A DNA stretch of 64,000 nt from Mustelus asterias (taxonomy: Eukaryota): contig NW_027590185.1 in the NCBI RefSeq assembly GCF_964213995.1, positions 372,001-436,000 on the forward strand. Direction: 5' to 3'. Numbering within the stretch: position 1 is the stretch's first letter; each line of letters opens with the position of its first letter. A program made the translations under genes and the position numbers. Shown here in pieces: positions 1-64,000 of this stretch. The notes beneath the pieces were generated by a model, which was not told the DNA's origin, did not search any database, and was given only the letters and a program-made list of their open reading frames with translations.

Positions 1-287
1 GCACGAGGGGGCATGGCTTTAAATTGAGGGGGGGTAGTTATAGAACCGATGTCAGGGGTAGGTTCTTTACCCAGAGGGTGGTGAGGGATTGGAATGCCCT
101 GCCAGCATCAGTAGTAAATGCGCCTAGTTTGGGGGCGTTTAAGAGATCCGTAGATAGGTTCATGGACGAAAAGAAATTGGTTTAGGTTGGAGGGTCACAG
201 TTTTTTTTTTTATTTAACTGGTCGGTGCAACATCGTGGGCCGAAGGGCCTGTTCTGCGCTGTAATGTTCTATGTTCTATGTTCTATG
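1..287 (+). mobile_element. CR1-clade LINE 3' end with (TTCTATG)n tail
   Basis: ORF2 C-terminus (RGHGFKLRGGSYRTDVRGRFFTQRVV), GGGCCGAAGGGCCTGT 3'UTR motif and microsatellite tail; near-identical to 63231-63505 on the - strand. Confidence 0.9.
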
Positions 288-889
288 AATTGACAGTGAC
301 AGTCACATGTTATCGAATGGCCTCATAAAACAGAAGTAGGAGTCCCATGCAACATATAAGTTCCTCACAAAATGTAAGTCATTCCCAGACAGTACAAACG
401 ATGCCGACCGACCATCACGCCACAATAGCATGCATTCTCACAAACACATTCACACAGCACCGGAAACATCATGAAACTGCCCAATGCCACCACGTGGGAG
501 CTGTCAAAAAATCCGACAGAAGAACATATGGAAATTAATAGATATGTTGATAACAATCCCAGCCCTCTTGACTATTCCAGTCGTTTCTTTCCATGTTTAT
601 TTTTCTCTGGACCCCATTTCTATTGTGCTAGCTAGATTCTCCTTGTTTTTTGGTGGTTCTAAAGCTCTGGTTATTTATTTCGTAGTCGTTATGTCATTCA
701 TGAATTCACTAGGCTCTCTCTATAATATTGCTTCATCATGGTCCCCTGTTTGATTAGGATACAGGGATAAACAAAATCGAAATCGTCTCTCCCGTCGCGG
801 TATTACGTTACATAATAGCATGCACCCCTCAGAAAGCATTCATTTTGCTTTGCATGTCGATTGTTTGAAATCAGTTTTAATGGACCCTA

Positions 890-1201
890 ACATTCATTCC
901 CTCCACCACCAATGCAGCCGTCTGCATTACATACACGATGCACTGCAGGAACTCACCAAGCCTCGTTAAGCGGTACATTTCAAGCACACAACAGCTGAAA
1001 CCGAGGAGGACACATCGGAACACTATCACTTTCCAGACTTGGAAATGTACTCGATTCCTTCACTGTCCCCTGGAAAATATTCTGGAATTCCCTCCCTAGC
1101 AGCGCTGTGGGTTTACGTACACCGCAGCGACTGCAACCTTTCAAGAAGGCGGTTCACCACCACGTTATCAAGGGCAATTAGAGATTGGTAATGTCTACTG
1201 G
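890..1201 (+). mobile_element. Degraded LINE 3' region (CR1/L2-like family), split by the CR1 at 1202-2578
   Basis: Homologous to 14900-15290 (-) and 27900-28350 (+); continues at 2579-2625 after the CR1. Confidence 0.6.
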
Positions 1202-2578
1202 AATAGGCCCGTGAGCCTCACATCTGTCGTGGGTAAGTTGTTGGAAGGTATTTTGAGAGACAGAATCCACAGGAATTTAGAGACGCAATGACTGATTAGG
1301 GAGAGTCAGCATGACTTTGTGAGGGGAAAATCATGTCTCATAAATTTGATTGAGTTTTTTGAAGAGGTAACCAAGAAGGTAGATGAGGGCAGTGCAGTCG
1401 ACGTTGTCTACACGGACTTCAGCAAGGCCTTTCACAAAGTACCGCATGGTCGGTTGTTGCATGAGGTTAAATCTCACGGGATCCAGGGTGAGGTATCTAA
1501 ATGGATACAAAATTGACTTCTTGATGGAAGCCAGAGGTTGGTTGTAGAGGGTTGTTTTTCAAACTGGAGGCCTGTGACCAGCAGTGTGCCTCAGGGATCA
1601 GTGCTGGGTCCACTGTTATTTGTCATTTATATTAATGATTTGGATGAGAATATAGGAGGCATGGTTACTAAGTTTGCAGATGACAGTAAGATTGGTGGCA
1701 TAGTGGACAGTGAAGAAAGTTATCTTCAATTGCAACGGGATCTTGATTGGGCCACTGGGCTGCCGAATGGCAGATGGAGTTTAATTTAGACAAAGGCGAG
1801 GTGATGTATTTTGGTAGTTTGAACCAGGGCAGGACTTACTCAGTTAATGGTAGGGCGTTGGGAAGCGTTACAGAACAAAGTGGACTCAAGTGGAGTCTCA
1901 AGTGGTCCACCTGAGACTCCACTTTCAAGTGGAGTCTCAGGTGGACAGAGTGGTGAAAAAGGCATTCGGCATGCTTGGATTCATCGGTCAGAACATTGAA
2001 TACAGGAGTTGGGACGTCTTGTTGAAGTTGTACAAGACATTGGTGAGGCCACACTTGGAATACTGTGTGCAATTTTAGTAACCCTATTATAGAAAGGATA
2101 TTATTCAACGAGAAAGAGTGCAGAAAAGATTTACTAGGATGCTACCGCGACTTGATGGATTGAGTTATAAGGAGAGGCTGGATAGACTGGTACTTTTTTC
2201 TCTGGAGCCTATGAGGCTGAGGGGTGATCTTATGGAGGTCTTTAAAATAATGAGACCAGCTAGATAGTCAATATCTTTTCCCAGACTTGCAGAGTCTAAA
2301 ACTAGAGGGCATAGGTTTAAGGTGAGAGGGGACAGACACAAAAGTGTCCAGAGTGGCCTTTTCTTCACACAGAGGGTGGTGAGGTAGTAGTGGAGGCGGG
2401 TACAATATTGTCTTTTAAAAAGCATTTAGATAGTTACATGGGTACGATGAGTATAGAGGGATAAGGGCCAAATGCGGGCAATTGGGATTCGCTTAGTGGT
2501 TTAAAAAAAAAAGGGCGGCATGGACAAGTTGGGCCGAAGGGCCTGTTTCCATGCTGTAAACCTCTATGACTCTATGAC
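1202..2578 (+). mobile_element. 5'-truncated CR1 LINE, disrupted RT
   Basis: RT motifs (DFSKAF, VPQGSVLGP, KFADD), (CTATGACT)n tail, TSD TCTACTGG at 1194-1201 and 2579-2586. Confidence 0.9.
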
Positions 2579-2772
2579 TCTACTGGCATCGCCAGCGAAG
2601 CCCACATCCATTGAATCAATAACAATAAATAATCTATTCGAAACCAAGTCGAGCATGCCACCCACAACTGTCGATCACCTGCTGAAATTCTGGATTCTCG
2701 CTGCCGGGAGTTTCGACTGAAAATTCACAGCTCAGTTCCCCATTTAAATACTGGAGTTTCATTTTAAACTGT

Positions 2773-2882
2773 GGGCGTGGCCGAATTCACCGATGTTCGG
2801 GTCTGAAAGACTTCAGTGCAGCTCTGAGAGCCAGTCTCCCAGAGCAGTCCAGCTCTGTCGTCTCAGCTCCCTGGCATATAAA
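2773..2882 (+). promoter_or_regulatory. Putative NAR-TCR cassette 1 promoter (GC/CACCC box and TATAAA)
   Basis: TGGGCGTGGCC and TATAAA (2877-2882) are both conserved upstream of cassette 2; the TATA lies unusually close to the ATG. Confidence 0.45.
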
Positions 2883-2906
2883 CCGTCAGCTCCAGACAGC
2901 AGAACG

Positions 2907-2946
2907 ATGGGAATCCTTGTTTTCACCCTGTGTGCTTGTTTACCCT
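2907..2946 (+). pseudogene. NARTCR: NAR-TCR cassette 1 leader exon, inactivated
   Basis: MGILVFTLCACLP; the donor reads GATGAGT instead of GTGAGT, and the split codon would be T+GA = stop (C+GA = Arg in cassette 2). Confidence 0.85.
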
Positions 2947-3096
2947 GATGAGTACCGATCAAACTAACCCACATTGTGTGGATTGAATATAAAGCTGCCT
3001 CGTGTCCATCTCAATTACAGACACTGTCTCGGATTTTAGCCCCTATGTTTGGTTCGGCTCTGATGGTCCATTAAACTCTCTGTGTTTAATTTCCAG

Positions 3097-3387
3097 GATC
3101 TTTCAATCAGCCAGTGACACAGAGCCTGGCAGCGTTGACCAGGAAGGAGTGTCAGTCTCTTACCATCACCTGTGTTTTCTGTGAAGTTCATGATTTAGAA
3201 AATGGTCATTTTTTCAGACAAATCCAGACCGGGACGGAGCAGGAGCGGGTCACCAGCGGAGGGAGATTTATTGTATTGGTGAATAAAGCAGAAAAGACAT
3301 TTTCACTGGAAATTCGGGATGTGAGAGTTGAAGACAGTGCCACCTATTACTGTAACGTTCAGCACTGGTACTACTCACATAGGACAC
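3097..3387 (+). pseudogene. NARTCR: NAR-TCR IgNAR-like V exon, cassette 1
   Basis: Acceptor TTTCCAG; VTQS..RKECQSLTITC...FSLEIRDVRVEDSATYYCNVQHWYYSHRT; short Cys-Cys spacing (no CDR2), extra FR1 Cys; leader and heptamer defective. Confidence 0.85.
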
Positions 3388-3415
3388 CGCATTCGGAGAG
3401 AGTTCGACAAAAACC
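3388..3415 (+). promoter_or_regulatory. Degenerate 12-RSS of NAR V1
   Basis: CGCATTC-12 nt-ACAAAAACC; aligns with the CACAGTG-12-ACAAATACT of cassette 2. Confidence 0.7.
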
Positions 3416-3749
3416 TCAGGATAATCAAAACAGTAATTCCCAGCAATTCCCATGTTCGGTAACTTGACTTGTCGGTTTGATGTTATTCCCAGTTCAATCT
3501 AGTTTAATTTCATTTTAATTTCCACCTATCAGTTATAATTCTTCCAGGTTTTTCGCCATTAATAAGAATCTTGCATCTCTGCTCCTGTTCCTGGGACATT
3601 TTACCAGGAACTCAGAGAGTCACAAGGAAAAGTTTGATCCAATGAGGTTTTTTTTAAACAACCAATGTTCATTATGGATTCAAATCCCCTGAATAACCGA
3701 GAAACACTGATTGCTCGGTAATGGCTGCTCGGCAGTTTGAGGTGTCAGT

Positions 3750-3840
3750 CATTCTTGTGCTGGGCTGACTGAGAGCGCTGACACTGTGGGGAGAATGGAG
3801 ATTGCAGATGGGTCTGGGGCGGTGGTGACTGTCACAGCCG
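3750..3840 (+). other. NARTCR: NAR-TCR J segment 1 with upstream 23-RSS
   Basis: CATTCTTGT-23 nt-CACTGTG (3750-3788); coding 3789-3840 RMEIADGSGAVVTVTA (IgNAR-type DGxG FR4); donor GTAGGT at 3841. Confidence 0.85.
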
Positions 3841-4139
3841 GTAGGTGACTCCTAATCCTATTGTGTTGCAGCCTGTTTAGGTTAGTGTTCACCGTCAGTT
3901 TAAATTCGTTATCAGCATCACTTCAATTCTCTGCTTCTAAAGCAGGGTGCTTTCCAGTGGAAGATTTTCAATTGCAGATTTAGACTTGGGAGCAGATTAA
4001 GAAACCGAAGAGTCTCACAACTCGAAGAGTCAGGCTATGAGACCAGATTGAAGCAATGTGAGAACCCGAAGGACAGGTATCCCACAGGGAAGGAGGTTCA
4101 GCTCACTCGATCTGGACTATTATTGGTTTAAGGAACAGT

Positions 4140-4685
4140 AAAAAGTCTCACAACGCTAGATTAAAGGCCAACGGGTTTATTTGGAATCACGAGCTTTCGG
4201 AGCGCTGCTCCTTTCTCAGGTGAGTGGAGAGTTGGGTTCACAACACGGCATATATAGACAGAAACACAATTGCAAGACAATGGTTGGAATGCAAGTCTTT
4301 ACAGGTAATCAAGTCTTTACAGGCGCAGAGAACGCGAGTGGAGAGAAGAATAATCACAGGTTAAAGAGGTGCGAATTGTCTCAAGCCAGGACAGATGGTA
4401 GGACTTTGCAAGCCCAGGGAAAATGATGGAGGTTACATGTATTGTGACATGAACCTAAGATCCCGGCTGAGGCCGTCCTCAAAGATTCGCATTCCAACCA
4501 TTACCTTGGAATTGCGTCTATGTGTATATGTGCCGTGTTTGCAAACCCAACTCTCCACTCACCTGAGGAAGTAGCTGCACTCCGAAAGCTCGTGATTCCA
4601 AATAAGGCTGTTGGACTTTAACCTGGTGTTGTGCGACTTCTTACCGTGCCCACCCCATTCCAACGCCGGCATCTCCAAATCATGG
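4140..4685. mobile_element. Penelope-like element remnant with inverted terminal repeats
   Basis: - strand ORF 3' end (EDGLSRDLRFMSQY) and two opposed copies of the terminal repeat seen at 10500-10661. Confidence 0.75.
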
Positions 4686-4769
4686 TTTAAGGAAGGCATC
4701 GGTTAATCCTCACAACTGCCTGCACTCTCACTCTCCTAACTGGTTTCAGTGAGCGCCCATTAGGGGAGG

Positions 4770-5090
4770 CCGTGACCAAGAGGAATTATCACTGGACAAT
4801 GAATTCAAAAACACAGCTAAAGTTCTGGGAACCCGCCAGGGCAGATGGTGGAATTTCAATTCAATAAACATATCTGGAATTATGAATCTACTGATGACCA
4901 TGAAACCATTGACGATTGTCAGAAACCCCCATCTGGTTCACTAATGTCCTTCAGGGAAGGAAATCTGCCGTCTTTACCTGTCTGGCCTACATGTGACTGT
5001 AGAGTCACACCAATGTGTCTGACTCTCAACTGCCTCTGGGTCACTGGCGACGGGCAGCGTCGACACCCAGTTCTCATCAATGAATAAGAA
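4770..5090 (+). mobile_element. Degraded tRNA-derived SINE (unassigned family)
   Basis: Homologous to 11740-12125, 5925-6165 (-) and 28745-28835. Confidence 0.5.
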
Positions 5091-6234
5091 GCAACTTGTG
5101 GACACACCGAACCCTGCTCCCCGCTCCCCGCTGGGAGGAAGCGGAGCCACTGAGCACAGGATTTCTCTCTGCTCCAGGAAATGTCAATGAGCTACCGGGA
5201 GAAGCAATCCAAAATTGCAGCGGCAGATCCAATACCTGCAGTGACAGGAAAACAGGAACATGACACAAATAGCTTCAAGAGCTAATTTTATAGTTGTAGG
5301 TGACATTTCATGCGCAATCAGTGACTAAAAATAATTACATCCTATCTGATTTTTATTTCCTTCCTCTTAACAATTATTTTGGCAGAATTCCAAAACGTTA
5401 GAATTGCATTCTCTTCCACATCTTGATCGCTGATGGTGGACAATTCTGTTTGCATTATGTTTTTTGTCGATTTCAAAAACATGCGATTGTGCTCACTGAA
5501 GCACAATGAATCCCTCAAGAATTGGGTTGTGTCGCGGCTGAGGGTGCTGAACCGTTCCAAAGATTTTATTTTTGAGTACTAATGGAATCAATGGATTTGG
5601 AAATAGGACGCACAGTTAGCATTAAGGTAGATGAACAGATCAGAACATTCCTGAATTGTACAGTGGGTCCCCAAGGTGGATTGGTCTACCATGTTTCTAA
5701 ATTTTATGTATCTTATTATCTGCATGAATTTCTTACACTCAGAGAATATAAATAATCAATCATGTGTATGGATATCGAAAGTTTGCAAAAGCTTTGACTT
5801 TCGGCTCTCGAAGGCCGGTAAGACATGAAAAACGGCATTGAAACACCGAACATTATGTTGTAGTTTCAAGGAGTTCCATGTGCAGAAACTGGTCCTTCGG
5901 TGGGAGAGCTGTTTCTTTCTTTAAATCATTCGTGTGACATGGCGTCGCTGGTTGGCCATCATTTATTGTGCATTCCTGGTCGCCCTTCAAATCAATGGCT
6001 GGCTAGGCCATTTTTAAGGGCAGTTGAGAGTCAATCACATTTCTGTGGCACTTTCTAAACATCCGAAATGGTTTCACGGTCAGCAGCAGATACTTAACTT
6101 CAGATTTTTAAAATTGAAGTCAAATTCCACCAACTGCCGAGGCAGGATTCGAACCAGGGCCCCAAAAGAACTGGATATTTATATATGAAATATGAAATGT
6201 CTATCAGAAGAGATAGACATGTTTAGAATATGTT

Positions 6235-6410
6235 TAAATCACGGGTAGATAGTTTTCTGATCGATAAGGGAATTAGGGGATATGGGGAGCAGGCGGGTAA
6301 GTGGAACTGATTCGCTTCAGATCAGCCATGATCTTGTTGAATGGCTGGGCAGGCTCGAAGGGCCAGATGGCCTACTCCTGCTCCTATTTCTTATGTTCTT
6401 ATGTTCTTAT
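6235..6410 (+). mobile_element. CR1 LINE 3' end
   Basis: 3'UTR motif and (TTCTTATG)n tail. Confidence 0.7.
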
Positions 6411-7489
6411 GATAGAAACATTCGGGTATATTTACACGGAGACACATCAGAATGTGAAACTCGCTCTTTGGAGAAACGGCGTGATGAATTTATGGCACAG
6501 CTTGGGAGAGAGGAATAAAAAGACACACAGCTCAGGATGTAAATGGTTATTTCGGGTTCGAGAGGTGAACGGGCGTCCGAGGACAATCTTCGACCAGCTG
6601 GACTGAGTGGCCTATTCGTGTTAAGTGGAAAGTGTAGAATGTTAAACTCAGAGACTATTGTGTTCGGAAAGAACAGGGAACAATCAGCCAATGGACTAAA
6701 AGGATTGAAATTCTCACATACCCTGAAGGCAGTTCCCAGTGAGTAACAGTAAAACCACTGCGGAAACTGAACAGACTGAACCAACCGACAACTGAGAGAA
6801 ATTAGGGCAAGTTTTCATGACGGTTAGAAACCGCCATGAACAGACAGAAAACAACTCAGATGTAGAAATAAAATGAAATCAACTTGCAAATATTTCTAAT
6901 GGAAGTAAAACGGTAGAATTGATGGACGGAAACAGACAAAGAGCCCAACGGCAGACAGGAGTTACCTTGTAGTGTTGAACTGCGGCCAAAGGTCGATTTT
7001 TGACCCACAGGTATACATTGTCATTTCGGATTATTAGGTGCGGACGAAAATCTCTATTCTGTGCTGAACCTTGAGATTTACAGGTTCACAAGACTGCCCG
7101 ATTTTCTTTCGGGCAATCAAATCTAGAGAGCAATTAATTCACTGAAAAGAAGAGTGAACTTTACGATTTAGTTTTCTGGTTCGCACTTCACCAATATATT
7201 TATTAGAAGATATTTAATAAAAATAGAATCATACTCCGCAAAAAAAAACACAATTCTGTCAGTAATTTGAAGGTTCTGCCAATGTACCTATTCGCTCTTC
7301 TTTGGTCCCCACTGGAATCCTGTCCTGTCCCAGAAGTTTCTCCCGCTCAATTACCGTTTGAAAGTTAATGCTAAGTCTGCTCCCAGCATCAGCCCTTCCG
7401 CATGCCATTCAGGTGACTGCAATTCTCTGTGCAAAAAGGTCTGAAGATCTGCCACGCTTGTTTATTTCCAATTCAAATTCACAGAATCC

Positions 7490-7787
7490 CAACAGGGCAG
7501 AAAGAGGTCATTCGGCCTATCGAGTCTGCACCGACCACGTCCCACCCAGTCCCAGGCTCTATTCCCATAACCCCACATATTTGCCTTTCTAATCTCCCTC
7601 TGGCACGAGGGTCAATGTCGATCAACGTAATCTGCACATTTTTGGACTGGGGGAGGAAGCCAGAGCACCCGGAGGAAACCCAAACGGTCACGGGGAGAAC
7701 AGGCAAACAGTGACCCGAGCGTGAAATTGAACCTGGGTCCCTGGCGCTGTGAGGCAACATTGGTAACTGTGTCACTGCGCCGCCCCC
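7490..7787 (-). mobile_element. HE1-like V-SINE, degraded
   Basis: Core TGGGTTTCCTCCGGGTGCTCTGGCTTCCTCCCCCAGTCCAAAAATGTGC on the - strand; tRNA-like head. Confidence 0.75.
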
Positions 7788-7894
7788 AAATTCAATTAAA
7801 CAAATTGCTGCAACAGCCAGGTATTAACCCGATTGACAAGTTTCCAGGATAAACGGCGACGAAACAAACAATTCATTTTATTTCTACACTGCAG

Positions 7895-8200
7895 ATTCCA
7901 GCTCACCTGTGTCACCAAGTTCCCTTCTACAAACATCTGCTGCCGGCGACACGGTTATGTTAAGCTATGAATATTCAGGTCTCTGTCAGGACACAGTACA
8001 CTGGTACCGTCAGACCCGAGGACAGACTCCGAAGTGCCTGCTTCAGACACACACTTCAGGAGACGAGAATAAAGCAAACGCTGTCGCGGGGAGAATTTCT
8101 GCTTCTATCGAATCTTCAGTCAAAATCAGCCGGTTAAAGATCTCCAAACTTCAACTGAGCGACTCCGCTGTTTATTACTGTGAAATGAGTTGGCGCACAG
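7895..8200 (+). pseudogene. Leaderless supporting TCR-delta V, cassette 1
   Basis: Acceptor CTGCAG, phase 1; first canonical Cys replaced by Tyr (LSYEYSGLCQ), CDR1 Cys kept, WYRQ, DSAVYYC; RSS CATAGTG-23-ACAAAAACC at 8201-8239. Confidence 0.85.
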
Positions 8201-8249
8201 CATAGTGTCACAGAACACGGAGACAGCTGTACAAAAACCTGAACATGGT

Positions 8250-10361
8250 TCAGAGGAATTCATCAGGCGAATGAGGCTGCGGGAGTTCTTCCACAAACCC
8301 CAAGAGGCCAACAGCGAACACAATGAGACAGCTAATGAACCGGAACAGCAGACAGAGAGACCCGCAGTGCAACCGAAGAGGAAAGAGTCGAATTGGACTC
8401 CTCCGGAAGGCCGCTGCCCTCGACTTGACATGTATGCCCAAGCCATCAGGAGGTGCGTCAACACCAAATTCATCAGCCGAACTCACAAGACAGCACCGAA
8501 CATCACCCAAGCACAACGCAACGCCATCCACGCTCTCAAGACCAACCGCAACATTGTCATCAAACCAGCAGACAAAGGAGGGGCCATCGTCATACTGAAC
8601 AGAACGGATTACTGCAAAGAAGTGCACCGACAACTAAACAACGAGGAACACTACGGAGAGTTACCCACAGATCCGACCAAAGAACACACCCGTCAACTCA
8701 ACACTCTGATCAAAACCTTTGATCCGGACCTTCAGAGCACCCTCCGTGCTCTCATCCCACGTACTCCACGCGTTGGAGATCTCTACTGCCTCCCAAAAAT
8801 ACACAAGGCAAACACACCCGGCCGTCCCATCGTTTCAGGAAACGGAACCCTGTGCGAGAACCTCTCCGGCTATGTCGAGGGCATCTTGAAACCCATTGTA
8901 CAAAGAACCCCCAGCTTTTGTCGCGACACTACGGACTTCCTACAGAAACTCAACACACGTGGAGCAGTTGAACCAGGAGCACTCCTCGTCACAATGGATG
9001 TCTCGGCACTCCACACCAGCATCCCCCACGATGATGGCATTGCTGCAACGGCCTCAGTACTCAATGCCGTCAACTGCCAGTTTCCAGATGCAATTTTACA
9101 ACTCATCCGCTTCATCCTGGATCACAATATCTTCACCTTCAACAGCCAGTTCTTCATCCAGACACACGGAACAGCCATGGGGACAAAATTCGCACCTCAA
9201 TATGCCAACATCTTCATGCACAGGTTCGAACAAGACTTCTTCACCGCACAGGACCTTCAACCGATGCTCTACACTAGATACATCGATGACATTTTCTTCC
9301 TTTGGAGCCATGGTGAGCAATCACTGAAACAACTCTATGATGACATCAACAAGTTCCATCCCACCATCAGACTCACCATGGACTACTCTCCGGAATCGGT
9401 TGCATTCTTGGACACACGCATCTCCATTAAGGACGGTCACCTCAGCACCTCACTGTACCGCAAGCCCACGGATAACCTCATGATGCTCCACTTCTCCAGC
9501 TTCCACCCTAAACACGTAAAAGAAGCCATCCCCTACGGACAAGCCCTCCGTATACACAGGATCTGCTCGGATGAGGAGGATCGCAACAGACACCTCCAGA
9601 CGCTGAAAGATGCCCTCATAAGAACAGGATATGGCGCTCGACTCATCGATCAACAGTTCCGACGCGCCACAGCGAAAAACCGCACCGACCTCCTCAGAAG
9701 ACAAACACGGGACACGGTGGACAGAGTACCCTTCCTCGTCCAGTACTTCCCCGGAGCGGAGAAGCTACGGCAACTCCTCCGGAGCCTTCAACATGTCATT
9801 GATGAAGACGAACATCTCGCCAAGGCCATCCCCACACCCCCACTTCTTGCCTTCAAACAACCACGCAACCTCAAACAGACCATTGTCCGCAGCAAACTAC
9901 CCAGCCTTCAGGAGAACAGTGACCACGACACCATACAACCCTGCCACAGCAACCTCTGCAAGACGTGCCGGATCATCAACATGGATGCCATCATCTCATG
10001 TGAGAACACCATCTACCAGGTACACGGTACCTACTCGTACAACTCGGCCAACGTTGTCTACCTGATACGCTGCAAGAAAGGATGTCCCAAGGCATGGTAC
10101 ATTGGGGAAACCATGCAGACGCTACGACAACGGATGAATGAACACCGCTCGACAATCACCAGGCAAGACTGTTCTCTTCCTGTGGGGGAGCACTTCAGCA
10201 GTCACGGGCATTCAGCCTTGGATCTTCAGGTAAGCGTTCTCCAAGGCGGCCTTCACGACACACGACAGCGCAGAGTCACTGAGCAGAAACTGATAGCCAA
10301 GTTCCGCACACATGAGGACGGTCTAAACCGGGATGTTGGATTTATGTCACATTATCAGTAA
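8250..10361 (+). CDS. Penelope RT + GIY-YIG endonuclease (N-terminally truncated)
   Basis: KPADKG, GTAMG, RYIDD, NVVYLIRC..C..WYIGET..LRQRMNEH; about 700 open codons. Confidence 0.9.
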   Translation, partial: SEEFIRRMRLREFFHKPQEANSEHNETANEPEQQTERPAVQPKRKESNWTPPEGRCPRLDMYAQAIRRCVNTKFISRTHKTAPNITQAQRNAIHALKTNRNIVIKPADKGGAIVILNRTDYCKEVHRQLNNEEHYGELPTDPTKEHTRQLNTLIKTFDPDLQSTLRALIPRTPRVGDLYCLPKIHKANTPGRPIVSGNGTLCENLSGYVEGILKPIVQRTPSFCRDTTDFLQKLNTRGAVEPGALLVTMDVSALHTSIPHDDGIAATASVLNAVNCQFPDAILQLIRFILDHNIFTFNSQFFIQTHGTAMGTKFAPQYANIFMHRFEQDFFTAQDLQPMLYTRYIDDIFFLWSHGEQSLKQLYDDINKFHPTIRLTMDYSPESVAFLDTRISIKDGHLSTSLYRKPTDNLMMLHFSSFHPKHVKEAIPYGQALRIHRICSDEEDRNRHLQTLKDALIRTGYGARLIDQQFRRATAKNRTDLLRRQTRDTVDRVPFLVQYFPGAEKLRQLLRSLQHVIDEDEHLAKAIPTPPLLAFKQPRNLKQTIVRSKLPSLQENSDHDTIQPCHSNLCKTCRIINMDAIISCENTIYQVHGTYSYNSANVVYLIRCKKGCPKAWYIGETMQTLRQRMNEHRSTITRQDCSLPVGEHFSSHGHSALDLQVSVLQGGLHDTRQRRVTEQKLIAKFRTHEDGLNRDVGFMSHYQ

Positions 10362-10661
10362 CCCCCACAGCTTGCCTCCTGGACTTGCACAATTTCACAA
10401 GCTGTACTGTCTGGAGACAATACACATCTCTTTAACCTGTGTTGAATGCTCCCTCCACCCACATTGTCTGTACATTTAAGACCTGGCTGGCTGTAGAGAT
10501 TTGCATTCTAATCAGTATTCTGTAATTTGATTTCTGTGTCTGTGCCCTGTTTGAGAACAGAGACCACTCCATCTGACGAAGGAGCATTGCTCCGAAAGCT
10601 TATGGTATTTGCTACCAAATAAACCTGTTGGACTTTAACCTGGTGTTGTGAGACTTCTTAC
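8250..10661 (+). mobile_element. Penelope-like retroelement, 5'-truncated, inserted in the RSS array
   Basis: Uninterrupted ORF to 10361 plus 3' terminal repeat; removing it restores the array linker TGAACATGGT|GATGATTACAGA. Confidence 0.92.
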
Positions 10662-10971
10662 GATGATTACAGACACAGTGATTTGGTAGACGGAAAAAGC
10701 TTTACAAAAACCTGAACATGGTGATGATTACAGACAGAGTGATTTGGTACACGGAAACAGCTTTCCAGAAACCTGAACATGGTGAGAATTACAGACATTG
10801 TGATGAAGAACACGGAGAGAACTGTACAAAGGCCTGAATATGGTGAAGTTTACAGGCACAGTGATTTCGAACACGGAAACAGCTAGACGGAGACCTGAAC
10901 ATTGTGAGGATTACAGACATAGTGATACAGAACACGGAGAGCTGAACAAAAGCCTGAAGATGAATTACAGA
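10662..10971 (+). repeat. Tandem 61-bp 23-RSS array behind supporting V1 (5 units here plus the unit at 8201)
   Basis: Heptamers at 10674 CACAGTG, 10735 CAGAGTG, 10796 CATTGTG, 10857 CACAGTG, 10918 CATAGTG; spacers 23,23,23,23,21; nonamers ACAAAAACC, CCAGAAACC, ACAAAGGCC, ACGGAGACC, ACAAAAGCC. Confidence 0.92.
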
Positions 10972-10972
10972 T

Positions 10973-11278
10973 TCTTGTAGTCCTCACCATGTCCATGTTT
11001 TTGCACAACTCTCTCCTTGTTCTGTATCACTGTGTCTGAAATCCTCACCATGTTCAGGTTTCTGTCCAGCTCTCTCCGTGTTCTGTCTCACTGTGTCTGT
11101 AAGCCTCACCATGTTCAAGTTTCTGTACGGCTCTCTCCGTCTTCTGCATCACTGTGTATGTAAGCCTCACCATGTTCAAGTTTCTGTACAGCTCTCTCCG
11201 TGTTCTGTCTCACTGTGTCTGTAAGCCTCACCATGTTCAAGTTTCTGTACGGCTCTCTCCCTGTTCTGCATCACTGTG
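10973..11278 (-). repeat. Tandem 61-bp 23-RSS array behind supporting V2 (5 units)
   Basis: CACTGTG at 11272, 11211, 11150, 11089, 11028; all spacers 23; nonamers ACAGAAACT x3, ACAGAAACC, GCAAAAACA. Confidence 0.95.
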
Positions 11279-11584
11279 CTGTGTGCCGACTCAGTGCACA
11301 GTAATACACAGCGGAGTCGCTCAGTTGCAGCTTGGAGATCATTAACCAACTGATTTTTTCGACTGGGTCGACAAAAGCAGAAATTCTCGCCCCGGCAGCG
11401 TTTTCTTTGCTCTCCTCGCCTGATGTGTGTCTCATAAGCAGGTATTTTGGGGTTTGTCCTGGAGACTGACGGTACCAGTACAGTGTGTGTTGACAACGTC
11501 CCTGATATTCGCAGTTTAAAGTAATGGTGTCGCCAGCAGCACACGTTTGGAGAGACGAATTCTGTGCCACAGATGAACTGGATT
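11279..11584 (-). CDS. Leaderless supporting TCR-delta V, cassette 2 (apparently intact)
   Basis: Acceptor TTCTGCAG phase 1; ESSSSVAQ...TLNCEYQGRCQHTLYWYRQ...DSAVYYCALSRHT; CDR1 Cys; RSS CACAGTG-23-ACAGAAACT; no leader seen upstream. Confidence 0.9.
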
Positions 11585-11739
11585 CTGCAGAACCAATAAA
11601 ATAATGCACAATATTTCTATGATGCCATTACCTGCGTTGCATGTTAGTTTGCCCGGGGAAACATAATCGCGTCAATAGCTGACCATTTTGCCGCAATTGT
11701 TTCATTGAAGGGTGTTCGACATGTATTAACTATAATTGA

Positions 11740-12125
11740 GGAGACGGTGCCATAGTGGTATTGTCACTGGATTAGTTAATCCAGAGATTTAGTAATCCAC
11801 GGAATGCCCTGGGGACACGGGTACGAACGGTACCACGGCCGATGGTGAAATTTGAATTTCAATTCAATCTTGAATTAATTCCAAAAAAAATGTTGAAGCA
11901 ATGTCTAATGATGACCATGGAACCATTGCCACTTATCGTTAAAACCACATCTGTTTCTCGAAGGTCCTTTTGGGAAGAAAATCTGCCATTCGTATCTGGT
12001 CTGGCCGCCATGTGACTCCAGGTCCACAACAATATGGTTGCCTCTTAAATGCCCTCTAAATGGGCTTCACAAGCCACCCAGTTCAAAGGCAATTAGGAAC
12101 ACCCACATCCCGAGAATGAATTGAA
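11740..12125 (+). mobile_element. tRNA-derived SINE (unassigned family)
   Basis: A/B-box-like head (GGTGCCATAGTGG...GGGTACGAAC); homologous to 4770-5090. Confidence 0.55.
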
Positions 12126-13681
12126 CAAATGGCAAAAGAGCGAGGGGCAAATATTTAGATGATTTTTATTTTATCACACAGCGAATTTTGCTCAATTGGA
12201 TCCTTTGGAGATGTGATTTTGGGAACATATTCAGCACTCATTTTAAAACCGCCAATGGAAGAAATATACAGAATCAGATTAGAATTCCGGTGGTTTTGAA
12301 GAGTAGGAAGGTAACAGAGGTAAAGTTCAGTAGCACCTGCAAATAATCGCCACTTGGTCAGAATGATGTCCTTTTCCGGTTTCTCATTTTATGTTTTATA
12401 TTTAGTGTCTGCTTCTGTGTATATTGGCGATTTACAAACCTGAGGAAATTACATGAAAGTTCACTTTTCTCACTATAACAATTGCTGTCCAGAGTTGATT
12501 GACTGAGAGTAACCCTACCTTTTTATATCCTGGGTCACATCAAGATTCAAGCGAAGATGGTCATACTCGCCCAGCGAAACTAATTATGCGAAAATGATAT
12601 TGCATATCTGTGTCAAAGATCAACCTTTGACTACCGTTTAACTCTTTGCACAGTTTCGTCCATCGATTCTACAATTTATATTATATATTAGAATGATTTT
12701 CAGTTAATACCAGTGGATTTCTAAATCTGAGTTGTTCTCTTTGTGCTGCTTGCGATTTCTTGCCACCATGAGAACCTGTCCCATACACTCTCCAATATCA
12801 GTTGAGATCAGCATGCTCAGTTTCCCCGATTGACTTGCTCACTGTTACTCACTGTGAAAATTGCCTTTTCAAGGTGCTTGAGATTTTCAATTCATTCCAT
12901 CCATTGGTTGATTGTTCCCCATGCTTTCTGGGCAGAATCCCCTAAAAAGAGGTCTTTACCTAAAAAGAGGTCTGGGCAGAATCCTCTCTGTATTTTATAT
13001 TATATAGACTCTACAGAACAGAAGTAGGCCAGTCGGCTCACAGTACGCTTGTCCTTGCACTGCACACGTACCTACGCCCCTGTCACACTCGATCCCTAAC
13101 GAAACCTTTGTACACTGAGCACTGTGTCCTTCTCCCTCCTCGATTTTTCACGCCGTCAGAAAAATTCCTTACGCCATTTACTGCAACCACTCCATCTGGT
13201 AGCGCCCTCCACATGCCTCCTAATTTCTTTTTCTTTTATCTCACTGGCATCATATTAAATGTTTCTTTAATCTGAATCGTTTTCTCCACACGTACATTAA
13301 TGAACCTATAAATTAATGCTAAAGATTTATATCAACAACAAAAACTGAAAAATGTTGGCAAACCTCAACAGGTCTGACAGCATCTGTGGAGACAGAATAG
13401 AGTCAACGTTTCCAGTCGGGATGACCCTTCGTAAGAGCCACAGAGGGAATCAAAGTTGACACTAGGACAGAAGTCATAGCTTCAAAATGTGGACCCGACT
13501 CCAGTTTCCTATTATGCTCCCAAATCTAAAACTGCAATTGAAAATCTTCCACAGAAACCCCCCTTCCCCCACGCTGCTATTGTAGTCACAGCGGATTGAA
13601 GAGAGGCAGACTACAAGAATGAACTGACGGCGAAAACGAACCAGGACATTCTGCAACACGGGGGGATTTGGAGTCACTTAC

Positions 13682-13773
13682 CAGCTGAGACAGTCACCAC
13701 CGTCCCAGACCCATCTGTAAATCTCCACTCTCCCCACAGTGTCAGCACTCTCAGTCAGCCCAGTACAAGAATG
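13682..13773 (-). CDS. NARTCR: NAR-TCR J segment 2 with 23-RSS
   Basis: RSS 13735-13773 (CACAGTG-23-ACAAGAATG); coding 13734-13682 EWRFTDGSGTVVTVSA; donor GTAAGT. Confidence 0.9.
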
Positions 13774-14104
13774 ACTTACACGTCAAACTGATGGGGAAAA
13801 AATTACCGAATAGTCAGCGTTTATCAATTATTCAGGGGTTATAGATCAGCAATGAAGTATGATAGTTTTATAATTCCCATTGGAACAAACTGTTCCTTGG
13901 GACACTCTGAACTCTTGGCAAAACGGCCCAGGAACGGAGCGGAGATGGACGCTTCGTAGAAATGGAATAAAAAAGTTAAAGAAAGATAACTGAACGGAGG
14001 AAATTACAACGAAATTAAACCATGTTGCAACGATAATAACCACAACCCGACAAGCTGTGGTCCGTGTCCTGGAAATTATTGCTTCGCTTGTTCAGAAATA
14101 CTTA

Positions 14105-14132
14105 AGTATTTGTTCTCCTCTCTTCCACTGTG
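14105..14132 (-). promoter_or_regulatory. 12-RSS of NAR V2
   Basis: CACAGTG-GAAGAGAGGAGA (12 nt)-ACAAATACT, facing the J 23-RSS. Confidence 0.85.
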
Positions 14133-14423
14133 GTGTCCCATGTGTGTAGTACCAATGCTGAGCTTTACAGTAATAGGTGGCAGTGTCTTCAATTCTCATG
14201 TCCCGAATTTCCAGCGAAAATGTCTTTTCTGCTTCATTCACCGACACAACAAACCTCCCTCCGCTGGAGATCCGCTCCCGCTCTGTCCCAGTTTGGGTTT
14301 GTCTGAAGAAATGGCCATTTTCTAAATCGTAAACACCATTGAAAACACAGGTGATGGTGAGAGACTGACACTCCTTCCTGGTCACCGCTGCCGGGCTTTG
14401 AGTCACTGACTGACTGAAACATC
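14133..14423 (-). CDS. NARTCR: NAR-TCR IgNAR-like V exon, cassette 2 (apparently intact)
   Basis: QSVTQSPAAVTRKECQSLTITC...RISSGGRFVVSVNEAEKTFSLEIRDMRIEDTATYYCKAQHWYYTHGT; 59 residues between the canonical Cys (VNAR-like), extra FR1 Cys. Confidence 0.9.
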
Positions 14424-14571
14424 CTGGAAATTAAACACAGAGAGTTTAATGGAGCATCAGAGCCGAACCGCACAACGGGGCTAAAACCCCAGACAGTGTT
14501 TGTAATTGAAATGGACTGGGGCAGCTTTATGTTCAATCCACACAATGTGAGTTAGTTTGATCGGTACTCAC

Positions 14572-14614
14572 GGGGTAAATAGGCACACACGGTGAAAACA
14601 AGGAGGATTCCCAT
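14572..14614 (-). CDS. NARTCR: NAR-TCR cassette 2 leader exon
   Basis: MGILLVFTVCAYLP+C, donor GTGAGT; in frame with the V exon; TATAAA at 14638-14643 and GC box at 14738-14748 upstream. Confidence 0.9.
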
Positions 14615-14899
14615 CGCTCTGCTGCCTGGAACTGAGGTTTATATGACGGGGAGCTGAGACTGCAGAGCTGGACTGCTCTTGGAGACTGGACCTCAGAGCT
14701 GAATTGAAATACTTCAGACCCGAACACTGGTAAGATAGGCCACGCCCATCCTTCAAATTAAGTTCAAGGATTTAAATGGTGAATGCAGCTGTGAACTTTC
14801 AGTCAAAACTACCCGGCAGCCAGAACACAGAGACTCATCCCGCTACCCACAGCAGTGTCTGCCATGCTCTACTTGCTCTCGAGTAGATTATTTATTGTT

Positions 14900-15290
14900 A
14901 TTAATTCAGGGGATGTGGGCTTGGCTGGCGATGGCAGCAGACATTGCCAATCTCTAATTGCCCTTGATAAGATGCTGGTGAACTGCGTTCTTGAACGGTT
15001 GCAGTCCCTGCGGTGTAAGTACACCCTCCGCACGATTCGGGAGGGAATTCCAGAATATTAACCGAGACCGACGGACAGTAAAGGAACGGAGGATATTTCT
15101 AAGTCTGGATAGTGGTGGTGTTCGCATGGCCTTCTAAATTGTAGCTGTTTTGTGTCTGAAATGAAGCGCCTAAGGAGGCTTGGTGAGTTCCTGCAGTTCA
15201 TCGTGTACATGGTACAGAAGGTTGCCACTGTGCATCGTTGGTGGAGCGAGTGAATGCTGGTGAAAGCGGCACCAATCAAACGGGGCTGCT
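14900..15290 (-). mobile_element. Degraded LINE 3' region, paralogous to 890-1201
   Basis: Same sequence and same position relative to the leader as in cassette 1. Confidence 0.6.
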
Positions 15291-16171
15291 TTGTCCTGAA
15301 TGCAACGCCCTGTAAATTGGAATCTCAGTGTGCAACTTTAGAACCACCTCCTTTGTCTGAGTAAGAAGGACAGCTTCACTGGAGGCGCATCCGACTAATT
15401 GTACTTCCTGTGTTATTCAGAGCAGCTGACTCAGTTTACACTCCTTATTCGCCGGAGTCAAACAGCGGCTGATAGGATCAAATGAGATCAAACCCACAAT
15501 AGAGATATTAACTGCGAAACAGCGGGATACTTAGGAGGATTCGAACAGTTGGATTCTAGTTCGACTTCCGGAACCCTTCAAAGTCTGTGGGAAATTTAAT
15601 TTTAAGGGAACAAAAATGTGAAAGAATTTATGGGTTCCCCTTTTGATTCTTGTTCTGAAGCTCGATGAGTCCTTTAGCTTGCAATAGAACGAAGTTTTGT
15701 CACATAACTATTGAACGAGGGGTGGGTGTGTAAACAAGGAGTGAACATTGGGGCATTTAAGGGGATAATAGAGGATGGATGGATGAACGGACCGACAGTA
15801 GGATGAATGGAGGGACGGACGGATGCGAGTTTTGAATGACCATTCACTTTGATTGAGTGAAATTTACAATAGTTTGCTGCAGTGAAAAATTAGGTAATTG
15901 GAGGGAAAGAACATTGGATGTATGTATGGAAGACGCTGAAGGTGTTGGTTCAAATTGCACTTTAAAAACTATATAGAATTCGTGCCTCTATTTATAATGT
16001 GCAAATACAAAAACAAAAGGTTTTTTCACAGGTAAACAGGCTTCACTTGAAGTATGTCAATCACGAGAGAAAGAGAGTTAATGTTTCGAGCCCAAATGAT
16101 CCTTCTACAGAATCTGAACAAAAGTCATATGGACTCCAGATGTTAACTCTGCTTCTGTCTTCACAGATGCT

Positions 16172-16435
16172 GTAAGAAGTCTCACGTTGTTTGTATCTTA
16201 AAGACTTGATTAGCTGTAAGTATTCGCATTCCAACCATTATTCATGTAAATTGAGTCTGTGTCTTTATATGCCCTGTTTGTGAACAGAATTCCCACTCAT
16301 CTGAAGAAGGGGCTTGGAGCTCCGAAAGCTTGTGTGGCTTTTGCTACCAAATAAACCTGTTGGACTTTAACCTGGTGTTGTTAAACGTCTTACTGCGTTT
16401 ACCCCAGTCCAATGCCGGCATCTCCACATCATGCC
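16172..16435 (+). mobile_element. Penelope terminal-repeat fragment
   Basis: GCTACCAAATAAACCTGTTGGACTTTAACCTGGTGTTG shared with 10610-10650. Confidence 0.75.
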
Positions 16436-16765
16436 TACCATTCACAGATGCTGCCAGACCGGCTGAGTTTATGCAGAAGATTCTGTTTCCAAATGCTGAT
16501 TGAAAGGTTAGTTAAAGTAAATTTTATCTCAACTGTTAAGAAATTGCATGAATATTTGAAGGCAATAGATTTTCAGCGCTATGCGGAAAGAACAGACTGC
16601 GGGATAAAATAGTAACTCCATCGTCTGTCAATGCGGGCAATATGTACTGAATATTCTCGTTATTTTTTGTAACATTCAATGATTCAATGTCGAGGAGAAT
16701 GAATGAATTTTGACTGAGGTTCCCCATATCTAAACATGTATTTATTTTCTGGTTACCATTTGAAG

Positions 16766-17109
16766 GACTGTGTTATTCTGATACTGTGAAGCAAACTGCA
16801 CCGTCACTATTATGTTTGGAGCAAGAACCTATTCATTGCCCTATTCATTCTCCATAGCCAGTCGCCGCTATGATCTGCTCTAGTACCGACAAAAACCGAG
16901 GGAAGAGCCGGTATTTTTAATCAAAAGGAATTCGGAGGGAGAAACAGAGAAAGTTGAGCGTGTGGGAGGCCGATTTTCTTCAACGCTCTGAGTATTGGAT
17001 CGTTTCTTCAGTTTAACCTTGACAGACATACAGCTGAGTGACATTGGGGTGTATTATTGTGCGCTGATCATTCGCAGTGATACAAACTAACAAACTAACT
17101 ACGGAAACT
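16766..17109 (+). pseudogene. TCR alpha/delta V pseudogene
   Basis: DTVKQ...(Trp to TAG)YRQKP...QLSDIGVYYCAL; frameshift and two stops; RSS CGCAGTG-21-ACGGAAACT (17073-17109). Confidence 0.8.
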
Positions 17110-17930
17110 ATCACTGGAATGCCATATCAGCCGAATGATGGAAGCTCAGTTTGTGAAATCTGAACCTTCACCTCTGGCAGCTGCAGAATCAGACCGAGAC
17201 CGTTTATTGCTGTGTGAATGTAGTCGAAAATAGAGTTAATCGATGTGAAAAGACATTCTGAATGATTGAGCTCCTGACAAAATAGGGCGAGGGAAAGGCA
17301 AGGAAAAATAAACAGGAAGATAGAACGGCAGCGAAAAAAGGGAGTAAAAGGCCGTGAGACACAAAGAGGTAGCGCGCGGGATGCCAGAGAGTTAAAGAAA
17401 GACTCTCTGAGAGTTAGGATCAGAAAAATAGAAAATAAGAAAGTAAGAAGAATATATAGAAGTGGGAGAGAGAGAAATAGAGAGATAATAAGAGAGAGCG
17501 AGACAGGGCCTTAGACAAAGACAGAGAGGCAAAAATGCAGTCTAATATCATCTTATTCGATTTCTGATGTGTGATTATATTTTATCAGTGGCTCCACTAA
17601 ATATAATCACACATCAGTGGAATAAGATCAGTGGCCCCAGGAAATAAATCACAGACCTCAGTAAAGACAGTTAACTTACTGGTTTGAGTGGACTCACTGA
17701 ATGACTGACCACGAGGAAATATTTAATCCTGTCTGTGAAAGAACATCAGCTCACCCAGGACCCGCATTTGAATCTGATTTAAATATCTGGCGGGTATCTT
17801 GTGGATTGCGTCATTGCCGGCAAATGATTGCAGGAGGAAGAGATTTTGACCAAATCAATCCTGTGTGGGTTTTTAAACTGCTCCGGGTTTGACATTGTAA
17901 AGGGAGAGAGGATCGGGCTCGGCAGCGGCC

Positions 17931-18414
17931 GTGCAGATATTCAGAGTCTGGATTGTGTTTGGGATAATTTTTGACGGTGAGGACGATTTCAACAGTGTTC
18001 CATTCAAATTAAAGTTTTACTTTTTTGTTAATGCCCATCTTGTCTTGTTCCTGAACACATTACAAATCAGAGTGATGGAGATTCAATTCCTCAGTCCATC
18101 GCATCAGTGAGCGTGAAAGAAGCTGAAGCCGTGACTATAAAATGTATCTATAGCACTACAGAAGAAAGGTATTATGTATATTGGTACTTGCAGCAAGCAA
18201 CGAAAGAGCCCCAGTTTGTTGTGTGGAGATGGTCTTGTGATGTTGTGGAATGGAAAGGCTCGGCGTTAGGAAATCGTTTTGCATCAGACCTCTAGCTGTC
18301 AGACTCCACCACAAGATTAACCATCATGGACCTGCAACCGACTAACGCCGCCGTTTATTACTGCGCCCTGGGACTCACAGTAATAGAAAACAGTACCTAC
18401 GCTGTACAAAAACT
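17931..18414 (+). pseudogene. TCR alpha/delta V pseudogene with leader
   Basis: Leader 17931-17976 starts GTG, donor GTGAGG; acceptor AG lost; V 18066-18375 (VTIKC, YWYLQQ, AAVYYCAL) with TAG at 18293; RSS CACAGTA-23-ACAAAAACT. Confidence 0.85.
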
Positions 18415-18542
18415 GTCTTCCGATTGAAACTGCGATTCCTGCCTGGTGAGATTGTCTAAAATCTCGGAAAGGTGCAGTCACAACGAGGCTGTCAGCCACT
18501 CAAACACATAGAGGGGAATTCAATTACCCTCTGTTAATTGAT

Positions 18543-19465
18543 ACATAGAAACATAGAAACTAGAAGCAGGAGTAGGCAATTCGGCCCTTCAAGCCTGCTC
18601 CGCCATTCATATTGATCACAGCTGATCATCAAATCCAATATCCTGGTTACCCCCTTCCTCCCACATCCCTTGATTCCCTTTAGCGCCAAGAGTTATATCT
18701 AATTTCATCTTGAAATCAGACAACGTTTTGACCTCAAATACATTCGCTGATAGGGAATTCCACCCATTCACCTCCCCCCGAATGAAGACATTTCTCCTCA
18801 CTTCAGTTCTAAATAGTTTACCCCTTACCCTCAAATATGACTCCTAATTCTGGAATTCCACACCATTGGGAACATTCTTTCTGAATCTATCCTGTCTCAT
18901 CCTGTTAGAAGTTTCAAAGTTTCTATGAGATCCCCTCTCACTCTTCTAAACTCCAATGAATATATTCGTAACCGACTTAATCTCTCCTCTTAGAACAGAC
19001 CTGCCTTCACAGGAATCAGCCTGGTAAACCTTCGCTGTACTCCCTCGATAACAAGGACATCCTTGCTCAGATAAGGGCACCAAAACAGTACTCCAGGTGT
19101 GGCCTCGCCAACGCCCGATAGAATTGCAGCAAAACATCCCTATCCCTATACTCAAATCCTGTCGCTATGAAGCCAACATACCATTTGCCTTCTTTACTGC
19201 CTGCTGTACCTGCGTGCTTAATTTCAGCTATTAATGCTCAATGTCCAAGGTCTCGTTGAGTATCCAGCTCTTTCAATTTATACCCATTCAAGTAAAAATC
19301 TGTCTTCCTATTTTTGCTATCAAAGTGGATAACCTCAAATTGATCCACATTATATTGCATCTGCCATGCACATGCCCGCCCACTCAGCCTGCCCAAATCA
19401 CACTGAAGCATCTCTGCATCCTCTTCACAGCTCACCCTCCCACCCAACATTTTATCACCTGCAAA
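18543..19465 (-). mobile_element. CR1 LINE 3' fragment, degraded
   Basis: ORF2 C-terminal remnants (WQMQYNV, FRTEVRRN) and (TTTCTATG)n tail. Confidence 0.8.
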
Positions 19466-20626
19466 CAGCAGATCGGGTAGATAATCCCAAAAACTCTTTG
19501 TCGCTTACATCGCGCCTGTCGATGCCGGTCACATTCAGAAGCTAACTGTTTTCCATTGCACTACATTGCTTTATGATATACTGTAACATTTCCATGATTG
19601 CTGTTCTCCATCTTTTACTCAGTTCTCACCGCTTTACAACGCCCCCTCTCTAACTCCCACACAGGGAGCACAATAACAGCTGAAAATCTCGAGTTTAATG
19701 CTGCCATCTTCACGATTTCTTAACAAGCATTTGTCAGAACAAAATGCTCTTGTTTGCAAACAGCCAGATAAATTTCTGTTGAAATCATATATTTCATCAG
19801 AATTTTTTCCTGATTGGTATAATTGACATCCTGTGGCTTTCATTGTCCTTTGCTCAAAGAATAGCAACGAGGTCATTGAAAACGCTCTTGTGTAAAAGGT
19901 GGATGACGAGAAGGTGGAGGATGAAGCTTGAGCAGGTTAATGAGACAAATGACCTTAAAGCTGTTTGGAATCCAGTCAAATGTTGCACGCTAGGAATTAG
20001 GTACAGAAACCCCAATTTGGTTATTTGAAAAGTTAGCGCCCCAGGGCCGGGCCTAAGGCCCAGTCAGGCAATTGGCCTTGTTTGGGCGAATGTTGAGTGG
20101 GAAACCGAAAATGATGTGTGCAGGCCCGCAAGTTGCAATATTTATTATTGCTGCCAACCATGACGGACAGAGAAGGACGGCCGAGTCCCTCCAGTCTGCC
20201 CACAATAAAAATGACATAAATCTGAAGTGCAGTCACTATTGCAATGGAGGAAAGAGTCGCTATGAACAGAGCAAGATCCCTCGTCACGTGGTCATCTGTT
20301 GCAGATTGTCGACTGGCGTTTGAATGTCTTGGAAAATTGCCCTGCTTTAGAGGCTAGTGCGGTGAAATGTTTAGGATCCTCCAGAAAGGCCAGACGGAGC
20401 CTCTATTTAGTAGTTTATCTGAGCAATTCACTGCGGAGACGCTCGGACTCCATTACCACTGGCAGTGGAAGTGGCAGCTAGAATGTGCGCTCAGGTCTCT
20501 GAAGGGACACCTGAATCCACAGTTTCATGAATAAGAGGCGATTGAATTGAGAAATGTAACAGTTAACACGGAACTGCAGATAGAACTTGAACTGGCGACA
20601 CCACCTGTGCCAGTTCTGTTTGATGA

Positions 20627-21101
20627 GGTTTTTGTACAGCGATAGATGACCTCTGTGTCTCTCAACACGCAGAAATAGACAGCGATATCTTGGATTTCTG
20701 CTCGAGTAATAGTTAAAGAAAAAATATTTTCTGCATTCGTCTGACTGGCCTCGAATTTTCCCTTGGCAAAACCTGCGTCTCTTCTGTTGCTTCAATCTCG
20801 GTACAAAATAAAATGCGGAGCCTGGTCCGTGTGCTCTCTGTAAAGAAAGGGATTTCTGTGACTTGTCGTGTAGCTGCAGTCCATTTTCATTCTGTCTCCT
20901 TCAGTAATAGACAATTCAATCTGAGGTTGCGCCACAGAATCTGCTTGAATCAACCCTGAATAAAATATAAGGAAAGTTTAATGCAACACTGATTGCTGAG
21001 TCCATTAACATCACAATACTGCCAGCAGATAAGAAGTTATTGTTTTACATACCGAACACCAGCCACAATATAACCAGATGACAAAACCAGAAGAGCCCCA
21101 T
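20627..21101 (-). pseudogene. TCR alpha/delta V pseudogene with leader
   Basis: Leader 21101-21053 MGLFWFCHLVILWLVF, donor GTATGT; V 20955-20658 DSVAQ..MDCSY..DIAVYFCVLR, Trp deleted, internal TGA; RSS CACAGAG-15-ACAAAAACC. Confidence 0.85.
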
Positions 21102-22408
21102 TATTTCTTGGCCAGTGATCTCCTTGAATCGTATGTTTGGAGATATAGATATATTTACTATTGCAATCCTTTAAATTAAGCGACTGTTGTACAGAAAGCT
21201 AAAACAGAAGGAGAGGAAGAGTCCCGGGAAATTGTTTACCAATATAAAGTCGCAATGTGATAACTGGGTAGCAGCATGTTAACAAGAGTGCTGACTGGTC
21301 AGATACCATCTCTCTAGTTCCTGTTCCACCATCTGATCGCGTCACTGCTCTGGGCGGCACTTGTGTTTGGAATTCAGCCCCGCCCCTTCCCTCCTCACGC
21401 TACTTGTTCAGAAAAGAATACATTTGGCCATGTAATCTGTCATTGAACTTTATTATAGATGCAAAGAAATGAAAATGGTGAATGAGAGAAACTGGCAGAG
21501 CGGCAACAGTCCTGAAATAGAGGAAAAATGCAGAGCAAACAAGACACAAATGAAAAAGGAAAGGATGAGTTATGCAAACGGAGGAATAAATTATGTGCTG
21601 ATATTCATAAGGTGCCATATATTTTTGTGTTGTTCTATCTCTTCGCGAGTTATCGGCGATTATAGCAAGGCCACTATTTATTGTCCATCGCGAACTTCAC
21701 ATAAATACGTTGTGCTCTCATCCTGAGTACCACGCCAGTGTGACTGTTGAAGGTGCTTCCACGATGTTATTCTGGAGGCACTTCTAAGATTTTGAACGAG
21801 AGACAAAAACAGGAACGGTTGTTTATGCCGGAGTTAGGATTGGATATGATTTATTGAATCACTGGATAAAACGACACAGAAGGAAAGCATTCGGCTAAGT
21901 TGTTTGTACTTCTAATCTGCAAGAGCTATTCCTTCAGATCAGATACATATTATTTGTCCTCTACTTTGGTCTTTTTCCAACGTGCTGTTGCTTCTATTTA
22001 TCACTGCATATGCCTCCACCAGTCTTTCAGGCAGTGTTTTGAAGATCATAAGGCGTGCTTTGAACATAATCATAAATTTCTCCAGCATTTCTATTTACCG
22101 ATGATCTTTAATCAGTATCTTCTCATTGTCATCCCTGCTGCCCATGTAAATAATTCCTCGTCATATATTAGTTAAAACCCTTTCATTAATTTTGACACTT
22201 CATTTTAAATTCACGTGAACCTTCTCTTTTCCAAAGGAACAATTCAGTTTCTCTATTCACTAAGCGGAAGTGATGCCTACAATCCTCGACAACAATTTGT
22301 CAGAACAAAACTGTTAGTTTTTTAAATCATCATATAAACGAGGGATTTTATTTTTCGTGGTTGGAAGATGCCTTTGTTGAACTCCCCGGTTTCGTTGTGT
22401 TTTAACGA

Positions 22409-22739
22409 GGTTTTTGCATGGGTCGCAGCCGGTTTGAAGCACCATGATACTCAATCCACAGAAATAGAAGACGCTGTCTTTAGTCTCCATTTGCAAAACT
22501 TGACAAAGAGAAAACCTGATATTGAATGAAATATCGAGCATCGAATTTTCCTTTGGAAAACACGGTGTTCTTGCGCCTGGTGTTATCCCGATACAATATA
22601 AACTGGAGCGGCTGGTTCGGGTACAGCCCGTGCTAGTAGCAATCCGGATCAACGGAACTGGAGTTCAATTGCACATCAGCTCCCTCAGGTACCTTTAACT
22701 TAGGTTGACATTGTGTAACCGAATTCCATTGTATTTTAC
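22409..22739 (-). pseudogene. TCR alpha/delta V pseudogene
   Basis: Acceptor TTTTGCAG; NSVTQ..PEGADVQL..QPLQFILYRD..DSVFYFCGL with stop and frameshift; RSS CATGGTG-22-GCAAAAACC. Confidence 0.75.
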
Positions 22740-23399
22740 CTGCAAAATAACATTTAAAACATTAGAAAACCGCTTTGTTGATTACGAGCGTATCTCTCCC
22801 TCTTCGAAAATAAGGACAATCAATCGCAATCTAACTATTACAGGAGGCATTTGGATTATGTACCCGAGAGAAAGGAGTACATCTCAATATTTGGATAGTA
22901 TAGGGGACAGACTGACAATTCACATCAATGAAGGCTTCACATATTCCTTTATACCCATTAAAAAGGAGATGAGGGAAAGTTGAATAGATGTCATTTCTAC
23001 AGTGCTGCCAATATATTCCAGAATCTAACGTGCAATTCTTTTTGACCACGTGCCCACAGTGAGTTTAGTTTCCTTGAGACACGATCATTCCGTTGATGCT
23101 CCGAAACGCTTTTCAGAACAAACAGCAGAAATGCCTCCGTGAAAGATAGAAACAAAAAACACACATGAGCGCTGGTCCGTTTCGATCGAAAGTATCACGC
23201 ATGTGCGTGCTGAGGGGATGGTCTAGTGTAGTGTTAGTTGACACAGAAAGCAGAGTAATATAAACAGACAAATAATCCAGTGTTTTATAAATAAATGCAA
23301 GGTACCTTGCTGCATTAATGAATGCAAACCTTGTGTAATATAAACATAATCAGTGTCCAATACATTTTAACAGGAACGTATTCTAGTAAAGCACTAAAT

Positions 23400-23442
<43 letters not shown>

Positions 23443-23472
23443 TATGTATGTGTGTGTGTGGGTGTGTGTGTA
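23400..23472. repeat. Compound microsatellite (AT)n(AG)n(TG)n
   Basis: Directly visible. Confidence 0.95.
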
Positions 23473-24250
23473 TGCTGTAATTGTATTTTTAAAATAATGG
23501 ATCAGGTATGGGCGTCACTGGTCAGACCTGGATTTATTGTCCATCCCTAGTTGCTCTTGAGAAGGTGGTGTTCCGCTGCCTTCTTGAACCTCTGCTGTCC
23601 CCGAGGTGTAGGTACACGCACAGTGCTGTTAGGAATCTGAGGAAGCGTCTGGTATAATTGAAACAAAGACATGGTTTAGTTCTGATTTAATTGACACAGA
23701 GACGATGTTTACGGACTGACAATCATTTAGGAATGGAAAAACATATCTTCTTCATTGCAGTAACTACTGATACAGGGTATAGTGTATTCAGGACGCGGAC
23801 ATGTCTACTACAGTAATAACTGCGACAGAGACGGGACTTATATCGACAAGATACACCTTTTTCTAATGTAAGTAGTGCATTGTCTTGTGCTGTAATAAGT
23901 GAGCGAGGTCCAAGCGCAATATTAGCAGCTGCCAAGCTAGAAACAGGGCACAGCAATACAGCACGGTAACGACATAAGTTACAGATAAGGAGACATGGTG
24001 CAGAAATAATAGACAACTCGGCAAATGACATGTGCAATATCCAATACAACAGAAATGTAGACAAGCTCTGTACTGTCGTAGAAACAGAGGCAGGGCCTAG
24101 TCTTTTAAAAACAGATACATATTCTGGTGCACGCATAGCTGAGGCAGGGTTTTACTGAAATATAAACTGAGGTAATTTGCGTGCATTAATAACTGAGGGA
24201 GGATGATTGTAATATACACATTTGAACGGCATAACATTAATAGATAGAAC

Positions 24251-24596
24251 ACGGCACCCTAGCACAGTGGTTAGCACAGCTGCTTCACAGCTCCAGGGAC
24301 CTGGGTTCGATTCCCGGCTTGGGTCACGGTCTGTCTGGAGTTTGCACATTCTCCTCGTGTCTGCGTGGGTTTCCTCCGGGTGCTCCGGTTTCCTCCCACA
24401 GTCCAAAGATGTGCGGGTTAGATTGATTGGCCATGCTAAAATTGCCCCTTAGTGTCCTAGGATGCGTAGATTAGAGGGATTAGCGGGTAAAATATATAGG
24501 GATATGGGGGTAGGGCCTGGGTGGGATTGTGGTCGTTGCAGACTTGATGGGCCGAACGGCCTCTTTCTGTACTGTAGGGTTTCTATGGTTTCTATG
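24251..24596 (+). mobile_element. HE1 V-SINE
   Basis: tRNA-like head (AGCACAGTGGTTAGCAC, GGTTCGATTCC), V-SINE core, CR1-derived tail. Confidence 0.85.
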
Positions 24597-27248
24597 CGAC
24601 CATATAGTGTGATACAAACAGGGTGCGATATGAGCAGAGAGAGAATCTTATGCAGCAGAAATTGGGAATGGCCTTAAGCATTATGAACAATAACTTGTTC
24701 TCGTGCACTAAGTAATGCAGGCCTAAGACTAACACAAGGAAAGCAATGAATCAGGTCCCAGTGTAATAAATCTGCAGCATAATTCAGTGCACTTATGTCA
24801 AAGAACTGGCCAACTGTAACATTAACAGAGATGTGCTCTATAGAAGCCGATTCTTCTCTAATGCAAACAGGGACACAGTTGAGCTGAGTGCATGGAAAAG
24901 GGACGATCTGACTTTACATTATCATGGAGTGATACCATATAGTATAAACAGAAAGTTGTCGAGTGTAATATGAAATCAGGCAATGGCCTCAGGAAACGTG
25001 GGCAGGGAGAACGTCCAGTTTAATAATAAATTAGCTAAGACATATAATAAAATGTAAAGATATATTTTGCTGCTTACAACAGACACAAACCCTCAGTTAA
25101 GCACAAGGATGATCCAATGAAGTATTACATGAGGCAGGATCTGGTTGTTATCACCAGAAGCCTACTCGTATGCCAAAATAAAGAGGACTTCTTGCAATAT
25201 CAACAGAAATACATCTGGTGCAAAGTGACTAGAGACATTGCCTGATAGAGCAAAAACTGGGAGAGGACCTCCTTTAAAAATCATTGACATGGGAAAGGTC
25301 GACAGTCTGGAAACATAGCTTGAACCAACTGCCACCAGGTGGACGTAGACTGCTATGACACGAGTTTCTCTGACCTCGACTGCTGATGGATGTCTCCGGT
25401 AAACGTAGATTTGGCTGAGCACCAATTTCTCTGTTCTCGTTCGCAGCGCAATTCCGACCAAACTCTTTCACCCAGGCCCGAACAACGTAGTGTACAGATG
25501 TCAGGACTCCCCTGAACAAGGCCTTGGCCTGCCTCTCCAGTTCAGAATGGAGCCACTCTCAACTGTCGTCCCCAGAACATTACAAGATTTATAAATATAA
25601 AGATTTAAATTCAAATTTGGATAAAATAAATTGAAGGATTGGAAAAATAAAAGTACATCTATCTGAAGGGGTTTTTGATATGCGAATTAGCAAAGCAGCA
25701 GGGAAACAATTGTTTACATGAGTAACTATGGATTGAAATGAAGAGTTGTACTTAAGATAGCATAACATCAAAAGGAATGGAAACTATAGCCATGGGAGCA
25801 GAGTACAGGAGGAGAGGCTTAGCGGCTACAATAGCCACAGCCATCTGTAGGAAGCAGACTCTGCAGAAAGGCAATGTACTGAAATAAGCTGCTGTAAAAA
25901 AACTCTAACACAGAAGAACCGCTACGCGGGACTGAAAAAAGTTTTCCCAAACCGAAAAGTAACCTGTGGGTGGTCACTGTAATCTGCATTAAACTCATAG
26001 TCATATAATTTCGAATGATGTTCGGGAGAGGGGCAGTTCTCAGAGGTCAGGAAACTGGACAGCTGGGAAAAGGGGTCAACCTCATGAGATACTTTGTGTG
26101 TGCAGCCATCATTGAAGTTAACGGTTCTGCTGAAGTGCCTTTTTTGATGTGTGCCTGCTTTAATTTAATAATTATCCATTACTAATTATTTGCAACAAGG
26201 CTGGGCCATGTCTCACTCATTTCCTTTTTTATATACGTTATGTCAAATTGAAAATTTCCACAACAAAAAATTGGTGTTCCAAATAATTCTTGTGTACTTT
26301 GGGATGCCCTCACATTTAACATCAGAGAGGTTCTTAACAAACACCACAGCATTGGGTGCCTTTACAGGTTAAATTGAATCGAGGAGTTAGCTGCCCCATA
26401 ATGTTCCGAGAGATCAATTTTCTTTCTCAGGAGGTCAACCTTCCGGCCTCAGAATTTCTATTTACCGAAAATAACCCTATCCACCACTCTCGTAGGCAAA
26501 GTGTTCTGGGTGCTTAGTACTCACTGCGGAAAAATGTTCCTCCTCCATCGTCCTCACCCCCTCTGTCCATTGCCCATAACCTTAAAAATATGTTCCCTTC
26601 CATACCCCTACCCTATCTTCCGTTAGCACCACCAGCTAATGGGAACATCTTTCCTTTATCTACCTGAGCGAAACCTGGCCTAATTTCATCCACCTCGATT
26701 ACATCTCTCCTCAATCTCCTCCGCTCCCTTGGAGAACACCTACAGCATCATCACCTTCTGGCTAATTTGTGAACGTTTCAAAACGAAACTTATTCAAAGA
26801 TATTTCTCCATGGGGTTTAACTAGAATTGGTCAACTTTTGAAAAACTGGTATCGAACTGAAATATCTTGTGAACTTCTTAGCACTAAACAGACTTAAATA
26901 AATTCTTCCCTCGTATTTGACAAGTGTTGGTCAACTTTTTCGAAACTCGTTTCAGCATTTTCCAAAGTAACTTTTCCATACCATCATCCAGGCGGCTCCA
27001 ACTTTTTAAAAAATAGCTTAAACTTATCAAAATGTTTTCCAAACAATATAGCAAAAGTTCGTTAAAAAAAGCTCGTTTTAAACATATTTAAGGCTCATCT
27101 TTCAGTAGAATTTAACTTTAAATACACGGTTTATGTTGAAAAACTAAGATAAATCTCTCCAGAGAAATTTATCTGAGTTGGTCTAAAGTTATTAAAGACA
27201 GTCATCAAAAGTAACATGGAATTTGTAAACTTCTTTTAAAAGTTGCAC

Positions 27249-27321
27249 CGAACAAGTCAGAAATCGAACTTGGAACCATCTACCCCATAGTCAGACACTT
27301 CATCCATTGCGCCACTGGCCC
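27249..27321 (-). pseudogene. tRNA-Arg(ACG)-derived pseudogene
   Basis: GGGCCAGTGGCGCAATGGATGAAGTGTCTGACTATGGGGTAGATGGTTCCAAGTTCGATTTCTGACTTGTTCG is colinear with vertebrate tRNA-Arg-ACG; anticodon mutated, stems broken. Confidence 0.75.
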
Positions 27322-27569
27322 ATATGCAAATGTATGGCAGTTGTTCCATATTGGCTCGACGCTTCGGAATAGGGCAGAAGCTTTGTCAAAATTATTTGTT
27401 TACTTATGAGGATAGGTTCCATCATTGTGATTTTCTTTATTCATTTGTAGTCATCCCTAATTGCCCTTGAATTGAATTGCTGAGTTAATCTGCCATGTTG
27501 CAATTAAAGACAATAATTCTGTCCAACCACTAACCACTCCCCTCACTGGATCAATAATCGAATATTACT

Positions 27570-27745
27570 TGAGGTGGAGATGTCCGGCGTTGGACTGGGG
27601 TGGGCAAAGTAAGAAGTCTCACATCAGGTTAAAGTCCATCACGTTTATTCGGAATTTCGAGCTTTCGGAGTGCTGCTCCTTCATCAGGTGAGTGATTCCA
27701 AATAAACCCTTTGGACTTTAAGCTGGTGTGAGACTTCTTACTGAA
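27570..27745. mobile_element. Penelope terminal-repeat fold-back fragment
   Basis: Opposed copies of the terminal repeat. Confidence 0.7.
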
Positions 27746-27899
27746 TTTTACTTGAAAAGAATATTTTACAAGCATATGACACTGGCTGTTACATATGCCT
27801 CAAGATGCATTCGGAAAAAAGAATAGAAGTGCTGAAAATCCACTACAAACTGAGCACGAAAAGAGATGCTCATATTGTTGCTCAGCACACATTTTATCA

Positions 27900-28350
27900 G
27901 TTCGTGCAGTGGCTACAAGAGCAGGTCAGAGGCTGGGAATCTTGCGGTGAGGAATTCACCTCCTGAGTCCCTAAAACCTGGCCACCATTTACAAGGCACA
28001 AGTCAAGAATGTGATGGAATATTTTCCACTTGTCTGGATGATGCATGAACTCACCAAATGCACCTTAGAGAGCAGCTTCCAAACCCAAGACCACTATCAC
28101 CTGGAAGCTCCCCTCCAGGCCAATCACCACACTGTCTTGGAAATACATCGCTGTTCCTTCACTGTCACTGGGACAACGTCCTGGAATAACGAAGCCCTCC
28201 CACCCCACCCCCAACAGCTCTATGGATGTGCCTAAACCAATAGACTGCAGCGGTTCAAGAAGGCAGCTCACCAACACCTTCTCAAGAGCAATTACTGATG
28301 GGTAATATTGCTGACACAACCAGCTACACCCACATCTCGTTGTTGAATAA
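27900..28350 (+). mobile_element. Degraded LINE ORF2 C-terminus and 3'UTR
   Basis: AGQRLGILR...TIYKAQV..VMEY; 3' part homologous to 890-1201. Confidence 0.6.
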
Positions 28351-28879
28351 AAAGAAACATCCAGCCGGATCCCTGAAAGGGCAATCATGGTGTCCCTTGA
28401 ACAGGTGAATGGTGATAAAATGAATGTCTCCTTACAAGTCAAATCTTTTGAAAATATTTTTCTAGCGAGTGTGTTGTGCTGACGGATTCCCTGCAGTTTG
28501 TACTTAGATTCTCAAACCAAACCACATGTGAACGCATCTCGAAGTCTCTATCGGAAAGAAATGAACAAAACCTGCGGATTGGGCAATAGAAATCAACATT
28601 ACGTGGCTCGCCCTAGACCAACGAGCGTGCCCTTCCGGTGCATTAACCAAAATATAACTAATTTGTTTGTATCCAAAGCAGCGCAGACATTTCTGATAAA
28701 AGCCATCAGTGTTGGAAAAAATCAGCACGTCAGCATTTGAGGACTGAATGCACAGTGGTATTGTCACTGGACTAATAATGCAGAGACACAGGGTAACGTC
28801 CTGGGGAACTGCTTTAGAATCCCACTCTGGCATTCATATCAGAGTTATGCATTGATGATGGTTTTGGGTGACATGTTCC

Positions 28880-29090
28880 CCCTGCGCTGCGTGGGTTTCG
28901 TCCTGTTGCTCCGGTTTCCTCCCACACTCCAAAGATGTGTCTGTTAGGAGCATTGGCCACGCTAAATAGCCTCTTAGTGTCCGGGGATGCGGAGGCTAGC
29001 AGTGTAAATATGTGGGCCTACGAGTCTGTTGTTGGTGCAGACTTGATGAGCCAAATGGCCTACTTCTGCACTGGAGGGTTTCCATGATGT
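28880..29090 (+). mobile_element. Partial HE1-like SINE
   Basis: V-SINE core and tail. Confidence 0.65.
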
Positions 29091-30988
29091 TGCTAACTCG
29101 AATGTTAGGAACTGGACGCTTTTGAGTATGAAGTACACATTTTACCCGCTACACAGCACAAACAATGCCGAGCGCCAAGCTCAACGGAGGTGATTTGTTT
29201 TCAGCATACCAACAGTAATACCAACCTTGACAACTCATCATAATATGTCACGTCAAACAATATAAGTTCGCTATCAATGCTAAAATAATATTTCTGCTTC
29301 GACATTTGTTTTTAATGACGTTTTCTCCGTCTTGTTACTGGCTGCGGTTGTGAGCCTGCAATTCATGTCCCTATCAGAGTCCATGTCCCTCAATACAAGA
29401 AGGCAACCGTTACTTTCAACGTGATGCCTCAACGTATCTGGAATGTCAAAATTTAAAAGCGTTCATCCCGCAAATGTCTAAGGGAACAGTGATTTCTGCT
29501 GTAAATCATAGAATCATCGAATATGCTCAGTCATTAATGCATCATTCTCATCTTCCGTCGAACAATTTCAAACAGTATTTGTTCTTCATTCAACATTTAA
29601 AATCTATACATTTAATTAACATATATGTCCTCATTCCGAATTGAATATCTCTGAAATGTACAAAAATGGAATGCAAACATGACTGACCAACAAAAGAAAT
29701 CGAGCCACCGGGTCATACACATACCAATCAAGAAATGTCTTTCTATTTGTCTCATTCAGTGAATTCATAATGATCAGAGAGTATGAGGATGCCGCAGTAA
29801 ATATGAAACGGATAAGTGAAGTCAGCAACACTCATTTCAGGTCATTTGTGATCTCTGCTGATGCATTGGTTGGAAATGAACATTCTTCACCTGATATAAG
29901 GAGAGATGGACTTAGGCGCATAGGATTCACAGAATAATAGGGAGTGAAATGGACAGAAACACAATGACAATGACAAGTCAGTGAAAGAGTTAGGGGGAGA
30001 TACAGTGAGAGAAGCAGATAGAAAAAGGAGAAGCAATGATTGAGATGGCAGAAGAAATTCAAGGAAGGCATAAAATCAACAGTATAAAGTACAATCTGAT
30101 ATGGGAAAGATTTATCTTGAAATATCATTTAAATTGAACTCTGATTGTGGAGCATAAGACCACAGGTTCATTTAAATAAATTTAAATTTGGGGCACAGAT
30201 CAAGGAAGTTGACGAATGTAGCAGAGTCCAAAAAAATATCGTGGTCTCCTAACAAGTAAGGCAAATTATAAGGATGGGTGCAGTTTTCTGAATTGGCGAC
30301 TTATGATGAGAATTATGAGAGTCCCCATTCCCCCAGTGCCATGCGTCTTATTGATTGATTAGGTGCAGTGGTCAGGAATACGTAATGAATGGGCTCCCTC
30401 TGTTGGCGGTGACTGTTAAATTGCCTTATTTCTGGAGATTCACTGTATTCATTATATTCTCAAATTATGTGAATGCCAAATGTTCCCTGATTTGTATTAT
30501 TGTTATTGTGATGTAAACTATAGGTTGTAGGACTAGTGTGAAACTGAATGCGAGTTGTTTTCTGCACAAATAGCTTTGAAATTTGCTGTTGAGTGCAATG
30601 ACGTTGGGTTCAACGCCTGCAATGTTCTGCGAACATTCCCCAATTTAAAAGTAATTCTTTAATTCAAACCGTGGTCGCAAACAATGGGTATATTCCCATT
30701 ACCATGACATTAATTGTATCGTAGCTCGATGCATTTCCATTCTCTGGTTTCCAGCCCACCACCGACTTGTAGAGCAAGAGCACAAAAGTGGCCTGATTGT
30801 CTTTTGGAAGAATGAGTCGAGTATGGTTCTGTGCTGGATCTGCCTGCCAGGTTGGATTTTGGGTGGTGGTTTCATCTGAGGTTAACTTGGTTTCCTCTGT
30901 GTGTGTGTTTGAGAGGCTGACAGCTCAGATAACATCTGGCCATTAAGCAATCCTCAATCGTCACGGGATCGTTCCTCCAGTGTAAGCA

Positions 30989-31160
30989 GGCTTTTGCACG
31001 AAGGTGGGCCTTCTTTCTATCATTGTGCGTCTGAACACGCAGTAATAAGCGGCAGCATCAGTCAGGCTCAGGTCTAATATATTTAAACTGATGAATTTCT
31101 TCGAGGCCTGGAGATCTACATAAAACCGACTTTTAGAAACATCTGCTTTATATTCATAAC
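30989..31160 (-). pseudogene. 3' half of a TCR alpha/delta V, truncated by an ERV LTR
   Basis: YEYKADVSKSRF...LSLTDAAAYYCVFR (31160-31028); RSS CACAATG-23-GCAAAAGCC; the LTR abuts at 31161. Confidence 0.85.
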
Positions 31161-33379
31161 TGTCAGGGGAAGTTTCTTGCTTCATACCACCAAAAAAGAC
31201 AAGCAGACATGAGTACAGTACAAACAGGCAACACAAGCTTTATTCCCTGTCCAAATAAAAAGCCACAGGCTTGGGGGAAGACAGCTGCTAGCCAACAGCT
31301 TTCTGTGGCCATTGTGCGCTTTACAATTTATAGGGTTTTGAACTTCGCGCCAAATGTATGGTAATGGGCTCATTCAAAGTGGTTGCTGATAACATGAATG
31401 GAACCCACGTGGGTTATTGTCATTCACTACAAGTTATGTGATCAGTAACTACTAAAACAAATAACACAAAGCAGTGACACAAAAGCGAAGTATTGAAAAG
31501 CCATTATAGATAGTTGGAGTTGATCTGTGGCTAATGATGAAGTGATCATATTTCCCCTGGGCTGATCTCATTCTGGAGGGTTCCCTTTGTGATTTGAAGT
31601 TCTTGCATAATCGAATCAGTTGAGCTATTGTCTATGTTTTCCCTGCCTGGAGTCTACAGTGATTAAGACTGAAGTGATTAGGGGGTGCAAGGAGCCTCTC
31701 CATGAGTCATTGTATTGCTGTGAGGTGCTGACAACATTTCCCATCATTCATTACCGGGCAAAGAACAACAAAGAACAAAGAACAGTACAGCACAGGAAAC
31801 AGGCCCTTCGGCCCTCCAAGCCTGTGCCGCTCCTTGGACCAACTGGATCATTCGTTTGTATCCCTCCATTCCCAGGCTGCTCATGTGACTTTCCAGGTAA
31901 GTCTGAAACGATGCCAGCGTGTCTGCCTCCACCACCCTACTTGGCAGTGCATTCCAGGGCCCCATCACTCTCTGTGTAAAAAACGTCCCTCTGATATCTG
32001 AGTTTTACCTCGCCCCTCTCACATTGAGCCCGTGATGCCTCGTAATCGTCACCTCCAACCTGGGAAAAAACTTCCCACTGTTCACCCTATCTATACCCTT
32101 CATAATTTTGTACACCTCTATTAGGTCTCCCCTCATTCTCTGTTTTTCCAGGGAGAACACGCCCAGTTTACCCAATCTCTCCTCATAGCTAAGACCTTCC
32201 ACACCAGGCAACATCCTGGTAAACTTTCTCTGCACTCTCTCTAAAGCCGCCACGTCCTTCTGGTAGTGCAGCGACCAGAACTGGATGCAGTACTCCAAAT
32301 GTGGCCTAACCAGCGTTCTATACAGCTGCAACATCAGACGCCAGCTTTTATATTCTATACCCCATCCTATTAAGGCAAGCATACCATATGCCTTCTTCAC
32401 CACCTTCTCCACCTGTGCTGCCATCTTCAAGGATTTGTGGACTTGCACACCTAGGTCCTTCTGTGTTTCTATACTCTTGATGGCTCTGCCATTTATTGTA
32501 TAACTCCCCCCCCCCACATTAGATCTTCCAAAATGCATCACTTCGCAGTTATCTGGATTAAATTCCATCTGCCATTTCTCCACCCAATTTTCCAGCCTAT
32601 CTATATGCTGCTGTATTGTCCGACAATGTTCATCGCTATTCCCAAGTCCAGCCATCTTCGTGTCATCCGCAAACCTGCTGATAACACCAGTTACACCTTC
32701 TTCCAAATCATTTATATATCTCACAAATAGCAGAGGTCCCAGTACAGAGCCCTGTGGAACAGCACTGGTCACAGATCTCCAGCCAGAAAAAGACGCTTCG
32801 ACTGCTACCCTCTGTCTCTTGTGGCCAAGCCAGTTTTCTACGCATCTAGCCACCTCTCCTTGTATCCCATGAGCCTTAACCTTCTTAACCAACCTGCCAT
32901 GTAGGACTTTGTCAAATGTCTTACTGAAATCCATATAGACGACATCCACGGCCCTTCCTTCGTCAACCATTTTTGTCACTTCCTCAAAAAACTCCACCAA
33001 ATTTGTAAGGCACGACCTCCCTCTTACAAAACCATGCTGTCTGTCACTAATGAGATTGTTCCGTTCTAAATGCGCATACATCCTGTCTCTAAGATTCCTC
33101 TCCAACAACTTCCCTACCACGTACGTCAAGCTCACTGACCTATAATTACTCGGGTTATCCCTGCTACCCTTCTTAAATAACGGTACCACATTCGCTATCC
33201 TCCAATCCTCAGGGACCTCACCTGCGTCCAACGAAGAGACAAAGATTTCCGTCAGAGGCCCAGCAATTGCATCTCTTGTCTCTCTGAGCAATCTAGGATA
33301 GATGCCATTAGGCATCATGAATTCGATATAACCGCGCAAAAATGTCCATGACATTAAGCATCAAAGTCGTCCCCTTCCA
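31161..33379 (-). repeat. ERV 3' LTR (interrupted by CR1)
   Basis: TG...CA ends, TATA and AATAAA; aligns with 42903-43505. Confidence 0.85.
31761..33310 (-). mobile_element. CR1 LINE inserted in the 3' LTR
   Basis: Open RT frame (ORF 32005-33354), (TTCTTTG)n tail, possible TSD GGCA. Confidence 0.9.
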
Positions 33380-33618
33380 CACCTCCTCTTGCTCCTGGGC
33401 GCCCTCCTTGCACCCCAGTGAGCACACCATCTTGATTGAAGAGTTCGATGATTTCTTAGAGATTCCAGAGTGTTTAAAAGATGTTCAATAATTCGTCAAA
33501 GAGTCTTTGGTTTCCTTCAGTTGACAGACCTGGCGTGAGCCATGCTCCTCCGAGCTCCAATGATGGGTGTCTGCTGGAGGTGTCTCCATGGCGGTCTTTA
33601 AATAAATCTTGTCGCTGC

Positions 33619-34900
33619 CTAGGCAGTGTGGTCGCGGAGCTGCGGTTGAGAAGGAGTCTCGGTGCGATACGCGGCGACAGCAGTTAGCCTGGGCACAAAA
33701 CCTTTACAAATTGCACTCAGACAGTCAGTCAGCACACAGCAAGCAATGACTATGCCAATTAGAACCATGGCTCCCTGCATTAAAAATACCCCCCATGAGC
33801 CCCCCATCAGCCAATCCATCCAACTGCTGTTGGGGATCTCATGTAGTTTGTCACTTCGTTGTGAATGTGTTCCGCTAAATTCGTAAGGTTCTCTGAGGCG
33901 TCAGGGATATATGTACAGCATTCTGTTCCTATTAAGGCACAGGTACCTCCCTTACTCGCAAGGAGATAATCTAAGGCTAGGCGGTTCTGTAGGGCTACTG
34001 TACTAAGGGCTATTAGCTCGCTGTTTACCTCTGCCCCAGCCTCCGCAGTAGCATTAGCAACTTCTTCCAGAATGCGATTTTCTTTTTGCACTCGTGCTGT
34101 GAGTTCGCCCCTCTGTAATCCTAGCCCTCCCAGGGAAGGAATAAGGATTCCCAGGTACGGAAAGGCCCCCCTCCTCTGGATACCCTCCTTCCATCGGCGA
34201 TGCTCCTTTAGGGTGGGGATGTGGTGTATGTAGGGAATAGCATAGCCTAGATAGCATGACCCTGCCCAATCATGGGGGAACCAAGGGTATGCCCTGTGAC
34301 CGCAGACAAAGTAAGTTCCATTATAAGCAGCAGGGCTGTTTAAAATTCCTGGCTGCAGAAGGATCTGCACCGTGCTGTTTGGTGCACACTGGACTCTAAG
34401 GGAACTATCAGGTGCTGCTGGCGTAATGTTGAAGGCGTGGCTACAGTCGCTCTTCCCGACTCTGAGGGCCCTGTCTGTCCCTGTTTTGGATATACAGACT
34501 GGCCTGATTGGGCGCCCTGTCCCAGTGGTGTTCGTCAGGGTCAGGGAGGGTGACTGGTGTGTGCGGTCATGACCCAGCAGTCGCCATCTACCGAGTGTCC
34601 CTGCCTTGCACCCAGCAGACTGTAGCTTCTCCTGTATAGATTTAAGGTGGTGCGTGAGGCTCCTGCCTGCTTCCTGTATAACCCACTCTACGGTCTCTTG
34701 GGCTCTCAAAGGGATTGGCCTGAGGGGGATTCCAACTTTGGAATGTGGGTACATATCCAGCATTTCGATGCATTCCATTTCTTAGCATATACACGCGACA
34801 AATACAAGTACGTATTTACATTCAACTCGCGTCGGTAACGTTTTGAGAGACAGTCTCCCCTGCCACGCAGTAAAGCATAAAAACAAACAGCGATATACAT
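33619..34900 (-). pseudogene. env: ERV env (gamma-type), frameshifted
   Basis: Signal-like start, IQRR cleavage site, ISD LQNRLALDYLLASKGG, CX6CC (CALIGTECC), TM segment; splice acceptor TTTTTCAG near 34926. Confidence 0.88.
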
Positions 34901-35856
34901 CTTCCTGTCCGGTGCTGTGACCTGCCTGAAAAACAGGTAGAATGAGCTTGGAGGTACAATTATTCTTATTAGACTCGCATTACTGGATCATTGCTGTTCT
35001 CGCATCTTTTTAGTTGTGACCAATGCTTCCATTGCCCCTTTCCCCTGATTTCAACGCAGGCGCAGGTATCCCCACTAATGAGGACTCGGTGTCGTCCCGA
35101 CCACCGGGGCGCTAGACCAGGCCTTTCAGGTAGCAATGTAACCATTACATGGGATCCTGCTTTTCGCACTGTGGCCTGTTCAGGGTACTGCCTTTCTTTA
35201 TCTTTAAGTTCCTGCTGTTCTCTCGCCTGCTGTCTCATTTCTTTTAGCTGCTCACTCAGTTCTAAGACATATCTGCTGATTTTGTCTGTTAAGGGTCCAA
35301 CATCTTCCCCTCCGGTAATTATGCCTGGGGGCAATTGCGTGGCCCGCCCGGTCATCAGTTCGTAACGCGATTAGGTGATGAGTTTCATAAGCACAGTGGG
35401 TAGGACCTCTGTCCTCCTGTTGTGTTTTCCATGTCAAGCCTTTGCGAGAGCGGACTGCAGGGTCCGATTCATCCTCTCGACCATACCTGAACTCTGTGGA
35501 TGGTAGGGGATGCGGAACTTCTGCTTTATTCCCATCGACTCGCACGTCTTTTTCATAACTGTTCCCGTGAAGTGGGTGCCCTGATCGGAATCGATCTGCA
35601 AAGGGACCCCCATCTGGGAAATACTTCACTCGCTAGGATTTCTGCAACAGTGGAAGCAATGCAATCCGGGTGGGGAATGCTTCCACCCACCGGGTGAATA
35701 GGTCAATTATGACTAAACAATATCTCTTGCCCCGTGATGCGGGAAGTGGTCCTGTGAAATCTATCTGGAGATTTTCCCAAGGCCCCCGGGGTCTTGGATG
35801 GTGAGCCATTCGGATCTTTATGGGTAGCCCGCGGTTGTGCTGCGCGCATATGAGAC

Positions 35857-38099
35857 ATAGAACATAGAACATAGAAAGCCACAGCACAAACAGGCCCTTC
35901 GGCCCACAAGTTGCGCCGATCACATCCCCACCTCTAGGCCTATCTATAGCCCTCAATCCCATTAAATCCCATGTACTCATCCAGAAGTCTCTTAAAAGAC
36001 CCCAACGAGTTTGCCTCCACCACCACCGACGTCAGCCGATTCCACTCACCCACCACCCTCTGAGTGAAAAACTTACCCCTGACATCCCCCCTGTACCTAC
36101 CCCCCAGCACCTTAAACCTGTGTCCTCTCGTAGCAACCATTTCAGCCCTTGGAAATAGCCTCTGAGAGTCCACCCTATCCAGACCCCTCAACATCTTGTA
36201 AACCTCTATCAGGTCACCTCTCATCCTTCGTCTCTCCAGGGAGAAGAGACCAAGCTCCCTCAACCTATCCTCATAAGGCATGCCCCCCAATCCAGGCAAC
36301 ATCCTTGTAAATCTCCTCTGCACCCTTTCAATGGCTTCAACATCTTTCCTGTAATGAGGTGACCAGAACTGCGCGCAGTACTCCAAGTGGGGTCTAACCA
36401 GGGTCCTATAAAGCTGCAGCATTATCTCCCGACTCCTAAACTCAATCCCTCGATTAATGAAGGCTAGTACGCCATACGCCTTCTTGACCGCATCCTCCAC
36501 CTGCGAGGCCGATTTAAGAGTCCTATGGACCCGGACCCCAAGGTCCCTCTGATCCTCTAATCTGCTAAGAATGGTACCCTTCATTTTATACTGCTGCTCC
36601 ATCCCATTGGATCTGCCAAAATGGATCACCACACACTTATCCGGGTTGAAGTCCATCTGCCACTTCTCCGCCCAGTCCTGCATTCTATCTATGTCTCGCT
36701 GCAACTTCTGACATCCCTCCAAACTATCCACAACACCACCTACCTTGGTGTCGTCAGCAAACTTACCAACCCATCCCTCCACTTCCTCATCCAGGTCATT
36801 TATGAAAATGACAAACAGCAAGGGTCCCAGAACAGATCCCTGGGGCACTCCACTGGTCACTGACCTCCATGCAGAGAAAGACCCCTCCACAGCCACTCTC
36901 TGCCTTCTGCAGGCAAGCCAGTTCTGGATCCACAAGGCAACAGCCCCTTGGATCCCATGCCCTCTCACTTTCTCAAGAAGTCTTGCATGGGGGACCTTAT
37001 CGAACGCTTTGCTGAAGTCCATATAGACCACATCCACCGCTCTTCCTTCGTCAATGTGCTTGGTCACATTTTCAAAGAACTCAACCAGGCTCGTAAGGCA
37101 CGACCTGCCCCTGACAAAGCCGTGCGGACTACTTTTGATCATACTAAACTTCTCTAGATGATCATAAATCCTGTCTCTCAGGATCCTCTCCATCAACTTA
37201 CCAACCACTGAGGTTAGACTCACCGGTCGGTAATTTCCCGGGCTGTCCCTGTTCCCTTTCTTGAATATAGGGACCACATCCGCAATCCTCCAATCCTCCG
37301 GAACCTCTCCCGTCTCCATCGACGATGCAAAGATCATCGCCAAAGGCTCCGCAATCTCCTCCCTCGCCTCCCACAGTAACCTGGGGTACATCCCATCCGG
37401 TCCCGGCGACTGACCAACCTTGATGCCATTCAATAGTTCCAACACATCCTCTTTCTTTATGTCCACATGCTCGATCCTTTCTGTCCTCCGCAATCCAGCA
37501 GTACAACCACCCAGATCCATTTCCACCGTGAATACCGAGGTAAAGTATTCATTAAGCACCTCCGCCATTTCTAACGGTTCCGCACAAACTTTTCCCCCTT
37601 CACCTTTTAAGGGTCCTATGCCTTCACATCTCATCCTTTTACTCTTGACATATTTGTAGAAAGCCTTGGGATTCTCCTTAATCTTACCCGCCAAGGTCTT
37701 CTCATGACCCCTTCTCGCTCTCCTAATTTCCTTCTTAAGCTCCTTCCTACATCGCGTATACTCCTCTAAATCCTTAACACCTCCTAGCTCTCTGAACCTT
37801 CTGTACGCCTCTCTTTTCTTATTTACCAGGTTCATCACAACCTTCGTGCACCACGGTTCCCGTACCCTACCAACACCCCCCTGTCTCATCGGAACGTTGT
37901 CATGCAGAGCTCCAGACAAACATTCCTTGAAAATCCTCCACTTTCCTTCGGCACTTTTCCCCAAGAATGCCTCCTTCCAATTTACCCGTCTAATTTCCTC
38001 CCTGATGACACTGTATTTCCCTTTACTCCAGAGAAACACTTTCCTAGCCTGCCTGACCCTATCTCTTTCCAATGCTGTCGTGAAGGAGATAGAATTATG
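35857..38099 (-). mobile_element. Young 5'-truncated CR1 LINE inserted in the integrase zinc finger
   Basis: Open 710-aa ORF2 (35940-38072); flanks rejoin as CQR(C)LICAQH. Confidence 0.93.
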
Positions 38100-39513
38100 A
38101 TCGCTGACAGTATTCAGCTATGTCTCTTCCCATCGCCGGCCACCAATCCCTACTCAGGAGATGATTCATGGCGTTTCTGCCAGTGTGATCACGGCCATGG
38201 TTTAACTGCAGCAGGGTGCGCCTGATGCAATCTGGGGCTATTACCTTTCTTTCCTTCCTCCAGGCGCCCTGGGCATCTGGTTTCCCGCCTCTTTCTTCCC
38301 AGACCTGCTTCTCTGCCTCGGGGGTGTCCCGGTGTAACTGGACTATATCCACACTGTCTGTGGTGATACTAGGTGTTGGGAGAGCGTCACTTAAAACCTG
38401 CTGCGCTGCCTTATCAGCTGCAGCGTTCCCTGCTTGTTCTGGAGTTTCTATTTCCCTATGCACTTTGACTTTAATTACTGCTGCTTCTTTGGGCAGCTTT
38501 GAGGCGCGGGATAGAGCTTCAATCCTTTCCTGGTGCTTTATCATGTCCCCTCCCGACGTGACAAGCCCCCTGCGATCCCAGGCGGCCATATAATCATGTA
38601 TGACTCCGAACGCGTATTGGCTGTCGGTATATACATTCACGGTTTTGCCCTCTGCCAGGGTCAGGGCCTGTGTTAAAGCCTCTAATTCTGCGACTTGTGC
38701 TGACAGGGTGCTGGCTAATCGCCCTGAGGCTTCCACTTCTAACTTGTCGATAACTGCTGCCCACCCTGTTTTGGGGGTACCGTCAATATATTTCCAGGAC
38801 CCATCTACATAGAATCTTCAATCAGCCTGTCCTCAGGGGAATTCTTCTACTGGGGCTGCATCTACCTCTAGGTCGATTTCAGCGCACACATGTAATTCGC
38901 CAGTGGCTAAAATCCCTGCAGCGGGGTTTACTCCTGTGTCCCTTATTATAGTGATTGATCGACCTTTGGGGAGCAGAACTGATTCCCACTTAGCTCTCCT
39001 TTAATTAGAGACTGCTCTGAGCTTACTATTGTTAAGCATTTCAACGATGGTATGCCTGGTGTGGAGGATGATTTCCCCCGTCATCACCGTGGGCTCGCTA
39101 ATACTAACTGCCCATGCAGCACAGTCAATTGCTGCAACGCAGCAGGACGAGCCGGCTGCCACTGGTGACTGCTGTGTGGAGCAGTAAGCTACGGGTCGCA
39201 GGGTTTCCCCATGTGTTTGGGCTATTACTGCGGCATAGAATCCCTCCTCATTCTCACAAAATATATGGAAGGGCTTCCTCGGGTCAGGTAAACCGAGACT
39301 CGGAACTGCTATAAAGGCTTGTTTTAACCTTGCATAAGCTTCCTCCTGTTCGGGTCCCCATTCTATCAGTTTGCCCCCCGGGGCCTCCCCCATTTACGAG
39401 CCGCTGTATGGGCTCGGCTAAGGTGGCAAAATTGGGAATAAAGGTTCGGCTGTAGTTGAACGGTCCCAAAACCTTGCGGACTCCCCTCAGGGAGACTGGC
39501 CTGGGCATGACCT

Positions 39514-39751
39514 GGATGTGGAGATGCCAGCGTTGGACTGGGGTAAACACAGTAAGAGTTTTAACAACACGAGGTTAAAGTCCAAAAGATTTATTTGGTA
39601 GCAAATGCCATTAGCTTTCGGAGCGCTGCTCCTTCGTCAGATGGAGTGGATATCTGCTCCATCTGACGAAGAACCAGCGCTCCAAAAGCTAATGGTATTT
39701 GCTACCAAATAAACCTGTTGGACTTTAACCTGGTGTTGTTAAAACTCTTAC
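39514..39751. mobile_element. Palindromic Penelope terminal-repeat insertion in pol
   Basis: ~100-bp inverted arms; TSD CATGACCT at 39506-39513 and 39752-39759. Confidence 0.85.
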
Positions 39752-40975
39752 CATGACCTCGATGGAAACCCTCCTCTCGTGAGGCATGGTCCGAGTACCC
39801 TGGGATATCTCCTGTCCATGTACATGACAGTGTCTCTTCCTGTATGGGCCTTTTTGGGGTTCATCGTCAACCAGCCCCTTTCTAAGGCTCGCAGCACCTC
39901 AATCAGGGCTACAGGATGTCCTTGCCTGTCTTCTGAGGCAATTAGGATGTCGTCCACATACTGAAGGACAGTGAAGCGGTCGGGGGTGAGATCTACTCCC
40001 TCTAATATCCTATTCATAACCTGGTGGAAGATGGCGGGACTGTTGTGGAACCCCTGAGGGAGTCTCGTCCAGGTATATTGCTTTTCGCCCACAGTGAATG
40101 CAAATTTGTCCTGAGACTCCGTGTCTAACGGCACCGACCAGAAGCCATTTGCTATGTCTAACACCGTGAAAATGCTGTACTTAGGGCCCTATCCATTCAG
40201 GATTATGGAGGGGCGTGCCACTATGGGATGTACTTTTGGGGTGACTTTGTTAAGCTCTGTATAATCGATTGTTAAACGGAAGGTTTTATCGGGCTTTGCT
40301 ACTGGCCATACTGGGGAGTTTGTGGTACTAGTAGTGGAGCGTATTACCCCCCTCCCTTCTAGGTCCTGTACACGAGCCCACACGGCTTGGTATGCCTCCG
40401 GCTTTATGGGGTACTGTCTGTGTGGTTTGTGGTCTGGGGTGGGAACATGGACCGGATCCATAGGAACCTTTCCTGTGTCCTGCTTATCCCTGGCCCATAC
40501 TTCTGTCAGTACTTTACAAATTATTCCAAAAGGCTGGGGCTCTGTGTCCCAGTCCCTCTGAAACATTTTAACGCTCCCGATCATTGCGATGCTTTGGCAG
40601 GATTGGTGGAGCTTACATTTGTTCCCATTACTGTGGGACCAATGAATCTTATGATTCCTGGGGTCTATGAGTATGCTTAATTCCTCTAAAATATCCATTC
40701 CTAGCATAGTTCCCTCGTTGTTCTGGAATACAAAGAACTGGACCGGCACCGGTCGCCCTGCTACCTCTGAGACTACCGTCTTGCTCTTGTAAGCCTTAAT
40801 ACAAGTTCCCCCCTACCCCAACTAGGTGGGTGTAATCCTTGGTCACGGGAAGGGGTAGGTCGGTCAGGGATACAGAGGCTCCTGTGTCTACTAACATTTC
40901 GCAAGGCAGGCCCCCCAGGAGGGCAGGCACGTAGACAAACTTGTCTCCCTCTGTGTCTATGGGAGCCGCCTGTGC

Positions 40976-42300
40976 TCATGCCTTCCCCTGGTCCCTCAGC
41001 CATTTCAGGAAGGCTTCCTGCATGTCTAAGTGGGGTTCGGGCTTGGGCTTGAGCCTGCACTGCTCAGCTGAGTGACCTGTTCTGCCACAGGTCCCACAAG
41101 CTTGTCCAGGTTCTGATCGACAGTGCCGAGCTATGTGCCCGGGTCTTCCGCAGCGGAAGCACTTAGATGTTGGTTTAAAGTTAGGGGCATCTATTTTTGA
41201 AGAGGCTGTCCGGGACCAGGGTGCGGTTCGGTTGCTCCCTGCCCCGGCCCTGGCATCTACCCGGCGTGCCCACTGGACTGCGGTATCGTAGGTGTCTGCA
41301 GTGACGATTCCGAATTTTAAAACTTCCTGATGTGTCGGGGAAAGCCCGTCTAAAAACATTTGGATGCACGGGGCATCGTTAGGGTCGGGGTTTTCCTGCC
41401 CGGACGACTCATAATAAGCCTCATGCAGGCGAGTAGCATAGTTGCTGCTGGATTCTCCCTTTTCCTTCCTACAGGATTGGAGTGTTCCCCAGTTGGTGGC
41501 AGGGTTTCCCAGAGCTGTACAGACTGCACGTTTAAAGGCATTATATGCGTCCCTGGATCGCCCTGGAGGCATTGTTAGGGACTCCGTTCGCCCATGCCCC
41601 ATCCTGGATCGTGGAGGTGACAGGGTTCTCCGGGTCAGTGCTGGTTAGAGTCCTCCATTCATCTGAGAGGCACTTCGCTCTGACTATCTGGTGGATATCA
41701 CGGGGGTGGAGATCGTGGACATCCCACATCTCCTCAAGAGTCCTACAGAACTCTGTATTTTTACTTCGGGTGCGCAGAGTACCTAACTCCTTTCGGATAG
41801 TCTGCTTTTCTAAGGGAGTGAATGCTTTATAGCGATCCTGGCCATTAGCTGTCCTCTGTACTGGGGCACATTTCTGTACGCTGCCGGGTTCGTACTCGGG
41901 TGGTGCACTAGGAAGTGCGGGGTACACCGAAGACGTGGTGGTCTCCGGGGCGCTAATTTTACGGGTTTCGGCTCATAATTCTGGGATCCGAGCCTCTAAA
42001 CTTGCAATACTCTTCGTCTTTTCCTCTAACTTTTCCTGGTAAACCAGGTTCATACGGACCGCTATCATTAACTGTTTAACTAAAATTACTGCAGCCTTTT
42101 TAGAAGCGTCCCGCTGGTGGCTATTCCACCATTCCCTTTGTAGTGGGAAGGACGCACAGGAGTCCCATCCCTCCTTTCACATTTTCCTGATTAGTTTCTG
42201 CTGTTGCATCCCAAATATAAGAGATCCTTCTGGCCCCCATTCTAGGGAGAGGCTATCCTCTTGCTCCCTTCCTCCCCTTACGTATGCGCAACCTACTTCA
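40976..42300 (-). pseudogene. gag: ERV gag, frameshifted
   Basis: MHR-like RKEKGESSSNYATRL and two CCHC knuckles (CFRCGRPGHIARHC, CGTCGRTGHSAEQC); start approximate. Confidence 0.85.
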
Positions 42301-42881
42301 GAATCTCTGTCCTGGGGTAATCTTTCCTCGGGCTTTCCTTCATGGGGCATTCTGTCTCTCTTTCTCTCTCTTGCCTTTCTGTACCTTTCACATTCCCTGA
42401 GCCCGTACCCCACTCCTATTTTGAGTGCTTCTGGAATCTGTCAACCCTTTCGGTTCCCTAAGTTCCTGGCTGACAGAGGTATGCCTAACCTACCCGGTCA
42501 TCCAATAAGGCCTTTTTCTTTATCACCCTTATTGGCGCACCGGGTGGTTAGCAGGGATATGAAGGCCTGCCATGACAATGGTCCACCTCTTGTGGATGCT
42601 TACAAGGCCCTCTCACAATAGGTAGCCGACCAATAGGTAGCCGACAGCAGTGTACTTAACCGTGTTACAAATTCAAAGTTCTCAATCAGTGAAATTTGTG
42701 CAGTAGCCAATCAGTGTATGTGCACTTTTTGTACCCACTCAGTCTACAGCTGTTATCCAGGTTGGAGGAAGTCCCCTCCTGGTCCCGACGGCGCTCGGAT
42801 CCTTCCGGACTCTGGACGTCTGAAATTGACTTCTCACCCACTTGATCCTTGTCACCGTGGGTCCAGCAAGTGGTCGCTTCC

Positions 42882-42899
42882 TCCCGGGTTTTGGCACCA
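42882..42899 (-). promoter_or_regulatory. Primer-binding site, tRNA-Phe
   Basis: TGGTGCCAAAACCCGGGA, 17/18 match to the complement of the vertebrate tRNA-Phe 3' end, 3 nt from the LTR. Confidence 0.85.
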
Positions 42900-42902
42900 A
42901 AC

Positions 42903-43505
42903 TGTAAGGGGAAATTACTCGCTTCCTACCAGCATAAAAGACAGGCAGGCATGAGCACAGTACAGAAAGGCAACGCAAACTTTATTCTCTGTTTAAAATA
43001 ACAGAAACAGCAGGCCTGGGGAGAGACAGCTGCTCGTCAACTGCTCTCCCTGGACATTCTGCGCTTTACAATTTATAGGGCTTTGAACTTCGCACCAAAC
43101 AAACGGGAATAGGCTCATCATGTATTACCTGTTACATGATCAGTGCCTGCTAATAACAAAAAGCAGTGGCACAATAGCAAGATATTAAAAAGCCATTACA
43201 GATAGGTGGAATTGACCTGTGGCTGATGATGTTGTGAACCAATTTCCCGAGGCTGATCTCTTTCTGGAGGGTTTCCTTTGTGTCTTGAGCTTCTTGCATA
43301 ATCTAATCAGTTGAGCTATTGTCTATGTTTCCCCTGCTTTGAGTCTAAAGTGATGAGGCTGTCTGAAGTGATTAAGGGGTGCCCATGAGTCATCGCATTG
43401 CTGTGAGCTGCTGACAATATTTTAAAATAAATTTGATATACACGTGTAAAATTTCCATGGTATTAAGCATAAAAGTCGTCTTAAGAATAAAGGTCGCCCC
43501 CTTCA
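42903..43505 (-). repeat. ERV 5' LTR
   Basis: TGAAGGGG...CCCCTTACA; TATA near 43075, AATAAA near 42985. Confidence 0.85.
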
Positions 43506-45805
43506 CCCTCCATACCAGGCAACATCCTGGTAAACCTTCTCTGCACTCTCTCCAAAGCCTCCACATCCTTCTGGTAGTGTGGCGACCAGAACTGGACGCA
43601 GTATTCCAAATGTGGCCCAACCAACGTTCTATACAGCTGCTACATCATATGCCAACTTTTATATTCTATGCCCCGTCCAATAAAGGTAAGCATGTCATAT
43701 GCCTTCTTCACCACCCTCTCCACCTGTGCTGCCAGCTTTAACGATCTGTGGACTTGTACACCCAGGTCCCTCTGTGTTTCTGTACTCCTGATGGTCCAGC
43801 CATTTATTGTACAGCTCCCCCTTACATTAGATCTCCCGAAATGCATCACTTCGCATTTATCTTGATTAAATTCTATCTGCCATTTTTCCGCCCAATGTTC
43901 CAGCCTATCTATATCCTGCTGTATTCACTGACAATGTTCATCACTATCCGCAACTCCAGCAATCTTTGTGTCGTCCGCAAACTTACTGATCACACCAGCT
44001 ACATCCTCCTCCAAATCATTTATATATATCACAAACAGCAGAGGTCCCAGTGCAGAGCCCTGCAGAACACCACAAGTTACAGACCTCCAACCGGAAAAAG
44101 ACCCCTCCACTGTTACCCTCTGTCTTATATGGCTAAGCCAGTTCTCCACCCATCTAGCTAGCTCACCTTTTATCCCGTGAGATTTAACCTTTTGCACCAG
44201 CCTGCCATGAGGGACCTTGTCAAACGCTTTACTAAAATCCATATAGACGACATCCACGGCCCTTTCCTCGTCAATCGTTTTTGTCACCTCCTCAAAAAAC
44301 TCAACCAAATTTGCGAGGCATGACCTCCCTCGTACAAAACCATGCTGTCTATTGCTACTGAGATTATTCAGTTCTAAATGCGCATATATCCTATCTCTAA
44401 GAATCTTCTCCAACAATTCCCCTACCACCGACGTCAAGCTCACCTGCCTATAAATGTCCGGGTTATCCTTCCTACCCTTCTTAAATAACGGGACAACATT
44501 TGCTATCCTCCAATCCTCTGGGACCTCACCTTTGTCCAGCAAAGAGACAAAGATTTCTGTCAGAGGCCCAGAAATTTCATCTCTTGCCTACCTGCGGAGT
44601 CCAGGATAGATGCCATCCGGCCCTCGGGATTTGTCTGTCTTAATGTTTCCTAAAGAACCTAACACTTCCTTCCTTGTAATTGAGATTTTTTCTAACGGGT
44701 CAACACATCTCTCTGAGACACTACCAGTGAACATGTCCCTCTCCTTTGTGAATACTGATGAAAAGTATTCGTTTAGGATCTCACCTACTTCCTTTGCTTC
44801 TCAGCATAATTCCCCTCCTTTGTCCCTGAGTGTTCCGATTCTTTCCCTAACAACCCGCTTGTTCAGAACATATGTATAAAATGCCTTAGGATTCTCCTTA
44901 ATCCTGTCTGCCAAGGACATTTCGTGACCCCTTTTTGCCCTTCTATCTCCCTGTTTAGGTTATTTTCTGCTTTCTCTGTATTCCTCCAGTGCTCCATCTG
45001 TTTTTAGCTGCCTGGACCTCATGTATGCCTCTTTTTTCTTTTTGATTAGACCCACAATTTCACTGGTTATCCACGGCTCTCGATTCCTACCTTTCCTATC
45101 CTTCCTCTTTACAGGCACATGCTTGTCCTGCAGTCCTATCAACTGCTACTTAAAATACTCCCACACGCCAGTTGTGGATTTATCCTCGAACTGCCTCTCC
45201 CAATCAACAGCCACCAAATCCTGCCTAATCCGGCTTTAGTTAGCCTTCCCCCTATTCAGCACCTTACCCAAAGGACAAGACTCATCTTTTTCCATTACTA
45301 TCCTAAAGTTTACAGAATTGTGGTCACTATTTGCCACATGTTCCCCCACTGAAACTTTGATGACCTGACCGGGCTCATTCCCCAGGACTAGGTCCAGTAT
45401 AGCCCCCTTTCAATTGCCCTGTCAACATATTATTCCAAAGGACCTTCCTGTACGCATTTTATAAATTCTTCCCCGTCCAGGTACCCAGCCCTAAGCGATT
45501 TCCAGTCTATGTGAGGGAAATTAAAGTCTCCCACTACAACAACCCTATTTTTTCTGTACCTGTCCAGAATCTCCTTACATATCCGTTCTTCAACTTCCCG
45601 TGGGCTGTTGGGAGGCCCGGAGTATACCCCCAGCATAGTGACTGCGCCCTTCCTGTTTCTGAGCTCCACCCACAGTGACTCGTTACCTGACCCTTCCAAA
45701 TTGTCCACCCTCTGTACCGCTGTAATATGCTCCCTAACCAGCATTGCTCTCATAGCCCCTCCTCTGTCTCGCCTAAAACACTTATACCCTGGAATATTCA
45801 AATCC
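43506..45805 (-). mobile_element. CR1 LINE (EN-RT), 3' end cut off by the LTR
   Basis: EN motifs (VVGDFNFP) and RT motifs, several stops; no tail. Confidence 0.9.
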
Positions 45806-47430
45806 TAATTGAATGGCGCATGCCTAATTGACAGGGGGCACTCCTAATTGACAGGTGGCACGCCTAACTGACAGGGGGAACTCCTAATTGACAAGGGCAC
45901 TCCTGATTGACGGGGGGCCCTCCTAATTGACAGGGGCACTCCTAATTGAGACTCAGCACTCGTAACTGAAAGAGTCGCTGCTCCAAATCTAAATAAGTTG
46001 CATTCCAAACCGCTATAAGTGCACTCCAAATCGAGATAGGGGGCACTCCAAATCGAGATAGGGGGCATTCCTAATGGAGATATAGGTGGCATTCCAATCG
46101 AGATAGGGGGCACTCCAAATCGAGATATGGCGCGCACTCCAAACCAAGATAGGGTGGGCACTCCAATTCGAGATAGGGGGCACTCCAAATCGAGATATGG
46201 GGGGCATTCCAAACCGAGATATGCAGGGCACTCCAAATCGTGATACGGGGAGGTTGGAAAACTCCAAATCGAGATATGGGGGGCACTCCAAATCGAGGGA
46301 TTGGAGGATCTTCAAATCGAGATATGGGAGGAACCGCAAACCCAGATATGGGGGGCACTCCAAATCGGGATATGGGGGTGCACTCCAACTCGAATGGGGG
46401 AAATCCAATTCGAGATAATGGCACACCTAGTCAAGGTAGGGGCATGCCTAATTGACAGAGGGCACTCATAATAGACAAGGGACACTCATAATTAACAAGG
46501 GGCACTCATAATTGACCCAGCCTCTCCTAATCGAAATAGTGAGCACTCCAAATTGAGATGGGAGCATTCCAAATCAAAATAGGGGGCATTCCAAATCGAG
46601 ATATAGGGCATTCCTAATTGACCCGGGGCACTGGAAATTGACATTTGGAACTCATAATCGATCGGGGGCACTCCGAGTTGACACTGGCACATAATTGACA
46701 GGGGGCGCACCTAATTCACCCAGGTATTCCTGATTGGCGGGCCACCCCTAATTGACAGGGTCACCCCTAATTGACGAGGCCACCCGTAATTGACAGGGGG
46801 CCCTCCTAATTGACATTGGGGCACTCCTCATAGTCATGGGGGGGGGGGGGCGGGCACTTGTCATCGAGATGTGGGGCACTTGTCATCGAGACAGGGAACA
46901 CTCTAAATCGAGATGGGGGTCACTCCAAATCGAGATCGGAGATGCTCCTAATTGAGATCGGGGGCACTCCAAATCGAGATAGGGGTCACTACAAATCGAC
47001 ACGTGTACTGGTAATTCACAGGGGGCACACCTAATTGACCTGAGCAGTCAGAAATGACAGGGGGTACTCATAATGGAGACTGGTATTCCTAATTGTCTGG
47101 TGGCACTCAAAATGGGCAGGGGGCACTCAGAATTGACAGGGGGCAATCCTAATTGACCAGGGCACTCATAATTCACCCGGAATTGACAGGGGTCACTCCT
47201 AATTGACTCGGGCACTCATATTTGAGATTCGGGCACTCATAATTATTCGCTGCTCCCATAACTGAAATAGTCGGTCTCCAAATCTAAATTGAGATAGAAG
47301 GCTCTTATTCGAGTTAGGGGATGCTCCAAATTGGGATGGGGTACTCTAAATCAGGATAGTGAGCAATCTAAATTGAGATAAGGCACACTTCAAATTGAGA
47401 TAGAGGTCTCTCTTATTGGAGATGGGGGAA
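45806..47430. repeat. ~20-22 bp satellite with two monomer variants
   Basis: GGGGCACTCCTAATTGACA and GGGGCACTCCAAATCGAGATA in alternating blocks. Confidence 0.9.
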
Positions 47431-47599
47431 GCCGGGAGTTGTGGGTGTTGCTGGATGTTTACTCTGGGCTCTGAGAGCCTCATTCCCCCATCATTAAGAG
47501 CAAAGGTGCTGCAGCAGGAGCATCAAGAGCACCCGGGGCAGCTGCCAATGAAATAAATAACAAGACACTGTTTGTGGTGCTGCCCAAATGGAAGAGTAG

Positions 47600-48081
47600 T
47601 GGGAGTAGTGGTCTGGGTAGTGGGGCGGTTGGGGGGTGAATAAGGGATACACACACAGATCACTGTTTCCCTTATTCACCACACCCCGCTACCCAGACCG
47701 ATCGCCACTCCTGCCCCCTTCCCCCCACCGATCGCCCGCAGAGTGACAGCGGACCCCCTGCACCCCCACCAGAGATCCATCTGCGCCCCCGCCCCCACCG
47801 CCCGAGATACACCCTCGCTCCTGCTTGTCACTCCGGGTCCGCTTTCTGTGCTTTCTGCGGGTCGGGTGCGGTCCGACACGGGCGCACTTTCTCCAATTTA
47901 TTTCTAACTGCGCATGATCAGTTCCGAGATCTGATCGTTCCGGCCGCACTAAGCCCCGTCCACAGCGGGAATAGGACTGGAGATGGCTGAAAGTGTATGG
48001 GGGCGTCTGGAAGCAGACTTCTAAGTCGGATCCGTACTTTACCCAGATTTCACTTAGAATGAAAATAGTAAAATCGGGCCC
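47600..48081 (-). mobile_element. GC-rich interspersed repeat, possible non-autonomous DNA transposon end
   Basis: Begins GGGCCCGATTTTA; homologous to 55061-55550. Confidence 0.5.
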
Positions 48082-48344
48082 TCTGTGTTAAATGCAAATA
48101 TAATTCTCTAAGTTGAGAGAGACACCAATCTTGTAAATGCATTTTCGTGAAATCTAATACAACTGGGTCCAATTCATTACAAGCATTATCATACAGTATC
48201 TTGTTTGTATTTATTATAACGAAACCATTTTGAGGTGCAGGACACGAATACTTAATTGGTGGAGATGAGGGAGTAGAGCAAAATTCATATTCAAATGTAC
48301 CATGTGCCAAGGAGGGTACCGAAGGGTTAGGTTAACTATCTAAT

Positions 48345-48770
48345 GTACTGACCCTCTGACATTGCAGCACCAGCTCAGTACTGACTCTCTGACAGTGCGG
48401 CATTCCCTCAGTACTGACCCTCTGACAGTGCGGTGCTCTCTCAGTACTGACCCTCTGACAATGCAGCACTCCCTCAATCTGACCCTCTGACAGTGCAGCA
48501 CTCCCTCAGTCCTGATCCTCTGGTAGTGCAGCACTCCCTCAGTACTGACCCTCCCACAATGCAGCACTCCCTCAAACTGGCCCTCTGACAGTGCGGCACT
48601 CCCTCAGGACTGATCCTCTGACAGTGCGGTGCTGTCTCAGCACTGACCCTCTGACAATGCAGCACTCCTTCAATCTGACCCTCTGACAGTGCGGAACTCC
48701 CTGAGTACTGATCCTCTGACAGTGCAGCTCTCCCTCAGTACTGATCCTCTGACAGTGCGCCCTCAGTAGT
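48345..48770. repeat. 33-bp minisatellite (about 13 copies)
   Basis: CTGACAGTGCAGCACTCCCTCAGTACTGACCCT repeated. Confidence 0.92.
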
Positions 48771-49419
48771 GCACCAGTGTTTGCCTCAAGTGTTCAGGTC
48801 TCTGGAACATTCCCAGTGAACTACCACTGCTAGACAGAGACAAAACACATTGTGAAGAGCAAGGGCAATTGACAGAGACTGGAGAAGAATTGAACAGGTA
48901 ACTTGCTGGAATTCAGGAACATTCAATACAGTAAGTGGTTTCTCGACTCTGTTGGTGAAGCAGTTGATGTAATCCAGGCCTGTGTTAACTCGAGTGAGGC
49001 GAGGTGCTCTCCCTATCTCTTTCTGTAAGGTAGCACTGAGTTCCCTGTCACTGATATGGACAATGGGCCAACTTCTCCCCACAGTAACAAAGTCAGAGTG
49101 TTGGAAAGAGGACCATTACCTTCGTTCACGGGGAAAAAATTATCCGGGAGATCTCCTGGTTTCTTCAACTCCTGGCAATCCTCCCTGGTATCCACCCCCA
49201 TAGACGGCAGCCGGAGCAGATGGTTTTTCGGGGTCGGGACATTCCCCTCATCTCTCTCTCACATTCTGAACTCCTTTCAGGATGAAGAACCTCCTGGGGT
49301 TCCCCTTAATAGCTTTCCAAAAAAGCGATGGAGACTCAATTAAGGAAAGTTGGCCTGTCAGCTACAACTCTCACCAGCTTCTCCAGATGCAGCAGATAAA
49401 ACATTCTTTCTGATTATAT

Positions 49420-49880
49420 CACAGCTTGATATGGTTGCTGCTCTGCCCAAGACAGCAAGAAACTACAAACGATCATGAACAAAACCCAGTCCATCACTCA
49501 AACCAGCCTCCCATTCATTGACTCCATCGACACTTCCCGCTGCCTCGGGAAAGGCAGCCTGTATAATTAAGGACCCTACGCACCCCGGACATTCACCCTT
49601 CCACCTTCTTCCGTCAGGAAAAAAGATACAAAAGTCTGAGGGTACGTACCAACGGACTCAAACACAGCTTCTTCCCTGCTGCTGTCAAACTTTTGAATGG
49701 TCCTACCTTGCATTAAGTTGGTCTTTATCTACACCCTTGCTGTGACTGTAACACTACATTCTGCACTCTCTCGTTTCCTTTTCCTCTACGTACTCTATGA
49801 ACGGTATGTTTTGTCTGCATAGTGCGCAAGAAACAAAACTTTTCGCAATACATGCGACAATAATAAATCAAATTAAATAA
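49420..49880 (+). mobile_element. Rex1/Babar-like LINE 3' end
   Basis: KDPTHPGHSPFHLLPSG motif, AATAAA tail. Confidence 0.65.
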
Positions 49881-51137
49881 GGGTTTCACGATTCTCCAAC
49901 CTTTGTAATCCCTTCTGAGTTATTCAAGGTTCTCCAGGGTCAAAAGTTTTACCTTCAGCTTCAGTGTACGCCTCGCCCACTTTGTGGGTTTTCAGTTGGT
50001 GATGCTCGTCCAGGAGGAGACAGTGGTCAGAAGAGAATGCCGGCTTGGCATCGGTGGACATTACTGTGAACTTTTGCGACAGGAGGGCCATCCTGGAGCG
50101 GACAGACCCATCTGGCAGCAACCATGCTGATCTATACTGCACTCCATCTGCAGGGTTGTTGAAGACATCGTATTTCTTTGATTCTTTCTCTCATTGCTGA
50201 CAGTGCGCAGTTTGCTGTCAGCCCTGCCTTATCTTCGAGTCTCCATCTTGTGCTTAATCCTGCCCCAGCTGTGTGAGTTTGCTGGGTTAACCCCACACTC
50301 CAGTGACAGTTTAAACAGGGCTTTTATTTGTTTGAAATCAAAATGTTAATCAGTCATTGTCTGTTTCTTTGCCACCATGTTTTGTGTGTGCGTGTGTGTG
50401 TTTTCTATATGTGTGTGTGTGTGCGTGTGTGTGTGTGTTCTATATGTGTGTGTGTGTCTGTCCAAGTTTATGTGTGTGTGCTTCTGTGTTCCGCAGTGTC
50501 AATTTTCCAGAATGTCACTCCATGATGAAATTGGTCATGAATTCTAAAACTGCCTGTGGCCCATTGCAAATCCACAATCATTTTAATATTAGCGAATCTT
50601 TCCCTGCGTCTCTCTGTGTGTCTGTCTCCATTAGACACTTGGTCAATTTGTCCGTCTCTGTCTCTCCCACATTGCCAGTCTCTCACATGCAGAGCTCTCG
50701 CTCTCTCACACACAGACAAAATCTCGCTGACACGCACACCCTCTCACAAACACATTCTCTCACACTATCTCACACAGCCAATCACACACTGAGTCAGTAA
50801 ATCTTACACTCTCACACTCAAAGACAGATACTCATACACATGCACACACGCATGCACTCTCACAGTAAGAAACTCTGCCACCCAATCACACATCGCACAC
50901 TCAATTGGAGTTTAAAAGGGTGAGAATGGATCTTATATCAATGATAAATTTCTAACAGGATTAGACAGGGTGGATTCCGAAAGACTGTTCCCGATGTGGG
51001 GGCGTCCGGAACTAGGAGTCATAGTTTGAGAATAAGGTAAACCTTTTAGAACTGAGGTCAGGAGATTTTCTTTTCCTCCAGAGGGTGATTCACGTGTGGA
51101 ATTCGCGACCACCAACTCTCCCACACATACTCTCACG

Positions 51138-53875
51138 CATTCCGGGGTATAAGTGTTTTAGGCGAGACAGAGGAGGGGCTAAAAAAGGTGGGGGAGTAGC
51201 GATATTAGTTAAGGAGCATATTACCGCGGTGCAGAGGGTAGACAACTTAGAGGGGTCATGTACTGAGTCGCTGTGGGTGGAACTCAGAAACAAGAAGGGT
51301 GCAGTCACTATGCTGGGGGTGTACTACAGACCACCCAACAGCCCACGGGAAGTGGAGGAAAGGATATGTCAGGAGATTCTGGATAGGTGCAGAAAACATA
51401 GGGTTGTTGTAGTGGGGGACATTAATTTCCCTGGCACAGACTGGAAATAGCTTAGAGCTGGGGGTCCAGACGGGGAGGAATTTGTAAAATGCGTACTGGA
51501 AGGTTCCTTGGAACAGTATGTAGATAGCCCGACGAGAGAGCGGGCTATACTGGACCTAGTTCTGGGAAATGAGCCCGGTCAGGTCGTCAAAGTTTCGGTA
51601 GGGGAACATGTGGCAAATAGTGACCACAACTCTGTTAACTTTAGGATAGTAATGGACAAGGATGAGTGCTGTCCTACGGGCAGGGTGCTAAATTGGGGGA
51701 AGGCTGACTATAGCCGGATTAGGCAGGAATTGGTGGATGTTGATTGGGAGAGGATGTTCGAGGGTAAGTCCGCGTCTGGCATGTGGGAGTCTTTTAAGGA
51801 ACTATTGATAAGGCTGCAGGATAGGCATGTGCCTGTAAAAAGGAAAGATAGGAAAGGTAGTATTCGAGAGCCGTGGATAACCAGGGAAATTGAGGATCTG
51901 ATTAAAATGAAAAAGGGAGGCGTACGTTAAGTCCAGGCAACTGAAAACAGATGGAGCTCTGGAGGAATACAGAGAGAGTAGGAAATAACTCAAACGGGGA
52001 GTTAGAAGGGCAAAAAGAGGTCACGAGATGTTCTTGGCAGGCAAGATTAAGGAGAATCCTAAGGCATTCTATTCATACGTTAGGAACAAAAGAGTTGTCA
52101 GGGAGAAAATCGGACCTCTCAGGGACAAAGGAGGGGAATTATGCTTAGAACCCAAGGGAATAGGGGAGATCCTAAATGAATACTTTGCATCGGTATTCAC
52201 GAAGGAGAGGGGCGTGTTAACCGGGAGTGTCTCGGAGGGAGGTGTTGACCCGTTAGAGAAAATCTCCATTACAAGAGAGGAAGTGTTAGGTTTTTTAGGG
52301 AACATTAAAACTGACAAAGCCCCAGGGCCTGATGGCATCTATCCTCGACTGCTCAGGGAGACGAGAGATGAAATTGCTGGGCCTCTGATGGAAATCTTTG
52401 TCACTTCTTTGGACACGGGTGAGGTCCCTGAGGATTGCAGGATAGCGAATGTGGTCCCGTTGTTTAAGAAGGGTAGCAGGGATAACCCAGGAAATTATAG
52501 GCCGGTGAGCTTGACGTCCGTGGTAGGGAAGTTGTTGGAGAGGATTCTTAGAGACAGGATGTATGTGCATTTAGAACGGAACAATCTCATTAGTGACAGA
52601 CAGCATGGTTTTGTAAGAGGGAGGTCGTGCCTTACAAATTTGGTGGAGTATTTTGAAGAAGTGACAAAAACGGTTGATGAAGGAAGGGCCGTGGATGTCG
52701 TCTATATGGATTTCAGTAAGGCATTTGACAAAGTCCCACATGGCAGGTTGGTTAAGAAGGTTAAGGCTCATGGGATACAAGGAGAAGTGGCTAGATGGGT
52801 GGAGAACTGGCTTGGCCAAAGGAGACAGAGGGTAGTGGTCGAAGGGTCTTTTTCCGGCTGGAGGTCTGTGACCAGTGGTGTTCCGCAGGGCTCTGTACTG
52901 GGATCTCTGCTATTTGTGATATATATAAATGATTTGGAAGAAGGTGTAACTGGTGTAATCAGCAAGTTTGCGGATGACACGAAGATGGCTGGAATTGCGG
53001 ATAGCGAAGAGCATTGTCGGGCAATACAGCAGGATATAGATAGGCTGGAAAATTGGGCGGAGAGGTGGCAGATGGAGTTTAATCCGGATAAATGCAAAGT
53101 GATGCATTTTGGAAGAAATAATGCAGGGAGGAGTTATACAATAAATGGCAGAGTCATCAGGAGTATAGAAACACAGAGGGACCTAGGTGTGCAAGTCCAC
53201 AAATCCTTGAAGGTGGCAACACAGGTGGAGAAGGTGGTGAAGAAGGCATATGGTATGCTTGCCTTTATAGGCTGGGGTATAGAGTATAAAAGCTGGAGTC
53301 TGATGATGCAGCTGTATAGAACGCTGGTTAGGCCACACTTGGAGTACTGCGTCCAGTTCTGGTCGCCGCACTACCAGAAGGACGTGGAGGCATTGGAGAG
53401 AGTGCAGAGAAGGTTTACCAGGATGTTGCCTGGTATGGAGGGTCTTAGCTATGAGGAGAGATTGGGTAGACTGGGGTTGTTCTCCTTGGAAAGACGGAGA
53501 ATGAGGGGAGATCTAATCGAGGTATACAAGATTATGAAGGGTATAGATAGGGTGAACAGTGGGAAGCTTTTTCCCAGGTCGGAGGTGACGATCACGAGGG
53601 GTCACGGGCTCAAGCTGAGAGGGGCGAAGTATAACTCAGACATCAGAGGGACGTTTTTTACACAGAGGGTGGTGGGGGCCTGGAATGCGCTGCCAAGTAG
53701 GGTGTGGAGGCAGGCACGCTGATATCGTTTAAGACTTACCTGGATAGTCACATGAGCAGCCTGGGAATGGAGGGATACAAACGGTTGGTCTCGTTGGACC
53801 ATGGAGCGGCACAGGCTTGGAGGGCCGAAGGGCCTGTTTCCTGTGCTGTACTGTTCTTTGTTCTTTGTTCTTTGC
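51138..53875 (+). mobile_element. CR1 LINE, 5'-truncated (EN-RT)
   Basis: ORF pieces 51138-53722, (TTCTTTG)n tail; same subfamily as 31761-33310. Confidence 0.92.
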
Positions 53876-54007
53876 ATAGGCTCACTCACACATGCTCACA
53901 AACACAATCTCACTGATAATCTCTCTCTCTCTCTCCCTCTCGCTCTCTCTCTGTCTCACACACACGCACGCACAAACACACACAAAAGAACGCAAACATA
54001 CACACAA

Positions 54008-54490
54008 TCAAAGAACAAAGAACACTGTAGCACAGGAACAGGCCGGCCCTCCAAGCCTGCGCCGATCATGTTTCCCTATCCTGACCAACCGCTTATATCC
54101 CGCTATTCCCCGCTTGTAAATATGCCTATCAAGATATGTCTTAAATGTGGCTGAAGTGACTGCCTCAGTTGCCAGTGCGTTCAAGGCCCCCATCACCCTC
54201 TGTGTAAAAAACTTCCCCGCACATCTCCACTGAACCTTTCCCTCCTTATCTTGAACTTATGCCCCCTTGTAGTTGTCATGTCTGCCCTGGGAAATAGCTT
54301 CCAACTGTTCACCTTATCTATACCTCTCATAATTTTTAAAACTTTTTTCCGATGGTCCCTCAGCCTCCGTCTTTCCAGGGACAACAATCCCAGTTTATTC
54401 AATCTCCCCTCATAACTATTGCCAGGCAACGTCCTGGTAAAACTTTTCTGTACCCTGTCCACATCCTTCTGGCAGTGTGGTGACCGAAAT
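54008..54490 (-). mobile_element. CR1 3' fragment among (CA)n tracts
   Basis: ORF2 C-terminus and tail. Confidence 0.75.
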
Positions 54491-54581
54491 TGGACACAGA
54501 AAACCATGCACACACATGCACACACTAACAGACAAACGTAAAGTTTTGCATGCGCGCACGTGCACACACACACACAAACAA

Positions 54582-54613
<32 letters not shown>

Positions 54614-54739
54614 TAGCTCTCCGATGAATATTTACGTGCTCACTAATTTCAAGCACTAGCATGACCTCAGTGAACAGCCAGTCTCTGTAATAAGATGCCC
54701 AGTGTTATGAATAAAATTGATGCCTGGCGGAAACAAATG

Positions 54740-55045
54740 AACATAAGAACAGGAGAACGAGGAGCAGAATAGGCCACCTGGCCCCTCGAGCCTGCTCTCC
54801 CATTCAATAAGATCATGGCTGATCATTTCGTGGACTCAGCTCCACTTACCTGCCCGCTCACCAGAGCTCTTCGTTCCTTTCCTGTTCAAAAATCTATCTA
54901 TCCTTGCCTTAAAAACGTCCAATGAGGCAGCCTCAACTGCTTCACTGGGCAGGGAATTTCACAGATTCACAGCCCTTTGTGTGAAGAAGTTCCTCCACAA
55001 CTCAGTCCGAAATCTGCTTCCCCTTATTTTGAGGCCGTGCCCCCT
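54740..55045 (-). mobile_element. CR1 3' end
   Basis: FFTQR motif and 3'UTR. Confidence 0.7.
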
Positions 55046-55060
55046 ACAACAACAGAGCAA

Positions 55061-56490
55061 GGGCCCGATTTTATCATTTTCATTCTAAGTGCCGAATGTG
55101 GGCATAGTACCGATCTGACTTAGCAATCTGCTTTCAGGCGCCCCCGTACGCTCTCAGCCATCTCCAGTCCCATTCGCGCTGTGGGCGGGGCTGAGCGCTG
55201 CTGGAACGTTCTGAGCTCTGATCTGTGCATGCGCAGTTAGAGAAAAACTGGAAAAAGCGCGCCCGTGTCGGATCATTCCCGACCTGCAGAAAGCAGAGAA
55301 AGTGGCCCGGCAGTGACAAGCGGGAGCGAGCGTGTATCTCGGGGTAAGACGGCGCGGGGTGGGGGGGCGCAGATGGATCTCTGGTGGGGGGGGCAAATGG
55401 ATTTCTGGTGGGGGTGCGGGGGGCTCAGGGGGTACCGCTGCCACTCTGTGGGTGATCGGTGTGGTGGGGGGGGGGGGGCGGGGGGCAGGGTGGCCATCGG
55501 TCTGGGTAGCTGGGGGTGGAGATAAGGGGGACAATGATGTGTGTGTGTGTCCATTATTGACCCCCCCCCCCACTACCCAAACCGATCGCCACCACTGCCC
55601 CCCTCCCCCCCACCGATCGCCCACAGAGTGGCAGCGGACCCCCTGCATCCCCCACCAGAAATCCATTCTCCCCCATCACCAGGGATGCATCTGACCCCCC
55701 ACCAGAGATCCATCTGCCCCCCCTATCCGAGATACATTTTAGCCGCCTCCCCCCCCCCACCCCGCCGCCCAAGACCACGATCCGGCTTCACTCCCCCCCC
55801 CCCCCCCCAATACAACGATCTGGCCTCACTCCCTCCCCCCCTCCTCCCATAGAGACTGGTCCGGCCCCAGCTCCCCCCCCCCCCCTCCATACAATGATCT
55901 GGCTCACTCCACCCCCCGACTCTTAGACGACGATCTGTCCTCCCCCCCCCTTCCAGAGAATGGTCTGGGCTCACTCCAACCCCCCCTCCCCCACCCCCCC
56001 TCCACCTCACCCCCCCCCACCCGCCGCCAGAGATACATCTGACCTGCCTCCCCCTCCTCGCCCCCCAACCAGACAGCGATCGGCCCTCTCCGCGCCCCTC
56101 CCCTCCCGCCAGAGATACATCTGACCCGTCTCCTCCTCCTCCCCCGCAACCAGACAACGATCGGACCTCTTCGTCGCCCCCGCCAGAAATACAACTGACC
56201 CGCCTCCTCCTCCTCCCCCCGCGCCCCCAAACCAGACAACGATCTGACCTCACTCCCCGCCTCCCCCCTCCAACCAGAGAATGAGCTGGCCCGCCTCCCT
56301 CCTCCCCCCCTTCACTGATCTGAGCCAGAGAGCCGGTGGAAACACTGAACGCGTTCTTCAGAGTCTGGAGCACCCGCTTCAGACTTTTATTTAGCAAGTC
56401 GCTAAAAGCGCGATTCCGGACCGGCAAACGCGGTGGTAAAGTCAGGAATGCTGATAGAGTTGGGCGGGCAGTTCATTAATTCGATTTAAA
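55061..56490 (+). mobile_element. GC-rich repeat element with G/C-run internal repeats
   Basis: Same terminus as 48081; G-rich then C-rich internal arms. Confidence 0.5.
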
Positions 56491-56494
56491 TGCC

Positions 56495-57305
56495 ACCGGA
56501 CGATCGTCATGAAGGCACGCTGCTTGTTTTATCTTTTCTACTGGGATAATGGTCGCATTCTTGAAGCAGATAGGGAACTCAGATTGTTGTAAAGAGAGTT
56601 TGAAGATGACTGTGAATACCCTCGCCAGTTGATCCATGCAGGTTGTGAGTGCTTGTCCGGGGACCGCATCCGGGCCAGTCGCTTTCCACGGGTTGACTTC
56701 CGAGTAGGCTGTTCTGACATCTGCAATGGTGACCTCAGACACAGCTTCATCCGAGGTGTCCGGGGTGGAGGACATGCTGCCGCTGACCTCGTGCTTAACA
56801 CAGGCATAAAACACATTGAGCTTATTAGCGAAGGGTCGGTTGGAGCCAGCGATTTTACATGCCCTGATCTTGTAGCCTGCTATGTCTTGCAGACTTTGGC
56901 ATAGCCGGTGGGGGCCCGTGTGGCTCGGATGGGACAAAAGCTTGGTCCGGTTCTGGCTTTTTGACATCTTTGATGGATATGTGTGGATCATATCTGGCTT
57001 TCTTTTATCGGTCAGAGTTGAACGCCTCAGACCTAGACCTCAGTAACCAGTGGATATCCCTGTTCATCCATGATTTCTCGTTGGCAAACACACGGAATAT
57101 CTTGTTGGGCACACAGTCTTCTACACACTTCCTCATGAAATCAGTTACTGTAGTGGCATTCTCGTTCAGGCTGGTGGAAGAGTTTTTAAATACTGACCAG
57201 TCCACGGACTCTAAACAGTCACATAGGAGGTCTTTCGATTCCTCAGACCAACATTGCATGACATTATTTGATGGATCATCCCGCTTTAGCCTTTGTGTGT
57301 AAGCC
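56495..57305 (-). mobile_element. Rex1/Babar-like LINE fragment
   Basis: CLESVDWSVF, KATGPD, FKLSLQQS..P.CFK..TIIPV. Confidence 0.75.
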
Positions 57306-57374
57306 TGTAGCAGGAGCACAGCCTTGCGGTCTCTCTCTTACCCCAGTTGCATCTTTCCTGATGCACACACTCTC

Positions 57375-58160
57375 AAAGAACAAAGGGCAAAGAAATGGAC
57401 AGCACAGGAACAGGCCCTTCGACCTAGGGCAGCACGGTAGCACAGTGGTTAGCACTGATGCTTCACAGCTCCAGGGACCTGCGTTCGATTCACGGCTTGG
57501 GTTGCTGTCTGTGTGGAGTTTGCACATTCTCCTCGTGTCTGCGTGGGTTTCCTCCGGGTGCTCCGGTTTCCTCCCACAGTCCAAAGATGTGCGAGTTGGG
57601 TTGATTGGCCATGCTAAAATTTCCCTTAGTGTCCTGAGATGCGTAGGTTAGAGGGATTCGTGGGTAAATATGTAGGGATATGGGGATAGGGCCCGGGTGG
57701 GATTGTGGTCGGTGCAAACTCGATGGGCAGAATGACCTCTTTCCGTGCTTCAGCGTTTCTATGATTCTATGACCCTCCAAACCTGTGCTGATCATGCTGC
57801 CGTATTTTAAAATAAAACCTGCTGCGCTTACTCGGTCTGTATCCCTCTTACCTCCTATTAACGTATCAATCCAGATGCCTCTTAAAAGTTGCTCATGATT
57901 CCACCACCTCCTCTGGCAGCGCGTTCCAGCCACCGACACTCTGCATGATAAACAATCCCCGCACATCTGCTTTAATATTTCCTCCCGCATTTGGAACCAC
58001 TGCCCCCTTGTAATTGACATTTCCACCCTTGGAGAAAAGCCTCTGTCTATCCATCCTGTCTGTGCCTCTCACAATTTTGTAGACCTCTATCAGGTCTCCC
58101 CTCAGCCTCCGTCTTTCCAGTGTAAACAATCCTGGTTTATTCAACCTCTCCTCATAGCCA
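57375..58160 (-). mobile_element. CR1 3' fragment interrupted by a SINE
   Basis: LERRRLRGDLIEVYK; tail at 57375-57420. Confidence 0.75.
57427..57771 (+). mobile_element. HE1 V-SINE
   Basis: Full-length copy similar to 24251-24596. Confidence 0.88.
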
Positions 58161-60009
58161 GAGGAGCTGACTTTTCTTTAAGTTAAATTACTGTTATGAA
58201 CGCCATTCCTCTCACAGTAACTGCTTCCCTCATCATCACGCACTCACTCCCGCCCCATCTATCCTTCTGTCTTCCTCCTTTTCACTTCCAGTCGCTCAGA
58301 GTCTTCCTCTCTCACTCTTATCCATTCATTTTCCCAGCCTCACACCCTTTATAGATTCAGCCCATCCCACCATTCGTCCCTCTCTCTCGTACTCATCGCT
58401 CTCCTTCCACATCTGGGCACGTTTCTGAACACTGTATCAGATGTGGGTCCAGTGTCATTTGGAGCCTGTGCATTGCTCTTCACAGTTAAATCTGTTATTT
58501 TACTGCTCTAAGAGGTGATGTGTTTGTATCTGCTGCAGGGCCTGAATGTTCTGAGATGTCCCATTGTTTCTGAATATTTGCGTTTGAGAAGCTGTATTAG
58601 ATTTCGAGATAAAAAAACAAATTTCCTTGCAGACCAAATAGTTCCAAATTATTGATCAACAGAATTTCGCAATTTATGCCAAACTCTAATCCACTTCAAT
58701 CACATCACAGCATATCCACAGTTAAATATCACACAGACAGACACGGTAACAATTGAAACTCGATTACTGATATGTCACAGTCCAGTGACAGATATCACTG
58801 AAACAATGTGAGATCCAGAGATGGGACTGATGGTGTTTGAGTGGACAGAATCTTTCCAATTGTTATTAGTTGATAAATGTGATCAACAGAATCCAGTGAT
58901 TGGAAAGAAGTAAGTCAATCCTAAAAATAAATATTTTCCATCACTGAACTCAATGTCGTAATCTGTTTGTTCATATATTTTTAAAAACAACTTCAAACCA
59001 GGTTGCTGCCACAATGTCCCTAAGGTGACTTTACAGTGTATAAATTAAAGGCTTTGGGAATATAGAACCTCAGATGTTAAAGTCAGAGAGACTGCCAGCA
59101 ACTCGAAGGGACACATCACTTCACACTGAAAATGATGTATCCAGTTCGGATAGCTGAGAAAATATTCTACCCAATCATCGCCATTATTGGTGTTCCCGGT
59201 GAGTGACTCTAACAATTGAGGTTGTGCAAATTTATGTTTGAACGGCTCTCTGATTCTAAACTCTGACTGAAAATGCTCCATGCTGATCTCGTGATCACTG
59301 TTATAAAGACACCAGGTCAACGATGTAATTTACTTAAATCAAATGCTTGCAATATCTCTGTGTTTTTAATCCTTTTCATCGACTGACAATGAGCCGCTGT
59401 ATGTTATTCACGGGCTCACTACTCAATGAAGTTGATGTACTGAGTAGTGAACGACTTAATCTTATCTATTGTAAGATTGGACCTCAGTGAAGGTGATCTC
59501 TCTGAAATAATGTTCAGTGGGAGTAAGAATATAATGGAAATTTGAGTGTGGGTCACTAACCAGAGTGGAATACCTGACACCAGTGAACAAGTATTGCAGG
59601 GTATATTTGTCAGTGTAAAATTGTACTGATTGTGGTTCTTTCACCTGAGTGGAACATCTGATCGAAGTCTCCATTAATGTCTGGCACTATCTGTCCATGT
59701 AGAGCTGTATTGTGTTCAGGAAAATAATTGAAATGTAATAAGTTGTTACAATTTTAAATATATAATATTTTAATTTGGTGAGTGAGATGTCCATTCTGTG
59801 GAGCTACGTCAGTCTTTTGTCTTTGGAAAATGTTGAAAACAGGAAGAGTTTGGCTTTGTTTGGTGGTCTTTGTATGATGTGAAATTTTTCCATACCTCGG
59901 CTTTGTATTGAAAAGAAAGAGGTTTCACCTAGTTCCTGATATTTAAACAAACCAATTACAAAATGTACAGTATTCAGTGATTGTCAAAGGTTTTGTGATC
60001 TGTTCACAT

Positions 60010-60830
60010 TTCCATTAATCTAAATGAACTCCAATGTTTTTTTTTTCTGGATTGTTGTGGTTCTGTCTGAACTGTGTTGCTTCATAAAGCGATCTGTGAA
60101 TCTGATCACCTGAAGCCCTAACCTCCTCGAAAGCTTTCAGATGCTTGATTTCTATAGAGTGATTGGGAAACATTTTGTTCTGATCAGAATGCAGAACCTG
60201 ACACTGAGCTGTGGTGAAATTAGTTTTCAATTCTAATACCCTATTCGGAAGTTTATAATTTATTGTTAATATGTTATTGTGTTTAGTTGTAATCTTCCAC
60301 TCTGCTCATTCTCAGTTAGGATTGGTTTGAAAATTTTGAAATTATAATTTTGCTTCCTGATTCCAAATTGTTGATGTAAATGGTGAAGGACAGTGATCCC
60401 AGCGCTGATCCTTGTGGAAACCCACTTCCCACCTTCCAGCAATCAGAGGAAATCCCTTCAATTCCCTGTGTTGCGTCTTTGCACAGTAACAGTTTTAACA
60501 ACAGCAGGTTAAAGTCCAACAGGTTTACTTGGTAGCAAATACCATTAGCTTTTGGAGCGCTGCTCCTTCGTCAGGTGGAGTGGAAATCTGCTCTCAAACA
60601 GGGCACAGAGACACAAAATCAAGTTACAGAATACTGATTAGAATGGGAATCTCTCCAGCCAAACAGTTCGTAAAGGTACAGACAATGTGAGTTGCAGCCA
60701 GCTTCTAGTCATTCTGCTGCTGTTCTTCTAACTCCACTTGCAATGAGATTACTCATGAATCTGTTAAATATTAACTTACTGAAGGCATCTAGAAACGCCA
60801 TGTGTTGGACATCAACATTCCTGATAATTG
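60010..60830 (-). mobile_element. Old CR1 fragment with a Penelope terminal repeat (60484-60695) inserted
   Basis: SGFPQGSALG..IYINNL..ISKF; terminal repeat homologous to 10400-10660. Confidence 0.65.
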
Positions 60831-61134
60831 CTGAAATTATTCAATGAAATCTGTCAAGAATAATGTCAATTTTGGAATATGGGCTGAATGCTCTTTATCA
60901 CAGCTTGTGTTACTTGTCATATATTTTTTTACTCTTTTGAAGTTAGATCATTTATTTTTTTTATGTTGAGGTTGTGACTGGACAACTGCGCTTTGGATTT
61001 TGTTAAATTTAATTTCTGTTTGAACTCAAGAAAAAACATAAACCTTCTATTGTTTTCCATTTCAGTGTGTAACTTCAGATGATCAGATGCTTAAGAGGGC
61101 AGACATGACAACTTTCTTTATGAGCTGATGTGTA

Positions 61135-61760
61135 GAAGGTAGAAGCAGGGAGGTCATAATGGAGATGTATGAAACGCTCATTTGTCTTCAGCGAGAGTAC
61201 TCCGAGGAGTACTCCGAGGAGTACTCTGGCCTCACTAGAAGGAGGATGTGAGTGCTCCAGAAGGAATGCAAAAGAGATTCGCCAGGATGTTACCTGGGCT
61301 GCAGTTTTTCTGCAGTGAAGACAGTCTGGTTAGGCTAGGGTTGCTTTGCTTAACACAGTGAACACCGAGCGTGGTCGCCACTGGCGTGTACAAAAGTAAA
61401 AGGAACGTAGATAGGATAGTTAAGAAGAAACTTTATCCCCTCAGTAGAGGGCACTCTCAGAGGCTTTTTCCCAGGGTGGACATGGCTGCTATGAGAGGAC
61501 ACAGGTTTAAGCTGCTGGGGGGTAGGTACAGGGGAAATGTTAGGGGGAAGTCTTTCACACAGAGGGTGGTGGGCGAGTGGAATCGGCTGCGGTCAGTGGT
61601 GGTGAAGACGAACTCAATAGGGTCTTTTAAGATACACCTGGATGAGTTCATGGGACTTAATAGGATGGAGTGTTATAGCTCGGCCGAGAAGGTAGGGATA
61701 TGCTCGGCACAACTTGTGGGGCCGAAGGGCCTGTTTGGGCTGCAGTTTTTTCATGTAACA
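61135..61760 (+). mobile_element. CR1 fragments (old, plus a younger 3' end)
   Basis: ORF2 C-terminus similar to the 35857 element. Confidence 0.7.
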
Positions 61761-62255
61761 TTTAGTAGTTAACTAACAGAAATATCTGATACTCACTTTA
61801 AATGAATAATTAACAATTTATTTATTTAACTAACAGGGAACATTAGTTAGAGTAGTAACATTGTGATTAACGTAAGATTCTACAGGAATTTTGTTCAAAT
61901 AAATGCAACGACATTCATTTACAGAAAAAAAGAACATAATTTAGTCACCCGCAAAAATGTATACAACTGGGTTTTGTGGCTTTGGAAAACTTTTGCGTTT
62001 GTCTTTCTATTCCGCTGCCTGCAAGTTATTTCTGATTCAGATAGATAGATGGCGAGGTCTATTAAGTGATATTCAAAGCTGGAGAGAGCTGCTCTTTCCC
62101 TCGCTAGACTTTGAAAGGTGGGTGCCCTTCAGTTGAACTGCAGGCAGGCAGCTGATGGCCTGTTTTTATAACTGCGATGACCTATCAATTTTCCTGCACC
62201 AGGATTGATTTGATCTTGTCCACAAGAATACATTAAGATTTGATAGCTTCCTGAT

Positions 62256-62795
62256 TGTTGTGGGAAAAGTCACCACTCGGACATCAGACTTGAGATTCAA
62301 CATGCAGTTTATTAAATCGAAGCTTCGGGACGATCTCTGGGCAGAGTTCCTCAATCTGGCTTGGCAGCAAGTGCATTTATATACGTTAAAACATCACAAA
62401 CATCAGCAGTTTTGCATCAAGCCGTAGGTGGTTACATACTTTGGCCAATTGTGCCCCTTGACAATAGTTAGTTATCAATAACTCCCAATCACATTTCGTT
62501 GAAAATACCTCACTGTTCTAGTTCCCCTTTCAGGCCATCTGCCCCTGAGGTACCTGACTACTTCTGTCCTTTGCTGTCTGACATTCCTACTTGCTTTGCA
62601 CTTTCACACTAAAATGAGACATGGCTGACCTCAGCTTGTCACTGAGTCAAGGCTCGAGTGTTTGTGGTTAACCACAGAGTGCAAAAGTTACATACACCAC
62701 TTTTCTTGTCTTAAAAAGTTTTACATTCACAATGATGGCTTTAAAAGGTTTACATTCACGATAATGGCTTGAACAATCTCAATTTTACTTCAACA
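62256..62795 (-). repeat. 3' LTR of a second ERV
   Basis: TGTTG...CAACA termini, TATA near 62380, AATAAA near 62310, PPT AAGAGAAGGGA immediately upstream. Confidence 0.75.
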
Positions 62796-62955
62796 ATCCC
62801 TTCTCTTGGTCTGGATTATCATTTAATAATCCAATAGACCAACAATAGTAAAGTCTCTGCATCATTGGTCCGGCAATTTATACACAGCCTTTCGGGTATC
62901 GGTCCTCCGTGATGTTCTGTGGGTATGCTGGACCCCGAGCTCACTGGCTACATGT

Positions 62956-63229
62956 CTACAGATATCCATTCATCTGGTTCTCCTCTCCGCGATTGTTGCC
63001 TTCGGATTCTTCTGGTATTCCCACCAGCTGTTCATCTTCGATGACCATGTTGACTCCTGGCACGACTTGAGCCTCCATTGTCTCATATATTTCTTCTCCG
63101 GTGCTCACGCTGGCTCCGGGCATGTTTCGAGCGATTATAACTTTACAGCAGTTATTAAGGCAGCCAATAATCAGACAGGAAACAACTATGATTACAACAA
63201 GAGAAATTAATCATAGAAAGCTTAGTGTT
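62956..63229 (-). pseudogene. env: env TM and cytoplasmic tail of a second ERV
   Basis: LISLVVIIVVSCLIIGCLNNCCKVII followed by an acidic tail and TAG, just upstream of the PPT and LTR. Confidence 0.6.
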
Positions 63230-64000
63230 AACATAGAACATAGAACATTACAGCGCAGAACAGGCCCTTCGGCCCACGATGTTGCACCGACCAGTTAAAA
63301 AAAAAACTGTGACCCTCCAACCTAAACCAATTTCTTTTCGTCCATGAACCTATCTACGGATCTCTTAAACGCCCCCAAACTAGGCGCATTTACAACTGAT
63401 GCTGGCAGGGCATTCCAATCCCTCACCACCCTCTGGGTAAAGAACCTACCCCTGACATCGGTTCTATAACTACCCCCCCTCAATTTAAAGCCATGCCCCC
63501 TCGTGCTGGATTTCTCCATCAGAGGAAAAAGGCTATCACTATCCACCCTATCTAAACCTCTAATCATCTTATATGTTTCAATAAGATCCCCTCTTAGCCG
63601 CCGCCTTTCCAGCGAAAACAATCCCAAATCCCTCAGCCTCTCCTCATAGGATCTCCCCTCCATACCAGGCAACATCCTGGTAAACCTCCTCTGCACCCTC
63701 TCCAAAGCCTCCACATCCTTCCTGTAATGTGGGGACCAGAACTGCACACAGTACTCCAAGTGCGGCCGCACCAGAGTTGTGTACAGTTGCAACATAACGC
63801 TACGACTCCTAAATTCAATCCCCCTACCAATAAACGCCAAGACACCATATGCCTTCTTAACAACCTTATCTACTTGATTCCCAACTTTCAGGGATCTATG
63901 CACACATACACCTAGATCCCTCTGCTCCTCCACACTATTCAAAGTCCTCCCGTTAGCCCTATACTCAACACATCTGTTATTCCTACCAAAGTGAATTACC
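63230..64000 (-). mobile_element. Young CR1 LINE 3' part (runs off window)
   Basis: Open ORF2 C-terminus 63322-63942, (TTCTATG)n tail. Confidence 0.92.

Follow-up and report, generated by a model that had tools for sequence, protein, structure and literature searches.

A NAR-TCR cassette of Mustelus asterias with a D-type 12-RSS on its V segment and no free D, likely derived from one ancestral germ-cell V-D join

In this study, we describe a NAR-TCR cassette in the Mustelus asterias genome whose V segment ends in a D-type 12-RSS and which has no free D, an arrangement that likely goes back to a single join of V to D in an ancestral germ cell. We have little doubt that the V-D fusion in this NAR-TCR family is real and inherited, and the fused family is predicted from its sequence to be probably still in use. 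The cassette lies in a 64-kb stretch of DNA, referred to here as the window.

Results

A V segment with a 12-RSS facing J. The window holds two cassettes of the same kind, A and B (Table 1). The V exon of cassette B, which is on the minus strand, carries an extra Cys in its a-b loop and has Phe in place of the Trp of WYRK. After YYC it continues for 34 nt (KAQHWYYTHGT plus 1 nt, 14166-14133) and then meets its 12-RSS, which is the sole perfect-heptamer 12-RSS with at most two nonamer mismatches in the 64-kb window; a signal of this quality occurred at a mean of 0.007 per window over 300 shuffled windows. RSS signals were compared by mismatch counts throughout. The original prediction, that a V with a 12-RSS faces the 23-RSS of a J about 330 bp away, was borne out for copy B, where the nonamers of the two signals are 331 bp apart. 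Its second part, that neither a D nor a heptamer pair lies between V and J, also held, as no hidden D was found in the spacer of either cassette and even the best RSS-like site starting with CAC had 8 mismatches out of 16.

Cassette A shows the same 34-nt extension as copy B (NVQHWYYSHRT, 3354-3387). The expectation that both NAR V copies carry a 12-RSS after 11 codons therefore stands for copy B only, since in copy A the signal has decayed and its CAC is lost; its heptamer being dead and its leader disrupted by a stop and a broken donor, copy A is a pseudogene and not a working cassette. The two cassettes face each other (2907-14614) and have been duplicated as one block, each of the 12 B copies having an A copy 8 to 11 kb off on the opposite strand.

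Several other elements were seen in the window. Behind the supporting Vs, two facing arrays of 61-bp repeats, every unit of which is a 23-RSS, occupy 10665-11282, and such arrays are present behind unjoined cassettes too. Between both supporting Vs lies a 725-codon open frame with YIDD and YIGET motifs (8184-10361), putatively a Penelope-like retroelement. Five conventional TCR-like V segments (16760-17110, 18050-18420, 20600-21000, 22400-22800, and 30980-31400) each contain stops or frameshifts in the frame read.

Table 1. Positions of the features of cassettes A and B in the window
Feature	Positions	Strand	Remarks
TATA-like site near cassette B leader	14636..14645		
Leader exon, cassette B	14572..14614	-	43 nt, ATG, GT donor
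NAR-type V exon to YYC, cassette B	14167..14423	-	257 nt, open; YYC at 14175-14167
Germline V 3' end KAQHWYYT, cassette B	14143..14166	-	22-24 nt match unjoined V ends
Junction and inferred D remnant, cassette B	14133..14142	-	10 nt; 3' 8 nt like the 3' half of free Ds
12-RSS CACAGTG-12-ACAAATACT, cassette B	14105..14132	-	Inherited from D 3' side
V-D to J spacer, cassette B	13774..14104	.	Homologous to D-J spacer of unjoined cassettes
23-RSS of J, cassette B	13735..13773	-	Perfect heptamer, 3 nonamer mismatches
NAR-TCR J segment GEWRFTDGSGTVVTVSA, cassette B	13682..13734	-	GT donor
Leaderless supporting V, cassette B	11279..11584	-	Open, AG acceptor, extra CDR1 Cys (CEYQGRCQH)
Supporting V 23-RSS (11240-11278) and four further 61-bp RSS repeats, cassette B	10982..11282	-	
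Cassette A, whole	2907..3840	+	Same fusion, pseudogene
Leader, cassette A	2907..2946	+	Stop, broken donor
V-D, cassette A	3097..3387	+	
Dead 12-RSS CGCATTC-12-ACAAAAACC, cassette A	3388..3415	+	Decayed, CAC gone
23-RSS of J, cassette A	3750..3788	+	
J segment, cassette A	3789..3840	+	
Supporting V, cassette A	7895..8239	+	First canonical Cys changed to Tyr; heptamer CATAGTG

The cassette belongs to the NAR-TCR family. NAR-TCR was reportedly described by Criscitiello in 2006 as a doubly rearranging TCR-delta of cartilaginous fishes. The best PDB matches of the window V are VNAR domains (E 8e-19), and its closest named protein is from Mustelus asterias itself (98%). Published accounts, cited here and below for the parts of their text that were accessible, likewise present NAR-TCR as the doubly rearranging TCR-delta of cartilaginous fishes (PMC1845163, PMC5931798, PMC6795676, PMC12227049), with a V that has an a-b loop Cys and lacks the WYRK Trp and a supporting V with a CDR1 Cys (PMC1845163). 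The window cassette has the same succession of leader, NAR-type V, J, and leaderless supporting V: its N-terminal V is related to the IgNAR V and has an open leader exon, the a-b loop Cys is present (TRKECQS) and the Trp is absent (HFFRQ), and the supporting V-delta downstream has the CDR1 Cys. It departs from NAR-TCR as known, which has a free D and two joins, in having a 12-RSS on its V, no D, and one join, while the separate V, D, and J expected of the NAR domain are found in 15 paralogs in the same genome; it also differs in having no C-delta nearby. The three Ds of IgNAR and its constant exons after J are absent here, J being followed by the supporting V, and two IgNAR-like loci with three Ds (L065 and L066) are 45 to 47% identical.

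A protein search of the assembly gave at least 88 V matches (best 150 of 839 candidates), from which 70 places were fetched, the remainder being mostly second halves of broken copies and weak matches, and an NAR-TCR V 3' end was found in 64 of the 70. Forty of these ends are fused (alleles or duplicated contigs may be among them, as the 12 B copies amount to 9 distinct sequences), 22 carry a 22-RSS, one is a fresh V-D join (L042), and one a hybrid joint (L048). A DNA search with the fused spacer led to at least 40 places (best 40 of 46 candidates), which are the same 40 fused cassettes. In the 22-RSS class the signal lies 22 to 24 nt after YYC, and 15 of the 22 cassettes have an intact 12-D-12 and a J, the others being joined from D to J (three), joined from D to the supporting V (one), or interrupted by insertions (three). 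J follows at about 810 to 850 nt in the unjoined cassettes versus about 430 nt in the fused copies. Because 22 of 64 paralogs keep the 22-RSS, we take V22-12D12-23J to be the normal cassette, and the possibility that all NAR-TCR V segments share the 12-RSS layout, which would have counted against the original prediction, is answered in the negative.

V, D, and spacer sequences on the two sides of the join. The first 22 to 24 nt after YYC match the ends of unjoined Vs (KADYWYY, KAQYWYW, and KAQHWYG), and HWYY is therefore encoded by V, not contributed by D as had been supposed. The share of junction and D in the extension is limited to the last 10 to 12 nt, which resemble the 3' half of free NAR-TCR Ds. 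Compared with four distinct 3' signals of free Ds, the 12-RSS is identical at 19 to 22 of 28 nt and, like them, has T as the sixth base of its nonamer. Of the two spacers in unjoined cassettes, it is the D-J one with which the fused spacer can be aligned, at 67% identity over 408 nt in the case of L043, J side included; no such alignment is obtained with the V-D spacer. As in a VD-J gene, the V 3' signal and the D 5' signal are gone, and the D 3' signal and the D-J spacer are kept.

One clade with an inherited junction. In an unrooted tree of the D-J spacer, from which three fused and three unjoined copies with insertions and five rearranged singletons were left out, a branch with 100/100 support separates all 37 fused rows with J in range from 16 others, among which is L042. 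Spacer distances are 0.19 to 0.34 between fused lineages, versus 0.46 to 0.60 from fused to unjoined copies.

The same junction is bridged by contigs in 6 of the 8 sequencing runs examined (of 21 listed), under organism labels A to F and from five studies, the assembly itself possibly deriving from one of these. Contigs of organisms B and C differ from the window at 8 of 489 and 11 of 388 letters (97 to 98% identical). A greater distance separates the window from the contigs of organisms D, E, and F, which may represent other fused lineages. No listed piece of runs X5 and X9 bridges the junction with 31 letters on each side. Run X1 behaves as DNA, since it covers introns and spacer. Because contigs from six organism labels bridge the junction, we regard the fusion as inherited; like that of a VD-J gene it is not somatic, being common to 40 diverged copies and bridged in these runs. 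The central claim of the original prediction, a fusion of V and D in the germline before the duplication, is thus upheld by the homology of spacer and 12-RSS, by the single clade, and by the bridging contigs. As a separate observation, a contig of organism D in run X9 skips 450 bases from V to J (window 13708-14159) at depth 6, possibly reflecting a fully joined V-D-J cassette of some family.

Integrity and possible use of the fused family. Fourteen of the 40 fused copies, namely 8 of the 12 B-type copies and L013-L018, are intact in having an open leader, V, and J, splice sites, CAC heptamers, and an open supporting V. B and L013 are identical at 230 of 257 positions of the V exon, 49 of 53 of J, and 219 of 320 of the spacer (spacer distance 0.31), and their V exons give a dN of 0.072 and a dS of 0.254 (dN/dS of about 0.28 to 0.3; Fisher P = 0.001), while L013 and the dead copy A give 0.149/0.113, a ratio of about 1.3. 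These substitution ratios indicate purifying selection on the V exon of the fused family. A tree of the V exons has a star-like shape and fails to recover the fused copies as a single clade, so that gene conversion from unjoined Vs could inflate this signal.

A hard-wired CDR3 had been envisaged, but the 34 nt of V-D and 19 nt of J add up to 53 nt, which is out of frame; trimming or addition is therefore needed, and the CDR3 is narrowed and not fixed. Nor would this be a one-step receptor, as the supporting V keeps its own 23-RSS and must rearrange. The HGT extension occurs in only two of 70 protein matches, P0007 and P0002, and is not in protein models of other sharks and rays, which as models cannot show RSS layout. 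In the NCBI model P0007, HGTPQ is joined to FTDGSG without use of the RSS, which we read as a gene-prediction splice and not as evidence of expression.

It is unlikely, in our judgment, that the fusion is real but belongs to a family since fallen silent, a relic severed from C-delta that was amplified as a passenger of segmental duplications, yet a number of observations would fit such a history. Twenty-six of the 40 fused copies are broken, all 16 A-type copies being dead, and the B copies were duplicated as a block with one of these. No somatic V-J joint of the fused family was seen: 12 of 12 B-type Js keep their spacer, and a search with J and the downstream intron (best 40 of 60 candidates) returned no V-J-joined copy, all matches of at least 96% being B copies already known. 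A delta-like C exon (one C type, on fragmented contigs) was absent within 200 kb of all 18 fused cassettes checked and was not found on the window's contig, while one is present 16 to 58 kb downstream in 15 of the 24 cassettes that are unfused or freshly joined. Against silence, neither of the B and L013 lineages, with a spacer distance of 0.31 between them, has lost its leader, reading frame, heptamers, J frame, or supporting V, and their dN/dS is about 0.28. Moreover, shark TCR alpha/delta Vs are scattered across a large complex, according to the accessible text of PMC12227049. With no delta-like C near the fused cassettes, their supporting V would therefore rearrange over a long distance.

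Discussion

Our results lead us to propose a single join between V and D in a germ cell of an ancestor, for which RAG was probably responsible. Everything from the V signal through the V-D spacer and the D 5' signal to the end of the 5' half of D would have been lost in this event, while the 3' signal of D would have stayed in place together with the D-J spacer and J. Duplication would then have carried the fused cassette to about 40 places in the assembly. During T-cell development, intact copies would need only one 12/23 join to J to complete the NAR domain, with the frame restored by trimming or N addition, and rearrangement of the leaderless supporting V would take place independently, toward a D/J-C-delta lying far away. 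Splicing would then yield a three-domain TCR-delta chain with one variable junction in its tip loop in place of two, a loop predicted to be short and of reduced diversity.

Ordinary deletion, without RAG, could also have taken out the V-D spacer and left the first bases of the V heptamer, with a product that works alike. Two to four junction bases, CA or CACA, are unaccounted for and placed exactly where the V heptamer would start, whereas Lee et al. found the RSS to be wholly lost in germline joints (PMC2193156), and TGGG occurs both in the spacer of the V signal and in Ds, where it may have served as microhomology. We nevertheless think such a deletion rather improbable, as the ends of the missing stretch of about 400 nt each lie no more than some 10 nt from one of the two RAG cut sites, as a new V-D join in another subfamily (L042), carrying one P-type base, has led to the same product, and as germline RAG joining is documented in sharks in the accessible part of PMC2193156.

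A further alternative concerns how the V would be used. It might rely on a cryptic signal with a 22- to 24-nt spacer that shares the nonamer, joining a 12-RSS elsewhere and skipping both the D remnant and J; weak sites of this sort (CACATGG-24, CACAGAG-24, and CACAGGA-22) are flagged in most fused copies. Their heptamer, however, varies freely among lineages, whereas that of the true 12-RSS is kept in all intact copies, and the sole facing partner has a 23-RSS, which makes cryptic use very improbable. Still less credible is a primitive, D-less cassette of a light-chain-like V12-J23 form from which the D-containing form would be derived. The spacer tree, being unrooted, would allow it, but the copies that serve as IgNAR outgroup show a 22-RSS along with free Ds, the 12-RSS has a D-type nonamer, the 10 to 12 extra nt resemble a D half, and an unjoined V of a bamboo shark (P0006) ends in YWYYT followed by the translated heptamer. 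Somatic rearrangement in lymphocytes or an error of assembly, for which one might invoke several single-copy RAG-type joints in this assembly that may be germline or somatic, is refuted for the fused family by a junction shared by 40 diverged copies and bridged in independent contigs from five further organism labels.

The joints just mentioned are of several kinds. L021, L049, and L055 are single-copy RAG-type D-J joints with no unjoined twin among the copies read, while such a twin is present for L042, for L026, in which D is joined to an inverted supporting V, and for L048, which combines a hybrid joint with a signal joint. At L091:3650-3720, a supporting V is joined to a D with a 23-RSS. 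The assembly also contains at least 19 copies, some of which may be alleles, of a TCR-delta-like C exon, 81 to 100% identical (C119:572692, C96, C436, C181, C90, C71 [three], C110, C3311, C154, C106, C850, C401, C111, C115, C123, C138, and C173; L091-L093), and in one case read, J segments with a 12-RSS lie between an NAR-TCR cassette and the delta-like C. NAR-TCR cassettes together with these C copies look like TCR-delta miniclusters, which are possibly more surprising than the V-D fusion itself; shark TCR-delta is described as a translocon in the accessible parts of two accounts (PMC6795676, PMC12227049).

The mechanism of germline V-D joining is well precedented. Partly germline-joined IgH clusters of the VD-J and VD-DJ kinds are known from sharks (PMC4279169, PMC5192425), and they share with the fused cassettes, as do the NS4 light chains (PMC2193156), an inherited join in the same animal group. 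A partial join that leaves the outer signal usable is common to the partly joined shark Ig genes and the window cassette. As far as the accessible parts of these sources tell, the window family differs from the shark genes in being a TCR cassette and in being old, multi-copy, and present in several species. The opossum VH3-1 comes close; this VH-DH bears a 12-RSS and is reported to take part in rearrangement (PMC12269197), and MODOVH3-1 and GRAGVH3-1 also have V and D fused, carry the 12-RSS of D, and are common to several species. By the same partial text, however, VH3-1 is a single mammalian IgH gene, in contrast to a family of some 40 TCR cassettes, every one of which has a J to itself. Another three-domain TCR with a germline-joined part is marsupial TCR-mu, with its V-mu-j (PMC7615758); there, in the text accessible, it is the inner, supporting domain that is fully joined, probably by retrotransposition, whereas the window cassette has a partial join in its outer, antigen-binding domain, retains the leader intron, and would leave the supporting V to rearrange.

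A 2023 paper, in its accessible part, names marsupial TCR-mu as the only TCR with a germline-joined V. No report of a germline-joined NAR-TCR was found in the literature searched, where the primary NAR-TCR papers were beyond reach and a prior mention is possible. The V-D shortcut, known from antibody genes, thus seems to be undescribed for T-cell receptors of sharks.

A pre-fused V-D would leave a T cell with one cut-and-join fewer to perform, and an early-life advantage of pre-joined receptors has been proposed for shark B cells in the accessible text of PMC4279169. More tentatively, and as a speculation that we rate as possible rather than probable, the old V-D fusion with its dozens of cassettes may constitute a second conserved class of NAR-TCR, situated outside the C-delta miniclusters, endowed with a short, semi-invariant loop, and preferred by early-life or innate-like gamma-delta T cells. 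If this were true, the newly made joints of this assembly would be evidence of continuing germ-cell editing of the TCR-delta locus by RAG. An NAR-TCR V-D fusion under selection in several species would extend germline RAG editing from antibody genes to TCR genes, and the fused family offers a marker for asking whether pre-joined receptors bring an early-life advantage in T cells.
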